47,156 bases of DNA from a virus. Its lineage: Duplodnaviria > Caudoviricetes. The position numbers and the translations under genes are program-made. The first letter of the stretch is position 1. Every line of letters begins with the position of its first letter. The notes under the pieces are model-generated. The model was not told the DNA's origin and ran no database searches. It saw only the letters and a list, made by a program, of their open reading frames with translations. Location of the stretch: positions 1 to 47,156 of IMG/VR virus record IMGVR_UViG_3300048892_000092; one strand, given 5' to 3'. Shown in pieces: positions 1 through 47,156 of the stretch.

Positions 1-166
1 TAGGCATGGCCGACGAGCGCGTAGGCCTTACCACCACCGGAGGTGGTGCGGGTCATTCTGAGCAGGCCTTGTTCGTGCAGCTCGATGAAGGCCTTCCGCA
101 CCATCTCCTTGCCGATCGCCATCTTCACGTCCTTCATCGCTTTGAACACGGCGGTGTAGCCGAAGT
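1..166. repeat. Terminal direct repeat, left copy (circular overlap)
   Basis: 1-166 matches 46991-47156 with one mismatch (A127 vs G47117). An ORF reads through the junction. Confidence 0.95.
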
Positions 167-446
167 CCTCGCCAAGCTCGCCGTTCAGGTTCTCGATGAA
201 CGTGAGCACCTCGGCGGTGCGGCTGGCGCTGGTTCTCCGCTCCCGCTTCTTGTACGTGCGCTTCTCGACCGAGCCCGGGTCGAGCCGCTTGAGCACGAAC
301 TCGACGTCGCGCTTCGTCTCGCGCAGCGCCTCCAGCTCGCTGCTCACCGCCTCGATCTGCCGCTCGATCTCCTTCAGCTGCGCCTTCAAGGGTTCGCTGA
401 GCTGCTGCAGCTGCGCGCGAACGCCTGACTGTTCTACTGCATCCAT
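1..446 (-). CDS. Coiled-coil plus probable winged-helix protein (148 aa) spanning the circular junction
   Basis: Not in the ORF track. ATG at 446 after AAGGAGCAGGAA; MDAVEQSGVRAQLQQLSEPLKAQLKEIERQIE...MVRKAFIELHEQGLLRMTRTTSGGGKAYALVGHA. Its TAA is completed at 46990-46992 on circularisation. Confidence 0.8.
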   Translation of the reverse strand, partial: MDAVEQSGVRAQLQQLSEPLKAQLKEIERQIEAVSSELEALRETKRDVEFVLKRLDPGSVEKRTYKKRERRTSASRTAEVLTFIENLNGELGEDFGYTAVFKAMKDVKMAIGKEMVRKAFIELHEQGLLRMTRTTSGGGKAYALVGHA

Positions 447-598
447 TTCCTGCTCCTTCCGCTCGAAAAGAGTTGACCGTGCGGAAGTGTAACTCCGGCT
501 ACACTCGGAAGCTCCTGGCCGGTGTCTCTTCGGAGATCCTCCGCGTTGGGTTGACCGGCAGGAGGCCCCTCGGGGCCTTCTGTCTTTAAGGGGGTCGT

Positions 599-1207
599 GT
601 GACGTACACGCCGACGAACTGGGTCGACGGCAGTACGCCGTTGAACCGGGCGAACATGATGAAGATCGAGAACGAGCTGGCGCTGCTCGACGGCCCGGCC
701 GGTTCGAGCTTCCCGATCCCGCTCTCGACGACCCTGCCCGCCAGTCCCGTCGACGGGCAGGAGGTGATCCTCACCAACTCGCTCACCGCCCCCGCCTACC
801 ACTGGCACATGCGCTACGTGGCGGCATCGACGTATCCCAACAAGTGGATCTACGTCGGCGGCACCCGTTTCGAGAACTACGACAGTTCAAGCGTGGGGAT
901 GGTGGGTAACTGGGCCTCTTACCTTCCTGGGATCGCCCTCCCGTTCTCCGGCGTCTACAACTTCTACGCTCAGGCGCTGGTTCAGCGCACGGCTGGCGCG
1001 GCCCTGGTTGGGTTGTCGGGTTGGCACGACGGGACGTATGACGGTGACTGGCAGCAGATCGCCGACGGGCCAATCGGCTATGTAGGCCTTAGTTGTCAAG
1101 GTGTCGCCAAGAACCTGACCGCGCAGACGCTGACGCTGGGCATGTACACGTCCGCTGCGGCTAACGCGATCGTCCGCTACATCGCGGCCACCCCCGTTCG
1201 ACTGTAG
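599..1207 (+). CDS. Putative receptor-binding/fibre protein, paralog of 12133-12744
   Basis: N-terminal YTPTNWVDGSTPLNRANMMKIE and LPASPVDGQE are shared with the 12.1-kb gene; beta-rich C-terminus. Confidence 0.6.
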   Translation: MTYTPTNWVDGSTPLNRANMMKIENELALLDGPAGSSFPIPLSTTLPASPVDGQEVILTNSLTAPAYHWHMRYVAASTYPNKWIYVGGTRFENYDSSSVGMVGNWASYLPGIALPFSGVYNFYAQALVQRTAGAALVGLSGWHDGTYDGDWQQIADGPIGYVGLSCQGVAKNLTAQTLTLGMYTSAAANAIVRYIAATPVRL

Positions 1208-1215
1208 GAGGCCAG

Positions 1216-1347
1216 ATGCCCGCCAGATCACGCCGCCAGCAGAAGTGGGCCTACGCGACCAAGGGCGAGGCGTGGGCGAAGAAGCACCACTTCGACAAGG
1301 TTGCGCCCGCGCCCAAGAAGAAGACGACCCGCAAGAAGAAGGGATAG
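1216..1347 (+). CDS. Small basic protein (43 aa)
   Basis: AGGAGG then ATG; MPARSRRQQKWAYATKGEAWAKKHHFDKVAPAPKKKTTRKKKG. Confidence 0.65.
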   Translation: MPARSRRQQKWAYATKGEAWAKKHHFDKVAPAPKKKTTRKKKG

Positions 1348-1349
1348 CG

Positions 1350-1511
1350 ATGCCACTGGAGATTCCGAAGAGCGGCCCGCTGAAGGGGCAGAAGGTGTAC
1401 GTCGACTACGCCCTGAAGCAGCCGATGATGACGTTCCACCAGAAGCTGAAGCCGCTCAGCCACGACGCGACTGCGGAGAGCTGGGCGAAGCCACTGCAGA
1501 AGAAGAGGTAG
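1350..1511 (+). CDS. Small basic hypothetical protein (53 aa)
   Basis: MPLEIPKSGPLKGQKVYVDY...; tight packing and GC3-rich codons. Confidence 0.6.
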   Translation: MPLEIPKSGPLKGQKVYVDYALKQPMMTFHQKLKPLSHDATAESWAKPLQKKR

Positions 1512-1514
1512 GCG

Positions 1515-1604
1515 ATGGTCATCACCAAGCAGGAGATTTTCTTGTTCGTGATCGCGCTCTCGTTCGTGCTGTTCCTGCTCTTCGGCGACAACTGGGTCTC
1601 CTGA
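1515..1604 (+). CDS. Single-TM micro-protein (29 aa)
   Basis: MVITKQEIFLFVIALSFVLFLLFGDNWVS; its TGA overlaps the next ATG. Confidence 0.5.
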   Translation: MVITKQEIFLFVIALSFVLFLLFGDNWVS

Positions 1605-2071
1605 TGGCGACGAGCCTGCAGCATCCGTTCGCGATCGAGATCGAGGATGGCACCGTGATCGGCGGCGCGCAGACCGAGAGCGACGCGGTCACGCTCGCGG
1701 CCGGGGCCGTGAGTGTGGTCAGGGGCACGCTGGTCGTCAGGGACACCGGCTCCGGCAACGTCACCGCCCAGATCGGCCGCAATGAGGCGGCGCAGGCGGC
1801 GCCGACGGTCGGGCCGACGCTGACGTCGATCAACCCGGCCTCGACCCCGATCGGCTTGCCGCCGCAGGTTCTGAGCTGTACCGGCAGCGGCTTCGTCGAG
1901 GGCGCCGAGATCCTCTGGGGCGACGTCGCCCAGGTCACGACCTTCAGCGACCCGACAAGCGTCGCTTGTCGCCTCGACAACCCGACGGGGCTGCCGGGCG
2001 ACCAGGTGGCGGTGCAGGTGCAGAACCCGGACGGCAACGTCTCCGGCACCGTCTACTTCACCTGGGAGTAG
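1604..2071 (+). CDS. IPT/TIG Ig-like domain protein (possible virion decoration)
   Basis: PTLTSINPASTPIG...LSCTGSGFVEGAEILWG...VQVQNPDGNVSGTVYFT is a typical IPT/TIG pattern. Confidence 0.7.
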   Translation: MATSLQHPFAIEIEDGTVIGGAQTESDAVTLAAGAVSVVRGTLVVRDTGSGNVTAQIGRNEAAQAAPTVGPTLTSINPASTPIGLPPQVLSCTGSGFVEGAEILWGDVAQVTTFSDPTSVACRLDNPTGLPGDQVAVQVQNPDGNVSGTVYFTWE

Positions 2072-2208
2072 CTCAACTTCAGGCCCGGCCCGTCGCCGGA
2101 AACGCAGGTAAGAGCGGGGACGGGCGTGCCGCAGCGCCCAACCGCCGCCGGGCCTGAACATCCTTGGCGAGGCCCGCCCCAGCTCCGGGGTTGGTTCGCC
2201 GTAGGGCG

Positions 2209-2227
2209 TGACACAAAGATTGTGTCA
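2209..2227. promoter_or_regulatory. Operator-like palindrome TGACACAA-AGA-TTGTGTCA
   Basis: Perfect AT-rich 8-bp inverted repeat in the intergenic region upstream of the Rpf-like gene. Confidence 0.55.
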
Positions 2228-2345
2228 TTGCATCACCCGTAGTCAGCTTCTCACCCTCACGCCGAGCGAGACGGGCCTCACCTCCTAGTCCGCTGCACCG
2301 ACGCCCGTTTCTTACGGCCGTCTCTGTCAGCGACCCAGGAGGTCG

Positions 2346-2690
2346 GTGTTGCGTTTGCTCGCTCTCACCCTGCTCGTCACCGTCGTCATCGCTGTACTGA
2401 CCGTGAACGCGCGAGGGGGTGGGGGGCTGAGCGCGCGTCAGGTTGCCTTCTGGGATCGGGTTGCACAGTGCGAGGAGCACGGGGCGTGGTGGCAGCGGGG
2501 GCGCACCTTCGTCGGCGGGCTCGGCATCTGGTCGGGCAACTGGTGGGCCTGGAGCCGCCATGTGGGGGTTCGCACGGAGGCTTCGGCCACCAGTCGCCTC
2601 GATCAGATGCGTGTGGCGCAGTACGGGTGGGAGAGCGAGCGCGGCTGGTGGGGCTGCTTCGCCGTCACCGGCACGCCGATTATCGAGTAG
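2346..2690 (+). CDS. rpf: Secreted resuscitation-promoting-factor (Rpf)-like lytic transglycosylase
   Basis: Signal peptide, then WDRVAQCE...FVGGLGIWSGNW...ASATSRLDQMRVAQ...GWWGC, colinear with the Rpf consensus WDxxAxCES...YGGLQF...TW...ASREEQIAVA...GAWPxC. GGAGG upstream. Confidence 0.75.
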   Translation: MLRLLALTLLVTVVIAVLTVNARGGGGLSARQVAFWDRVAQCEEHGAWWQRGRTFVGGLGIWSGNWWAWSRHVGVRTEASATSRLDQMRVAQYGWESERGWWGCFAVTGTPIIE

Positions 2691-2700
2691 AGGAGACAAG

Positions 2701-4353
2701 GTGGCGAAGACGCTGGCGGCGCCCGACCCGAAGGTGCTGGCGGCGTTCAAGAAGGACTACGCGCGGCGCCTGAACGAGCGCGCCGCGGCGCTCCAGCACC
2801 CCGGCGGGTTGCTCGACCACGTCCAGTGCGTTGATCCGAAGACCGGCGAGCGCTTCACGTTCACGCTCACCGAGCCCGACGCGCCCTGGTACTGGCAGCG
2901 CGAGGTGCTCGACCGCTGGATCGAACACCCCTTGAGCCTGGTCTTGAAGGCCCGCCAGATCGGCATCACATGGTTGGCGGCGGGCTATGCGTTGTGGAAG
3001 CTGTTGACGATGCCCGGCACGCGGGCGCTGATCGTCTCGATCAACGAGGATGAGGCGATCAAGGTCGTCAACCGAATCTTCGACATGTTCGTCTCGCTGC
3101 CAGACCACCTGCAGTTCGAGGCGAAGGTGACGAAGCCGTCGCGGGACGCTCGCCCTTCGACACTCATCGAGCTGACGTTCCCTGACGGGCGGATCTCGTC
3201 CGTGGTCGGCCTCCCATCGACACGACGGGCCGGTCACGGCGAGACCGCAACGATTGTTCTGCTGGATGAATACGCGCGCCATGAGTACGCGCGCGAGAGC
3301 TGGAAGGCGACGTTCCCGACCGCGGACAACGGCGGCCAGATCGTCGTCATTTCCACCGCGAACGGCGTCTCGAACGAGCAATCCGGCGAGGGCAATTTCT
3401 TCCACCATTTGTGGGTGAACGCCGAGGCGTACGGAATCGAGACGCAATTCCTGCCCTGGGATTTGCACCCGCAGCGCGACGAGAACTGGTACGCGCGGAA
3501 CGCCCGCGCGCTGCCGCCATCGGATCGCGCCGAACAGTTTCCGATGAGCCCGGATGATGCGTTCATCAACACCGGGGAGTGCTGGTTCGACACCGAGATC
3601 CTCGCCTGGTACAGCGACAACCACAAACTCGACGAGGACACCCGGCTCCGTTTCATCACCGACACTTCGGGCGCGAAGGCGAAGATCCACTACGAGAGCA
3701 AGGGCCCGGTCAGGTTGTACGCGAAGCCGGACAAGACGCACTCGTACGCGATCGGCGCCGACGTCGCCACAGGGCGAGGGTTCGACTACAGCTGCGCCTA
3801 CGTGATCGACCTGACCTCGATGGCGGTCGCAGCGGAGATCCACGGCAAGCTCGACGCGGACGAGTACGCGGAGCAGCTGCACTACCTCGGGCGCTGGTAC
3901 GACACGGCGCGGATCGCGGTCGAGATGGGCGGCGGCTTCGGCGAGCCGGTGATCATCAGCCTGCGCGACGGCCGCAAAGGCAGGCCGCACTACCCGAAGC
4001 TGTACCGGCACTCGATCGCGGACAGGTCGGACATGCACCAGCTCGCGAACTACGGCTTCCCGATGAACTCGAAGACGAGGCCGCAGGTGATCAACCAGAT
4101 CGAGCAGGCGATCCGCGAGAAGACGATCCCGGCGATGCCGCGCAGCCTGATCATGGAGTGCCGCACGTTCGTGCGCCAGAAGACGCTGCCGAGCCCTCGG
4201 GCCCAGGAGGGCTCGAACGACGACCGCGTGATGGCGTTCGGCATTGCCCTGGAGATGTACCGCCAGTACGGCACGCACCCGAAGCGGGTGCGCGTGAAGC
4301 GAACCAAGGCGCAGACCCACAGATACCCGTGGGAGAAACGGAGAGTCGCATGA
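2701..4353 (+). CDS. terL: Terminase large subunit
   Basis: Walker A LKARQIGIT, Walker B VLLDE, STANG coupling motif, nuclease IGADVATG...DDRVMA. GTG start after AGAGGAG. Confidence 0.95.
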   Translation: MAKTLAAPDPKVLAAFKKDYARRLNERAAALQHPGGLLDHVQCVDPKTGERFTFTLTEPDAPWYWQREVLDRWIEHPLSLVLKARQIGITWLAAGYALWKLLTMPGTRALIVSINEDEAIKVVNRIFDMFVSLPDHLQFEAKVTKPSRDARPSTLIELTFPDGRISSVVGLPSTRRAGHGETATIVLLDEYARHEYARESWKATFPTADNGGQIVVISTANGVSNEQSGEGNFFHHLWVNAEAYGIETQFLPWDLHPQRDENWYARNARALPPSDRAEQFPMSPDDAFINTGECWFDTEILAWYSDNHKLDEDTRLRFITDTSGAKAKIHYESKGPVRLYAKPDKTHSYAIGADVATGRGFDYSCAYVIDLTSMAVAAEIHGKLDADEYAEQLHYLGRWYDTARIAVEMGGGFGEPVIISLRDGRKGRPHYPKLYRHSIADRSDMHQLANYGFPMNSKTRPQVINQIEQAIREKTIPAMPRSLIMECRTFVRQKTLPSPRAQEGSNDDRVMAFGIALEMYRQYGTHPKRVRVKRTKAQTHRYPWEKRRVA

Positions 4354-4775
4354 GCATGATGGACTTCGCCTCCGCGCTCGGAGGCGCAGGCGGCGGCGCC
4401 CCGCCGGGCGCCGACCCCGGGGGAGCCCCGCCCGATCTCGGCGCCCCGCCGCCCGACCAGGGCGCACCGCCCGACGACACCGGCCAGGGCGGCGAGCAGA
4501 CCTACAGCACCTCGCTGGAGGCGCTTCAGGTCGCGGAGGACGCGCTGCACGCCTTCATCCAGATGGATCCCGACCACGGCGACCGCGCGGTCGCGGCGCA
4601 GTGCCTGCAGAACGTGTTGAAGCTGCAGGCCGCGAACCAGGACTCGTCGAACTCCGGTGATCTCTCCAGCCTGAAGCGGGCGTTGGGGCAGGGGCCGGGC
4701 GCGAACGCGGGCCCGGTCGGGCAGGCCGCCGCGGCGGCAGGCCCGCCGCCAGGCCCGCCCGGGGGCGGCTACTAG
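4350..4775 (+). CDS. Gly/Pro-rich hypothetical protein (141 aa)
   Basis: ATG overlaps the terL stop and the ORF fills the gap to the portal. Confidence 0.7.
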   Translation: MSMMDFASALGGAGGGAPPGADPGGAPPDLGAPPPDQGAPPDDTGQGGEQTYSTSLEALQVAEDALHAFIQMDPDHGDRAVAAQCLQNVLKLQAANQDSSNSGDLSSLKRALGQGPGANAGPVGQAAAAAGPPPGPPGGGY

Positions 4776-6716
4776 GTGGCCGAGACCGACCTCTACGACG
4801 ACTCGAAGCAGGCGGACGCCGTCCAGCTGGTGGTGAAGGCGGTGCAGGACTGCGAGCGCCGCTACCACGACGCCTTCGTCGACAAGGTCGAGCGCCGCTA
4901 CAACGCCTACCGCGGCCTCGCCGAGGGCGCCTCGACGACCGCGAATGAGGAGGACTGGCACTCCGACGTCACCACCCCCTACGTGCTCCAGACCTGTGAG
5001 GGGATGCTCGCGACGATGCTGGAGCCGAACCCGCGCTTCAACGTCCAGCCGCGACCCAGACCGGACGAGCCGCTGGAGGACGTGATCAGCCGCGTCAAGG
5101 CGGTCGATGCGATCTCCGACACGCTCCGCTACGCGCTCGATCGCGACCACTTCGCCGAGCGGCAACGGGCGTTCATGCAGCAGGACATGATCGCGGGCAT
5201 CTCGGTGCTGAAGGACTACTGGCAGACTGAGCACCGCGACGTGATCCGGCTGGTGCCGGAGCAGATCCAGATCCTCGACATGTACGGGCAGGAGCTGGAC
5301 ACGCTCGAATCGCACCGCGAGGAGACGGTCGAGGACACGCTGGTGATCGACGACGCCCGCTCCGAGGTGGTCGACGTGCGCGACTTCTTCTGGCCCTCGC
5401 AGGCGCCGACGGTCGAGAAGGCCGAGTACCTGATCCACCGCACCTGGGAGACGATGCCGTCGCTGCGGCGCAAGCAGAAGCAGGGGCTGTACTCGAACGT
5501 CGAGAAGGTGAAGGAGTCGTCCAGCTCGGCGACGCAGGCGGCGATCACGGCGCGCGAGATGCGCCTCAGAAACGTCGACCGCACCCAGAGCCTGATCGAG
5601 GTGCTGGAGTACTGGACGCCGGAGCGCGTGATCACGGTCGCGAACCGCACCATCCTGCTGAAGGATCGGCCGAACCCGTTCTGGAACGGGCGGCTCCCGT
5701 TCGTCGTCTGCTCGTCGATGCCCGACGCATTTCAGATTCCCGGCTTGTCCGTGGTCGAGGCCTTGGGTCAGTTGCAGGAGATGCTCTGGACGCTGCAGAA
5801 CCAGCGGCTCGACGTCGTCCGCATGCTCGCGAACCTGATCACGCTGATCCGCTCCGACGTCGATGACCCGGAGGCGTTCGAGTGGGCCCCGAACGCGCAG
5901 TGGTTCGTCGAGGATCCCGGTCAGGTCGACACGCTGAAGATCGACCCGACGGTCGCGAACATCACGCTGCAGGCCGAGCAGCTGCTGAAGGGTGACCTGC
6001 AGAACATCATGGGCGGGTTGCCCTACAGCTCGGGCGCGGACTCGCAGACGATCGATCAGCAGACCGCGACCGGCGTTTCAATTATCACGACGATTGCGCA
6101 GCGGATCATCCAAGCCAGAAAGCAGCACTACCTGTGGAGCTATGCCACTCTCGGCAAGCATTTCTTGCTCCTCTACCAGCAGTTCCTCCGCGACGACCGT
6201 GTGATCGGGGTGCTCGGCCCGCAGGGCGCGCAGGCCTACAAGACGATCTCGCCGCTCGAAATCCAGGGCGACTTCGACGTCCTGATCGACGTCACCTCCG
6301 ACAGCCTGATGCGCCAGGAGCGCCGCGCCGAGGCGCAGAGCCTGCTCCAGATCGCCGGTCAGCTCGCCCCGGTGATGGCGCAGTCCGGCGCTCCGCTGAA
6401 CCTGAAGGCGTTCATGGAGAAGGCGTTGGACGCCTACGACGTGCTCGACAAGGAGCGTTACTTTCTGCCACCCCAAGTCGGCGCGGCAACGGCAGGCCCG
6501 CCGGGGGCAGCGCAGAACGGGGCGCCCCCCGGGGGCCAGCAGCTTCCCCAACCCCCGACGGGCGCCCCGACCAACGGCGTCACCAACACGGCGCTCGCCG
6601 CCGGGCCCGGCTCCCCCTCGAACGTCGCCTCGATGAGCCCGGAGACGGCGATGGCGCGGATGATGAGCCAGTACGGCGGCGCCGCGAACCAGGGCGGCGG
6701 TGGCACGCCCACGTAG
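4776..6716 (+). CDS. Portal protein (P22/podovirus-like)
   Basis: 646 aa after terL; NPFWNGRLPF, QTATGVSII and a Q/P/G-rich tail typical of P22-like portals. Confidence 0.9.
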   Translation: MAETDLYDDSKQADAVQLVVKAVQDCERRYHDAFVDKVERRYNAYRGLAEGASTTANEEDWHSDVTTPYVLQTCEGMLATMLEPNPRFNVQPRPRPDEPLEDVISRVKAVDAISDTLRYALDRDHFAERQRAFMQQDMIAGISVLKDYWQTEHRDVIRLVPEQIQILDMYGQELDTLESHREETVEDTLVIDDARSEVVDVRDFFWPSQAPTVEKAEYLIHRTWETMPSLRRKQKQGLYSNVEKVKESSSSATQAAITAREMRLRNVDRTQSLIEVLEYWTPERVITVANRTILLKDRPNPFWNGRLPFVVCSSMPDAFQIPGLSVVEALGQLQEMLWTLQNQRLDVVRMLANLITLIRSDVDDPEAFEWAPNAQWFVEDPGQVDTLKIDPTVANITLQAEQLLKGDLQNIMGGLPYSSGADSQTIDQQTATGVSIITTIAQRIIQARKQHYLWSYATLGKHFLLLYQQFLRDDRVIGVLGPQGAQAYKTISPLEIQGDFDVLIDVTSDSLMRQERRAEAQSLLQIAGQLAPVMAQSGAPLNLKAFMEKALDAYDVLDKERYFLPPQVGAATAGPPGAAQNGAPPGGQQLPQPPTGAPTNGVTNTALAAGPGSPSNVASMSPETAMARMMSQYGGAANQGGGGTPT

Positions 6717-6996
6717 GCTGACCGAGCAGGAGCGGCGCAACCTGACGGTGCGCCAGGGCGAGCTGTCCGCGCTGGCCCAGCACCCCTCCTGGCCGGTGTT
6801 GGAGAGCGAGGTCGAGCGGCGCCGCGAGGCGTTCGAGCGCGAGCTGGTCGCGAAAATCTTCGCCGGGCAGTCGGTCGACCTGGAGCGCCAGGCGTTCCTG
6901 CGCGGCTTCGTGAAAGGGATGCGCTACGTGCTCGCCGTCCCCAGCGGCGCCGAGGCACGGCTCGATGAGTTTCTGAGACGACAGGAGGTCGCGTGA
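6700..6996 (+). CDS. Small protein between portal and scaffold (Bbp19-like position)
   Basis: LAQHPSWPVL...FLRGFVKG; synteny. Confidence 0.7.
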   Translation: MARPRRLTEQERRNLTVRQGELSALAQHPSWPVLESEVERRREAFERELVAKIFAGQSVDLERQAFLRGFVKGMRYVLAVPSGAEARLDEFLRRQEVA

Positions 6997-8006
6997 GCGA
7001 GATCACCAGCGAGATCCTCGCTGCTTTCGACGAGATCAAGGACGAGTCCGAGGAGGAGATCGAGCCTTCCCCCGCGCATGAGGACGTGCCGGTCACGGAA
7101 CCCGAGGAGGAAGAGGAAGAGCAGGAGGAGGAGCCCGAGGAGGAAGAGGAAGAGGAGGAGGAAGACCTCGTCGGCGACGAGCAGCCGGAGGAGGAGGTCG
7201 CGGCCTTCGACGATCCGGCGATCCAGTCGTTCCTCGCCAAGTACGGCGGCGACGTCGAGAAGGCCTTGCGCGGCGCCGTCGAGCTGTCGGTCGTGCTCGG
7301 CCGCCAGGGCAGCGAGAAGAGCGCCGCGCTCGCGCGCGTGCAGGAGCTGGAGCAGGAGCTGCAGCAAATGCAGGCGCTCTCCGGGCTCGAAGAGACCTAC
7401 CTCACCGAGGAGCAGAATCAGTGGGTCGAGGAGGCGATCGCCTCGCAGAACCCGCGCGGCTACGTCCACTCGGCGATGCAGGCCGGGGAGTACGACCTGG
7501 CCCGCGCCGTCCTGCGCGAATGGTCGCGCGAGAGCCCCTACGAGGCGATGCGCGCCGGGCAGTTCGTCGACCAGGCGCAGCAGCAGGCGATGCAGCAGTA
7601 CCAGCAGCCCGTCGAGGAACCGATCGACCAGGGGCTGTTGCTGAACCTGCTCGCGCAGAACTACCCGGACATGACCGGCTACTGGGGGCAGATGGAGACG
7701 ATGCTGCACCAGCTCGGCCCCGACCACCCGACCGTGATCGACGCGCGCGGCAACGACGTCGAGCGCTCCGCGCGCGCGATCATCAACCTGTACGAGATCG
7801 CCCGCGCCTCGACCGCGAGCGTGCAGTCGGCGAAGGACGAGATCAAGCAGAAGCGGCGCCGGGCGGCGACCGACGCGCGCAACGGAGCAGTGGTATCGTC
7901 AGGAGCGGCTTCGAGAACGACTGAGACACCCCGGCGGTCGATCATGGTGACGCCGGGCCTCACGCTCGAACAGCTCGACGCCGAGTTCGAAGCAGCATCC
8001 AAGTAG
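6993..8006 (+). CDS. Capsid scaffolding protein
   Basis: Very acidic N-terminus, helical/coiled body, directly upstream of the capsid gene. Confidence 0.75.
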   Translation: MSEITSEILAAFDEIKDESEEEIEPSPAHEDVPVTEPEEEEEEQEEEPEEEEEEEEEDLVGDEQPEEEVAAFDDPAIQSFLAKYGGDVEKALRGAVELSVVLGRQGSEKSAALARVQELEQELQQMQALSGLEETYLTEEQNQWVEEAIASQNPRGYVHSAMQAGEYDLARAVLREWSRESPYEAMRAGQFVDQAQQQAMQQYQQPVEEPIDQGLLLNLLAQNYPDMTGYWGQMETMLHQLGPDHPTVIDARGNDVERSARAIINLYEIARASTASVQSAKDEIKQKRRRAATDARNGAVVSSGAASRTTETPRRSIMVTPGLTLEQLDAEFEAASK

Positions 8007-8090
8007 GCCGCGGGCCCCTCCTAGGTGAGGGACACCCCGATCGGGCCGAAGGGACAAGCAACCGTCACTTCGTACTGAGAGGGGTTACGC

Positions 8091-9302
8091 ATGGCCGGTG
8101 TGATCGTTACCGGCGACGTCTCGACCGAGGAGCAGCTCGGCCCGTCCGCTGCTACCACGGCCGAGGGCGAGAAGCAGATCGACATGAACGAGACGATCCA
8201 GAAGCTCGACAAGGATCAGTCTCAGTTCACGACGATGAGTTCTCGCACTCCCTCCCGCGTGGCGACACGCGAGAAGGTGAACTGGCTCGAAGAGGAGCTG
8301 TTCCCCCGCACCGTCACCACGTCCGCGGGCGCAACCGCGGGCGCGACCAGCATCACGCTGGTGGCCGGTCAGGGGAAGGTCGTCGCCGCACAGGACTTGC
8401 TCAGAAACATGCGCTCGGGGGAGGCGGCGCGCGTCGTGTCGGTCGCAACCGACACGCTCACGATCGCCCCCGCGATCGGCACCATCCAGCCCCCGGCGGC
8501 CGTCAACTCCGGCGACGTGTACCTCGTCGTCGGCGACGCGCAGCCGCAGGGCTCCGACTTCCCGACCGCCCGCTATCTGCAGCGGGTGCTCGGCTACAAC
8601 TTCACGCAGATCACGCGCACCAGCTGGTCGTTCACCGGCACCGACACCGCGATCGAGAAGTACGGCGGGCGGGAGCCCGGCAAGGAAGCGGTGCGCAAGG
8701 CGATCGAGCACAAGCGCAAGTGGGAGGCGATCGGCTTCTTCGGGGCGCGCAGCTTCGTCGCCGCCGCCGCCAACAACGAGCCGCAGGGCACCGCGGGCGG
8801 CGCGATCGAGTTCATCACCTCGATCAAGCGTGACGCGGCCGGGGCGCTCACCCCGACGTTCTTCGACACGTTCGTGATGGACGTGATGGCCCGAGGCAGC
8901 GACGAGCGGGTGCTGTTCGCCGCCCCGGTGGTGGTGCAGTGCATGAGCCAGTGGAACCGCTCCGGCATGGGCTCGCAGTGGGATCCCTCGCCGCGCAACG
9001 TCCACGGCGTCCACGTCGATGCGTTCATCTCGGGCGCCTACGGCTTCCGCATCCCGGTGGTCGTGAAGCGCGAGTGGGGGCAGTTCCCGGTCGCGAACAA
9101 GGGCTACGGGGGTTACGCCTTCTTGCTCGACATGAGCTACATCGAGCGCAGGCCGCTGCGTGATCGCGACACGAAGCTACTCACGGAGCAGCAGCCGAAG
9201 GGCCGCGATACCTACGCGGCCGAGTACATGACCGAGGCGACCTACCAGTTCGCCTGCCAGTCGGCGCACGGGCTTCTCTTCGGGGTCACGGCTCCACCGT
9301 AA
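8091..9302 (+). CDS. Major capsid protein (HK97 fold, DUF5309/SU10-like)
   Basis: 403 aa; VNWLEEEL, YNFTQITRTSWSFTGT, EHKRKWE motifs; terminator follows. Confidence 0.85.
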   Translation: MAGVIVTGDVSTEEQLGPSAATTAEGEKQIDMNETIQKLDKDQSQFTTMSSRTPSRVATREKVNWLEEELFPRTVTTSAGATAGATSITLVAGQGKVVAAQDLLRNMRSGEAARVVSVATDTLTIAPAIGTIQPPAAVNSGDVYLVVGDAQPQGSDFPTARYLQRVLGYNFTQITRTSWSFTGTDTAIEKYGGREPGKEAVRKAIEHKRKWEAIGFFGARSFVAAAANNEPQGTAGGAIEFITSIKRDAAGALTPTFFDTFVMDVMARGSDERVLFAAPVVVQCMSQWNRSGMGSQWDPSPRNVHGVHVDAFISGAYGFRIPVVVKREWGQFPVANKGYGGYAFLLDMSYIERRPLRDRDTKLLTEQQPKGRDTYAAEYMTEATYQFACQSAHGLLFGVTAPP

Positions 9303-9311
9303 GCCGGAGCC

Positions 9312-9349
9312 TGGCGGGGGCCCTTCTGGCGGGGCCCCCGCCCTCTTCT
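9312..9349 (+). terminator. Hairpin after major capsid gene
   Basis: GGCGGGGGCCC-N8-GGGCCCCCGCC followed by CTCTTCT. Confidence 0.6.
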
Positions 9350-9361
9350 GAAAGGAGCAGC

Positions 9362-9925
9362 ATGAGATACCTGTCGAGGTTCGGCCAGTTCGCCGTGCAG
9401 GTGCGGCCGGAGATGCGCGAGGCGTTCGCGTCCGGCGTCGTCCGCGTCACCCAGGAGCAGGTGATCGCGAAGTTCGAGCCGGGCATCTGCCAGGCCGAGG
9501 AGCGCGACCTGGCGATCAAGCGCTGGTCGTTCAACGGCTCGCTGCAGGAGATGGACGAGGTGACGACGATCCAGCCCGACCACCGCATCGGCTTGTTCGA
9601 CTCGGCGATCGCGCAGTCCGACAACCAGTGGTCGGACGAGCTGCGCCAGGAGGTCGAGCGGCTGCTGAACGACCACGCGGAGCGCTTCGACGACGTGCTC
9701 GTCGTGCCGCACCACGGGCCGGAGCCGCCCTGGCCGCGCTACGACGCCTACAGCGGCACCCCCTCGCAGCTGCTGCGCAAGCTCATCGACGAGGGCCACG
9801 ACCTGCAGGGCGTGCTCGACTACGAGCGCGAGAACCAGAACCGCGAGCGTGTCGTCGAAGTACTAACGACGGCGCTCAGCGACCCGGAGACGCTCGCGCC
9901 GCGCGAGGAGGAGATCGTTGGATAG
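9362..9925 (+). CDS. Hypothetical protein (virion region)
   Basis: AAAGGAG SD; GC3-rich 187-aa ORF. Confidence 0.75.
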   Translation: MRYLSRFGQFAVQVRPEMREAFASGVVRVTQEQVIAKFEPGICQAEERDLAIKRWSFNGSLQEMDEVTTIQPDHRIGLFDSAIAQSDNQWSDELRQEVERLLNDHAERFDDVLVVPHHGPEPPWPRYDAYSGTPSQLLRKLIDEGHDLQGVLDYERENQNRERVVEVLTTALSDPETLAPREEEIVG

Positions 9926-10238
9926 GTGGCGCCAGCCGATCGTGCCGCTGCTGATCGAGCCGGTCAACCAGGTGCTGCTGCTCCCCGACGGGCGCCGTCA
10001 GGCTGAGGTGCAGTTCGTGCTCAGCGAGTTCGACATCATGCGGCTGCGCGCCGGTTACGGCTGCGCGAAATGCCTGCAGGTGTTCGAGCGCCCCTGGCCG
10101 GAGAAATGCCCCGCCTGCGGGGCCCCGATTCGAGACAAGCAGGCCGAGTACTTCGCGCGCGAGTACGGCGGCGTCGAGCGCTTCGGCCCCTCGACCACGC
10201 TCGCCGACGAGCGGGAACGACTGAGGGAGGGCGGATGA
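9918..10238 (+). CDS. Zinc-ribbon protein
   Basis: CAKC...CPAC; overlaps both neighbours. Confidence 0.7.
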   Translation: MDRWRQPIVPLLIEPVNQVLLLPDGRRQAEVQFVLSEFDIMRLRAGYGCAKCLQVFERPWPEKCPACGAPIRDKQAEYFAREYGGVERFGPSTTLADERERLREGG

Positions 10239-10423
10239 GCACGGTAACGATGATCAACTCGGTCGGCGAGAACGCAGCCGGATCCGAGATCGAGCTGCCC
10301 GACGAGATCGCGGATCTGTTCATCCTCCGCGGCTACGCCGACGGCACGCTCTCGCGCGACTACGACCCGAACGAGCGCGCCGAGATCCTCGGCGAGCAGC
10401 AGGTGGTGGGTCTCGGTGGCTAG
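10235..10423 (+). CDS. Small acidic hypothetical protein (62 aa)
   Basis: MSTVTMINSVGENAAG... after GGAGG; ATGA coupling. Confidence 0.65.
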   Translation: MSTVTMINSVGENAAGSEIELPDEIADLFILRGYADGTLSRDYDPNERAEILGEQQVVGLGG

Positions 10424-10844
10424 CGCCCACTACAACCTCTTCTTGCAGGAGGCGTGGAAGGGCACGCTCGGCGATCTCACCTCGGCTGGCGTTGCGGTCA
10501 AGGTGCGACTGATGCGCAGCTCCGCGTACACGTTCAGCCAGGCGCACCAGTTCGCCAGCTCGCTCCCGGCCGCGCTCGTCACCGACGTCACCCTCGGCAG
10601 CAAGGTTGCGAACGGCAACAGCCCCGGCGGCGGCAGCGACCCGGGCTGCTTCGACGCCGCCGACGCGACCTTCGTCGCCGTCCCTTCCGGGGCCGCGATC
10701 GACTGCCTCGCCATCTTCAGGGACACCGGCACGCCCGCGACGTCGAACTTGATGAGTTACATCGATGGTTTCACTGTGACTCCGAACGGAGGCGACATCA
10801 CGATCCAGTGGCAAGCCTCCGCGCCCTGGATCGCGAAGCTGTAA
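10416..10844 (+). CDS. Minor virion/tail protein
   Basis: FDAADATF...VTPNGGDITIQW pattern common in phage structural genes. Confidence 0.65.
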   Translation: MASAHYNLFLQEAWKGTLGDLTSAGVAVKVRLMRSSAYTFSQAHQFASSLPAALVTDVTLGSKVANGNSPGGGSDPGCFDAADATFVAVPSGAAIDCLAIFRDTGTPATSNLMSYIDGFTVTPNGGDITIQWQASAPWIAKL

Positions 10845-10855
10845 GGGGCTAGACG

Positions 10856-12136
10856 GTGGCGACCGTCTACGGCTCCACCATCGTCGGCACGTTCATTGTC
10901 GGCGACGGCCATGTTGTCGGGCCGAAGCTCACCCCGCGCAGCGTCTACCCGCCGGGCTTCATCGCCTCGATCTGCGGTGAGACGATCTGCGGCGACGGGC
11001 ACGTCTCGCTCGGTGCCCCAAGCGGCCAGTTCGGTACCGTCACCGTCTCGACCTCCAGCCCGCAGTCGCGGACGGTCACGGGCCTCGGTTCCGCGCAGCT
11101 CTTCGGTACCCCGACCGTCAGGGCGACGATCACTCGCACGGTCGGAGCCGTCGCCTCGGTGGCGGCGTTCGGCACGATCGCGTTCCGCGTCTCGGCACCG
11201 ACGGGTGGCGTTCCGACGGCGCAGCAGTTCGGCGTCCCGACCGCGAAGGCGGGGGCGGTCGTACGCACCGTCGGGTCGGTCGGCTCGGCGGCGAGCTTCG
11301 GCACCGTCAGCGCGAAGAGCGTCTTCGTTCGCACGGTCACTGGTGTCGGTTCGGCGCAGGCCTTCGGCACGCCGACGACCAAGACGACGGTCAAGGTCAC
11401 GCCGAGCGGGCTCGGGAGCGCCCAGAGCTTCGGCGTCCCGACCGTCAAGGCAACCGTCACGCGCACGCTCGTCGGGCTCGGCAGCGCGCAGGCGTTCGGC
11501 TCGATCATCGCGGCCGTTCCGAAACAGGTCGGCGGCGTCTCCTCCGCACAGGCGTTCGGGGTGCCGCGCACCAAGGTCACCGTCCCAATCACGGGACTCG
11601 GCTCAGCGGGGCTCTTCGGGACACCGACGATCCCGCAGTGGCTGACCGTCCGCGGGCTCGGCACGGCGCAGGCGTTCGGGAACACGATCGGCGGTTTGTT
11701 CGTCGGGCATCTGTGGCTCGACGAACTCGACTGCATCGCCTCCGCGGACGTTCCGATCTGCGGGGTCGCGATCTGCGACGACCCCACCATCTGCGGCGGG
11801 CTCAGCTTCAACGAGACCTTCGATTGCCTCGACTCGCTCTTCCCGCCGATCGTCAACGAGTTCATCTGCGGGCAGCGACTCGTCGGCGGCATCCCCTTCC
11901 AGGCCGAGCTGGACTGCATCGACTCGCCGCTCCCGGCGCTCTGCGACGAGATCACGCTCTGCGGCACCGTCGTCTGCGGCGGTGCCAGCTTCATCAACGA
12001 CGAGCCCTGCTTCATCGAGCCGGAGCCGCTGCTCGTCAACACGTTCCTGGTCGGGACACGTCTCGTCGGCGGCTACACGTATCTGTTCCCGCCTGTCACC
12101 CGAACCATTGATCTTCAACCTGCGGGGTGCCTATGA
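10856..12136 (+). CDS. Repeat-rich tail/fibre protein
   Basis: About 10 repeats of V-x-G-(L/V)-G-S-A-Q-A-F-G-x-P-T, plus Cys-rich ICG repeats at both ends. Confidence 0.65.
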   Translation: MATVYGSTIVGTFIVGDGHVVGPKLTPRSVYPPGFIASICGETICGDGHVSLGAPSGQFGTVTVSTSSPQSRTVTGLGSAQLFGTPTVRATITRTVGAVASVAAFGTIAFRVSAPTGGVPTAQQFGVPTAKAGAVVRTVGSVGSAASFGTVSAKSVFVRTVTGVGSAQAFGTPTTKTTVKVTPSGLGSAQSFGVPTVKATVTRTLVGLGSAQAFGSIIAAVPKQVGGVSSAQAFGVPRTKVTVPITGLGSAGLFGTPTIPQWLTVRGLGTAQAFGNTIGGLFVGHLWLDELDCIASADVPICGVAICDDPTICGGLSFNETFDCLDSLFPPIVNEFICGQRLVGGIPFQAELDCIDSPLPALCDEITLCGTVVCGGASFINDEPCFIEPEPLLVNTFLVGTRLVGGYTYLFPPVTRTIDLQPAGCL

Positions 12137-12744
12137 CGTACACGAAGACAGTCTGGACTGACAACGTCACGCCTGTCGATGCGGCGAAGATGAACAACAT
12201 CGAGAGCGGGATCGCCTCCGTTGATCTGGGCAAGCCGAGCTACGGCACCTCGCTGCCCGCCTCGCCGGTCGACGGCCAGGAGGCGATCCTGGTTGACGTC
12301 CTGGGTGGTGCGAACTACTCATGGCGGTTCCGCTACAACGCCCCGTCAAGCTCGCCGCGAAAGTGGGAGTTCATCGGCGGCACCCCCTGGATGGTGGCGG
12401 ATGCCGCCAATCCCGGCACGCAGGGGGCGGGTTGGCACGAACTTTCGACGCCCGCCCTCACCATCCCTCGCAGCGGCTATTACATGGTCGAGACGAACAT
12501 CGACCAAGGCGGCACCCAGGCTCCGGGGCTGATGGCGCAGGGGCCGAACTTCAGCGGCCAGCCGAGTCCCAGCTACTACAGCCAGTTCTACGCAGACTCA
12601 GCCAACGTCTGCGGCTGGGCACCGATCAAATGCCCGCTGCTCTGTTCGGCGGGCGCGGTTCTGAAGATTTTCGGCTACGGCGCGAACGGGACATGGACTG
12701 TCAACAACCGCTGGATCTGCGTCACACCGTTGGCTGTTTCCTAA
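12133..12744 (+). CDS. Putative receptor-binding/fibre protein, paralog of 599-1207
   Basis: MTYTKTVWTDNVTPVDAAKMNNIE...LPASPVDGQE...KWEFIGGT. Confidence 0.6.
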   Translation: MTYTKTVWTDNVTPVDAAKMNNIESGIASVDLGKPSYGTSLPASPVDGQEAILVDVLGGANYSWRFRYNAPSSSPRKWEFIGGTPWMVADAANPGTQGAGWHELSTPALTIPRSGYYMVETNIDQGGTQAPGLMAQGPNFSGQPSPSYYSQFYADSANVCGWAPIKCPLLCSAGAVLKIFGYGANGTWTVNNRWICVTPLAVS

Positions 12745-12758
12745 TCGAAAGGAGCACG

Positions 12759-13061
12759 ATGAGTCCTGCTGGATCGAAGGAAGAGAAGAAGCTGCCGGTG
12801 CCCTCGGGGCATCCGCAGGCCGGGTACGTCAGCCCCGATCTGTCCGGCTCGGACGGGGTCGAGATCCTGCCCGATGAGGAGCAGAAGCTGAAGGACGAGC
12901 GCGACCAGGCGCGCGAGGACGAGCTGAAGGCCGTCACCGAGAGCGAGGACAAGGCGGCGCGCGAGGACGCGAAGGCCGCGGAGGAGGCTGCGAAGGCGCA
13001 GCAGGCCGACGCGAGCAAGCAGGCCGCGCCGACGACCACGAAGGCCAGCTCGGGCTCGTAA
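12759..13061 (+). CDS. Charged Ala/Lys/Glu-rich hypothetical protein
   Basis: AAAGGAG SD; ATG at 12759; TAATG coupling to the endolysin. Confidence 0.7.
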   Translation: MSPAGSKEEKKLPVPSGHPQAGYVSPDLSGSDGVEILPDEEQKLKDERDQAREDELKAVTESEDKAAREDAKAAEEAAKAQQADASKQAAPTTTKASSGS

Positions 13062-13987
13062 TGAGCGCATGGTGGGAAGCCCCGTACAAGGGTGGGCCGA
13101 TGGTTCCCGTACCGGGCTTCCCGCGTCCGCTCTACCCGCCCGATGCCGCTCCAAACCGGACGCCCTCGGTCAACGGGCCGGACGTAGAAGCCTATAAGCG
13201 GACTTGCTGGCGAGCTGGCAGATGGCCGGGGCCCGCCTCGAACTTCGACCGAGCCTTCTCGAACGCCTTCAGCCACGGCAAGTCCGGGAACGTCGGCGAG
13301 ACCGGGATCGCCGGAGTGCAACGTCAGCAAGGCATCGAGGCTTCGGGATTCGTGGGATTGGCAACGTTCAACACGCTGCGCTCGATTCGCTGCCCGACAG
13401 GGCCCCATCAGGGCGAGATGGCGATGGACGCCAACGCGGCGAACCTGATCGCGCAGGCCTGGCAGCTGTACGGCGGCGAGGAGCCAGCTCCCGAGCCGCC
13501 GCCCGTCGAGGGGAAGACGACCAGGCAGCGCGCGCTCGAAGCCGCGATCGGCTACATCGGCTACAAGGAGAACCCGCCTAACAGTAACGACTCGAAATTC
13601 GGAGAATGGTACGGCGCTAATTACCAGCCGTGGTGCGCGACATTCGTGTCATATTGCTACGAGGTTGACGCGGGCGGATCGCCCAGTTTTGCGAAAGGGC
13701 AAAACTACGCCTATGTGCCATATATGGTCTCGGACGGTAGGGATAACCGAAATGGCTTGAGTATCCCCAGCTCGGTTATTCCGGGGGATCTGGTGACCTA
13801 CAATTGGGACGGCGGCCCGGACGGCACCTACGATCATGTCGGCATATTCGAGGCCTGGACGGGCGGCTCGAGTTTTACGGCCATCGAAGGAAATACTTCG
13901 GTTGACAACAACAGCAATGGAGGGGCCGTGATGCGCAGGCAGCGCTCGGCTACCGCGCAGACGACGACCTTCATTCGCGTCGCGTGA
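13061..13987 (+). CDS. Endolysin with peptidoglycan-binding-like N-terminus and CHAP domain
   Basis: QPWCATFVSYC, PGDLVTYNW, DHVGIF, TAIEGNT (CHAP); VQRQQGIEASGFVGLATF (PG-binding-like). Confidence 0.85.
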   Translation: MSAWWEAPYKGGPMVPVPGFPRPLYPPDAAPNRTPSVNGPDVEAYKRTCWRAGRWPGPASNFDRAFSNAFSHGKSGNVGETGIAGVQRQQGIEASGFVGLATFNTLRSIRCPTGPHQGEMAMDANAANLIAQAWQLYGGEEPAPEPPPVEGKTTRQRALEAAIGYIGYKENPPNSNDSKFGEWYGANYQPWCATFVSYCYEVDAGGSPSFAKGQNYAYVPYMVSDGRDNRNGLSIPSSVIPGDLVTYNWDGGPDGTYDHVGIFEAWTGGSSFTAIEGNTSVDNNSNGGAVMRRQRSATAQTTTFIRVA

Positions 13988-13988
13988 C

Positions 13989-14219
13989 GTGTCCTCCGAC
14001 ACGATCGCGGCGTTCGGGGCGTTCCTGTCCGGCGCCGGGAGCGTGCTCGGCGCAGCGTTCGTGATCCGCTCGATGCGGAAGCGGATGGAGCGGGAGTGCC
14101 GCGAGCGGCTGGAGCTGTACAAGCAGGGGCTCACCAGGGGGGAGGAGCATGATCGCGTTCATACGGAGACAGGGTCTGGTGATCGCGATGCTGGGGGCGT
14201 TGGCCCTGGCGAGCATTAG
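13989..14219 (+). CDS. Holin-like membrane protein
   Basis: One TM segment then a basic tail, directly after the endolysin. Confidence 0.5.
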   Translation: MSSDTIAAFGAFLSGAGSVLGAAFVIRSMRKRMERECRERLELYKQGLTRGEEHDRVHTETGSGDRDAGGVGPGEH

Positions 14220-14463
14220 CGGGTTCTTCGCCGCCAAAGCCCTCGGGGTCGGCTTCGCTGGGGCGCCGACGAAGACCACCACGGTTCAGGTCGGCGGCGA
14301 AACAGGCCCGACCGGCCCGGCAGGGCCAGCAGGCCCGGCGGGGCCGCCGGGGCCAGCCGGAACCGGCGGTGCTGATCAGTGCCCGACCGGCAGCGACTTC
14401 GAGGCGGTCGTGCTCAACTCGCCGGGCGGTCACGTCGAAGTGTGGACGTGCGTGAAGCAGTGA
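14149..14463 (+). CDS. Membrane-anchored collagen-like protein
   Basis: TM + (GPx)n repeat + C-terminal Cys pair; GGAGGAG SD. Confidence 0.7.
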   Translation: MIAFIRRQGLVIAMLGALALASISGFFAAKALGVGFAGAPTKTTTVQVGGETGPTGPAGPAGPAGPPGPAGTGGADQCPTGSDFEAVVLNSPGGHVEVWTCVKQ

Positions 14464-14675
14464 TCGCGACCGACGCTTTCTCGGCGCTCCCGGTCGTGCT
14501 CGCGAGCATGCTGATCCTGGTCTTGATGGTGCTCGTCTACAAGTACCTGACCCGCACCCGCGACATGCGCGTCGGGAAGACACGCTTCGGGTTCTTCGTC
14601 GAGCGCGAACCGTTCGAGGACGAGGAGGTCGAGGCCGTGACCGAGAGCTGGCCGAAACGGGGGCTCGATGACTAA
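14460..14675 (+). CDS. Single-TM protein (lysis cassette)
   Basis: LPVVLASMLILVLMVLVY; GTGA overlap. Confidence 0.6.
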   Translation: MIATDAFSALPVVLASMLILVLMVLVYKYLTRTRDMRVGKTRFGFFVEREPFEDEEVEAVTESWPKRGLDD

Positions 14676-15324
14676 GAAGCAGATGCAGGATCAGGTCGTG
14701 AACTGGCTCGGCCTGCAGGACGTCGACTCCTACAACGAGACGACGATGGTCAACGACCTCCTCTACCAGGGCACGATCGACCTCTTGTCACGCACCCGCT
14801 GCACGGTGCGCTGCGTGCAGCTGCGCGTGCAGGCCGGGCAGGACGAGTACACGCTCGACCACGGCATCCTCGCGCTGGTCGACGTCGAGAACGGCGCCCG
14901 CCCGAGGCTGCGCCGCAACCAGCTCGCCGACGCGACCGACCCCGGCTTCACGCTGATCCGCTCGGACGTGCTGCTCGTCGCGCCCGCCCCGACTGTCGAC
15001 GGGACGATCCAGGTCTGGGGCGTGATGCGCCCGCAGCAGATGACGGCCGACACTGACTCGCCCGACAGCGAGAGCTTCGGCGCGATCCCGACCGAGTACC
15101 ACGACGCGATCGTCACCTACGCGATGTGGAAGGCGGCCGACTACAGCGACGACGCCGGGTCGCAGCAGGGCGAGCGCTACCGTGTCCTCTACGAGGGTCA
15201 GGACGGCCGCGGCGGCAGGCTCGGGCAGATCAAGAGTCTGGTCAACAAGCGCGGCACCGCGCGCGCCGCGGCGCGCAAGGTGACGGTCAAGACCCTCAAC
15301 TCGCACGCCTCCTACGTCGGCTGA
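14668..15324 (+). CDS. Head-tail adaptor (tail tubular A-like)
   Basis: AGQDEYTL...PAPTVDGTI...IPTEYHDAIVTYA is typical of podophage adaptors. Confidence 0.75.
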   Translation: MTKKQMQDQVVNWLGLQDVDSYNETTMVNDLLYQGTIDLLSRTRCTVRCVQLRVQAGQDEYTLDHGILALVDVENGARPRLRRNQLADATDPGFTLIRSDVLLVAPAPTVDGTIQVWGVMRPQQMTADTDSPDSESFGAIPTEYHDAIVTYAMWKAADYSDDAGSQQGERYRVLYEGQDGRGGRLGQIKSLVNKRGTARAAARKVTVKTLNSHASYVG

Positions 15325-16859
15325 TGGGCGCACCGACCTCGCTGCTCGGCAACGCGCGAGCGTTCGCCCGCGACTTCGCGCGCGACAAGATGACCCGCGA
15401 CTACCTGTGGGACGTCGTCGACTACGTGCCGATCATCATCGACGCCGGGCTGACCGGTCGCGGCGGCTGGCGCTGGGGCACCGACCCGTTGAACGGCGAC
15501 GTCATCTCGGGGTTGCTCGCCACTTACGCCTCCGGCGATCAGCTGATCCTGCAGACGACGGCGGGGTCGGTCTACAACTGCAACCCGCTCCCGCCCGGGA
15601 ACATGATCTCGCTGCGAGGCAGCAGCGGCTGGACGAGCAAGCAGAACCCGATCCAGCGCTACGAGGACGTGATCATGTTCAACGCGCTCGGTCAGGCTCC
15701 TCCGATCATCATCCGCTCCTCGACATTCGGGGGAGCGCCGAGCCCGGCGCCGAACGCGGCGGTCGGGACGGTCTGGGGGGAGTACGTCGTCACCGGGGGC
15801 GGCTCCGGCGAGGAGGACACGGTCAGGTTCAGCCACCCCTCGAACGACCTGATGAGCGCGAGCGGCTGGGACGTGAACAGCTTCCAGCGCACCTCGATGA
15901 AGGTGACCGGATTGGGCGCGCTGCGCTCGGTGCTGATCGTCTTCCACGCCGGGTCGACCGAGCGGATCCGCGGCTCGCAGCCCCCGGCGACCGGCACCAC
16001 CTCCGACGACCTGAACCTGGAGCCGCTGTTCGCCCGCGCAGGCTGTCCCGACCCGAAGGCAATCGCCTACTGGAACGAGAACCTGATCTTCGCTGACGAG
16101 CATGGTGTGCATGTCACCGATGGCGCTGTCATAAGGAATTTGGTCAGCCAGGGCGGGATCCTCACCTACTGGCGTCCGCTCTGGCAGACGCGCACCTCGC
16201 TCGCCGCCTGCACGTTCCTCGACTACTACATCATTACGCTGCGTCAATCCTCGGGCGGCCCGGTCACGCTGATCTGCGACCTGAACGCCAGGCAGTGGTT
16301 CCGCTTCTCGAACATCGACTCGATCGACTACATCGCCTCGGGCGGCAGCGGCGGCATGGAGCGCGTCTGGGCGGGGATCTCGGGAACGAGCCGCACCGCC
16401 CGCATCGGGCCCTGCTTCTTCCCCTTCCCCGACGGGCAGGAGTCCGACGACAACGGCGTCGCGGTGCTGCCGGTGTTCGAGACGCCCTGGTATCGGCTCG
16501 CGCAGCAGGAGGGTCGCAAGCGGGTGCGGTTCGTCTATCTGAGCTATGACGCGCGCATCTCCGGCGGCCTGACCGACACGACGAAGTCCGATGAGGGGGC
16601 GCCGCCCCTGGCGCCGCCGAGCGTGCTGGCTGCGCTCGCGCCGATCCTGGAGGTCGGCTACATCCGTTCGCCGCAGCAGACGAGCTACACGATGATCGGG
16701 CAGCTGCCGGTGACGACCGAGTACCGCCGCTTCCGGCTGCCGGTGAACCAGTTCCCGTACGGGGTCGCGTTCAAGGTGCGGCAGCTCGTCCCCTCCACCG
16801 TCACGCGCGTGTTCGACCTCGGCGTCGAGGCGACCGCAGCTGAAAGGAGCCGTGTGTGA
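15324..16859 (+). CDS. Tail nozzle/stabilisation protein (P22 gp10/tubular B-like)
   Basis: Beta-propeller-like, 511 aa; VRFS...GC...LIFADEHGV; TGATG coupling; synteny. Confidence 0.7.
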   Translation: MGAPTSLLGNARAFARDFARDKMTRDYLWDVVDYVPIIIDAGLTGRGGWRWGTDPLNGDVISGLLATYASGDQLILQTTAGSVYNCNPLPPGNMISLRGSSGWTSKQNPIQRYEDVIMFNALGQAPPIIIRSSTFGGAPSPAPNAAVGTVWGEYVVTGGGSGEEDTVRFSHPSNDLMSASGWDVNSFQRTSMKVTGLGALRSVLIVFHAGSTERIRGSQPPATGTTSDDLNLEPLFARAGCPDPKAIAYWNENLIFADEHGVHVTDGAVIRNLVSQGGILTYWRPLWQTRTSLAACTFLDYYIITLRQSSGGPVTLICDLNARQWFRFSNIDSIDYIASGGSGGMERVWAGISGTSRTARIGPCFFPFPDGQESDDNGVAVLPVFETPWYRLAQQEGRKRVRFVYLSYDARISGGLTDTTKSDEGAPPLAPPSVLAALAPILEVGYIRSPQQTSYTMIGQLPVTTEYRRFRLPVNQFPYGVAFKVRQLVPSTVTRVFDLGVEATAAERSRV

Positions 16860-17524
16860 GTAGCGCGCTGCACGGCGAGGGCGCGACCGGCCCCGCCGAT
16901 GCGCGTCCGCTCTCAGACCAGGAATACCAGCTGCTGCAGCGGCTGCTCTCCGACCCGCTCAGCCTGCCGATCCAGTTCAAGACCTGGCTGGTCGCGTACC
17001 TGGAGGGCTCCGACCTGACGCTGCCGATGAGCGCGATCCTCGGGCTGCGCTCGACGCTCGGGATCGCCGGGGCGGGGAAGGGCACGCTCGGGATCTTCCC
17101 GGCTGGGCTGATCCTCCCGTTCGCCGCCACCAGCGCCCCGGAGGGCTCGCTGCTCTGCGACGGCGCCGCCTACGCGACCGCTGCGCAGGCGCGGCTGTTC
17201 GCGGCGATCGGCTACAGCTACGGCGGCGGCGGCGGCACGTTCAACGTCCCCGACATCCGCGGGCGGATCCCCGCCGGGAAGGGCACGCACGGCGCCGTCG
17301 ACACGCTCGGCAAGAACGAGGGCGTCGGGCTCGGGGATCGCTCGCCGATCCACCGCACCAGCGACGGTGGCGGCGCAGCCTCGGAGGGGATCACGGCGGG
17401 TGCCGACGCGCAGGTTTATGGCTCGGCCGCGGGCGCCGAGGTCGGCGTCCACCACCACGGCCCGGCGACGGCGCCGGTCGACACCCCCGCCTTCATCGTC
17501 CTGAACTTCATCATCGTCGCCTGA
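16856..17524 (+). CDS. Tail-collar domain fibre protein
   Basis: PAGLILPFA...APEGSLLCDGAAY...LFAAIGYSYGGGGGTFNVPDIRGR. Confidence 0.85.
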   Translation: MSSALHGEGATGPADARPLSDQEYQLLQRLLSDPLSLPIQFKTWLVAYLEGSDLTLPMSAILGLRSTLGIAGAGKGTLGIFPAGLILPFAATSAPEGSLLCDGAAYATAAQARLFAAIGYSYGGGGGTFNVPDIRGRIPAGKGTHGAVDTLGKNEGVGLGDRSPIHRTSDGGGAASEGITAGADAQVYGSAAGAEVGVHHHGPATAPVDTPAFIVLNFIIVA

Positions 17525-17531
17525 AGGAGGC

Positions 17532-18608
17532 TTGATGGCGATCAAAGCAGCGCCCAGCTACGCCCCCTACGGCAGCAAGGCGTACGGCGGCACGGCCTAC
17601 AAGCCGCCACCGGCACCGAAGCCCGCGCCGATCAAGGCCGCGCCGATCGGCTACACCGGCAGCGGCTGGAACTACCCGCTCGGCAACACGGGCACGATGG
17701 CGAACTACTCGCCGACCGGCTCGACTTTCTCGCCGGGCGTGCCCGCTGCGCCCGTCGCCCCGCCGCCTCCGAGCAACAACCTCGCCGCTGCTGCTTCTCG
17801 CGCCGCCGCGGCGAACCCGTCAGGCGTGCTCGGTTTCAACCCGTACGTGGGCGAGATCGAGTCCGACCCGATGTACGGGCTCGGGCTGGCGCAGCGCAAC
17901 GCGAACATCAACGCGCTGGAGGCGTCGCGGCGGACGGCGAACCAGCAGGCGGTGATCGCTGGCGGCTACAACCCGGGCGAATTCAACAGCGCCGCGCTCG
18001 GCGAGTACGCGGGGGACATCACCCCGGAGACGCTCGCCGCTGCTGCGCAGAACCAATTCTCGACCAAGGCGCAGCTCGTCAAGGGGCTCGGGCAGCAGAT
18101 GTCGGCGATGCCGTACGACCTGGCGCGTCGAGGCGCGACCCGCTCCGGCGCCGCGCAGACGCACGCGACCGCCTATAACGAGGCGTTCCAGTCGTCGTCG
18201 AACCAGGCGATGCAGGAGCTGGCGAAGCAGCTGTCGGGGAACCAGAGCGACTACCTGACGGGTCGCACTCAGGCTGAGGCGGACTGGATGACGAGGCAGC
18301 AGGACATCTCCTCGCGGCTCGCGCAAATCTACGGCTACAACAAGGCGGCGAACGCGCAGGGCCAGTACCCGGACGTCGGCGAGGAGGCGATCACCAGCCC
18401 GGATGTGGTCTCCGGCGGGCTCGGCGGTATCAACGGCATCGTCGCCCCCAGGTTGACTCCTGCGGTACGTACGGGGTTGGTTTCTCCGAGCGCGGCAACG
18501 CGAGCCCAGGCTGCAGCATCGGCGGGGTTCATCTCGCCGACCCCGAATGTGAACATCCCCAAGGCGGCTGTGTCGAAGGCGATCGCGGCCGTCAGGAAGA
18601 AGAAGTAG
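17532..18608 (+). CDS. Internal virion (ejection) protein
   Basis: Ala/Gln/Gly-rich, LARRGATRSGA motif, position after the tail genes. Confidence 0.6.
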   Translation: MMAIKAAPSYAPYGSKAYGGTAYKPPPAPKPAPIKAAPIGYTGSGWNYPLGNTGTMANYSPTGSTFSPGVPAAPVAPPPPSNNLAAAASRAAAANPSGVLGFNPYVGEIESDPMYGLGLAQRNANINALEASRRTANQQAVIAGGYNPGEFNSAALGEYAGDITPETLAAAAQNQFSTKAQLVKGLGQQMSAMPYDLARRGATRSGAAQTHATAYNEAFQSSSNQAMQELAKQLSGNQSDYLTGRTQAEADWMTRQQDISSRLAQIYGYNKAANAQGQYPDVGEEAITSPDVVSGGLGGINGIVAPRLTPAVRTGLVSPSAATRAQAAASAGFISPTPNVNIPKAAVSKAIAAVRKKK

Positions 18609-20747
18609 ATGGCCCCTCCGAAACCACGCCCCGGCGGCAGGGCCGCAGCTGTTTCAGGCGGCTGGATCCAGCCCAACCCGACGGTGAAGGTCACCCCCGC
18701 GGTGACGCAGTTCACGCAGCCCGGCTGGACGCCGCAGCGCGGAGCCGCGCAGGCGATCGCGCGCGGCTACGTCACCTACAACAAGCCGATCACCGTCAAG
18801 CCCTACACGATCCCCCCTTACACGCAGGCCGACCGGCAGCGGCAGCAGGTGTCGGCACAGACGGCGGTCAACCGCGGCTACATCGCTCCGAACCCGAACA
18901 TCAACTGGGGCGGCGCAGGAGGCGCTGGCGCTGGACGCGCTGGCGTTGGCGGCGCCGCTGGTGCCCAGCCTTCGTGGGCGAACCCGTACGCGGCGCTGCA
19001 GAAGCAGCTCGGGCAGATCCTCTCCCCGGCGCAGATGAACGCGCAGGCGAGCAAGTACGCGAGCGACGCGATCAACGCGCAGCTCGCCGCGGAGAAGAGC
19101 AGCTCGGCGCTGGAGCAGCAGCAGCTGATGAGCCAGGCGACGCGCGCGAACGAGATGGCGAAGGCGCTCGGGCAGATCAGCGCCCCGAGCGGCCAGTCGA
19201 TCCAGGACGCCTACATGCAGGCGGCCCGCTTCGAGCAGGGGCTCGGCACCGGCCTGACCGGCGACGTCGCCGCCTCGCAGCAGCAGGCGGCCGACCAGGC
19301 CTCCGCGCAAATCTCGCAGATGACCGGCGGGCTCGCGAACCAGGTCGGCGGCTACGACATCCCGGCCGAGCGCTCGGTGGCGCAGCTGACCGGCGTCGTG
19401 ATGCCCGCGCGCAACCTCGCCGAGCAGGCCGCGAACGCCTCCACCCTGACCCAGTTCCAGCGCGGCGCGAACATCCAGCAGGTGGGTGCGATCGCGCGCG
19501 ACTACATCCAGAAGGCCTCCGACGCCTCGGCCGCCGCCGCCGCGGAGCGGGCGAAGATCCTCGCGACCCGCCCCGACCTGACCGACAAGCAGGTGCAGGC
19601 GCTGCAGGCGAACCGCACGAACCAGATCCAGCAGCTGATGAGCCTGGCGCAGGGCACGGTGCAGTACCACCAGGCGCTGAGCCAGCAGCAGAACCAGGCG
19701 TTCAACCAGGCCTACAACACGGCGCAGCTGAAGCAGCGCCAACTCGAGTTCGGGCAGAACCTCGGCCAGCGGCAGACCGAGTTCGGAGCGAACCTCGGGC
19801 AGCGCGCGACCGAGTACCTGGGCAACCTCGGCGTCTCACTGGGCAACCTCGACGTCTCGAAGGCGAACCAGGTCGTCAACGCCCTCAACGCCTCGGTCAA
19901 CCGCAAGGTGGCGCTGTCGCAGAACGACGTCAACATCCTCAACTCGAACGTCAACCGCCGCGTTGCATTGAAGAACGCGGCCACCTCGGCGCTGAACGCG
20001 GCTACCGCTGCCACCACCGCCAGCGGCAACCAGGTGATCAACCTGATGAACGCGACCCGGCAGATGAACAGCGCCGCGACCTACGACGCCTACCTGAACT
20101 CGAAGATCACGAACACCACCGCCGAGCTGAACTGGAAGAAGCAGTACGACAAGATGAAGATCAAGATCGACAAGTTCATCGCGGAGCACAACGCGGCCTA
20201 TCAGAGCGGCTCGCTCGACGTCAGGGCGCAGGCGAACCAGGTTGCCGCGCAGGCGAATCAGATCAGGCAGAACGAGTACGCGAGCCGAGATCAGATCAAT
20301 CGCTGGAACGCCTACATCAAGGCGACCGGGAAGCTGCCACCGGCCTGGGGTGGCGGCAACGCGCTCGGCACCTACGTCGACCCGAAGACCGGCAAGGTGC
20401 GACCGCTGCCGACGAACACGATCATCGGCCCGAAGGGCCTGCCGATCGACGCGACCCCGTCGGCCAAGTCGGCGGGGAAAACAGCGGTGCCGAGCTACAC
20501 CGACATCACGAACTTCGGCAAGCTGATGAAAGAGGGCGTCGAGGCGAGACTGAACCCGGGCCAGATAAACAGGATGACCCGTCCGCAGACCGTCTGGCCG
20601 CGGAAGCGGATCGTCGAGTACCTGATGAACAACTGGGGCAACGCCTTCCTCGGTCGGTATCCCGGCCAGAAGAAGATGATCATGCAGGCGGTCGACGCCG
20701 CCGCCAACAACGTGATCGCCCAGTACACGAAGCCCAAGGGGCCGTAG
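18609..20747 (+). CDS. Internal virion (ejection) protein
   Basis: 712 aa Q/A/N-rich helical protein with QRQxEFGxNLG repeats. Confidence 0.65.
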   Translation: MAPPKPRPGGRAAAVSGGWIQPNPTVKVTPAVTQFTQPGWTPQRGAAQAIARGYVTYNKPITVKPYTIPPYTQADRQRQQVSAQTAVNRGYIAPNPNINWGGAGGAGAGRAGVGGAAGAQPSWANPYAALQKQLGQILSPAQMNAQASKYASDAINAQLAAEKSSSALEQQQLMSQATRANEMAKALGQISAPSGQSIQDAYMQAARFEQGLGTGLTGDVAASQQQAADQASAQISQMTGGLANQVGGYDIPAERSVAQLTGVVMPARNLAEQAANASTLTQFQRGANIQQVGAIARDYIQKASDASAAAAAERAKILATRPDLTDKQVQALQANRTNQIQQLMSLAQGTVQYHQALSQQQNQAFNQAYNTAQLKQRQLEFGQNLGQRQTEFGANLGQRATEYLGNLGVSLGNLDVSKANQVVNALNASVNRKVALSQNDVNILNSNVNRRVALKNAATSALNAATAATTASGNQVINLMNATRQMNSAATYDAYLNSKITNTTAELNWKKQYDKMKIKIDKFIAEHNAAYQSGSLDVRAQANQVAAQANQIRQNEYASRDQINRWNAYIKATGKLPPAWGGGNALGTYVDPKTGKVRPLPTNTIIGPKGLPIDATPSAKSAGKTAVPSYTDITNFGKLMKEGVEARLNPGQINRMTRPQTVWPRKRIVEYLMNNWGNAFLGRYPGQKKMIMQAVDAAANNVIAQYTKPKGP

Positions 20748-20750
20748 CCC

Positions 20751-23700
20751 ATGTCACCACCGCGCCGCCCACCGAAGGGCGGCAGGCGTCAGCCTGCCAA
20801 GAGCTTCTACGACAACCCGTTCGCCAAGATGGTCAAGCAGTACGCCGCCGCTCACCCGGCGGAAGCCAAGGCTGTCGCTGCAGCGAAGGCGGTGCCAAAG
20901 CCGCCGCCGAGCAAGCCGATGACGCAGCGCCAGAAGGACGAGGCCGCCGTCACCATGGGCAAGCTGCACCTGCTCCCGACCGACGTGGCGGCGGCGACGC
21001 CGTCGCTGTTCGGGACGAAGAAGGGCGACGTCAAACGGATCGCCACCCATGCGTTCGCGCACGCGCTCCCGACCGGGCCGCTGAAGCCGACGATCACCAC
21101 GCCGCCGACAGCGAAGGAGCAGGCAGCGACCCTGCACCAGCAGGCGACCTGGGCGCGCAACGTCGTCGTGCCCGGCAAGACGGGACAGAAGGCGCGCAAG
21201 CACTTCGTCGCCTCGCTCACCCCCGCGGAGCGGGCGGCGAAGCTGAGCGAGCAGGAGACCGACTACGCCGCGACCAAGGTCGCGACCGACGCGCAGACCT
21301 TCCACGCGCCCCGCTCCGACTTCGGGATCGGCGCCAACACCGACAAGCTCGCCGCGGCGGCGCACGCCGTGGCGGGGGTGACCAAGGCCGTCCTGCCCAC
21401 CGTCCACCGTGACCCGTTCACGCACCAGCCGGTGCTCGGCGCTCCCCCCGCCGCGATCGGCGCCGGGCACATCATCGGCGACATTGCCCACGGCGGCGCC
21501 GTCGAGGCCCCGGCGATCGGCAACTTCATCCTTCACCAGCAGCCGCTGAAGGGCGCGATCGACACCGCCCGCGCCGGGATCGCGGTCGCGCGCGGGGACA
21601 TCGGCGCACCGATCGCGAACGTCGCCGACGCGGTGCGCTCCGGGATCCACTCAGTGACCGGCCTCGGCCGTGCCGCGACCGAGATCGGGCAAGGGGACGT
21701 CGGCGGCGGGACACGGCTCGGGCTCAGCTCGGCGGCCGGGGCGGCGCAGGCCGGAGGGCTCGTCCCGCCCGGAGCGCTCGGACAGGTCGGCAGCCTCCCG
21801 ACTGACGTGCTCGGCGGGCTCGGCAAGGTCGCGGTCGGCACCGCCGCCTCGATCCCCGGCATGGGGGCGCATCCGATCCGCTCGGTCGACGAGGCAGTCG
21901 GCTTCATCCGCGGCGGCGGCGACGCGGCGATCGCGCTCGGTTTCCTGCTTCAGCCGAGCATCAGCAGCCACGACCGCAACCGCGTTTACAGCCAGCTCTT
22001 CCACGGGTTCGTGGACGACCTGATGAACAAGTACGGGCCCGGCGTGACCTGGAAGCAGGCGGTCAAGAACGGCTTCGACCAGCCGCTGATCCACGCTCTC
22101 GACGGGTTGGCGGTGGCCGCCCCGCTCGCGAAGAGCGCGTCGGTGATGCGCTACTGGAAGCTCCCCGGCGTCAGCTTCGAGGACGCGGTCAGGCTGTCGC
22201 GCGATCCGACCCGGCTCGGCGAGATCGCCCCCGGCGCCGAGGCGCCGCGCCCGTCGCGCACCGCCACGATCAGGGGCAAGAACATCGACCCCTACCAGGT
22301 GCCGCTGCATGAGTCGCAGAGCCCGCTCTGGCGCGGCATCACCCGCAACGTCGGCGACCCGCTCGCGCGTGGCGTCGAGAAGGTTGCCGGGCCCCGCTTC
22401 CCGCTCTCGGAGACGAAGAAGGGGCTGCGCGCGCAGACGCAGCTCTCCAAGCAGCAGGTGCGCCGCTACGCCGCGCAGGCGCACGCGCTGATGAACCAGG
22501 TCAACAGCTATCTCGGCAAGGAGCCGGAGCAGGGCGTGCGCCTGTTCCTCTCCCACCAGCGCCCCGCCGACATCCCCGAGGACGTGTGGCTGAAGGCGGC
22601 GCTGAAGAACACGCAGGACATGCTGGAGGAGGGCCCGGCGCAGGCCGCTCGCAAGCTGACTCCGCGCGAGCAGCAGCTGCTGCGGCAGGTGAAGGCGATG
22701 CGGGCGGGGGTCGACCGGCTCTCGCAGGAGCGCTGGGGGCGCCGCGTCGAGGACGTCTACCACGAACAGGAGCGTCTGCACCATTCGCTGCTCCTGAACG
22801 AGCACCACCTGAAGGGCGCCCGCGAGCGGCTACGCGCTGTCGAGGGCCCCGACGAGGCGGGCGTCTACACCGCCTCGATCTACAAGCTGCGCACCGATCG
22901 GCTCGCGCTGGAGCAGCAGCTGCAGAAGCTCGCGCCCGACGACCCGGAGATCCCGGTGATCCGCGGCGCGCTGCACCAGACGACCGAGCGCATCTCGGCG
23001 CTGGAGAGCGGCCGTGCGCATTCGCTGGAGCTGGGCGACGTCGCGAAGGGCACCAGGATCCAGGGCGCCCGCGACGACGTGCGCACGCTGGAGAACACGC
23101 GCAGCGCGCTGCAGGAGCAGCTCGACGCGCTGACCGTCGGCCAGGCGCCGGTCGAGTCGGAGATGCGCACCACCCTGATCAACCGGATGAACGAGCTGCC
23201 CGGCGTCAGTGACGAGGAGGCGGCGCATCTGACGAACCTGTTCGACACCTCGGCGCGACGCTGGGGCGATCACTTCAACCGCGACCCGGGCGAGTTCTAC
23301 AGCGACCCGACCGGCTTCGGGTTGAAGGAGATCAGGATGATCCAGGAGCACGCCGACGCGCAGCTACCCGAGGGGGTGCTCGCGCAGACCAGGACGTCGG
23401 CGATCGCGGCGAACGCCAACCGGATCGACCCCGAGGGCGCCTACCCGCGCAGCGACTCCGGCCGTCTCTATTACAACGATGAGCACCGCGGGCTCGTCGA
23501 GACGCTCGACCAGGCCGAAGTCGCCGACGTGGCGGCGAAGCGCGCCTATCCCGGCAAGGCCAACGCCGACCACCCGAAGCGAGTCGAGGCGAGGGACGCG
23601 CTCGCCAAGGCGCGCGAGGACGAGCTGTACGCCCGCATCTGGTACGGCTCGCGCGCCTCGAAGGGCCAGGTGCCGCGGGTGGCCGGACGGCGGGCGCTCG

Positions 23701-26700
23701 CCAACCGGCTGGTGGCCGCCTACAAGGGCCGGGTCGGGGCGCTCCCCTCTCGGGGCCGCACCCCGCGGGAGATGGAGCAGCTGATGGCGCTGCTCGACGA
23801 GTTGCGCATCCACGGCGAGTCGGGGCGGATGTGGTACGAGGATTCCGCCCGCGCGATCATGGAGCTGGCGGGGGGTGACAAGGAGCGGGCTGCTCAGATC
23901 GCCCAGCTGGTCGCGATCTACTCGCCCCAGAAGGCCGTGATCCCGAACATGGGCGAGGCGATCAAGGCCTACAACACCTGGCTGATGAAGCGGCCGATCG
24001 ACAACGGCCAGGACTGGCAGAAGGCCGCAGCGCAGCGTGTGCTCGACGGCGAGGGCGACTGGGACGGGCGGAAGACGAACAACTTCTACCGCAACTTCCT
24101 CGAAGACATCGACAAGGCGCGCTGGAAGAAGGAGCGGTATCTGACCAAGGCCGAGCAGCGCAAGGCGCTCGCCGACAACAAGATTTACAAGGGGCAGACC
24201 GAGCTGGGCGAGGTGACCGCCGACATGTGGATGGCCCGCGTGTTCGGCTACCTGCGCACGGGCGTGTCCGAGGGCCGCTATGACGTGATCGAGTCGGTGA
24301 CCAAGCAGATCGCGAAGGAGACCGGCTGGAAGCCGAAGCAGGTGCAGGCGGCGATCTGGACGGCGATCAAGGACAAGTCGGACGACGTCAGCGCCAACGT
24401 CGACTTCGCCGACGCGATCGGGCGCCACCACGGGATCGTCAACTACGAGACGGCGCCGGGCTCGACCTACGTCGGCCCCTTCAACGACGTTTACAAGGCC
24501 TGGGATCCCGAGACGCAGCAGGCGTTCCTCGCCGCCACCAGTCGCCCGATCGACCAGTTCCTGCAGGACGCCGGGGTTCTCCACCGCCGCAGCGAGTTCG
24601 GCCCCGGCATCTACGAAGGTGTCGCCTCACCGGGTGCGCGGCTGCGTCTGGTCGCGACGCGCGCCAGGGAGGATCCCTACACGGTCGACCCGACTCAGCG
24701 CGACATGTTCAACTACGTCGCCGCCTCGATCGGCCGGGCGACGTTGCAGAACTCTGTCGCCTGGGCGCGCGGCTTCCTGCCGACGGCGCTCAAGCACGCC
24801 GACACGATGGCGGTCTCGATCGGTCGGAGAGCCTCCGACGAGGAGGCGCTTCAGCTTCACCGGCTGCTCAACCCGGAGGGTCAGCCCACGCGGGTGTTCG
24901 TCGTTCACGCCGGGAACGAGGGCCTGCTGCTGCGCAAGGATCCCGGGCTCGCCGACGAGGTTTTCCCCAACCACCTGCCCGGCAAGCGCTACCATGAGAG
25001 TTTCCAGGGACAGGTCGAGACAGCGCTCGACCAGGTCTTCCCTGATGCTCCTCGCGACTTGCTCAGATCAGACGGGGAGCTGGTCGAGAACGACTGGTCA
25101 ACCGGAACGGAGGGTTACGACAATGCCATCGAAAGCGCGCTTGGCAACACAGGAGACGCTGAACAGGTTCTTCGGTTCAGGCAACTTGCTGATCGGCTCG
25201 CCAGTGACACCGCAGCCGTCAGAGACGAATTCGGCGCAGACTCCGCAGCAGCCGTCGAACGTCACGCCGACCTCGCCGGAGCCCGCAGCGCTGCCGCCCG
25301 AGGGCGAGCAGCCCGCCTAGAACAGAAGAGCGTCACCCCGCCCGCGCTGCTCTCCCAGACGCGCGGGCAAGACCTCTACGGCGCCGTCGAGTTCCTGCAC
25401 ACGCCGGAGGGGCAGCGGATTCTCCACCTCACCCAGCAAGCGGACGTCTCGACGCTGCTGCATGAGCTGTACGGGCACAACGTGCGCGAGATCGCCGCCG
25501 CCTACCCGGAGCAGTGGGCCCGCATCGAGGCCTTCGTCGGCAAGCCGCTCGCCGAGTGGGAGCCGGAGGATCATGAGCGCTTCGCTCGCTGGTCGGAGCG
25601 CTACTTCGCCGACGGCGTCGCGCCGACGCCGGAGCTGGTGCCGGTCTTCCAGCACCTGAAGCGCAGCTACCGCGAGACCTACGGGGCGATGAACCGGATC
25701 GGGCGCCCGCCGCCGCCCGAGGTGAAGGCCCTGTTCGACGAGATGTTCGGCTCCTACGACGACCCGAACGTGTTCCGGGTCGCGAACATGAGCACCTCGA
25801 TCCCGCACGACATGCGCTCTGCGGAGCAGCACGCGATCTTCGAGTTCACCTCCAAGCAGCTCGCCGACCTACGGCGCCGCAACGACGCGCGTGCCTACAG
25901 CCGCTCGATCGAGAAGCTGCAGAAGGACTACGAGAAGCAGGGGGAGAAGGCCGATGCGGCGGGCGGCTTCGACAACCTGAGCGAGGACGACCAGACCAAG
26001 ATGATCGCCACCCGCTCGCAGCTCTTGACGATGCAAGCGGAGAAGACGATGGCCGACGTCGACCGCGCCACCGGCCTGCGCCGCCGGGTCGAGCAGATCG
26101 AGGCGGCGCTCGCGAACCCGACCGGCCCCGCCTACGAGGGGGCGCTGGCGGCGCTCGGTCAGCTGACCGTGATGCGCGAGAACATCCTCAAGACGGTGTT
26201 CGGCGACAAGTACGACCCGGTGTTCGAGAACCGCGTCGACCTACTCGCCGACCACCTCGTCGACAAGGGGCTGATCGAGCCCGACTTCGCGCGCGGCACC
26301 GCCAAGTACGCGCCGCACATGCCGCTCGGCGGCAAGGAGCCGCGGCGGATCGACCGCCCGGCGCAGGGGCTGGAGGGCGGCGTGATCGGTCAGGTCGACC
26401 AGTCGCTGCTCGGATTGCACAACAAGAACAACCTCTACCGCTGGCAGAACGGCGATCTCTCCACCGACCCGAAGGTGATCTTCGACGTCTGGCAGAACGC
26501 GCAGGCGTTCGCGTTCATCAAGGAGATGAAGGATCTGTTGTTCGACATGGGACGGCCGCTTGGGCGCGACGAGCCGATCCCCGACAACGTGTTCCTGGTC
26601 AAGAAGGACGGCACCCCGGTGCCGCACGTCCAGAAGGTCGCGTCGGGGGTTGCCTCGACCGACGAGGTGCAGGACGCGCTCACCGCGCTGGAGGCGCGCG

Positions 26701-28430
26701 ACCCGGCCAAACTCGAGGAAGTCGTCACTCGCTACGTCGATGACACGTTCCTGAAGAGCGAGGACGTGCGCGCCTCGATCCAGGCCGCGGGGGCCGAGAG
26801 CGCCGACGCCGCGCTCGCCGCCCGCATGAAGCTCGACAACGTCCGCGTGATCGACCGCCACATCGTCGAGGGCCTGTTCCGCCCGCTCCGTGGCGGCACC
26901 TCGACCGCCAGCCGCGCCGTCGACTGGTCGAACACGGTCGCGCGCTGGAGCCTGATCTACACCAACCCGGCCTACATCCCGACCAACTTCATCGCCAACA
27001 ACTTCTACCTGCTCGCTCAACAGGGCCCGCTCGCCGTCGCCAACCTGACGCGCGCCTCGAAGATGCTCCTGAACGACAAGGAGTTCGCGATCAGGGTCGC
27101 GGGCGAGGGCGGCGAGCTGCCCGCCCAGGCGGCGATCGCGCGCGGGCGCGGAATCGGGCAGGGGCTGCGACAGCGCGAGGAGCGCTACCTGCGCAGAATC
27201 ACGGCGGTGCCCGACAAGCTGCCGCGGATGGCGGCCTGGGTGTACGAAGCCCGCCGCATGGGCTACAGGACGAAGGAGGACATGCTGCGGCTGATCGACG
27301 CGGAGCCGGGCACGGCGCTCGCTCGCAGACGCGACCTCGTCGCGCACCGCACGAACGAGATCATGGTCAACTTCGACCGGCTCTCCGACTGGGAGCGCCA
27401 GACCGTCACGAAGGTGCTGTTCATCTGGCCGTGGATCCGCGGCGCGACTGCCTGGCCGTTCTACTACGCGAAAGAGTTCCCGGTGCAGACGGCGATCGGC
27501 GCCAACCTCGGGCAGGTTGCCGAGGACAGGCGCAAGGCGATGATGGGCAACGTCCGCTCCGCGTACCGCGACCTATTCCCGATCACGAAGCACGGCCAGT
27601 TCGCGCGCACGATCAACGTGGGGGCGCTTTCGCCTACCTCGACCGCCGCCAGCTCGCTGCAGGCGATCCTCGACCTGGGCCGGATCAACGTGCCGAGCGA
27701 GCAGGGCTCGCGCGTGATGGACTTCTTCAACCCGCTCTGGCAGGGGATCACGCAGAACGTGACCGGCATGAACGACTACGGGCAGCCGATCTCGCACAAG
27801 GACGCGCTGTTCGACTCGGCTGTCAACTTCGTCCCCTTCGGCGGCATCATCCGCCAGGTGATCGACCCGACGAAGGCCTCGAAGGTCTACAACCGGCGCG
27901 ACTGGAAGGCGCTGCTCGAACGCCGCGTCGGCAGGGTGCTGCCGATGGAGGTCGACCTGAACCGGCTGCACGCCTTCCAGACCCAGAACGGGAAGAAGAC
28001 GACGCAGCAGCGGCTGGACGACAAGATGGCCTCGCTCGTCAAAAGCCGCAACAAGGTGGGCGGAACGATGCCGATCCCGAAGAGCGTCCGCCACGCGCTG
28101 CTGATCCAGACGATGTACGAGGAGGAGGTCGCGCGCCAGGAGCACGACCTCGGGCAGTCCTCCGACTGGCACCCGAAGCGGCCGGGCGCGCAGCCGACCT
28201 TGTCGCCGCTGCAGCGGGCCCGGGTTGTCTACTCGCTCTACCTCAAGACCTTCCCGACCGCTCGGGGGGTGCTGCCGCCACCTGAGCAGATCAACAAGAG
28301 CGGTCTCGACATCTACTCGGACGGCCTGCTGTACGGGAACGAGAGCGAGGGTTTCCCGCGTCAGGATGCGCTGCTCGGGCCGCTGCAGGAGTACCGCTCC
28401 GACCTCTCGAAGGAGAAGACCGGTGGCTGA
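20751..28430 (+). CDS. Giant polyvalent internal virion/ejection protein (2,559 aa)
   Basis: Last of the ejection genes; HhH-GPD-like segment (about 23.8-24.4 kb), zincin-like DVSTLLHELYGH (25.46 kb), C-terminal NPAYIPTNF...VNFDRLSDWE region. Confidence 0.75.
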   Translation: MSPPRRPPKGGRRQPAKSFYDNPFAKMVKQYAAAHPAEAKAVAAAKAVPKPPPSKPMTQRQKDEAAVTMGKLHLLPTDVAAATPSLFGTKKGDVKRIATHAFAHALPTGPLKPTITTPPTAKEQAATLHQQATWARNVVVPGKTGQKARKHFVASLTPAERAAKLSEQETDYAATKVATDAQTFHAPRSDFGIGANTDKLAAAAHAVAGVTKAVLPTVHRDPFTHQPVLGAPPAAIGAGHIIGDIAHGGAVEAPAIGNFILHQQPLKGAIDTARAGIAVARGDIGAPIANVADAVRSGIHSVTGLGRAATEIGQGDVGGGTRLGLSSAAGAAQAGGLVPPGALGQVGSLPTDVLGGLGKVAVGTAASIPGMGAHPIRSVDEAVGFIRGGGDAAIALGFLLQPSISSHDRNRVYSQLFHGFVDDLMNKYGPGVTWKQAVKNGFDQPLIHALDGLAVAAPLAKSASVMRYWKLPGVSFEDAVRLSRDPTRLGEIAPGAEAPRPSRTATIRGKNIDPYQVPLHESQSPLWRGITRNVGDPLARGVEKVAGPRFPLSETKKGLRAQTQLSKQQVRRYAAQAHALMNQVNSYLGKEPEQGVRLFLSHQRPADIPEDVWLKAALKNTQDMLEEGPAQAARKLTPREQQLLRQVKAMRAGVDRLSQERWGRRVEDVYHEQERLHHSLLLNEHHLKGARERLRAVEGPDEAGVYTASIYKLRTDRLALEQQLQKLAPDDPEIPVIRGALHQTTERISALESGRAHSLELGDVAKGTRIQGARDDVRTLENTRSALQEQLDALTVGQAPVESEMRTTLINRMNELPGVSDEEAAHLTNLFDTSARRWGDHFNRDPGEFYSDPTGFGLKEIRMIQEHADAQLPEGVLAQTRTSAIAANANRIDPEGAYPRSDSGRLYYNDEHRGLVETLDQAEVADVAAKRAYPGKANADHPKRVEARDALAKAREDELYARIWYGSRASKGQVPRVAGRRALANRLVAAYKGRVGALPSRGRTPREMEQLMALLDELRIHGESGRMWYEDSARAIMELAGGDKERAAQIAQLVAIYSPQKAVIPNMGEAIKAYNTWLMKRPIDNGQDWQKAAAQRVLDGEGDWDGRKTNNFYRNFLEDIDKARWKKERYLTKAEQRKALADNKIYKGQTELGEVTADMWMARVFGYLRTGVSEGRYDVIESVTKQIAKETGWKPKQVQAAIWTAIKDKSDDVSANVDFADAIGRHHGIVNYETAPGSTYVGPFNDVYKAWDPETQQAFLAATSRPIDQFLQDAGVLHRRSEFGPGIYEGVASPGARLRLVATRAREDPYTVDPTQRDMFNYVAASIGRATLQNSVAWARGFLPTALKHADTMAVSIGRRASDEEALQLHRLLNPEGQPTRVFVVHAGNEGLLLRKDPGLADEVFPNHLPGKRYHESFQGQVETALDQVFPDAPRDLLRSDGELVENDWSTGTEGYDNAIESALGNTGDAEQVLRFRQLADRLASDTAAVRDEFGADSAAAVERHADLAGARSAAARGRAARLEQKSVTPPALLSQTRGQDLYGAVEFLHTPEGQRILHLTQQADVSTLLHELYGHNVREIAAAYPEQWARIEAFVGKPLAEWEPEDHERFARWSERYFADGVAPTPELVPVFQHLKRSYRETYGAMNRIGRPPPPEVKALFDEMFGSYDDPNVFRVANMSTSIPHDMRSAEQHAIFEFTSKQLADLRRRNDARAYSRSIEKLQKDYEKQGEKADAAGGFDNLSEDDQTKMIATRSQLLTMQAEKTMADVDRATGLRRRVEQIEAALANPTGPAYEGALAALGQLTVMRENILKTVFGDKYDPVFENRVDLLADHLVDKGLIEPDFARGTAKYAPHMPLGGKEPRRIDRPAQGLEGGVIGQVDQSLLGLHNKNNLYRWQNGDLSTDPKVIFDVWQNAQAFAFIKEMKDLLFDMGRPLGRDEPIPDNVFLVKKDGTPVPHVQKVASGVASTDEVQDALTALEARDPAKLEEVVTRYVDDTFLKSEDVRASIQAAGAESADAALAARMKLDNVRVIDRHIVEGLFRPLRGGTSTASRAVDWSNTVARWSLIYTNPAYIPTNFIANNFYLLAQQGPLAVANLTRASKMLLNDKEFAIRVAGEGGELPAQAAIARGRGIGQGLRQREERYLRRITAVPDKLPRMAAWVYEARRMGYRTKEDMLRLIDAEPGTALARRRDLVAHRTNEIMVNFDRLSDWERQTVTKVLFIWPWIRGATAWPFYYAKEFPVQTAIGANLGQVAEDRRKAMMGNVRSAYRDLFPITKHGQFARTINVGALSPTSTAASSLQAILDLGRINVPSEQGSRVMDFFNPLWQGITQNVTGMNDYGQPISHKDALFDSAVNFVPFGGIIRQVIDPTKASKVYNRRDWKALLERRVGRVLPMEVDLNRLHAFQTQNGKKTTQQRLDDKMASLVKSRNKVGGTMPIPKSVRHALLIQTMYEEEVARQEHDLGQSSDWHPKRPGAQPTLSPLQRARVVYSLYLKTFPTARGVLPPPEQINKSGLDIYSDGLLYGNESEGFPRQDALLGPLQEYRSDLSKEKTGG
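25123..25320 (+). CDS. Candidate nested +1-frame gene inside the giant protein (65 aa)
   Basis: GGAGG at 25109-25113, ATG at 25123; codon bias switches to this frame. Confidence 0.5.
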   Translation: MPSKARLATQETLNRFFGSGNLLIGSPVTPQPSETNSAQTPQQPSNVTPTSPEPAALPPEGEQPA

Positions 28431-29505
28431 TGAGGTGCAGCAGATCGATGCGTTTCTGCACAAGAACGGCTCGCCGATGGCTGGGCTCGGCAACGTGTTC
28501 GTCGCCGCCGGTAAGAAATACGGCGTCGACCCGCGACTAGTGGTCGGGATCGCCGGAGCCGAATCCTCGCTCGGCAAGTATGCGTACCGCCCGTACAACG
28601 CCTGGGGCTGGGGCGGCAGGGCGGGGCACAGTTTCGGGAGCTGGGAGGAGTCGATCGCCCAGGTCACGAAGGGCCTGCGCGACGGCTACATCAGCCAGGG
28701 GCGCACGACCCCGGCGGCGATCGTCTCAAAGTACGCGCCCTCCTCGGACGGCAACGACGAGGCGCAGTGGGCGTCGAACGTCGGCCACTTCATGAAGCAG
28801 CTGGGCGCCGACCCGGGCGCCTCGATGTCGATCCGGCCGATGGCCGGGATGAAGATGCCGACGGCGCCGCCGACCCTGAAGATGCCCGACATCGGCCCGT
28901 CGGCGCTGGAGTCGTCGGCCCCGTCGGGGATTGACCAGTTCGTGATCAACAACGCGGGCCTGAACCCGGACATGCAGGTGCGCAACCTGGTCAGCGGGAT
29001 GCTGAGCGGGCGGCTCGACGAGAAGCCGTGGACGCCGCCGCCGCTGAAGATGCCGACGCTCGGGACGGCGGGCGGCAAGGTGCCGATGATGGGCGGCGCG
29101 ATCTTCCCGCAGGGCAAGCTCGGCAAGGTCGCGTTCGCGCCGAGCGCGAACCGGGCGGGGATCGGCGTGAACCCGGCGGTGACGAACTTCGTGCGCCAGA
29201 TCGCCGGGAAGTTCGGCCCGATCACAATCGGCACCGGCACGAACCACAACCAGTTCGTCTCCGGCACGAACAACACCCGGCAGTCGGATCACTGGGAGGG
29301 CAACGCCGTCGACATCCCCGCCTCCGGCCACACGCTGACGCGGCTCGGGCACGACGCGCTGATCGCCGCCGGGATGCCGTGGCGGAAAGCGGAGAAGACG
29401 AGCGGCGGGCTCTACCAGGTCGGCAAGTGGCAGATCATCTTCAACACGACGCTCGCGCAGGGCGGCAACCACTGGAACCACCTCCACGTCGGACTGAGAG
29501 GCTGA
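28423..29505 (+). CDS. Virion-associated peptidoglycan hydrolase: glucosaminidase/lysozyme-like plus Zn-peptidase (M15-like) domain
   Basis: AGKKYGVDPRLVVGIAGAESSLG...YNAWGW...KYAP; C-terminal SDHWEGNAVD...HWNHLHVG. Confidence 0.8.
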   Translation: MADEVQQIDAFLHKNGSPMAGLGNVFVAAGKKYGVDPRLVVGIAGAESSLGKYAYRPYNAWGWGGRAGHSFGSWEESIAQVTKGLRDGYISQGRTTPAAIVSKYAPSSDGNDEAQWASNVGHFMKQLGADPGASMSIRPMAGMKMPTAPPTLKMPDIGPSALESSAPSGIDQFVINNAGLNPDMQVRNLVSGMLSGRLDEKPWTPPPLKMPTLGTAGGKVPMMGGAIFPQGKLGKVAFAPSANRAGIGVNPAVTNFVRQIAGKFGPITIGTGTNHNQFVSGTNNTRQSDHWEGNAVDIPASGHTLTRLGHDALIAAGMPWRKAEKTSGGLYQVGKWQIIFNTTLAQGGNHWNHLHVGLRG

Positions 29506-29512
29506 GACAAAG

Positions 29513-29538
29513 AAGGAGCGGGCCGAAGCCCGCTCCTT
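29513..29538. terminator. Bidirectional terminator hairpin
   Basis: AAGGAGCGGGC-CGAA-GCCCGCTCCTT between convergent genes. Confidence 0.75.
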
Positions 29539-29608
29539 GTCCGCACTCGTTCTGTTCCCACGCCAAGGTGCGCCCTGCGCGGCTTGCCCGAAGGGGCAGC
29601 AAAATCTG

Positions 29609-29797
29609 TCAGCCGATTCCGTGCTCGCGTCGATGCAGTGCGTTCGCCTGGTCGCGGTCGAACTGAGCACGGTACAGCTCGTCGTTCGACTGCGGGTAGT
29701 CCTTGACGGTCTGGCCGCTGCGAGTGTCGACGAGCAGCCAGCGCGTCGAGGTGACGCGGAGCTGGAACGGGAATCGAAGCTGCTTGCTCTCTTCCAT
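29609..29797 (-). CDS. Hypothetical protein (62 aa)
   Basis: ORF pointing into the terminator; plausible composition. Confidence 0.5.
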   Translation of the reverse strand: MEESKQLRFPFQLRVTSTRWLLVDTRSGQTVKDYPQSNDELYRAQFDRDQANALHRREHGIG

Positions 29798-29835
29798 ATC
29801 TATAGGAAGGGAGCTTCGAGCGAGGAGTGTAAAAG

Positions 29836-30105
29836 ATGGATCCGTTCGGGGCTTTCAAGACGGCGCTCACCGCGCCCTACCACGCCGCCCAGGCGGCGAT
29901 CAACTGGGACGCCGGGATCGAGCACCGCGTCAACCAGCACCTCGACCTGTCGAACGAGTACGTCAAGCAAGGGATGCATCCGTTCGACGCGCAGCGGCTG
30001 GCGGGCCGGATGGTCTACGGCGACTACGCGCACGACCCGGCGTTGCAGCAGCACTACATGCAGGTGATGCAGCAGGCCGGAATCATCCCGTACCAGGCTC
30101 GCTAG
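29836..30105 (+). CDS. Hypothetical protein (89 aa)
   Basis: GAGGAG SD; GC3-rich. Confidence 0.65.
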   Translation: MDPFGAFKTALTAPYHAAQAAINWDAGIEHRVNQHLDLSNEYVKQGMHPFDAQRLAGRMVYGDYAHDPALQQHYMQVMQQAGIIPYQAR

Positions 30106-30154
30106 CCCGGTGACCAATCTCGTCGGACTGAGAGGCTGATTCTGTTTTAACAGG

Positions 30155-30183
30155 TTGCCAACCCTCTTCCGACGTCGTAGACT
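30155..30183 (+). promoter_or_regulatory. Sigma70/SigA-type promoter
   Basis: TTGCCA-17 nt-TAGACT about 30 nt upstream of 30211. Confidence 0.65.
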
Positions 30184-30210
30184 CGGCCGTTCTAATACGA
30201 CGCGAGGAGG

Positions 30211-30942
30211 ATGGCTATGGCAGAGAGTTTCGTTGTTCGCGATCGCGAGCTGGAGTCGGTGCAGCAGCGCTCGATCGAGAAGCTCGCGCAGCACCGCTGG
30301 CACTGGACGCTCGACGACAGCAATCCCGATCGTGTCTCGATCGCCGAGTATGCTCGCCGCGTCTCGCGGGGCCGAGCGACGATTCATCGCATGGCCTATG
30401 GCTACAAGGCGTGGAGCGTCCGGAATTCCGGACACTCCCCCGGCGAGCCGGTCACGCTGACGGACTTCATCGAGCAGGCGAACTTGGCGGCTGAGAAAGC
30501 GGAGGCGGTCGAGGCGGTTGCCGCTGCGACCGGCAAATCATTCAGCAACACCGCGGTTAGCAAGCGCGCTGAGGTACGTGACGTGCTCGACACGGCCCGC
30601 GAGCGGGCCGAGCGTAAGGGCACGACGGTGAGCGACGAGCTGCCTGCTGTCGCCGACTTCCGGGAGAAGGCTCGCCGGGCCGCGCAGAAGGAGAAGGACT
30701 CCCGTCGTGCTTCCCACTTCATGCTCGTCGAGGTCGAGGGGCACATCGGTGCCGCGATGCGGCGGCTGCGGCAGGCGCTCGCGATCGCTCGCGACGTCGA
30801 CTTCGATGCCGAGGAGACCGAGCTGCTCGAAGACTCGATCGCGAAGCTGAGGATGATCGTCGATCTGATCGACGTCCGGATCACGGGCGAGCGGGGAGGG
30901 ATCGACTGGGACACGGAGTTCACCAAGGTGATGGAGGGCTGA
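30211..30942 (+). CDS. Helical protein with HTH-like segment (accessory gene 1)
   Basis: GAGGAGG SD; VSIAEYARRVSRGRATIHRMA. Confidence 0.75.
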   Translation: MAMAESFVVRDRELESVQQRSIEKLAQHRWHWTLDDSNPDRVSIAEYARRVSRGRATIHRMAYGYKAWSVRNSGHSPGEPVTLTDFIEQANLAAEKAEAVEAVAAATGKSFSNTAVSKRAEVRDVLDTARERAERKGTTVSDELPAVADFREKARRAAQKEKDSRRASHFMLVEVEGHIGAAMRRLRQALAIARDVDFDAEETELLEDSIAKLRMIVDLIDVRITGERGGIDWDTEFTKVMEG

Positions 30943-30945
30943 CCG

Positions 30946-31380
30946 ATGAAGAAGGACGATCTCGCCGGAATGATCTACGACGCGCTCGCCGACGCGCCCG
31001 GGGGGATGTCGATCTACGACATCGCCGAGCGGGTCAACATGCCCGTCTACGCTTGCCGGAAAGCGATGCGCAGCACTCGTCTCACACTCGCCGAGGGTGA
31101 CACGCTGTTCGTGATCGCCGAGCCGCAGGGCCCACGGGAGCCGTGGTTGTACCAGCTCGTCGATGGCAAGACACTGGTCGACGCCGAGCACTCGGGCTGG
31201 ACGACGAACCGGATCGGCGACGCGCAGAGTCGGGTGCATCTGCTCTCGGAGGCGATGGGGGTCGCGGCGCGGGCGACCGACGGCCGCTCGATCCCGGGTC
31301 GCAAGGCGAGGGTGATGGCGAAGGCGCTGCATCGACTCGACGAGGATCTGACCGAGATCGACGAGGCCGGACGAAGCTAG
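30946..31380 (+). CDS. Winged-HTH-like protein (accessory gene 2)
   Basis: IYDALADAPGGMSIYDIAERVNMPVYACRKAM; GGAGG SD. Confidence 0.7.
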   Translation: MKKDDLAGMIYDALADAPGGMSIYDIAERVNMPVYACRKAMRSTRLTLAEGDTLFVIAEPQGPREPWLYQLVDGKTLVDAEHSGWTTNRIGDAQSRVHLLSEAMGVAARATDGRSIPGRKARVMAKALHRLDEDLTEIDEAGRS

Positions 31381-31470
31381 ATTCAGGAACAGGGTGTTGC
31401 GAGCACCTGGCCTCGGCGAGAAGAGCGCTCTTCTGGAGGAGTCTCGCCGGGGCCTGTTCCTGAAGTCATC

Positions 31471-31686
31471 TGGTCAGGATTTGGTCAGGGCTTGGTCAGG
31501 GTTCGTCGCTGTACGGGGCTGTTTCAGCGCTGTATCGGCGAGAGGATTTGGCTCAACAGAGCCGTTCAGATGTGCCCTGATGCCCCCCTGGGACACTGGA
31601 CGAGTAGCAGATCAGTGGCCCTCAACCCCTGTATCCATGCGGGTTCCCGGCTCGGCGAGGCCCATCTGGTCAGGGTTTGGTCAGGG
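31471..31686. mobile_element. attP: attP region with integrase arm-type repeats
   Basis: TGGTCAGG(G) at 31471, 31482, 31493 and 31667, 31678 (11-bp period) flanking about 165 bp just downstream of int. The core is not identified. Confidence 0.75.
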
Positions 31687-31710
31687 CAGTTCGCGTCGTC
31701 GTCTGCCCAG

Positions 31711-31742
31711 GAAACAGAAGAGGCCCGCTTGCGCGGGCCTCT
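31711..31742 (-). terminator. Integrase terminator
   Basis: AGAGGCCCGC-N4-GCGGGCCTCT followed by TCTGTTTC on the minus strand. Confidence 0.7.
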
Positions 31743-31767
31743 AGTCGGCGTGAGCTGGGATCGAAGG

Positions 31768-33021
31768 TCAGGCCAGCGAGCCGAACCCGACCGTCGCCAT
31801 CGAAGCGAGCAACGCCTCGTCCTCCTGCGCGTCCCCGTAGGAGTGCGCGTACTCCTTCACGAACGTCGCGACCGTGTGACCCATCCAGCGGGCGGCGACG
31901 GTCACGGGCACCGGAGGATCGGCCTGCGCCATCAGCGACGCGACCGAGTGGCGCAGATCGTGCGGGACGATGTGGCCGAGCCCGGCGTTGATCCCGGCGC
32001 GTTGCACGCCGCGCGGGCGGAAGTTCACCGGGTCGATCGGCTTGCCGCTCGCGGTCGCGAACACGAACTCGTCGTCCTCGGGCTGGCGGTCGTGCTCGGC
32101 GACGAACAGCCGGTACTGCTCCTCCAGCGCCGCGTGCGCCGCGTCGAACATGCTCATCGTCCGCTTCGACGCCTTGCTCTTCACCTTCGCCCGCGTTTTG
32201 TCCGTGACGCCCGTCGCGGCCCGCTGCTTGCTGATCGTGATCCGCCGCTCGACGAGCGAGACGTCGCCCCAGGTCAGGCCGCACAGTTCGCTGATCCGGC
32301 AGCCGGAGAAGCAGAGCACCGTCAGCGGCAGCCGGTAGTTCTCGGGGCAGGCCTCGATCAGCTTACGCAGCTCGTCGGGGCGCAGGATCCGCGGCTCGCC
32401 CTTCTCGGAGCGTTCCGTGGGGACGACGTCGTCGCGATCGAGCCCGTCGAACGGGTCGACGAAGATCACGCCCTCCTTCAGCGCCAGCTTGATCATCTTG
32501 CGCAGCGGCGTCAGTGAGCCCATCACCGTCCAGTTCGTCATCGGCGTGCCGTAGCGCGACGTGCGCTCGCTCATCGCCGCGATGTAACGGGCGATCATGC
32601 GGTCGGTGATCGTGTTGATCTTGCGGCTGCCGCGGAAGTACGGCTCCAGGTAGTTGCGGTACGAGTTGCGGTAGCTGCGGATCGTGTTGTCGGCGCGATC
32701 CTCGCGCTGCACCTTCGCCTCCAGGTCGGCGAAGAACTTGGCCGCGATCTCGTCGAGCGTGGCCGTGCCGCCCGCGAGCGGCGTGCCGCCCTCGTCGCGG
32801 TTCGCCGTCGCCTTCTTCCAGGCGGTGATCGCTTCCTTCTCGGTCTTCACAGGCGTCTGCGTCTTCGGGTAGCAGATCGTGCCCGACGTGTCGACGTTGT
32901 TCTGCGAGAGCTTCAGCTCCCAGACGACGTCCGTTGCCCGGCGCCGCCACCAGAGCCCGGGGTACTTGTCGCCGTCGACTCGGCCTCGGCGCTTCGTGGG
33001 GTCATACACTGCTGTTGACAT
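31768..33021 (-). CDS. int: Tyrosine integrase
   Basis: SGCRISELCGLTWGDV, HDLRHSVAS, WMGH, EYAH catalytic residues. Confidence 0.95.
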   Translation of the reverse strand: MSTAVYDPTKRRGRVDGDKYPGLWWRRRATDVVWELKLSQNNVDTSGTICYPKTQTPVKTEKEAITAWKKATANRDEGGTPLAGGTATLDEIAAKFFADLEAKVQREDRADNTIRSYRNSYRNYLEPYFRGSRKINTITDRMIARYIAAMSERTSRYGTPMTNWTVMGSLTPLRKMIKLALKEGVIFVDPFDGLDRDDVVPTERSEKGEPRILRPDELRKLIEACPENYRLPLTVLCFSGCRISELCGLTWGDVSLVERRITISKQRAATGVTDKTRAKVKSKASKRTMSMFDAAHAALEEQYRLFVAEHDRQPEDDEFVFATASGKPIDPVNFRPRGVQRAGINAGLGHIVPHDLRHSVASLMAQADPPVPVTVAARWMGHTVATFVKEYAHSYGDAQEDEALLASMATVGFGSLA

Positions 33022-33091
33022 CAGGGGTCACCTCCCTTGGTGTTCGCGCCCCCGGAGCCTGGTCGCTCGCGGGGGCACTTCATGTATCAAG

Positions 33092-33346
33092 TCAGGGCAG
33101 GGTAGCATCGATCTTACGGTCGAGCGCGGCCAGGTCGATGTAGACGCGCCGCTCGACAACCCGCCCCGGCAGCTGACCCTTCTGCCAGCGCTGCCGCACC
33201 GCCTCCTCGCTGATCCCGAGCTTCTCAGCGACGACGGGAACCGGCGCCCAGCGGAAGCGGTCGCGCTCCTTCGCCAGCTCGGCCTTGATCAGCCTGCGCA
33301 CCAGCGGAGTCAGCAGCTCGACGAGCGCCTCGTCGACATCGCTCAT
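33092..33346 (-). CDS. xis: Excisionase-like HTH protein
   Basis: VPVVAEKLGISEEAVRQRWQKGQLPG...VYID; adjacent to int. Confidence 0.75.
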   Translation of the reverse strand: MSDVDEALVELLTPLVRRLIKAELAKERDRFRWAPVPVVAEKLGISEEAVRQRWQKGQLPGRVVERRVYIDLAALDRKIDATLP

Positions 33347-33677
33347 CAGGGCAGACTCCCTCCTCGAACCCATCGAGCGCAGTCGAGCAAGCTTGCGCGA
33401 GTCCGAATTCGAGAACCAGATTTAAATTTAAAATTCCTGTTCGAGCGACGAGTCGACATGCCGTGCTCACCTCTCACGTTCTCATTGCTTGCTCTTTCTC
33501 GACTGAGTCGAGACGTACTGATCCCAGGGTTCGCCACCCCCGCCGTTTGCGTCGCGGTCACGCCCTGCCACCCCGACCGGCTCTTGGTACGGCGGCGCCA
33601 AACCGCCTCGATTGCTATACGGCGGGAAGCGCGATTGCGGGTGGCAGGATGCTCGCGCTTCCCTATCTCTCGCGCGC

Positions 33678-33944
33678 TCAGCCCGGCTGCCGCCTCCCTT
33701 GCCTTCGCATCGGGACGGGGTCGGGAATCTTGCGCTGCTGCTTCAACCAGAGGCGCGCGAAATGCTGCGGATCCTTCCGGCCTTCGGCGAGTGCGAGCTG
33801 GTGGAGCGCGATCTGCAGCAGCCGGTGCTCTTCGAGCAGCCGTTCGCGCATCAGCTGGATCAGGTCGCGTGCCTTCGCGTTGCGCAGCAGCAGCGCGCTC
33901 AGCTGGCTGCGGTCGAGCACCACCCGTGTCTTGGTGATGATCAT
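33678..33944 (-). CDS. Hypothetical protein (88 aa)
   Basis: MIITKTRVVLDRSQL...; follows the 33947 stop. Confidence 0.6.
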   Translation of the reverse strand: MIITKTRVVLDRSQLSALLLRNAKARDLIQLMRERLLEEHRLLQIALHQLALAEGRKDPQHFARLWLKQQRKIPDPVPMRRQGRRQPG

Positions 33945-33946
33945 CC

Positions 33947-34192
33947 TCACTTCAGCCTTTCGAGCAGCTCGGCGCGCTCGCGGCGCCACGCCTCCTGGCG
34001 GGCGTGCCAGTTCTCCAGGCGGTGCCGCAGGTCGACGACCTGGGCCTGCAGTTTCGCGCGCTCGCCTTTGCAGACGCGCAGGTCTTCCTCGAGTTTCTCG
34101 ACGGCGGCGAACAGCGCCGACTCCCACGGCAGCCGGGTGATCCCTCCGGCGCGCGCGGGAACGTGGCGGCGGTTCGTGTCACTGTCGGCCAT
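33947..34192 (-). CDS. Coiled-coil hypothetical protein
   Basis: Heptad pattern; operon packing. Confidence 0.6.
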   Translation of the reverse strand: MADSDTNRRHVPARAGGITRLPWESALFAAVEKLEEDLRVCKGERAKLQAQVVDLRHRLENWHARQEAWRRERAELLERLK

Positions 34193-34490
34193 CGACGAGG
34201 TTGAGGAACTGGTCGAGCGGCAGCGATGCGTACCAGGGCTCGCGGCTGCGCCGGTAGCAGACGACGGGGATCGTGCCGTCCGGCGCCTCGCGCGCGGCCT
34301 GGCGGTTCCAGTCGGGGATGCAGAGCCGCTCCTGGCGCTTGCACTCGACGTGCAGCCAGCCGCTCGCGGGCAGGATCACCAGCTGATCGCCGCTGCCCTC
34401 CAGGTTGCGCAGCTGCAGGCCGTGCTGAGCGAAGATGTGCGCCACCTCCAGCTCGCCGCGCAGGCCCTTGTCGCGCTCGCGCTTGCTCAC
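34179..34490 (-). CDS. Holliday junction resolvase (Hjc-like PD-(D/E)XK)
   Basis: SKRERDKGLRGELEVA...GD...HVECKRQE...W. Confidence 0.8.
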   Translation of the reverse strand: MSKRERDKGLRGELEVAHIFAQHGLQLRNLEGSGDQLVILPASGWLHVECKRQERLCIPDWNRQAAREAPDGTIPVVCYRRSREPWYASLPLDQFLNLVDGRQ

Positions 34491-34726
34491 GGGTACTCCC
34501 TGTTCAGCCGCTTCGCGTACTTGCGCGCCTCGGTCTCCGCGTCGACCCGGCCGCCCGGCTTGCCGTTGTTGGCGTTGCGGAATTCGCGCACGACGTGGAA
34601 GCAGTCGGCCGAGTCGGTCACGTACCAGAAGGTGGTCGGGGTGTGACGGGAATCCCCGGCTCGTTTCGGGCTGCGCTGGTCGATCTTCCAGCCGGTGACC
34701 GAGCCGACGCGGAAGCGCTCGCTCAC
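34487..34726 (-). CDS. Hypothetical protein (79 aa)
   Basis: GTGA-coupled ORF. Confidence 0.6.
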   Translation of the reverse strand: MSERFRVGSVTGWKIDQRSPKRAGDSRHTPTTFWYVTDSADCFHVVREFRNANNGKPGGRVDAETEARKYAKRLNREYP

Positions 34727-34968
34727 GGCTCGGCCATCCAGGGCTTCCAGCGTGGACAGGAGCGATCATGGACGCGCCGTAGCGTCGCCTTGTTCGAACC
34801 CTCCCAGTGCCCGCGCGTCGGGGTCGGCGTGCAGACGCAGCGCCCGGCCTCGATGTCGGCGAGGCGCTGCTGGCGCTCGGCGGCGCCCGGCCCCATCTGC
34901 TCGCGGTAGAGCGCCAGCTGATCCTCGAAAGTGAGCAGCGAGAGCGGCGCGATTTTGCCCTTAGGCAC
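34723..34968 (-). CDS. Hypothetical Cys/His protein (81 aa)
   Basis: CVC...HDRSC; coupled ORF. Confidence 0.6.
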   Translation of the reverse strand: MPKGKIAPLSLLTFEDQLALYREQMGPGAAERQQRLADIEAGRCVCTPTPTRGHWEGSNKATLRRVHDRSCPRWKPWMAEP

Positions 34969-35146
34969 CGACGCCCTCCATCGTTTGGAGCGCGCGGGCG
35001 ATCATGAACAGGGCCTCGCTCACTTCGTGGAGGTTGAGACTGGCATCGCTGTTCGTCGCGAGACGGTCGACGGCTTCGATCAGCGCGTCGAACCTGTAGC
35101 CGAGGTCGTCCCCGAGTTCCAGCGTGACGACGAGCCTGTCAGGCAC
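34961..35146 (-). CDS. Hypothetical protein (61 aa) bounded by 22-bp direct repeats
   Basis: Ends in TMEGVGA like the upstream gene. Confidence 0.6.
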   Translation of the reverse strand: MPDRLVVTLELGDDLGYRFDALIEAVDRLATNSDASLNLHEVSEALFMIARALQTMEGVGA

Positions 35147-35162
35147 CGACGCCCTCCATCGT
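34963..35162. repeat. 22-bp direct repeat AGGCACCGACGCCCTCCATCGT
   Basis: Exact copies at 34963-34984 and 35141-35162. Confidence 0.9.
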
Positions 35163-35822
35163 CTCCAGGAACCGTTTCGCGTCCATCGTCGCGTACGCGA
35201 GCACCGGCACCAGCACGTAGTAGCGGCCGATCGCGGAGCTGTCCGCGTTCGGGATCAGCGGCGCCAGGTTCTCGATCAGCGTGTCGAGCACGTCGGCGCC
35301 GTCCTCGACCTCGTCCGCGGGCACCCGCACCGACCAGGTTTTGCGACGGCGCCCCCAGCCCCGCTTGCGGGCCGGGGGATGCCGACGCTTCTGCCCGCAG
35401 AACGGGCAGCTCGACTCCGGGGGTGAGACGACTGACTGCTCGTCGTCGATCGTTTCAGGAGTCGGTGGCTGCGGCGTGATCGGCCCGACCAGGTTGTAGC
35501 GCGACACCTTCTCGCCGGGCAGCGCCACCGGCAGCGCCCAGTAGAAGAGCCCGTCCTCGTAGCGGATCGCGGCCTTGTGGCCGCCGATGCGCCCGGTCAG
35601 GTCGTCGTGGCAGGGCGGGCAGACGCCGGTCAGGTTGCCGACGACGCGGCCGTCGATCATGATCCAGCGGAAGTCACCGCCAAGCGCCGAGCGGCGCACG
35701 ATGTGGTGCGCGTGCTCCGACCAGCGGTTGCAGCTCGGGTTCGAGCAGCGGGGCCCGACCTTATAGAGCGGGCCGCCCCGCACGCCCTTGACCAGCATGA
35801 AGTCGACGGCGGGGAGCGTCAC
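35139..35822 (-). CDS. HNH endonuclease-domain protein
   Basis: CSNPSC...AHHIVRRS...NLTGVCPPCHD; extra CPFC. Confidence 0.75.
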   Translation of the reverse strand: MTLPAVDFMLVKGVRGGPLYKVGPRCSNPSCNRWSEHAHHIVRRSALGGDFRWIMIDGRVVGNLTGVCPPCHDDLTGRIGGHKAAIRYEDGLFYWALPVALPGEKVSRYNLVGPITPQPPTPETIDDEQSVVSPPESSCPFCGQKRRHPPARKRGWGRRRKTWSVRVPADEVEDGADVLDTLIENLAPLIPNADSSAIGRYYVLVPVLAYATMDAKRFLETMEGVGA

Positions 35823-36298
35823 TCGCCCATCAGTTCCCTGAAGTCGAACGGGTGCCGGAGCGCGTCCGAGATCGTCCAGGGATCTCCGGTGAAGCCGAGG
35901 CAGCGGTTCGCGTAGATCCGCGCCTTGCTCGGCACCTTGATCTCGCCGCGAACGAAGGCACGGCCGCGATCGGTCAGGCGCCACCAGCCGACACGGTTCG
36001 AGCCGTCCTTGCGGTAGCCCGGCTGCTGCTCCATCAGGCGCCAGTGCCAGGCGAAGGTGCCGTAGCCGCCCTGGTGCGGCGTGCCCTTCATCGTGTCGAG
36101 CACGTCGGGCAGGAAGATCCACTCGCGACCTTCGTTGCGCCGGTACAGCTCGATCAGCACCTTGGCCGAGGCCGCGGGCAGCGGGCGCGGGTAAATCTTG
36201 GCGTTCTGGGTGCAGAGCGGGCAGAGCGCGCCCTTCTCCACCAGCTTGCGTAGCTCGTCGCGAGCCTCGGCGAGGCTCATCGAGTCCGAGAATGTCAT
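35819..36298 (-). CDS. Zn-finger/winged-helix-like hypothetical protein
   Basis: CPLC; GWWRLTDRGRAF wing motif. Confidence 0.65.
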   Translation of the reverse strand: MTFSDSMSLAEARDELRKLVEKGALCPLCTQNAKIYPRPLPAASAKVLIELYRRNEGREWIFLPDVLDTMKGTPHQGGYGTFAWHWRLMEQQPGYRKDGSNRVGWWRLTDRGRAFVRGEIKVPSKARIYANRCLGFTGDPWTISDALRHPFDFRELMGE

Positions 36299-36411
36299 CG
36301 TTCCTCCCGCTCCTCGCGGTAGATGTCGAACAGTTCCAGCGCGAACGACCAGACGGCCTGGCCGACGCAGCCGACGAACACGCCGAGCAGGAACAGCAGC
36401 ACCGCGGTCAC
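36295..36411 (-). CDS. Single-TM micro-protein (38 aa)
   Basis: VTAVLLFLLGVFVGCVGQAVWSFALELFDIYREEREER fills the gap with overlaps at both ends. Confidence 0.55.
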   Translation of the reverse strand: MTAVLLFLLGVFVGCVGQAVWSFALELFDIYREEREER

Positions 36412-37301
36412 TCGTCGCTCCAGGCCGGGCAGTCGTTACGGAAGCCGCAGAAGCCGCAGGCCCAGTCGTGGAAGCGGCCGTAGGTCGGCCAGGTCTGGTC
36501 GGGCCCGAGCAGGTTCATGTAGAGCGCGATCTCGGCCGCCACCAGGCGCACGTTCTCGCGCAGCACGGCGCGCTCGTTCGCGCCGGGGGCGATCAGCAGA
36601 TCCTCGCTCTCCAGCGGCGTCACGATCGTCACCGAGCCCCGCTCCGGGCTCGCGGTCAGGGAGTGGAACTCGACCGGCTTGCCGGTGGCCTCGCCGTACA
36701 CGGCCGCCTGGATCCGCCACGACTCCTGCGGCTTGCGCTTCGCCTTGCGGCCGGTCTTGACGTCGATCACGCCGGTCTCACGCTCGATGTCGAAGCGGCC
36801 GACGACCGGCACCGGGGCATGGAAGTCGACCTCGACCTTGCCCTCGATCCCGGTCGGCTGGATCCTCGGCGCCACCGTCTCCCGGTACTCGGCGAGCATC
36901 TTCGCCCCACGCACCTTCGCCTGCTCCGGCTTGCTGTCCCAGAACACCTCCTCACCGGCCTTCGCCTGCTCCAGCTCCAGCGTGATCGGCCAGCCGACGT
37001 CGCCGAACCAGGTGAGCAGCTCGACGGCCGGGAGGTCTTCGTGCGAGGTGATCTTCTGGGCGAAGTTGTGCTCCAGCCCGGCGTGGACGGCGGTGCCGAT
37101 CACCGGGGCCTCGGCCGGGCGTTCCTTGCGGCCGTGCAGGTAGCGCTCCTGGTACTGGCGCGGGCAGCGGCGGAACATCGAGATCGAGGAGGGGGAGAGG
37201 TGGTCGGGGAGCTGCGGGTGCCACTCGATCGGGTACGCGCTGCGCGCCTGCTCGACGAGGAGCTGCTGCTCGATCTGGAACTGGCTGATGTCGAGCGGCA
37301 T
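36408..37301 (-). CDS. RecB/AddB-family PD-(D/E)XK exonuclease
   Basis: HLSPSSI...CPRQY, GTAVH, GRFD, IDVKTG, QAAVY, C-x2-C-x5-C. Confidence 0.9.
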   Translation of the reverse strand: MPLDISQFQIEQQLLVEQARSAYPIEWHPQLPDHLSPSSISMFRRCPRQYQERYLHGRKERPAEAPVIGTAVHAGLEHNFAQKITSHEDLPAVELLTWFGDVGWPITLELEQAKAGEEVFWDSKPEQAKVRGAKMLAEYRETVAPRIQPTGIEGKVEVDFHAPVPVVGRFDIERETGVIDVKTGRKAKRKPQESWRIQAAVYGEATGKPVEFHSLTASPERGSVTIVTPLESEDLLIAPGANERAVLRENVRLVAAEIALYMNLLGPDQTWPTYGRFHDWACGFCGFRNDCPAWSDE

Positions 37302-37858
37302 CAGAACGGGATGTCGTCGTCGGTGAAGAGCGGGCGCAGATCATCCTGGGCAGAGACGGCGCGCGGCTCGGAGGGCTCGGGCGGCAGCGGCGTCGTGAAC
37401 AGCCAGCGGCCCCAGACGAGCGCCATCTGCTGCGCCGTGCTGAAGTTCTGCTGCTCCGAGGGCAGCAGCGGCAGCATCCCGACCGCGAGCTTCGCCCCGG
37501 CCGCGAGCGAGATCCTCCAGGCCGTCGCCGGGTCGGTCGGCCGCTGCGTCTGCTGCACCAGCTCGACGCCGGGGATCGAGCCGCTCGGGCTCGGTGTCGC
37601 CTCCGGCGTCTTGACCGAGTTGAAGTAGATCGAGTCCGCGTAAGGCGCCCCGCTATGCGGGTTGATCTTGGTCGACGGCCGCCGCGTGTAGTCGATCAGG
37701 ACGACGGCGCCGGACTCCTTCGCCGCCACCGCCTCGCGCGCCCGAGCCTCGTCCTTCGTGTCGAGCCGCCCGATCTCCGGGTGGTCAGTCGAGATCCTGT
37801 ACCACTCCGAGCCGAGATCCTGCTCGATCTTGGTGATCTTTGCTTCAAACGTCGCCAC
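37301..37858 (-). CDS. Putative single-stranded DNA-binding protein
   Basis: OB-like N-terminus and C-terminal DDDIPF tail; next to the exonuclease. Confidence 0.7.
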   Translation of the reverse strand: MATFEAKITKIEQDLGSEWYRISTDHPEIGRLDTKDEARAREAVAAKESGAVVLIDYTRRPSTKINPHSGAPYADSIYFNSVKTPEATPSPSGSIPGVELVQQTQRPTDPATAWRISLAAGAKLAVGMLPLLPSEQQNFSTAQQMALVWGRWLFTTPLPPEPSEPRAVSAQDDLRPLFTDDDIPF

Positions 37859-37907
37859 CGTGCGCCTCCTCGTCGAGGGCAAGCGGCGGCGCGCTGGGGT
37901 CAGCTGG

Positions 37908-38246
37908 CTACTTCAAGTCGGGATGGTGGAACTGGGAGATGTCGAGCCCCTTGCGATCCATCGCGCCCCGCTTGTCGACGAGCCACTCGAACCGGATCCC
38001 GTAGGCGATGCAGATCCACTCCAGCTCGTTGGTCATCGGCTTGAACACGTTGCGTTCCCAGCGCGAGATGGTCTGTTGGGTCGTGCGAAGTTCTCCCTGT
38101 GAGGCCTCCCGTAAGAGGGCTGCGGCTTCAGCCTGGGTGTAACCGCGCCTGCGCCGCGCCTGTCCGAGTCTTCCCCCGAGTCGACGGCTACCTGCCCGTT
38201 TTCTAACTCGTTGCAGGGACTCTAGGGAGCCGCCGTCGGATGTCAA
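37908..38246 (-). CDS. XRE-family HTH regulator (repressor/Cro-like)
   Basis: RLGQARRRRGYTQAEAA...QQTISRWERN...P; TTG start uncertain. Confidence 0.8.
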   Translation of the reverse strand: MTSDGGSLESLQRVRKRAGSRRLGGRLGQARRRRGYTQAEAAALLREASQGELRTTQQTISRWERNVFKPMTNELEWICIAYGIRFEWLVDKRGAMDRKGLDISQFHHPDLK

Positions 38247-38284
38247 GACGCCACATCCCTTGTGCCCCTAGTGACAATGGGCAC

Positions 38285-38346
38285 ATACATCACTAAGAGG
38301 GCCAAATACATCACTAAGAGCCCGAAATACATCACCCATACATCAC
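38285..38346. repeat. Phased ATACATCAC repeats (operator/iteron-like)
   Basis: Copies at 38285, 38306, 38327 and 38338; the first two extend to ATACATCACTAAGAG. Confidence 0.85.
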
Positions 38347-38598
38347 ATGTAAGGATTCTCTGAACCTTGATTGTGACATTGGTGACAGCCACCTTCTCCC
38401 TCCTCGCCTAGAGGGTGAAGGCCTCAGTCCCCCGGGTGGGCGAGACTGAGCCGCAGAGCCTGCCTCCCCCCGATTGAGCCTGCAGTACTACCCGCTCCGT
38501 TCACCGGATTGACACCAGGCAGGCGGCTGTTACCTGCACAGAGCGAGAAATTCGTCTCTAGACTGCGGCCGGGGGGAGAGGCTGGCTGCGAGGAGGCG

Positions 38599-39291
38599 AT
38601 GTCCGCCCTCGCAGAGCACGTCGAGCGGGTGAGGCTGCTGCTCGGCTCGATGAACGACTGGGTGCCGACGCCGGTCGACCCGATCGAACCAGACTCCGGC
38701 CCGGCCGCGAGCCGCTACGTGCCGTGCGAAACCTGTCGCTCCCGCGGCGAGGTGCGCACGCGCGGCGGCTGGACACTCTGCCTCGGCTGCGACGGTGAAG
38801 GCTGGCGCCGCCGCGAGCCCGGCGAGCGGCCGTGGGACAGGTACCTGGAGCTGCCGCTGGACGAGGCCGTGAGCCTGCCTGTGACGCGCCCGAAGGCCGG
38901 TCGGGCCCAGACCTCACCCGAACCGGAGATGTTCGTCTGGGAGCGCGTGAAGGCCACCTACGACCGCCACGGCAGCTACCGGCAGATGCGGGGCGCGCTC
39001 GACTGGCTGTCGCTCCGGCACCCTCGCCGTTACCGGCTGGTGCGCACCGTGCTCGTCGACCACGAACCGCGCGCGCTCGACGAGCCCGCCCGCGTCGACC
39101 TCGATCTCGGCGTGCTGATGATCGCGCTGCGCGTGCGGACGGTGCGCGTACCGCCCTGGCTGGTCGAGCGGACGGCGGCCGACGAGCGCCGCGACGCGAT
39201 CCTGGAGCTGGCGGCGATCGGGCTTACGGCCGGGGAGATCGCCCGGCGCACGGGCATCCCGCGTGGCACGGTACGCAAACGGCTGCGTTGA
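38599..39291 (+). CDS. Zn-finger plus C-terminal HTH protein (possible late transcription regulator)
   Basis: CETCRSRG...CLGCDGEG; GLTAGEIARRTGIPRGTVRK; AGGAGG SD. Confidence 0.7.
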   Translation: MSALAEHVERVRLLLGSMNDWVPTPVDPIEPDSGPAASRYVPCETCRSRGEVRTRGGWTLCLGCDGEGWRRREPGERPWDRYLELPLDEAVSLPVTRPKAGRAQTSPEPEMFVWERVKATYDRHGSYRQMRGALDWLSLRHPRRYRLVRTVLVDHEPRALDEPARVDLDLGVLMIALRVRTVRVPPWLVERTAADERRDAILELAAIGLTAGEIARRTGIPRGTVRKRLR

Positions 39292-39366
39292 TAGGATCTC
39301 GCCATCCCGGTCACCCGTCTCGGGCTGAAAAGGGAACTCGACGGCGCCAGCGTGTCCGATTTTCCG

Positions 39367-39717
39367 ATGAGGGTGCTCGTCTGCGGCTCGCGCAGCTGGC
39401 GCGACAAGGAAGCGATCGCGCGGCGGTTGAAGAGCCTGCCCGCCGACGCGATGATCGTGACCGGCGGCGCGCTCGGCGCCGATCAGCTCGCCGACGACGT
39501 CGCCCGCGACCTCGGCCTGGAGCGCGTGATCATCCCGGCGAACTGGAACCGGCACGGCAGACAGGCGGGGATCCTGCGCAACCTGCGCATGCTCGATACC
39601 CGGCCGGAGCTGGTGCTCGCGTTCTGGAACGGTGACTCGCCCGGGACGAAGCACACGATCGGTGAGGCGCGCAAGCGCGGCATTCGGGTCGAGGTCATTC
39701 AGGTCGAGAACGAGTGA
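39367..39717 (+). CDS. SLOG-family (DUF2493/YspA-like) protein
   Basis: RVLVCGSRSW...VTGGALGAD...AGILRNLRML...LAFWNGDSPGTKHTI. Confidence 0.85.
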   Translation: MRVLVCGSRSWRDKEAIARRLKSLPADAMIVTGGALGADQLADDVARDLGLERVIIPANWNRHGRQAGILRNLRMLDTRPELVLAFWNGDSPGTKHTIGEARKRGIRVEVIQVENE

Positions 39718-39739
39718 CTCCACCGGAGATGGTGGAGGA
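39718..39739. terminator. Hairpin between convergent genes
   Basis: CTCCACC-GGAGAT-GGTGGAG. Confidence 0.5.
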
Positions 39740-39745
39740 TCCTCC

Positions 39746-39901
39746 TCAGTGCGTGTGCGCGAGCGCGTCCTGGCAGGCGATCTGGATGTCTTCCAGAACG
39801 AGCCAGGGGTCGGCGTCGGCGTCATCGTTGGCTGCCTCGACCATCCGAACGATGCGTAGCAGCATCTGCTCGTACAGGGTGATCGTGTCGGCGGCGTTCA
39901 T
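39746..39901 (-). CDS. Small acidic protein (51 aa), array cargo
   Basis: MNAADTITLYEQMLLRIVRMVEAANDD...; ATGA overlap. Confidence 0.6.
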   Translation of the reverse strand: MNAADTITLYEQMLLRIVRMVEAANDDADADPWLVLEDIQIACQDALAHTH

Positions 39902-40092
39902 GAGTGCTCTTCCAGGCGCGTGATGCGCTCGCCGAAGGCGATCAGGACGCCCTCGATCCGGTCGAGGCGCGTGTCGATGCGATCGAGCACACGGTCGATC
40001 GAGTCGAGCGCGCGCACGACCCAGAACGTCTGGATCCCGACCAGGCCGAACAGCCCGGCCAGGATCGTGATCGTTCCTACGGTGGTGCTCAT
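39898..40092 (-). CDS. TM plus coiled-coil protein (64 aa), array cargo
   Basis: Preceded by a repeat unit; LDRIDTRLDRIE heptads. Confidence 0.75.
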   Translation of the reverse strand: MSTTVGTITILAGLFGLVGIQTFWVVRALDSIDRVLDRIDTRLDRIEGVLIAFGERITRLEEHS

Positions 40093-40135
40093 GTTCCTCC
40101 TTGGTTGACCGAGGACGAGACTAGCTCGTCCCCCT

Positions 40136-40327
40136 CTAACGGAGCAGCAGGTAGCCGACGCCCGCGACGGCGCCGATCCAGAGCCACGACCCGACGAGGA
40201 ACAGCGGGAAGACGAGCCACTCGGGCAGTCGCTCCCACCAGTTCGAGTCGTCGAGGCGGGTGAGCACGATCGCGGCGGGGACGCCGATCGCGACGGCGAA
40301 CAGCGCGATGATCACGATGTTGCTCAT
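40136..40327 (-). CDS. Two-TM membrane protein (63 aa), array cargo
   Basis: MSNIVIIALFAVAIGVPAAIVL...WLVFPLFLVGSWLWIGAVAGVGYLL. Confidence 0.7.
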   Translation of the reverse strand: MSNIVIIALFAVAIGVPAAIVLTRLDDSNWWERLPEWLVFPLFLVGSWLWIGAVAGVGYLLLR

Positions 40328-40596
40328 GACTTCTTCCTCGCCTTGTTCCAGCGCTCGATGTCGACGCGCCGCCAGACCGGCCCGGAGGCCAGCTCGGCGA
40401 TCGGGACGGGCAGCTTGTTGCGCGAGCGCATCGAGCGCAGCAGCCCTCGCTCGATCCCGGTCAGCGCCGAGGCCTCGACGAGGCCGACCAGCGGCGCCTC
40501 GACGGGCTCCTCGACGGCGGTCGCGAGGCGGTCGAGCTGCTCGGCGCACTCGTCCAGCTCGCGCCGGATGCGCCGCAGCTTCTCTGCGGTGTTCAT
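40324..40596 (-). CDS. AlpA/MerR-like HTH DNA-binding protein, array cargo
   Basis: LVGLVEASALTG...RNKLPVPIAELASGPVWRRVDIERW. Confidence 0.75.
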   Translation of the reverse strand: MNTAEKLRRIRRELDECAEQLDRLATAVEEPVEAPLVGLVEASALTGIERGLLRSMRSRNKLPVPIAELASGPVWRRVDIERWNKARKKS

Positions 40597-40641
40597 GTTC
40601 CCTCCTTTGGTGGTTGACCGAGAGCGCCTCGCGGCGCCCCC

Positions 40642-40929
40642 TCAGAACACGACGAGGTCTTCGTCGTACAGGTGGATCGGGTAGGCCGTGCCGCACGGAT
40701 CCGTGTGGCGGAATTCGGGGTCGTCGGTGAAGTCGACCGCGCAGCGCGCGATGTACTTGACCGTGCCGACGTGCCCCTGCAGGGCCTCGATGCGGTAGGT
40801 GTTGTTGCCGCAGCCGTCGCACTGCTCGGCGCCGATGAAGCCGCCGACGAGACCGGCGAGGTCGTCGATGTTCTCGGCGACGAAGTGCGGCGGGTCGATC
40901 GAGCGCGGCTGGAATGCACGAACTGACAT
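40642..40929 (-). CDS. Cys-containing hypothetical protein (95 aa), array cargo
   Basis: CDGC...C...CG; preceded by a repeat unit. Confidence 0.75.
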   Translation of the reverse strand: MSVRAFQPRSIDPPHFVAENIDDLAGLVGGFIGAEQCDGCGNNTYRIEALQGHVGTVKYIARCAVDFTDDPEFRHTDPCGTAYPIHLYDEDLVVF

Positions 40930-40965
40930 GGTTCCTCCTTGTGTTTGGTTGACCGAGAGAGCGCG

Positions 40966-41118
40966 TCAGCGCTCCCCCTCTTGCAGCAGGTACTCGACGC
41001 ACGGCTCGCACAGGCAGCGCGTCCACGTCCCCGGCCGCTCGAACCAGCACCACGACCGCTCGGTGAAGTGGCTGCAGTGCTCGCAGCGCTTGCGCCCGGC
41101 GACGAGCTGCCAGGCCAT
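40966..41118 (-). CDS. Zn-finger micro-protein (50 aa), array cargo
   Basis: CEHC...CLCEPC; TGATG coupling. Confidence 0.65.
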   Translation of the reverse strand: MAWQLVAGRKRCEHCSHFTERSWCWFERPGTWTRCLCEPCVEYLLQEGER

Positions 41119-41318
41119 CAGACGCGGGTGGCCGGGAACGTTTCGAGCACCGCCGAGTACTTGCTGGTCGGGTTGCCCGTCGTCAGCCAGACGCTGTTCG
41201 CGCGCATCCGATCGGCGCGCTCCTGGGCCAGCTTGCGGGCCGCGGCGATGTCGTCCCCGACCGAGATGATCTCGGACAGATGCCCGGTCAGGACTGACCG
41301 GGTGGCGATGTACAGCAT
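41118..41318 (-). CDS. Hypothetical protein (66 aa), array cargo
   Basis: Preceded by a repeat unit. Confidence 0.7.
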   Translation of the reverse strand: MLYIATRSVLTGHLSEIISVGDDIAAARKLAQERADRMRANSVWLTTGNPTSKYSAVLETFPATRV

Positions 41319-41351
41319 GTTTCCTCCTTGTGGTTGACCGAGGTGCGGCCG

Positions 41352-41585
41352 TCAATGACGGCCGCACTGGCAGTCAGCCTGCGTGGTGCAAGCCGCCGCC
41401 TGGAAAGCGAAGAAGTCGTCCACGATCTCGTTCATCGCGGACAGGGCCTCGGCCTTCTCGACCGAGCGAAACTCGCGGCAATCGCAGCCGCGGATGCAGC
41501 AGGCGAACGTCTCGCCTGCCGGGTTGTGGGACACGATGGCGTGCCCACAGGTGCAGTAAATGTTCCCGCTCTTCAACGGGATCAC
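41352..41585 (-). CDS. Cys/His-rich protein (77 aa), array cargo
   Basis: CTCGH...H...CCIRGCDC...CQC; GTG after a repeat unit. Confidence 0.7.
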   Translation of the reverse strand: MIPLKSGNIYCTCGHAIVSHNPAGETFACCIRGCDCREFRSVEKAEALSAMNEIVDDFFAFQAAACTTQADCQCGRH

Positions 41586-41611
41586 CTCCCTTTGGTTGAC
41601 CGAGGTGCGCG

Positions 41612-41791
41612 CTACTGGAGCGCGTACCCCTCCTCGACGAGCGCGGCGACGATGTCGCCGACGTAGCGCGGCTCGACGACAAGCGCGCCGCCGAACCAGG
41701 TGCCGTCGGTGTGCTCGATGAGCCACGCTTGCACGTCGTCGGTGTGCGGCCGGATGAGCATGATCGAGCCGTGGTTCTCGATGTCGAACAT
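41612..41791 (-). CDS. Hypothetical protein (59 aa), array cargo
   Basis: MFDIENHGSIMLIRPHTDDVQAWL...VEPRYVGDIV; not in the ORF track. Confidence 0.7.
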   Translation of the reverse strand: MFDIENHGSIMLIRPHTDDVQAWLIEHTDGTWFGGALVVEPRYVGDIVAALVEEGYALQ

Positions 41792-42036
41792 CAGCTGGCC
41801 CTCGACAGGTCGATCCCGACCATCATCGCGTGCAGGAAGTCGGCGATCTCGCGCTTGCTCCCGGCCGTGATCGTGCGCAGGCAGGCGTCGAAATGGCCTT
41901 CGCTGTTGACGCTGTACTCGTCGAGCGCGACGTAGCCGTTGCGCTGCTCGACGACGACGCTCCGACCGCTGCCGAGCAGGCGGCGGTTGACGTTGATCGC
42001 ACGCTCGTTGAGCGTGACGATGTTGATCCGTTCCAT
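41791..42036 (-). CDS. Hypothetical protein (81 aa), array cargo
   Basis: Preceded by a repeat unit. Confidence 0.75.
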   Translation of the reverse strand: MERINIVTLNERAINVNRRLLGSGRSVVVEQRNGYVALDEYSVNSEGHFDACLRTITAGSKREIADFLHAMMVGIDLSRAS

Positions 42037-42068
42037 GATTCCTCCTTGTGTTGGTTGACCGAGGAGCG

Positions 42069-42410
42069 CTAGATGCGCTCCTCCCTCCGTGCCGGGAGCC
42101 CGATGTAGGCGTCCGGGCTCGACGAGCTGGCGACGACCTCTCGCGCCGTCTGCTCGCTGACCTCGCGGGCGCCGATCAGGCCGCTGGCGAGGCGCGGAAT
42201 GACGTACCCGTCGAGCGTCCAGCCGTGGTCGTCGTAGCCGCCGATCACGTAGAACGTGGTGGTGCGGATGATCGGCTTGGACGTGCCGTCCCAGCCGTAC
42301 TGCTTCGACTCTGCGCCCTCGCCGAGGACGGCGAAGTTGGCGGGCAGGTAGGCGGCGACTTCCTCGCGGCGCCGGGCGCCGGAAACGAATGCGAAGCGTG
42401 CATCACTCAT
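42069..42410 (-). CDS. Hypothetical protein (113 aa), array cargo
   Basis: VAAYLPANF...GYDDHGWTLDGYVIPRLASGL; ATG after a repeat unit. Confidence 0.75.
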   Translation of the reverse strand: MSDARFAFVSGARRREEVAAYLPANFAVLGEGAESKQYGWDGTSKPIIRTTTFYVIGGYDDHGWTLDGYVIPRLASGLIGAREVSEQTAREVVASSSSPDAYIGLPARREERI

Positions 42411-42454
42411 GATTCCTCCTTGGTGGTTGACCGAGCGCCCCGTGGGCGCCCTCC

Positions 42455-42715
42455 TTACCTCGCGTCGATGACGCGGCCGACGGCCTCGTACGCGATGTCC
42501 GAGATGTCGGTGGCCTTGACGTTCGCCCACTGCTCGGAGTCGAGCAGGCGGGCGGCGACGACCTCGGTCGCGTTCAGCTGGAGCCCGTCGAGGTCGTCGA
42601 TGTGGTCGTTCGTGAGCCCGTTGACGGCGCTCGCGGCGAAGCTGTCGATGCGACTGCGCCAGGCGATCTCCAGGCCGGTGACGTTCTGTTCGTATGCGAT
42701 CTCGCGATCCTGCAT
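42455..42715 (-). CDS. Acidic hypothetical protein (86 aa), array cargo
   Basis: MQDREIAYEQ...; Asp/Glu-rich. Confidence 0.75.
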   Translation of the reverse strand: MQDREIAYEQNVTGLEIAWRSRIDSFAASAVNGLTNDHIDDLDGLQLNATEVVAARLLDSEQWANVKATDISDIAYEAVGRVIDAR

Positions 42716-42768
42716 GGTGTTCCTCCTTGGGTTGGTTGACCGAGGAAGGCGCCGTGGGCGCCTCCTCC

Positions 42769-42909
42769 CTACCGCCGTGCCTGAACCTGCCGCTGCCCGC
42801 GGACGTTGTCCCGCAGGGCGCTGCGGACGTGCTCGCGCTCGCGCTCGGGCCACAGGCGTGCGAAGTGGCGCCGGAAGTGCGCGAGCGACCGTGCCTCGCT
42901 GTCGCTCAT
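42769..42909 (-). CDS. Arg-rich micro-protein (46 aa), array cargo
   Basis: MSDSEARSLAHFRRHFARLWPERERE...; lies between two repeat units. Confidence 0.65.
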   Translation of the reverse strand: MSDSEARSLAHFRRHFARLWPEREREHVRSALRDNVRGQRQVQARR

Positions 42910-42953
42910 CGTTCCTCCCTAGTGGTTGACCGAGCACCCTCGCGGGTGCCCTC

Positions 42954-43202
42954 CTAGACGAAGCTCAGGTTGAGCGGGTCGATGCCGTGCTCGACGGCGA
43001 GCGCCTTGCCCGCGTCGGTGAAGATGGCGAACGTGCAGCCCTCATCGACGAAGGTCTCGATCAGGCCGAGCTTCTTCAGGTGCGTGAGGTTGCCGCGCTG
43101 CCCGGCCGAGACCGTGACGAGCGGCGTGCCGCTCCAGTTCGAGGCGTCCTCGGCGAGGCCGAGGAACAGGTCGAGCGAGTCAGGCGTCAGTTCGATGTTC
43201 AT
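42954..43202 (-). CDS. Winged-helix-like protein (82 aa), array cargo
   Basis: RGNLTHLKKLGLIET...IFTDAGKALA. Confidence 0.75.
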   Translation of the reverse strand: MNIELTPDSLDLFLGLAEDASNWSGTPLVTVSAGQRGNLTHLKKLGLIETFVDEGCTFAIFTDAGKALAVEHGIDPLNLSFV

Positions 43203-43245
43203 GATTCCTCCTAGTGGTTGACCGAGGAGCGCGATGCGCTCCCCC

Positions 43246-43533
43246 TCAGACCCGGACGGTGCGGGTGACGCCGTTGTCGTAGGTGACCTCGGCGAACACG
43301 TTCCCGGCCTTGGTGACGCGGACGACGCGGCCGTCGTAGCGCTTGCCGTGCCGGTGGACGGCGACGGTGTCGCCGACCTTGACGAGGCCGGTCGACGTGG
43401 CGCTGATCGCGCCGTGGAAGTGCTCGGCGCACTCGCCGAACGCCTCGCCGCGCGAGCCGGTGAAGCTGTAGACGGCGGGCTTGCCGCAGGTGCCGCCGAC
43501 GGCGGTGCGGACGGTGCAGGTAGTAGCAGCCAT
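43246..43533 (-). CDS. Zn-finger plus SH3/KOW-like protein (95 aa), array cargo
   Basis: C...CGKPA...CAEH; VKVGDTVAV...GRVVRV. Confidence 0.75.
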   Translation of the reverse strand: MAATTCTVRTAVGGTCGKPAVYSFTGSRGEAFGECAEHFHGAISATSTGLVKVGDTVAVHRHGKRYDGRVVRVTKAGNVFAEVTYDNGVTRTVRV

Positions 43534-43581
43534 GGTGATTCCTCCGTTCGTTGGTTGACCGAGGCGCCGTCCGGCGCCCCC

Positions 43582-43770
43582 TCAAATCTCGTCCAGCCGC
43601 ACCCGCGACGTGTGGACGTTGTCGCCCTCGACGTCGGTGGACGCAGCGACCGTGACGTTGAACTGGCCGTAGACGCGAAGCGCCCCGGCCAGGTTCTCGG
43701 CCTGAGTCTCGGTGCGGTCGGTGGCGACGATCTCGCCCGTGCTCGCGTTGTAGACCGTGAACTTCAGCAT
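43582..43770 (-). CDS. Hypothetical protein (62 aa), first array cargo
   Basis: MLKFTVYNASTGEIVAT after a repeat unit. Confidence 0.7.
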   Translation of the reverse strand: MLKFTVYNASTGEIVATDRTETQAENLAGALRVYGQFNVTVAASTDVEGDNVHTSRVRLDEI

Positions 43771-44211
43771 GATGTGCTCCTCTGGTTGGTTGACCGACAG
43801 GGCCGCGTGAGCGGCCCCGCCAATGAGGGAGGCGGAAGCGACAGCTCGGTGACCGCATCCGGTCACCTCGCCCCACCCTTTCGACCTGTGACCGCGGCAA
43901 CGCATCCGAGTCCAGGTCGACGCCGTGAGGCGTCCTCACTGTCGTGAGTCATCAGGGTCAAGCTCGGAGCGCCGGGGTGAAGCACCGCGGCCCTCTTGGA
44001 GGAGGATCCTCCACCGGCCCTCGTACCCGGCCTCTGCAACCGAGTCCCCCTGGCCCGACGTGCGACCTGGTGAGCTTCTCCAGTGGAGCCGGAGGGCGAT
44101 ACTCCCTCTCAGACGGCCTCGGCGCTAGCCCGGCCTCGTTGCGACTGACCCCGGCCCGTTCGGCCGATCGAGAGCAAGGTAGCAGCCAGCAGCAAGGAGG
44201 CGCAACAGTCT

Positions 44212-44946
44212 GTGACAGATATCCCCCAGATGGGTCAGGAGATCGAGCCCAAGGTCGAGGCGCCCGAGGAGCGAAATCTTGAAACCGCGCCCAGCGCCAT
44301 CGAGCAAAACCCAGCAGCAGAGCCAAGCACTAACGTAGGTAGCGACCAGGTAGCAGCGATTCCATCCGAAGAGCCACCCCGCGAAGGCACGCTCGCCTGG
44401 CTGCAACAACAGCCACACGTCGACGTCCTCGGGCTCAGCCTCCCTCACTGCCACCGCGTCCCCGAAGGCAGCACACTCGCCGAGGCCAACGGCTACTGCA
44501 GGATCGTCACGCAGCGCGGACGCTGCCGTGCTCCGGCCACTCGCTTGTACGGCATCTGCGTCGTCCACGCTGGAGGAGGAGGCGCCACAGACCCCGAAGC
44601 TCTGCGGCGCATGAGCGCCAAAGGCCACGCCGCCAAGACAAGGCTCAGAATCCAGAGGCAGACACTTGGCATAGGCCCGAACAGGGTCGGGAACCCGAGG
44701 GAACATGCCAGGATTCAAGCCATGGCGAGGGCCGAGCGGCTGGCCGAAGCCTTGCTGGCGCCGCTCGACGACGAGGCCCTCAGCAGCCTCGCGCAGCAGC
44801 GCGCCGCCGTGACCGTGCTCGACGCGACTTTCCCTCTGCAGCAGGCCACGGTCGAGCTGGAGCTACCGGCCGAGGAGGCGGGCGTGCAGGCGCTCGGCTG
44901 GGAGCAGATGCAGGCCCTCGCAGCAAGGCTGCTCGACGAGCAGTAG
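44212..44946 (+). CDS. terS: Probable terminase small subunit (CCCH/HGG-type Zn finger)
   Basis: C-x8-C-x10-C-x2-HAGG, then a helical region ending in a TVELE strand; AAGGAGG SD. No other TerS candidate was seen. Confidence 0.55.
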   Translation: MTDIPQMGQEIEPKVEAPEERNLETAPSAIEQNPAAEPSTNVGSDQVAAIPSEEPPREGTLAWLQQQPHVDVLGLSLPHCHRVPEGSTLAEANGYCRIVTQRGRCRAPATRLYGICVVHAGGGGATDPEALRRMSAKGHAAKTRLRIQRQTLGIGPNRVGNPREHARIQAMARAERLAEALLAPLDDEALSSLAQQRAAVTVLDATFPLQQATVELELPAEEAGVQALGWEQMQALAARLLDEQ

Positions 44947-44966
44947 CCCTGACCAGGCCCTGACCA
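44947..44966 (-). repeat. Two further TGGTCAGGG arm-type repeats
   Basis: CCCTGACCA at 44947 and 44958, with the same 11-bp period as attP. Confidence 0.75.
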
Positions 44967-45347
44967 AGTCCCGCAAAGCCAGTGATAGAGCCAAGCGCAG
45001 CGTGACCTGATACAGCGCGAGCAGCATGCTGAGGCGTGCATGCCCAGGCACAGAGCCAAGGGCAGAGGAGCGAGCAGGCAGGGCGTGAGCGTCGAGGCAG
45101 AGAGGAACGTGCCGTGTTCCTTACCGAGGGCCGAAGGCCCTCTCAGGCGGGCGGGGGGCCGCCCTCCCCGCCGCGCGAGCGATCGACCGCGGGGCCCTTT
45201 TCCGGGCCCCAGCCCGGCCGAACATGGGGTCTCCCGGCTTGTTCACGGGGCCCTGTTACGTAACACGCGGGGCCTTCTCGGGGGGCCTGATTCGTTACTC
45301 ACACGTCCGACTTCGTGACGAATCGTCACGCGAGGGGGAATCGTCAC

Positions 45348-45629
45348 ATGCCACGCGAAAGGGAGTACGAGTCGAATGCGGAGCGCCAGGCTGCGTACCG
45401 TGCAAGGCAGAGGGAGCTGCAGGCCGACCGGGAGAAGCTGAACGCGCAGCTCTCGTCGGAGTCGCCGACGGCTATGCCGTCTACTCCTCCTTCTTCGCTG
45501 CCGATCTCCGAGGACGAGTACGTCAAGCTGATGCTGAGCGAGCCCGCGATCCTCGATGAGAAGCGCGCCGAGCGCTATGCGCGCTGGCGCTACCGGGGGG
45601 TTTTGGAGGGCCGGGTCGCGAGTCTCTAG
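45348..45629 (+). CDS. Small DNA-binding-like protein (93 aa)
   Basis: YESNAERQAAYRARQ motif; GAGGGG SD. Confidence 0.7.
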   Translation: MPREREYESNAERQAAYRARQRELQADREKLNAQLSSESPTAMPSTPPSSLPISEDEYVKLMLSEPAILDEKRAERYARWRYRGVLEGRVASL

Positions 45630-45909
45630 CTCCGGGGTTTGTACTGAGGCCTGTTCAGGCGGCCGTCATCTAGTCTTGCCTACGCTGGGCTATGCGTTAT
45701 GGGGCGGCGGGCCCTCGGCTTGTTGCATAGCCCAGGAGGGCTTCGCCGCCCCATTGTTCTGCGCCGCAGCGCAGGGTCGTGATCTTAGTTACTTGACCCG
45801 TGCGCGCTGGCAAATGGGGCAAGTGTCGAGCCCCGCCCTGCGGCGGGAGTCTGTGCGGCGAGGCGGGGCCCAGAGGGAGTCTGTCATGAAGTCGCGACTT
45901 CTTGTCCGC

Positions 45910-46125
45910 TCACCGCTGCGCTTCCTTCTCGGCGCACTCCAGGCAGACGTCTTGTTTGTCGCCGTCGACTGTTTCGCTCAGCTCGGAGACGTTGAATCTG
46001 TGGAAGCAGAGGCAGCACATCACTTTGCCGTCGGGGCATTGGGCGCCGTAGTGGCGTTGCCCGCAGCAGAGGCGGACGGGCGCTTGCGGAGTGGAACTGG
46101 GATTCGACTCCGTAGGCTCAGCCAC
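45910..46125 (-). CDS. Cys-rich Zn-binding protein (71 aa)
   Basis: CCGQRH...C...CCLC...CLEC. Confidence 0.7.
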   Translation of the reverse strand: MAEPTESNPSSTPQAPVRLCCGQRHYGAQCPDGKVMCCLCFHRFNVSELSETVDGDKQDVCLECAEKEAQR

Positions 46126-46405
46126 GGTCGAACCCCGAGTAGTCGTCCAGGTCAGGTTTCTCGACGGGCGCCATCGGTGGTTTTCCTCCGAGCGTGCCGA
46201 TCAGCCGGACGCCGCCTTGTCCGAGTGTGTTGCCGATCCGGTAGCTCGCTCGCACCATCGCGTAGCACTCGGGATCGCCGGGAGCGGGCATCAGGTATTC
46301 GATGCTGCCCTCGAAGCTGTCACCGGCCTCGACGTGCGCGGCCATGTCGTGGAGGACTGCGGCGAGCGTCTCGGCGTCCATCGGGATGGGCATGTTCCCG
46401 CTCAT
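46118..46405 (-). CDS. Hypothetical protein (95 aa)
   Basis: GDSFEGSIEY...YRIGNTLGQGG; coupled ORF. Confidence 0.7.
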   Translation of the reverse strand: MSGNMPIPMDAETLAAVLHDMAAHVEAGDSFEGSIEYLMPAPGDPECYAMVRASYRIGNTLGQGGVRLIGTLGGKPPMAPVEKPDLDDYSGFDRG

Positions 46406-46605
46406 TCGCTGATCCCGTCCTCGTCCTCGCGGCGCAGCATGATCTCTAGCGCGAGCACGTCCCAGTGGTCGAGCGTCCCGAGCTTGTCCTCGATCTCTTC
46501 GCTGATTCCTTTCTCGCCGAAGTTCGCGGCGACGTCGGCGCGGATCAGGACGCGGTAGATGCGCATCCGGTCGTCGGGCCCTCGTTTCTCGGGCAGCCAG
46601 CTCAT
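46402..46605 (-). CDS. Hypothetical protein (67 aa)
   Basis: ATGA-coupled ORF. Confidence 0.6.
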   Translation of the reverse strand: MSWLPEKRGPDDRMRIYRVLIRADVAANFGEKGISEEIEDKLGTLDHWDVLALEIMLRREDEDGISE

Positions 46606-46997
46606 CGCTTCTTCGTCCCGTACAGGAACTCGCGCCGGAGCATGTGCCCGAGCATCGCCTCGCCGCGCTGATACCTGGAAGTCACAAGCGCCATCACCTC
46701 GATCATCTTCTCGTCCGGCATCTTCTCGACCACCCGTAACTCAGGCGCTTTCAGCTGCGCAGCGATCACGCGCTCGCCGGACGGGCTGAGCGACCAGAGC
46801 TTGTGCTCCTTGTCGTAGAGGATCATCCCGTAGTGGCGCATCCAGATCAGGCGAGTGGAGACGGTGCGGGCGCTGTCCTCGGCGCCGAAGCCGAGCAGCT
46901 CGGCGACCTCCTGACTTGAGACGCCGCCGTTCGAGGCGTCGGCGAGCCGGTGCATGATGTCGGCGTCGCGGAAGTCGTACAGGCTGACCTTAGGCAT
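46602..46997 (-). CDS. Winged-helix DNA-binding protein (131 aa)
   Basis: MPKVSLYDF...VSSQEVAELLG...WSLSPSGE; start overlaps the stop of the junction-spanning gene. Confidence 0.7.
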   Translation of the reverse strand: MPKVSLYDFRDADIMHRLADASNGGVSSQEVAELLGFGAEDSARTVSTRLIWMRHYGMILYDKEHKLWSLSPSGERVIAAQLKAPELRVVEKMPDEKMIEVMALVTSRYQRGEAMLGHMLRREFLYGTKKR

Positions 46998-47156
46998 GGC
47001 CGACGAGCGCGTAGGCCTTACCACCACCGGAGGTGGTGCGGGTCATTCTGAGCAGGCCTTGTTCGTGCAGCTCGATGAAGGCCTTCCGCACCATCTCCTT
47101 GCCGATCGCCATCTTCGCGTCCTTCATCGCTTTGAACACGGCGGTGTAGCCGAAGT
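46991..47156. repeat. Terminal direct repeat, right copy
   Basis: Same as 1-166 except G47117. Confidence 0.95.

Follow-up and report, generated by a model that had tools for sequence, protein, structure and literature searches.

An Rpf-like gene in a swappable slot ahead of the phage terminase gene

The window analysed here, a stretch of 47,156 nucleotides that is probably a complete phage genome (the 166-base stretches at its two ends agree at 165 positions), carries at the head of its packaging and head genes a small gene for an Rpf-like protein, and this gene sits in a slot upstream of terL whose occupant is swapped among related phages, some of which share the same leader sequence before it. 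The first-pass annotation, which had singled out the protein as a stand-alone secreted enzyme that may awaken dormant cells, contained neither the slot nor the leader. It is the interchangeable slot with its leader that is new, while the enzyme alone belongs to a known kind. We propose, with about as much belief as doubt, that the product would be a helper lysin, damped at the level of translation and acting beside the CHAP endolysin by analogy with the Tgl protein of kayviruses.

The window has a GC content of 64-71% and encodes an SU10-type portal, a capsid protein, an adaptor and a tyrosine integrase; neither a tape measure nor a tRNA was recognised in it. DNA of the phage is present in metagenomes from soil and roots (24 datasets), and no RNA dataset is among those listed. 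Judging from the range of the Rpf family and from GC content, its host would belong to the Actinomycetota, and perhaps to the Thermoleophilia. Homologs of the integrase point to no organism, and none of 401 sampled genomes matches it at 1e-40. Three contigs from genome bins match terL, the closest being a 48.7-kb contig (L245) in a Ca. Binatus bin. This sole genome-bin link for the close clade carries a terL stretch and a slot gene identical to those of a viral contig (L212), and it is of phage size and probably a misbinned phage. A 2559-aa protein encoded at 20751-28430, with two DUF7178 stretches, is probably an internal virion (ejection) protein, and the product of the second lysozyme-like gene, directly after it, is probably a virion entry enzyme. 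The features discussed are collected in Table 1.

Table 1. Features of the window and their coordinates
Feature	Position	Strand	Remarks
Second short conserved non-coding motif	2174..2199	+	Upstream of the leader; in 13 of 72 terL loci, one being the window's near-copy
Conserved leader, ~94 nt	2258..2351	+	Predicted long hairpin: anti-SD 2281-2286 pairs with SD 2337-2342
Alternative 5' stem of the leader	~2261-2276 with 2303-2318	+	Predicted in the partial transcript
Rpf-fold protein gene	2349..2690	+	Probable start TTG 2349, 113 aa; longest ORF from GTG 2346, 114 aa
Predicted Sec/SPase I signal peptide	2349..2411	+	One Arg, Leu/Val-rich h-region, V-N-A cleavage site; rule-based
Rpf-type lysozyme-fold domain (predicted)	2448..2678	+	E43 codon 2472-2474, C42 2469-2471, C104 2655-2657
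terL (terminase large subunit)	2701..4353	+	Defines the slot
CHAP endolysin	13061..13987	+	Weak PG-binding match; inspection by eye shows no signal peptide; proposed partner in function
Second lysozyme-like gene	28426-29505		Weak SLT/glucosaminidase matches; PHROG endolysin, E 4e-7

The gene and its product

The open reading frame at 2346-2690 (+ strand, 114 aa) is as the first-pass annotation described it, save that its start probably lies one codon later, since the Shine-Dalgarno (SD) sequence stands 3 nt from the GTG and 6 nt from the TTG, and since homologs begin at the codon equivalent to the latter. An artefact or a shadow reading frame is ruled out by a GC3 of 0.84, against 0.65 and 0.57, by dN/dS values of 0.09-0.25 in 14 of 15 pairs (0.60 in the remaining one), and by the agreement of independent contigs from two runs, neither of them flagged as a possible source, which show no difference over 2226-2608 and three differences over 2391-2779. 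Homologs make up 16 of 31 candidates, the full-length ones (n = 13) having 61-92% identity. At the end of the C-terminal helix (~2622-2650), differences from the relative of 92% identity are clustered, and the window is identical there to a relative of 61% identity (P0012), a pattern that suggests recombination inside the gene. The gene ends 10 bp before terL and is, as had been noted, outside the lysis cassette: the CHAP endolysin gene follows 10.4 kb downstream in the same orientation.

The signal peptide that had been noted is also predicted by a rule-based check of n-, h- and c-regions, in which a small-x-small site follows the h-region in 14 of 14 proteins. The mean hydropathy of the h-region is 3.11 in the window protein and 2.7-3.7 across proteins, and the AlphaFold model has a helix at residues 2-24. 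SAR endolysins possess a weakly hydrophobic, Gly/Ala-rich anchor that remains uncleaved. The signal-anchored endolysin, which the first-pass annotation had named among the cases that would overturn its reading, was rejected here, as the h-region is only 8% Gly+Ala (8-33% in homologs) and sites of SPase I type are present; a lipoprotein was rejected on composition, the window protein having no lipobox Cys. The N-terminus fits a cleavable Sec signal better than a SAR anchor. The predicted mature protein, of ~92 aa and 10.4 kDa, contains 10 Trp and no wall-anchoring domain.

As had been anticipated, the sole Pfam match is to the Rpf family (PF06737), yet its 18.8 bits (E 0.0027) fall under the 27-bit gathering cut-off, and we class the protein as Rpf-like without counting it among the formal members of the Pfam family; among relatives 22 of 48 pass the cut-off and 42 of 48 match at E <= 0.1. 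The best PDB sequence matches are RpfE, RpfC and RpfB, at E 1e-4 for the single protein and 1.7e-7 for the family profile. An Rpf or lysozyme fold, on which the first-pass annotation had made its claim depend, is indeed predicted: the AlphaFold model (pLDDT 81.6) matches RpfB, RpfC and RpfE best, above all lysozymes. Foldseek gives these a probability of 1.0, with Rpf at the top 15 ranks wherever shown (E 2e-3 to 1.5e-2, none below 1e-3), VIA Z is 8.9-10.1 for them against at most 7.2 for lysozymes, and the superposition on Rpf has an rmsd of 1.9-2.6 Å over 68-84 residues.

The catalytic Glu, the Cys pair predicted to form a disulfide and the hydrophobic pocket all appear to be retained. E43 in its AQCE motif, C42, C104 and the GGLGI stretch are present as first described, and among 42 aligned relatives E43 is kept in 41, C42 in 41, C104 in 39, W48 in 41 and W102 in 42. 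Aligned by eye, E43, C42/C104, W48 and W102 map to Glu292 (catalytic), Cys291-Cys355, Trp297 and Trp352 of RpfB, which are listed in the accessible part of PMC11978375. The pocket keeps V39, W48, L59, I61, M88 and W102, and RpfD likewise has Ile at the Phe311 position (same source and part). The helix motif that had been reported is there too, reading A-T-S-R-x-x-Q-x-R-VA, not A-S-R. Among the positions that bind sugar in RpfB, Gln310 is replaced by Gly (41 of 42 rows), Asp312 by Trp, Tyr or Ala (Trp in the window protein) and Thr315 by Asn in the window protein, while Gln347 has no clear counterpart; because Gln310, Asp312 and Gln347 are not kept, sugar specificity may differ from that of RpfB. 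RpfE also is without Gln310 (Arg in the alignment), and these polar residues are not strictly defining. The GGLG[IF] form is common, occurring in 82 of 101 representatives (P0042, an RpfB-like protein that bears G5, has it too), and most of the nearest ESM Atlas clusters are viral.

That phages carry Rpf motifs mainly inside tape measures stands for most of the 60 matches listed from the 404 cultured-phage records retrieved with a canonical Rpf query. Free-standing Rpf genes with hydrophobic leaders occur among those 60 (BRock gp43, GiJojo gp174, Shagrat gp107 and Jflix2 gp4), and 151 IMG/VR stretches encode relatives of the window protein, the best 80 of which all lie in reading frames of 105-382 aa, none of them a tape measure. 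A free-standing exported phage Rpf is not new, then, and is common in uncultured phages. Our search of the literature, mostly outside subscription journals and without supplements, brought up neither a paper dealing with free-standing phage Rpfs or with the slot, nor a functional study of such Rpfs; PMC12501426, PMC12366335 and PMC12796364 match the topic in their reference lists only, and the accessible part of 10.64898/2026.09.28.755132 is confined to dormancy genes of bacteria and sigma factors of viruses.

The four cultured-phage genes, for which the nearest profile is PHROG 29757, resemble that of the window in being separate genes with a hydrophobic N-terminal leader and an Rpf domain. 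They differ by their canonical CES and GGLQF motifs, by a C-terminal LysM-like module (by eye) and by not standing at terL, share only ~36% identity with the window protein (E 0.8), and carry no other annotation than transglycosylase, hydrolase, glycosyltransferase or minor tail protein. The Rpfs of actinobacteria (that of M. luteus; RpfB, RpfC and RpfE of M. tuberculosis) are alike in predicted fold, catalytic Glu, Cys pair, pocket and signal peptide, and RpfC has a similar single-domain layout; compared with them the window protein is phage-encoded, 27-37% identical, under the Pfam cut-off and rich in Trp, without LysM or G5. In mycobacteriophage tape measures such as that of Barnyard, Rpf motif 1 is borne by the virion and used at entry, according to the accessible part of PMC1796659, whereas the Rpf of the window is a separate protein with a predicted export signal.

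A slot ahead of terL

The DNA upstream of the gene is conserved in relatives whose genes further upstream differ, and when it was used for scanning, the leader turned up in front of various small genes, all of them preceding terL. We collected terL loci by taking the best 80 of 264 relatives, removing 10 (partial terL or fewer than 50 bases upstream) and adding 2 genome-bin contigs, which gave 72 loci. Where terL identity is at least 66%, a slot gene is present in 63 of 68 loci (54 of 58 after removal of duplicates). These genes are small and on the same strand as terL, at a median of 48 bp before the terL match (range -31 to 901); 51 were found through their hydrophobic leader and 12 through similarity to those, two of the latter being cut by contig ends. 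Among the five loci where the slot gene is absent, two have fewer than 720 bases upstream and the other three represent two distinct phages (L194 and L202) in which no slot gene was detectable in ample upstream DNA; none was seen in the four distant terL loci (52-57% identity).

By their C-terminal domains the slot genes form ten families (at 50% identity): five are Rpf-like (25 loci), one being fully canonical at 109 bits, three are SLT-like (29 loci), and the remaining two (9 loci) are recognised only by motif. In 63 of 63 slot proteins there is a candidate for the catalytic Glu motif, the pattern having caught an earlier site in two. Of the motif-only families, F5 (3 loci) has a pLDDT of 68, no Foldseek match and an HHalign probability of 20%, two of its three members being just above all decoys, and F3 (6 loci) has weak Pfam SLT matches (E 0.13-0.14), no PDB match and an HHalign probability of 3%. 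On a quick IQ-TREE tree of 62 terL sequences the family labels need 28 changes, where the minimum is 10 and the shuffled mean 39.9; the starred branches require the largest family to have changed at least 8 times and the second largest at least 5 times, and the window's own family forms a single clade of three. Slot presence and these family changes together indicate that the slot is old, that its occupant has often been exchanged and that Rpf identity is not conserved. What is conserved is predicted export together with a lysozyme-type fold and, as ten swapped families fill the slot, we understand selection as keeping an exported glycan cutter rather than an Rpf specifically.

Two observations may be set beside these. 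In four slot genes (L211, L216, L218 and L221) the start codon after the SD seems out of frame with the enzyme's reading frame, with a conserved short motif in between; a frameshift, an alternative start or translational coupling is possible. At 1216-1511 of the window, tiny basic and other small ORFs precede the slot, as Lys/Arg-rich micro-genes do in many relatives.

Rapid swapping of families at one place resembles what host-range or conflict selection does to genes, and the enzyme might alter surfaces, its limited cutting of glycan hampering adsorption or injection by other phages (exclusion) or loosening the thick stationary-phase walls of neighbours for the progeny; according to the accessible part of PMC1796659, a muralytic motif that the tape measure of TM4 contains helps in infecting cells in stationary phase. 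We take this to be very improbable, as our literature search found no precedent and another lysozyme-like gene (28426-29505) is already present in the phage, behind the largest of its structural genes. Proteins with signal peptides are, besides, unlikely parts of virions.

The leader sequence and its predicted folding

Located by an nhmmer profile search, the leader is present at full length in 18 of 54 distinct slot loci, spanning six of the ten families. In slot loci 20 of 20 full-length matches end at the start codon or at most 5 nt away, and all strong profile matches in 1.84 Mb of loci lie before the start of a slot gene. It is dispensable, being absent in the nearest relative (L209), while two thirds of slot genes lack a full version. 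Rfam gave no relevant match at E <= 10 in 1900-2800 and none at gathering in the window or in 7 relatives; a c-di-AMP (ydaO) or other known riboswitch was set aside for want of an Rfam match.

In the predicted hairpin the SD is paired with a probability of 0.71-1.0 in 19 of 19 leaders, at a cost of 2.7-10.4 kcal/mol to free it; for the window the predicted cost is 9.2 kcal/mol, a figure to be read against 3 of 13 other SD-like starts of this GC-rich window that are nearly or equally closed (at least 7.4 kcal/mol). Fold z-scores range from -1.1 to -5.1 (17 copies folded). The first ~65 nt would form a mutually exclusive 5' stem in 15 of 19 leaders, which is also the RNAalifold consensus (87% of cells paired). 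Native arms of the hairpin pair 4.5 kcal/mol better than mixed arms, a difference reached in 0 of 20,000 permutations, and those of the 5' stem 1.3 kcal/mol better (p 0.004), relatedness of the sequences inflating both tests. Column-wise covariation in a MAFFT alignment is not significant, the score of the hairpin being reached in 276 of 500 shuffles and that of the 5' stem in 41 of 500. A pseudoknot joining both stems was discarded, nothing speaking for it beyond compatibility. On these folding models the leader is a probable translational damper.

Other non-coding elements surround it. In 9 loci the short motif upstream of the leader stands ~110-150 nt ahead of the slot gene, and in 4 it is farther upstream; L197, where the start was misassigned, is probably a tenth locus with the motif near its slot gene. 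At 2078-2159, after an Ig-like gene, the window has a GC-rich hairpin with an outer stem of 12-13 bp (z -2.6) and no Rfam match, which recurs in L002/L209 directly before the SD of the Rpf-like gene, where the usual leader is absent.

The proposal with which this gene was first annotated, that enzyme from infected or lysed cells acts as a wake-up factor, nicking the walls of dormant neighbours or freeing muropeptides so that they grow and become infectable, has to be weighed at this point. A small, unanchored mature protein could diffuse, its predicted fold is closest to true Rpfs, the phage is present in soil and roots, host rpf genes rise in WC1 infection (PMC10986025), and Rpf-deficient mycobacteria are less well infected according to a conference contribution (PMC12908700, accessible part). 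Even the swaps are compatible with it, as Rpf can give way to an unrelated muralytic domain that takes over its role (PMC1084345, accessible part). That Rpf/Sps displacement likewise kept genomic slot and function while the muralytic domain was replaced; it was, however, one ancient swap between phyla involving unrelated folds, where the phage slot has seen lysozyme-fold families exchanged many times, and recently, inside a single clade. Yet about half of the slot occupants are SLT-like and not Rpf-like, a leader predicted to suppress translation suits a self-toxic enzyme better than a broadcast signal, and close relatives of the gene often adjoin an endolysin, all of which makes awakening unlikely. 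A bolder version, in which a large clade of soil phages would keep an interchangeable cassette of secreted wall cutters, the two-state leader being a new switch controlled by a ligand or by kinetics, the enzyme or its muropeptides waking hosts, and domains being swapped to match wall chemistry, we consider quite improbable.

Placement of the gene and its likely role

Outside the slot, the placement of the gene is mixed. Among 13 other high-GC loci with a GGLG[IF]-type gene, 6 show this gene immediately followed by a homolog of the window's endolysin (the stop of one overlapping the start of the other in 2), 2 near-identical ones have it convergent with the endolysin, 2 have it ~5 kb away (L011 and L013), and 3 are without a detected endolysin. 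In lower-GC relatives, scanned over 62 of 121 neighbours and 13 of 15 chosen loci, replication or recombination genes are neighbours in 8 of 13 loci (with WhiB in one) and an endolysin is nearby in 1. BRock gp43 and GiJojo gp174 stand three genes from their respective endolysins, and a metagenome scan gave 4 loci. The gene is, in short, lysis-linked, packaging-linked or early. Five small phage contigs (L012, L014-L016 and L018) show tail genes, then the Rpf-like gene, then the endolysin; in all except L012 a divergent serine-recombinase-like gene (by eye) comes before the Rpf-like gene.

Early placement brings to mind a cell-autonomous role, in which the enzyme would remodel the wall so as to keep the infected cell or lysogen growing, or out of dormancy, during phage development. 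Wall remodelling, which the first-pass annotation had offered as its alternative, fits better than the waking of neighbours. The phage has an integrase, many relatives carry the gene among early genes or just after an integrase, a small HTH-like gene stands upstream of it in divergent orientation in L087 and L088 (by eye), a low and damped output would be in keeping with maintenance, and phage-driven induction of rpf has been proposed to prevent dormancy (PMC10986025). We nevertheless rate this role as rather improbable, for the co-orientation of the gene with terL across so short a gap suggests late co-transcription, and a sigma-70 scan, which covers actinobacterial promoters poorly, found no promoter on the same strand.

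The simplest account is the helper lysin, because it joins export, interchangeability at the level of the fold, the predicted damping and the frequent linkage to an endolysin. The Sec system of the host would export the small Rpf-fold protein, which would cut glycan strands of peptidoglycan and so weaken in advance the wall of the infected cell. Since it would not depend on the holin, its output from a strongly transcribed operon would have to be kept low or brief lest the cell lyse early, and the leader may achieve this if it first folds into the alternative 5' stem and only afterwards into the closed hairpin. At lysis, cleavage of glycan would complement the cleavage of peptides by the CHAP enzyme, much as RpfB and RpfE synergise with the endopeptidase RipA (PMC11978375, accessible part).

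The nearest precedent is the kayvirus Tgl, which the accessible part of PMC7150955 describes as a muralytic, exported lytic transglycosylase proposed to be a second endolysin beside the amidase/CHAP LysK, transcribed early and lysing the host after permeabilisation of the membrane; it is the one tested example that we found of an exported muralytic phage enzyme. Like the window protein it is phage-encoded, equipped with a signal peptide, of the same superfamily and separate from a signal-less endolysin containing CHAP, and the window combines a predicted signal peptide (rule-based), a predicted lysozyme-fold domain and a signal-less endolysin in one phage. It differs in its 230 aa, its SceD/IsaA-like nature, its place a few genes from lysK and its early promoter, and neither a swappable slot nor an RNA leader is mentioned in the accessible part of that source; the likeness drawn here is one of description. 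Against the helper lysin stand the distance of the window gene from the lysis genes and the lower-GC relatives, often placed among replication and recombination genes. This last objection is blunted, as kayvirus Tgl is itself expressed early.

If the enzyme only helps lysis, the finding is a modest extension of Tgl to another group of phages. The retention of the slot in 54 of 58 related phages through many swaps nonetheless speaks of strong selection for an exported glycan cutter besides the endolysin, and the leader is a candidate for an uncatalogued element of translational control. The families of the slot make up a natural panel of minimal (~90-aa) enzymes in which Rpf-type and SLT-type domains may be compared, in the waking of cells as opposed to wall cutting only. 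This bears on how phages persist where most of their hosts are dormant and, were the bolder version of the wake-up cassette true, phages would farm the seed bank of the soil.

Follow-up and report, generated by a model that had tools for sequence, protein, structure and literature searches.

The genome of a soil phage encodes, at the head of an array of small genes, a leader RNA with a single hammerhead-type core, and a short target for this core stands before each gene unit; such an arrangement would be a new working mode for a small natural ribozyme, if cutting occurs. Judging from the sequence, we consider it likely that one leader ribozyme cuts the polycistronic transcript at every unit, yielding mRNAs of one or two genes that each end in a 3′ hairpin.

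The window, by which we mean the whole stretch of 47,156 nt that was analyzed, contains 12 exact copies of TCGGTCAACCA, all on the minus strand; tolerating one mismatch raises the count to 14, where shuffled sequence gives 0.54 on average and at most 2. The trinucleotide CTC precedes GGTCAACCA in 11 of the 12 copies, the first copy having GTC instead. Recounting bore out the description in the earlier note that every copy is followed by a GGAG(G) SD and a start codon and preceded by a GC-rich hairpin, and that the units carry one or two genes encoding 46–113 aa. The 30 nt located 5′ of each site fold with an MFE of −13 to −23 kcal/mol (z of −1.6 to −5.7, from 200 mononucleotide shuffles per site). 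The array is laid out as follows, with an arrow marking the predicted cut:

43787–43797, 43552, 43215, 42923, 42733, 42424, 42052, 41593, 41331, 40946, 40611 and 40102–40112, minus strand: copies of TCGGTCAACCA.
43787–43824, minus strand: an extra 29-nt hairpin and site 1, G-U-C↓GGUCAA, with a predicted cut between 43796 and 43795.
40102–43585, minus strand: eleven internal units, each a hairpin, C-U-C↓GGUCAA, a C/A spacer and an SD; all 11 are fully cognate to the leader.
43560, 43223, 42931, 42741, 42432, 42060, 41601, 41339, 40954, 40619 and 40110, minus strand: predicted internal cuts, 5′ of G.
39746–43770, minus strand: 16 small genes (46–113 aa) in 12 units.

One array gene (40324–40596, minus strand) gives a weak excisionase/HTH-like match and the remaining ones belong to no informative family; among 79 array proteins of relatives, only ArdC, an HTH and DUFs were matched. 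The previously noted overlap of hairpins with upstream stop codons recurs in relatives: of 116 complete units, 55 have a stop that ends 8–14 nt before the site, which places it inside or at the loop of the hairpin (loci L139, L140, L141 and L213 were dropped before counting as chance, and 16 others as duplicates). Conserved pairing with free sequence had been taken to indicate recognition as RNA or ssDNA, and it is the RNA half of this proposal that stands: among 131 hairpins, the sense strand displays 25 GNRA and 10 cUUCGg loops, against 5 and 1 on the antisense strand. The sense fold is the more stable in 76 cases and the antisense fold in 54, and the G-U versus A-C asymmetry is weak (38 versus 28); only the loop classes are informative on strand. 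The ssDNA reading is disfavored; sites of the IS200/IS605 or oriT type were rejected, since Pfam and PHROG scans showed no HUH protein and the 5′ side of the hairpin lacks a conserved guide.

An initial delimitation of the array to 40093–43818 captured the repeats and not the full extent, missing a hammerhead core that lies 30–170 nt upstream and of which the motif is the complement. A conserved, structured leader at about 44006–43825 (minus strand) belongs to the array. Its portion from about 43968 to 43825 holds the single core, comprising the arm UUGACC, CUGAUGA, stem II and GAAAGG, and the unit repeat, N-U-H↓GGUCAA, supplies the substrate half that fits it. From 5′ to 3′, the leader contains:

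43998–44006, minus strand: anti-SD-like tract UCCUYCUCC, (nearly) invariant in the 10-leader alignment; a predicted extra substrate-binding arm, if transcribed.
43967–43995, minus strand: hairpin P0, between the anti-SD tract and the pseudoknot strand, predicted in 13 of 13 folded leaders (−5.6 to −18.2 kcal/mol).
43963–43968, minus strand: pseudoknot strand 5′ of stem I, pairing with loop II (43905–43910).
43956–43961, minus strand: stem I enzyme arm UUGACC, the complement of every unit's GGUCAA.
43949–43955, minus strand: hammerhead core C3–A9 (CUGAUGA), invariant in alignment A1 (10 leaders).
43919–43948, minus strand: two abutting hairpins between A9 and G10.1 (A, 43935–43948; B, 43919–43934).
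43883–43918, minus strand: stem II (G10.1–C11.1; 43913–43918 with 43883–43888) and loop II.
43877–43882, minus strand: G12-A13-A14-A15.1, then G15.2-G15.3.
43825–43876, minus strand: the leader's own stem III, ending in CCCUC with no GGUCAA after it.

In the close relative L277, the same CCCUC abuts GGUCAA directly. Folding of 43786–44010 with RNAfold returned the hammerhead layout unprompted (z of −4.65, with 0 of 200 shuffles as stable). Across the leader helices, 94% of 204 cells are paired and 16 of 21 pairs exhibit two-sided change, a result matched by 0 of 500 shuffles; slid controls were 29–40% paired, a comparison biased in favor of the helices because their structure was read from the same leader sequences. 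(The RNAalifold structure of model R1, which mispaired stem I, served only for searching.) Stem II and hairpins A and B are paired in 100% of cells, with two-sided change in 4/5, 4/5 and 3/5 pairs, respectively, and G10.1–C11.1 is invariant. For the pseudoknot, two-sided change occurs in 5/6 pairs, and in 10 leaders the mean pairing is 8.6 bp with the leader's own loop versus 3.5 with the loops of other leaders. The form CUGAYGA, with N7 being C in L265, L650 and L667, holds directly 3′ of the stem I strand in 16 leaders, of which 13 have GAAAG and 3 have GAAUG.

These elements agree with the hammerhead ribozyme in C3-U4-G5-A6-N7-G8-A9, in G12-A13-A14 after G10.1–C11.1, in the 15.1–16.1 pair and in H17, and the tertiary contact between stems I and II is represented by the covarying pseudoknot of 4–12 bp. 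Covariation is seen within the helix for stem II and through arm-site changes for stem I, the proximal stem III pairs 15.2–16.2 being invariant. The departure from the class lies in an insertion of 26–162 nt, forming two hairpins, between A9 and G10.1 in all leaders (in L271, the loop of hairpin B carries a 135-nt insert), where stem II should follow A9 with at most 1–2 inserted nucleotides. Known hammerheads are described as having no more than 1–2 nt at this position (PMC10085705), and for CChMVd even a single extra C or G at the junction is described as harmful (PMC3705267). Because the insertion breaks this junction rule, we class the leader as a hammerhead-like variant rather than a standard member, and the atypical hairpin pair is the main risk to the predicted activity. 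No Rfam hammerhead model matched in 39000–45000 at E ≤ 5, nor in 9 loci at the gathering score, and Rfam scans returned nothing relevant.

The suggestion that a polycistron is processed gene by gene gains support from leader-site complementarity, with RNA as the likely agent. The 16 arrays that have a leader contain 121 candidate internal sites, of which 110 are perfectly complementary to the leader of their array and 11 are non-cognate; these counts are not independent, since L604 and L277 overlap the window's units. When the most frequent 5-mers upstream of SDs were counted without regard to the arm, they spelled its complement in every one of 11 arrays. Three changes in leaders (arm UUGAUC, arm UUGACU and core GAAU) came to light without selection for the changed base, and each has its counterpart throughout the sites of the same array. 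L563 combines arm UUGAUC with 12 internal C-U-H↓GAUCA sites, and L265, found by capsid homology and then by CM, combines arm UUGACU with 9 C-U-C↓AGUCA sites, its 15.1 being A. GAAU cores are paired with C-A-H sites in L191/L605, L612 and L667; the leader tree does not resolve their relationships, so these three cases may be a single event. At 15.1–16.1, A-U is present in 13 leaders and U-A in 3 with matching sites, the U15.1-A16.1 combination being described as an active natural variant (PMC3088659). In an enzyme-by-array matrix, each variant leader fits its own array class only. Position 17 is C, U or A and never G in 120 distinct sites, and the NUH rule as given in PMC8495972 bars G there. 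The junctions do not each hold the complete core that clustered cis hammerheads would require: across the 16 arrays, 3 of 16 stray copies of CUGANGA lie within 120 nt 5′ of a matching site, and in the window none does.

First sites mostly differ from internal ones (CUU, UUC, GUC, UUA), and in the window and L265 the G15.2 match is present at internal sites and absent from the adjacent first site, where in the window G16.2 is mismatched to G15.2. In 67 of 92 units, positions 16.1 and 16.2 are predicted to be taken up in pairs of the unit hairpin, which would need opening. Pairing in stem I is weak, at −4.4 to −6.4 kcal/mol, with position 6 frequently mismatched (GAUCAC/G, GGUCAC, AGUCAU). For the anti-SD tract, the predicted duplexes with the SDs that follow the 12 sites range from −11 to −15.5 kcal/mol, and those with many upstream hairpin arms are of similar energy. 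Perfect C-U-C↓GGUCAA also occurs within sense-strand genes beyond the array (13168+, 19895+, 37616−). The leader could conceivably pair with all units while having little or no catalytic activity, and gate translation through its arm and anti-SD tract as an antisense or scaffold RNA. This would account equally well for arm-site covariation, and it is in keeping with the atypical core insertion and with a conserved tract that is predicted to pair with 12/12 SDs. We nonetheless regard it as unlikely, as it leaves the invariant C3–A9, G12–A14 and G10.1–C11.1 unexplained, gives no reason why G should be barred from the unpaired position 17, and does not explain why 15.1–16.1 covary within the core geometry.

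Relatives also gain or lose units at the motif, as the earlier note had anticipated:

42733–42922, minus strand: unit 4 (190 bp), missing from near-identical phages (G004/L039), with 12 letters common to both sides of the joint.
40615–40949, minus strand: unit 10 (335 bp), missing from near-identical phages, with 10 letters common at the joint.

Among the four DNA runs examined, contigs from X13 and X16 contain the joint for unit 4, and contigs from X10 and X16 the joint for unit 10. A quite improbable account of these observations is that the hammerhead cuts the first site only, and that the internal motifs are uncut DNA recombination joints, resembling PeSLs, homogenized from the first site by gene conversion. 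Whole units are lost precisely at the motif, gene order differs between arrays, homology-block ends fall within −12 to +30 of a site in 23 of 52 cases versus 13% expected (an excess inflated by the shared motif and SD), and concerted evolution could spread a changed base. However, uniformity across units is confined to the bases pairing with the core, whereas the hairpin, the spacer, 16.3 and 17 vary; first sites are often unlike internal ones, the non-cognate site in the window and L265 being the first; and swaps are also seen at a distance from the motif, between the two genes of a unit.

Might a phage or host protein, such as an RNase, an RNA-binding protein, Int or the array HTH, read the hairpin and GGUCAA as RNA or ssDNA? 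A conserved HTH gene (family F01, 12 arrays) lies near the end of most arrays, and a tyrosine integrase with ordinary phage integrase domains is encoded at 31768–33021. We find this very improbable. Changes in the motif track the RNA arm and no tested protein. The RNase III reading finds no support, and that enzyme would call for longer stems than the 6–12 bp or so present here. Int or HTH binding is likewise unsupported, and the complete relative G001 retains the HTH gene at the same locus and lacks leader and array. In attC sites, paired inverse core and core sites close the stem; here, GGTCAA lies outside the unit hairpin in folds and is not paired to an inverse core. Nor is there an adjacent IntI, the sole integrase being 8 kb off, beside an excisionase-like HTH gene.

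The layout resembles the PeSLs of T4-like phages, which are hairpin-bearing repeats before small variable genes and are described as subject to indels and shuffling (PMC2839356; PMC4122927). Repeat indels and exchange are found here as well. PeSLs consist of a sigma-70 promoter and a terminator, whereas the repeat in the window has no promoter consensus (one promoter-like match in 5.3 kb, inside a gene) and is complementary to a ribozyme arm. That the units are terminator/promoter cassettes or N4-type hairpin promoters is scarcely credible, even though two units in L287/L276/L288 have −10-like hexamers replacing the hairpin: scans of 39300–44600 detected neither a sigma-70 promoter at any unit nor a terminator with a U tail, and the stable loops are on the sense strand. 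The 2559-aa protein considered as a virion RNAP showed no RNAP motifs and no Pfam or PDB match. Among annotated phages, a Gordonia phage gene and others gave only short matches, all of them outside the motif system. A GTDB motif scan (26/64 parts) revealed no array among the 120 loci listed, and 401 Thermoleophilia-class genomes gave only chance-looking matches to the core pattern and none to a conserved flanking protein.

In the leader-ribozyme reading that we prefer, a single hammerhead would dock on each C-U-H↓GGUCAA site, with the units supplying only the substrate half. The arm UUGACC would pair with GGUCAA over 6 bp, and A15.1, G15.2 and G15.3 would exchange the short end of the leader's stem III for the unit's (C)CU. 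The pseudoknot with loop II would lie wholly within the enzyme strand, and the anti-SD tract may contribute to binding. The upstream product would carry a closed 3′ hairpin with a 2′,3′-cyclic phosphate, and the downstream product would start with a 5′-OH at GGUCAA, right before the SD; such ends would slow RNA decay. Product release would be aided when CCUC pairs again within its own hairpin. Cutting is slower at CUU, UUC or UUA, and a first site unlike the internal ones may delay self-release, letting the tethered ribozyme cut distal sites. PMC1636495 gives no cleavage rates for CUC or CUU. Once fragments have separated, finishing would need true trans turnover. The 10–12 shared bases would have a secondary role as microhomology for unit gain and loss at the DNA level. 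It is possible, and we propose it tentatively, that the leader is a natural multiple-turnover, trans-acting small ribozyme, a programmable endonuclease that would act on separate RNAs through stem I and the anti-SD arm and process any cassette with nine matching bases, the inserted hairpins forming a new four-way junction on the hammerhead core. Matching sites in further mRNAs of the phage or its host might be cut as well, and re-ligation of ends might circularize or shuffle messages.

Martick is said to have described, in 2008, a discontinuous hammerhead in CLEC2 3′ UTRs. The trans split of engineered hammerheads is the Haseloff-Gerlach I/III format. Natural small nucleolytic ribozymes are described in PMC6155905 as acting exclusively in cis. 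The hammerheads that literature searches turned up between phage genes were all complete and cis-acting. The prophage hammerheads described by Perreault et al. (2011; PMC3088659) likewise place hammerhead chemistry amid small phage genes, with a proposed role in dividing a polycistron into single-gene mRNAs, and share the stem I/II pseudoknot and the U15.1-A16.1 variant; there, each junction has a whole cis ribozyme, whereas the array in the window has one core and its junctions only N-U-H and a stem I strand. The bipartite hammerhead of mammalian 3′ UTRs, as presented in PMC6765202, similarly separates enzyme and substrate halves on one transcript, but pairs one enzyme with one substrate half, compared with up to 13 substrate halves per core in the phage arrays. 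Engineered trans-cleaving hammerheads (PMC6155905; PMC3064770) are described as having an enzyme strand that carries the core, stem II and the tertiary contact, with short arms that favor release, features shared with the phage leader; unlike it, they are artificial. The pseudoknot hammerhead of PMC11300833, as depicted there, differs in topology from the leader. RNase P, as described in PMC6765202, is also a natural RNA enzyme with many separate sites, but it is large, protein-assisted and hydrolytic, reads tRNA shape and has an unrelated fold.

A trans-cleaving natural ribozyme has been sought, and the role of bacterial and phage ribozymes is described as open (PMC6155905; PMC6765202). If the leader-ribozyme reading is true, a single core that serves as many as 13 sites would amount to a natural processing enzyme made of RNA only, for which four naturally orthogonal leader/site specificities are already available. 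The hammerhead core would then tolerate a large insertion at A9; as current search patterns exclude such insertions, more ribozymes of this kind have probably been missed. The accessory array of these phages would be plug-and-play, with nine bases making a cassette both processable and exchangeable.

The 12 motif copies that the earlier note had described in the window, with their hairpins, SDs and small genes, were all recovered as first described, and the repeat array is a real feature. Each unit comprises a hairpin, a site of the form N-U-H|GGUCAA (the bar marking the predicted cut), an SD and one or two small genes. The elements of the region are as follows.

About 40102-43824, minus strand: array of units
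About 44006-43825, minus strand: leader, a conserved structured RNA upstream of the first unit
43935-43948, within the leader: hairpin A
43919-43934, within the leader: hairpin B
39729-39748 and 44001-44019: 17-nt inverted repeat on the palindrome GGAGGATCCTCC, bracketing the whole array (its palindromic character is not shared by other leaders)

When viral and metagenome contigs were scanned for the motif and 4 chance loci and 16 duplicates were removed, 26 non-redundant arrays remained (window included). They hold 142 units and encode 196 proteins, which form 113 clusters. Among 120 distinct sites, the logo reads C(98%)-U(95%)-[C 85, U 10, A 4, G 0]-GGUCA(A). The unit hairpins carry loops of RNA type on the sense strand, where 25 of 131 are GNRA and 10 are cUUCGg, versus 5 and 1 in antisense. 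In 55 of 116 units the hairpin loop contains or abuts a stop codon, so translation may influence site access. The units have no core of their own: CUGANGA was not found within 120 nt 5′ of any site in the window, and only three times in that interval across 16 arrays. At related loci L287 (minus-strand units 6-7), L276 and L288, a sigma-70-like -10 hexamer replaces the hairpin directly before the motif, in two units. Three short contigs, L286 (about 190-370, plus strand), L281 and L296, contain a ~150-nt unit that has no gene and is flanked by two site-like motifs, making it a candidate for a small RNA freed by two cuts; a search of these contigs for a leader found none.

Alignment of the DNA 5′ of the first units revealed the sequence UUGACC-CUGAUGA, followed ~70 nt later by CGAAAGG. 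Judged by sequence, this is a hammerhead core whose arm is complementary to the repeat. RNAfold analysis of window 43786-44010 (z -4.65) forms stem I from the arm and site 1, and then places, in order, unpaired CUGAUGA, two hairpins, stem II, unpaired GAAA and stem III. In an alignment of 10 leaders, every cell of stem II and of hairpins A and B is paired, and two-sided changes are numerous, although the covariation controls are generous because the structure was read from the same sequences and two rows are close relatives. In the same 10 leaders, a strand 5′ of the arm pairs with loop II as a pseudoknot. Hairpins A and B are interposed between A9, the last nucleotide of CUGAUGA, and G10.1, which closes stem II. 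Given the general geometry of such junctions, stacking of A on B in a perfect four-way junction would be expected to keep stem II stacked on the core. According to Eckert et al. (PMC10085705), insertions at this position do not exceed 1-2 nt in any known hammerhead, and a study of CChMVd reports that one extra A or U is tolerated there, whereas C or G is harmful (PMC3705267). A search of Rfam did not detect the leader RNA, and comparison of the leader sequence with an index of scanned sequences gave no look-alike. One leader (L271:1541-1879, minus strand) bears a structured 135-nt insertion within the loop of hairpin B. The leader is assigned as a hammerhead-like ribozyme variant, and the array as a series of putative substrate-only sites.

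Core-fixed, arm-free searches and a covariance model turned up leaders with changed specificity; one, L265, was first retrieved through capsid identity (71%). In L563, the arm reads UUGAUC and 13 sites read C-U-H|GAUCA, and in L265 an arm of UUGACU accompanies 9 internal sites reading C-U-C|AGUCAU. In L191/L605, L612 and L667, GAAU takes the place of GAAA and the sites are C-A-H; the corresponding U15.1-A16.1 pair is described in an earlier study as a natural variant that is active though slower (PMC3088659). At least three different positions therefore co-change between leader and array, although the GAAU cases may represent one event. Candidate sites were defined by R-R-U-C-A with an SD, a start codon and a hairpin, and full pairing was scored at 15.1, 15.2 and five stem I positions, with H17 also required. 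By this measure, 110 of 121 internal candidate sites fully match their own leader and 11 do not. Counting 5-mers before SDs, blind to the arm, returned the arm's complement in 11 of 11 arrays. Perfect C-U-C|GGUCAA sequences also occur inside sense-strand genes off the array (window 13168 and 19895, plus strand; 37616, minus strand) and are possible off-array targets.

Among the 12 leaders compared, the first site reads CUU in five, UUC in one, GUC in two (window, L265) and CUC in two; that of L612 forms a G-U wobble within stem I, and the L191 entry is a second site, its first site reading CAU. As first sites differ, internal sites are not copies of them, and in two phages (window, L265) internal sites match the core better than the first site does, both of which argue against passive homogenisation. 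In the window, a 29-nt hairpin parts the leader's own CCCUC from GGUCAA. The first sites suggest that self-release may be delayed.

The earlier proposal of recombination joints for cassette shuffling is supported as regards gain and loss of units at the motif. In a near-identical phage, units 4 and 10 are precisely missing, at joints sharing 12 and 10 letters, respectively; these joints recur among DNA contigs from three of four runs examined, and other contigs retain unit 4. Arrays have gene families in common in differing order, and of 52 homology-block ends, 23 are located within -12 to +30 of a site (13% expected), a figure that the common motif and SD inflate. Other ends lie between genes of two-gene units. 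A search for a dedicated recombinase found none, and microhomology-mediated exchange is the simplest reading. In G001, a complete relative (terminase 84%), small genes and the HTH gene occupy the locus (L258), which lacks a leader and an array; not every member of the group therefore has the system. There, GTCAGAACC occurs three times before small-gene SDs (L258:2858, 3900, 4146, plus strand), below a long structured region (~2650-2890).

The window is a complete virus record of 47,156 bp encoding terminase, portal, capsid and endolysin-like proteins, a tyrosine integrase with an excisionase-like neighbor, and a PD-(D/E)XK nuclease; the phage is tailed and probably temperate. Each of twenty DNA runs (soil, root or rhizosphere) contains more than half of the array's sequence words. 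A 2559-aa protein (20751-28430, plus strand) matches only DUF7178 and two unknown PHROG families, and a search for a PDB relative found none. The repeat TGGTCAGGG (31482, 31493, 31667, 31678 and 1716, plus strand; 44955 and 44966, minus strand) is paired beside the integrase gene and close to the array, and its copies are possibly integrase arm-type sites. Of the array genes, family F00 (59 aa; window 41612-41791, minus strand) has members in 13 of the 26 arrays, where its neighbors differ, and its atlas matches are unnamed viral clusters only. At L557:6809-7885 (plus strand), an array unit encodes a full ArdC anti-restriction protein (ArdcN plus MPTase-PolyVal), which hints at an anti-defence role for part of the cargo.

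The closest known arrangement is prophage genes flanked by clustered complete hammerheads (PMC3088659). In reviews, natural small ribozymes are described as acting in cis, and one bipartite hammerhead is noted (PMC6155905, PMC6765202, PMC8495972). A full-text search, covering the main text of mostly open-access papers, found none on one hammerhead serving many core-less sites; supplementary sequence lists could include the family.

Complementarity, covariation and the absence of local cores form the sequence basis of the mechanism we propose, in which a site would dock by forming 6 bp in stem I and 2-3 bp in stem III. For docking, the end of stem III within the leader itself would have to be displaced, and 67 of 92 units would also need the base of their hairpin opened. 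A conserved tract, UCCUYCUCC, lies ~40 nt 5′ of the core; its predicted pairing with the SD that follows each site (-11 to -15.5 kcal/mol) is a lead, because any anti-SD tract would score alike and the transcription start was not found. The tract could alternatively pair with GGAGG in the 5′ arm of the unit hairpin. We consider it quite probable that the leader cuts internal sites; true multiple-turnover action in trans is conceivable, though we lean slightly against it. The products would be mRNAs that begin with a 5′-OH closely before the SD and end in a closed 3′ hairpin.
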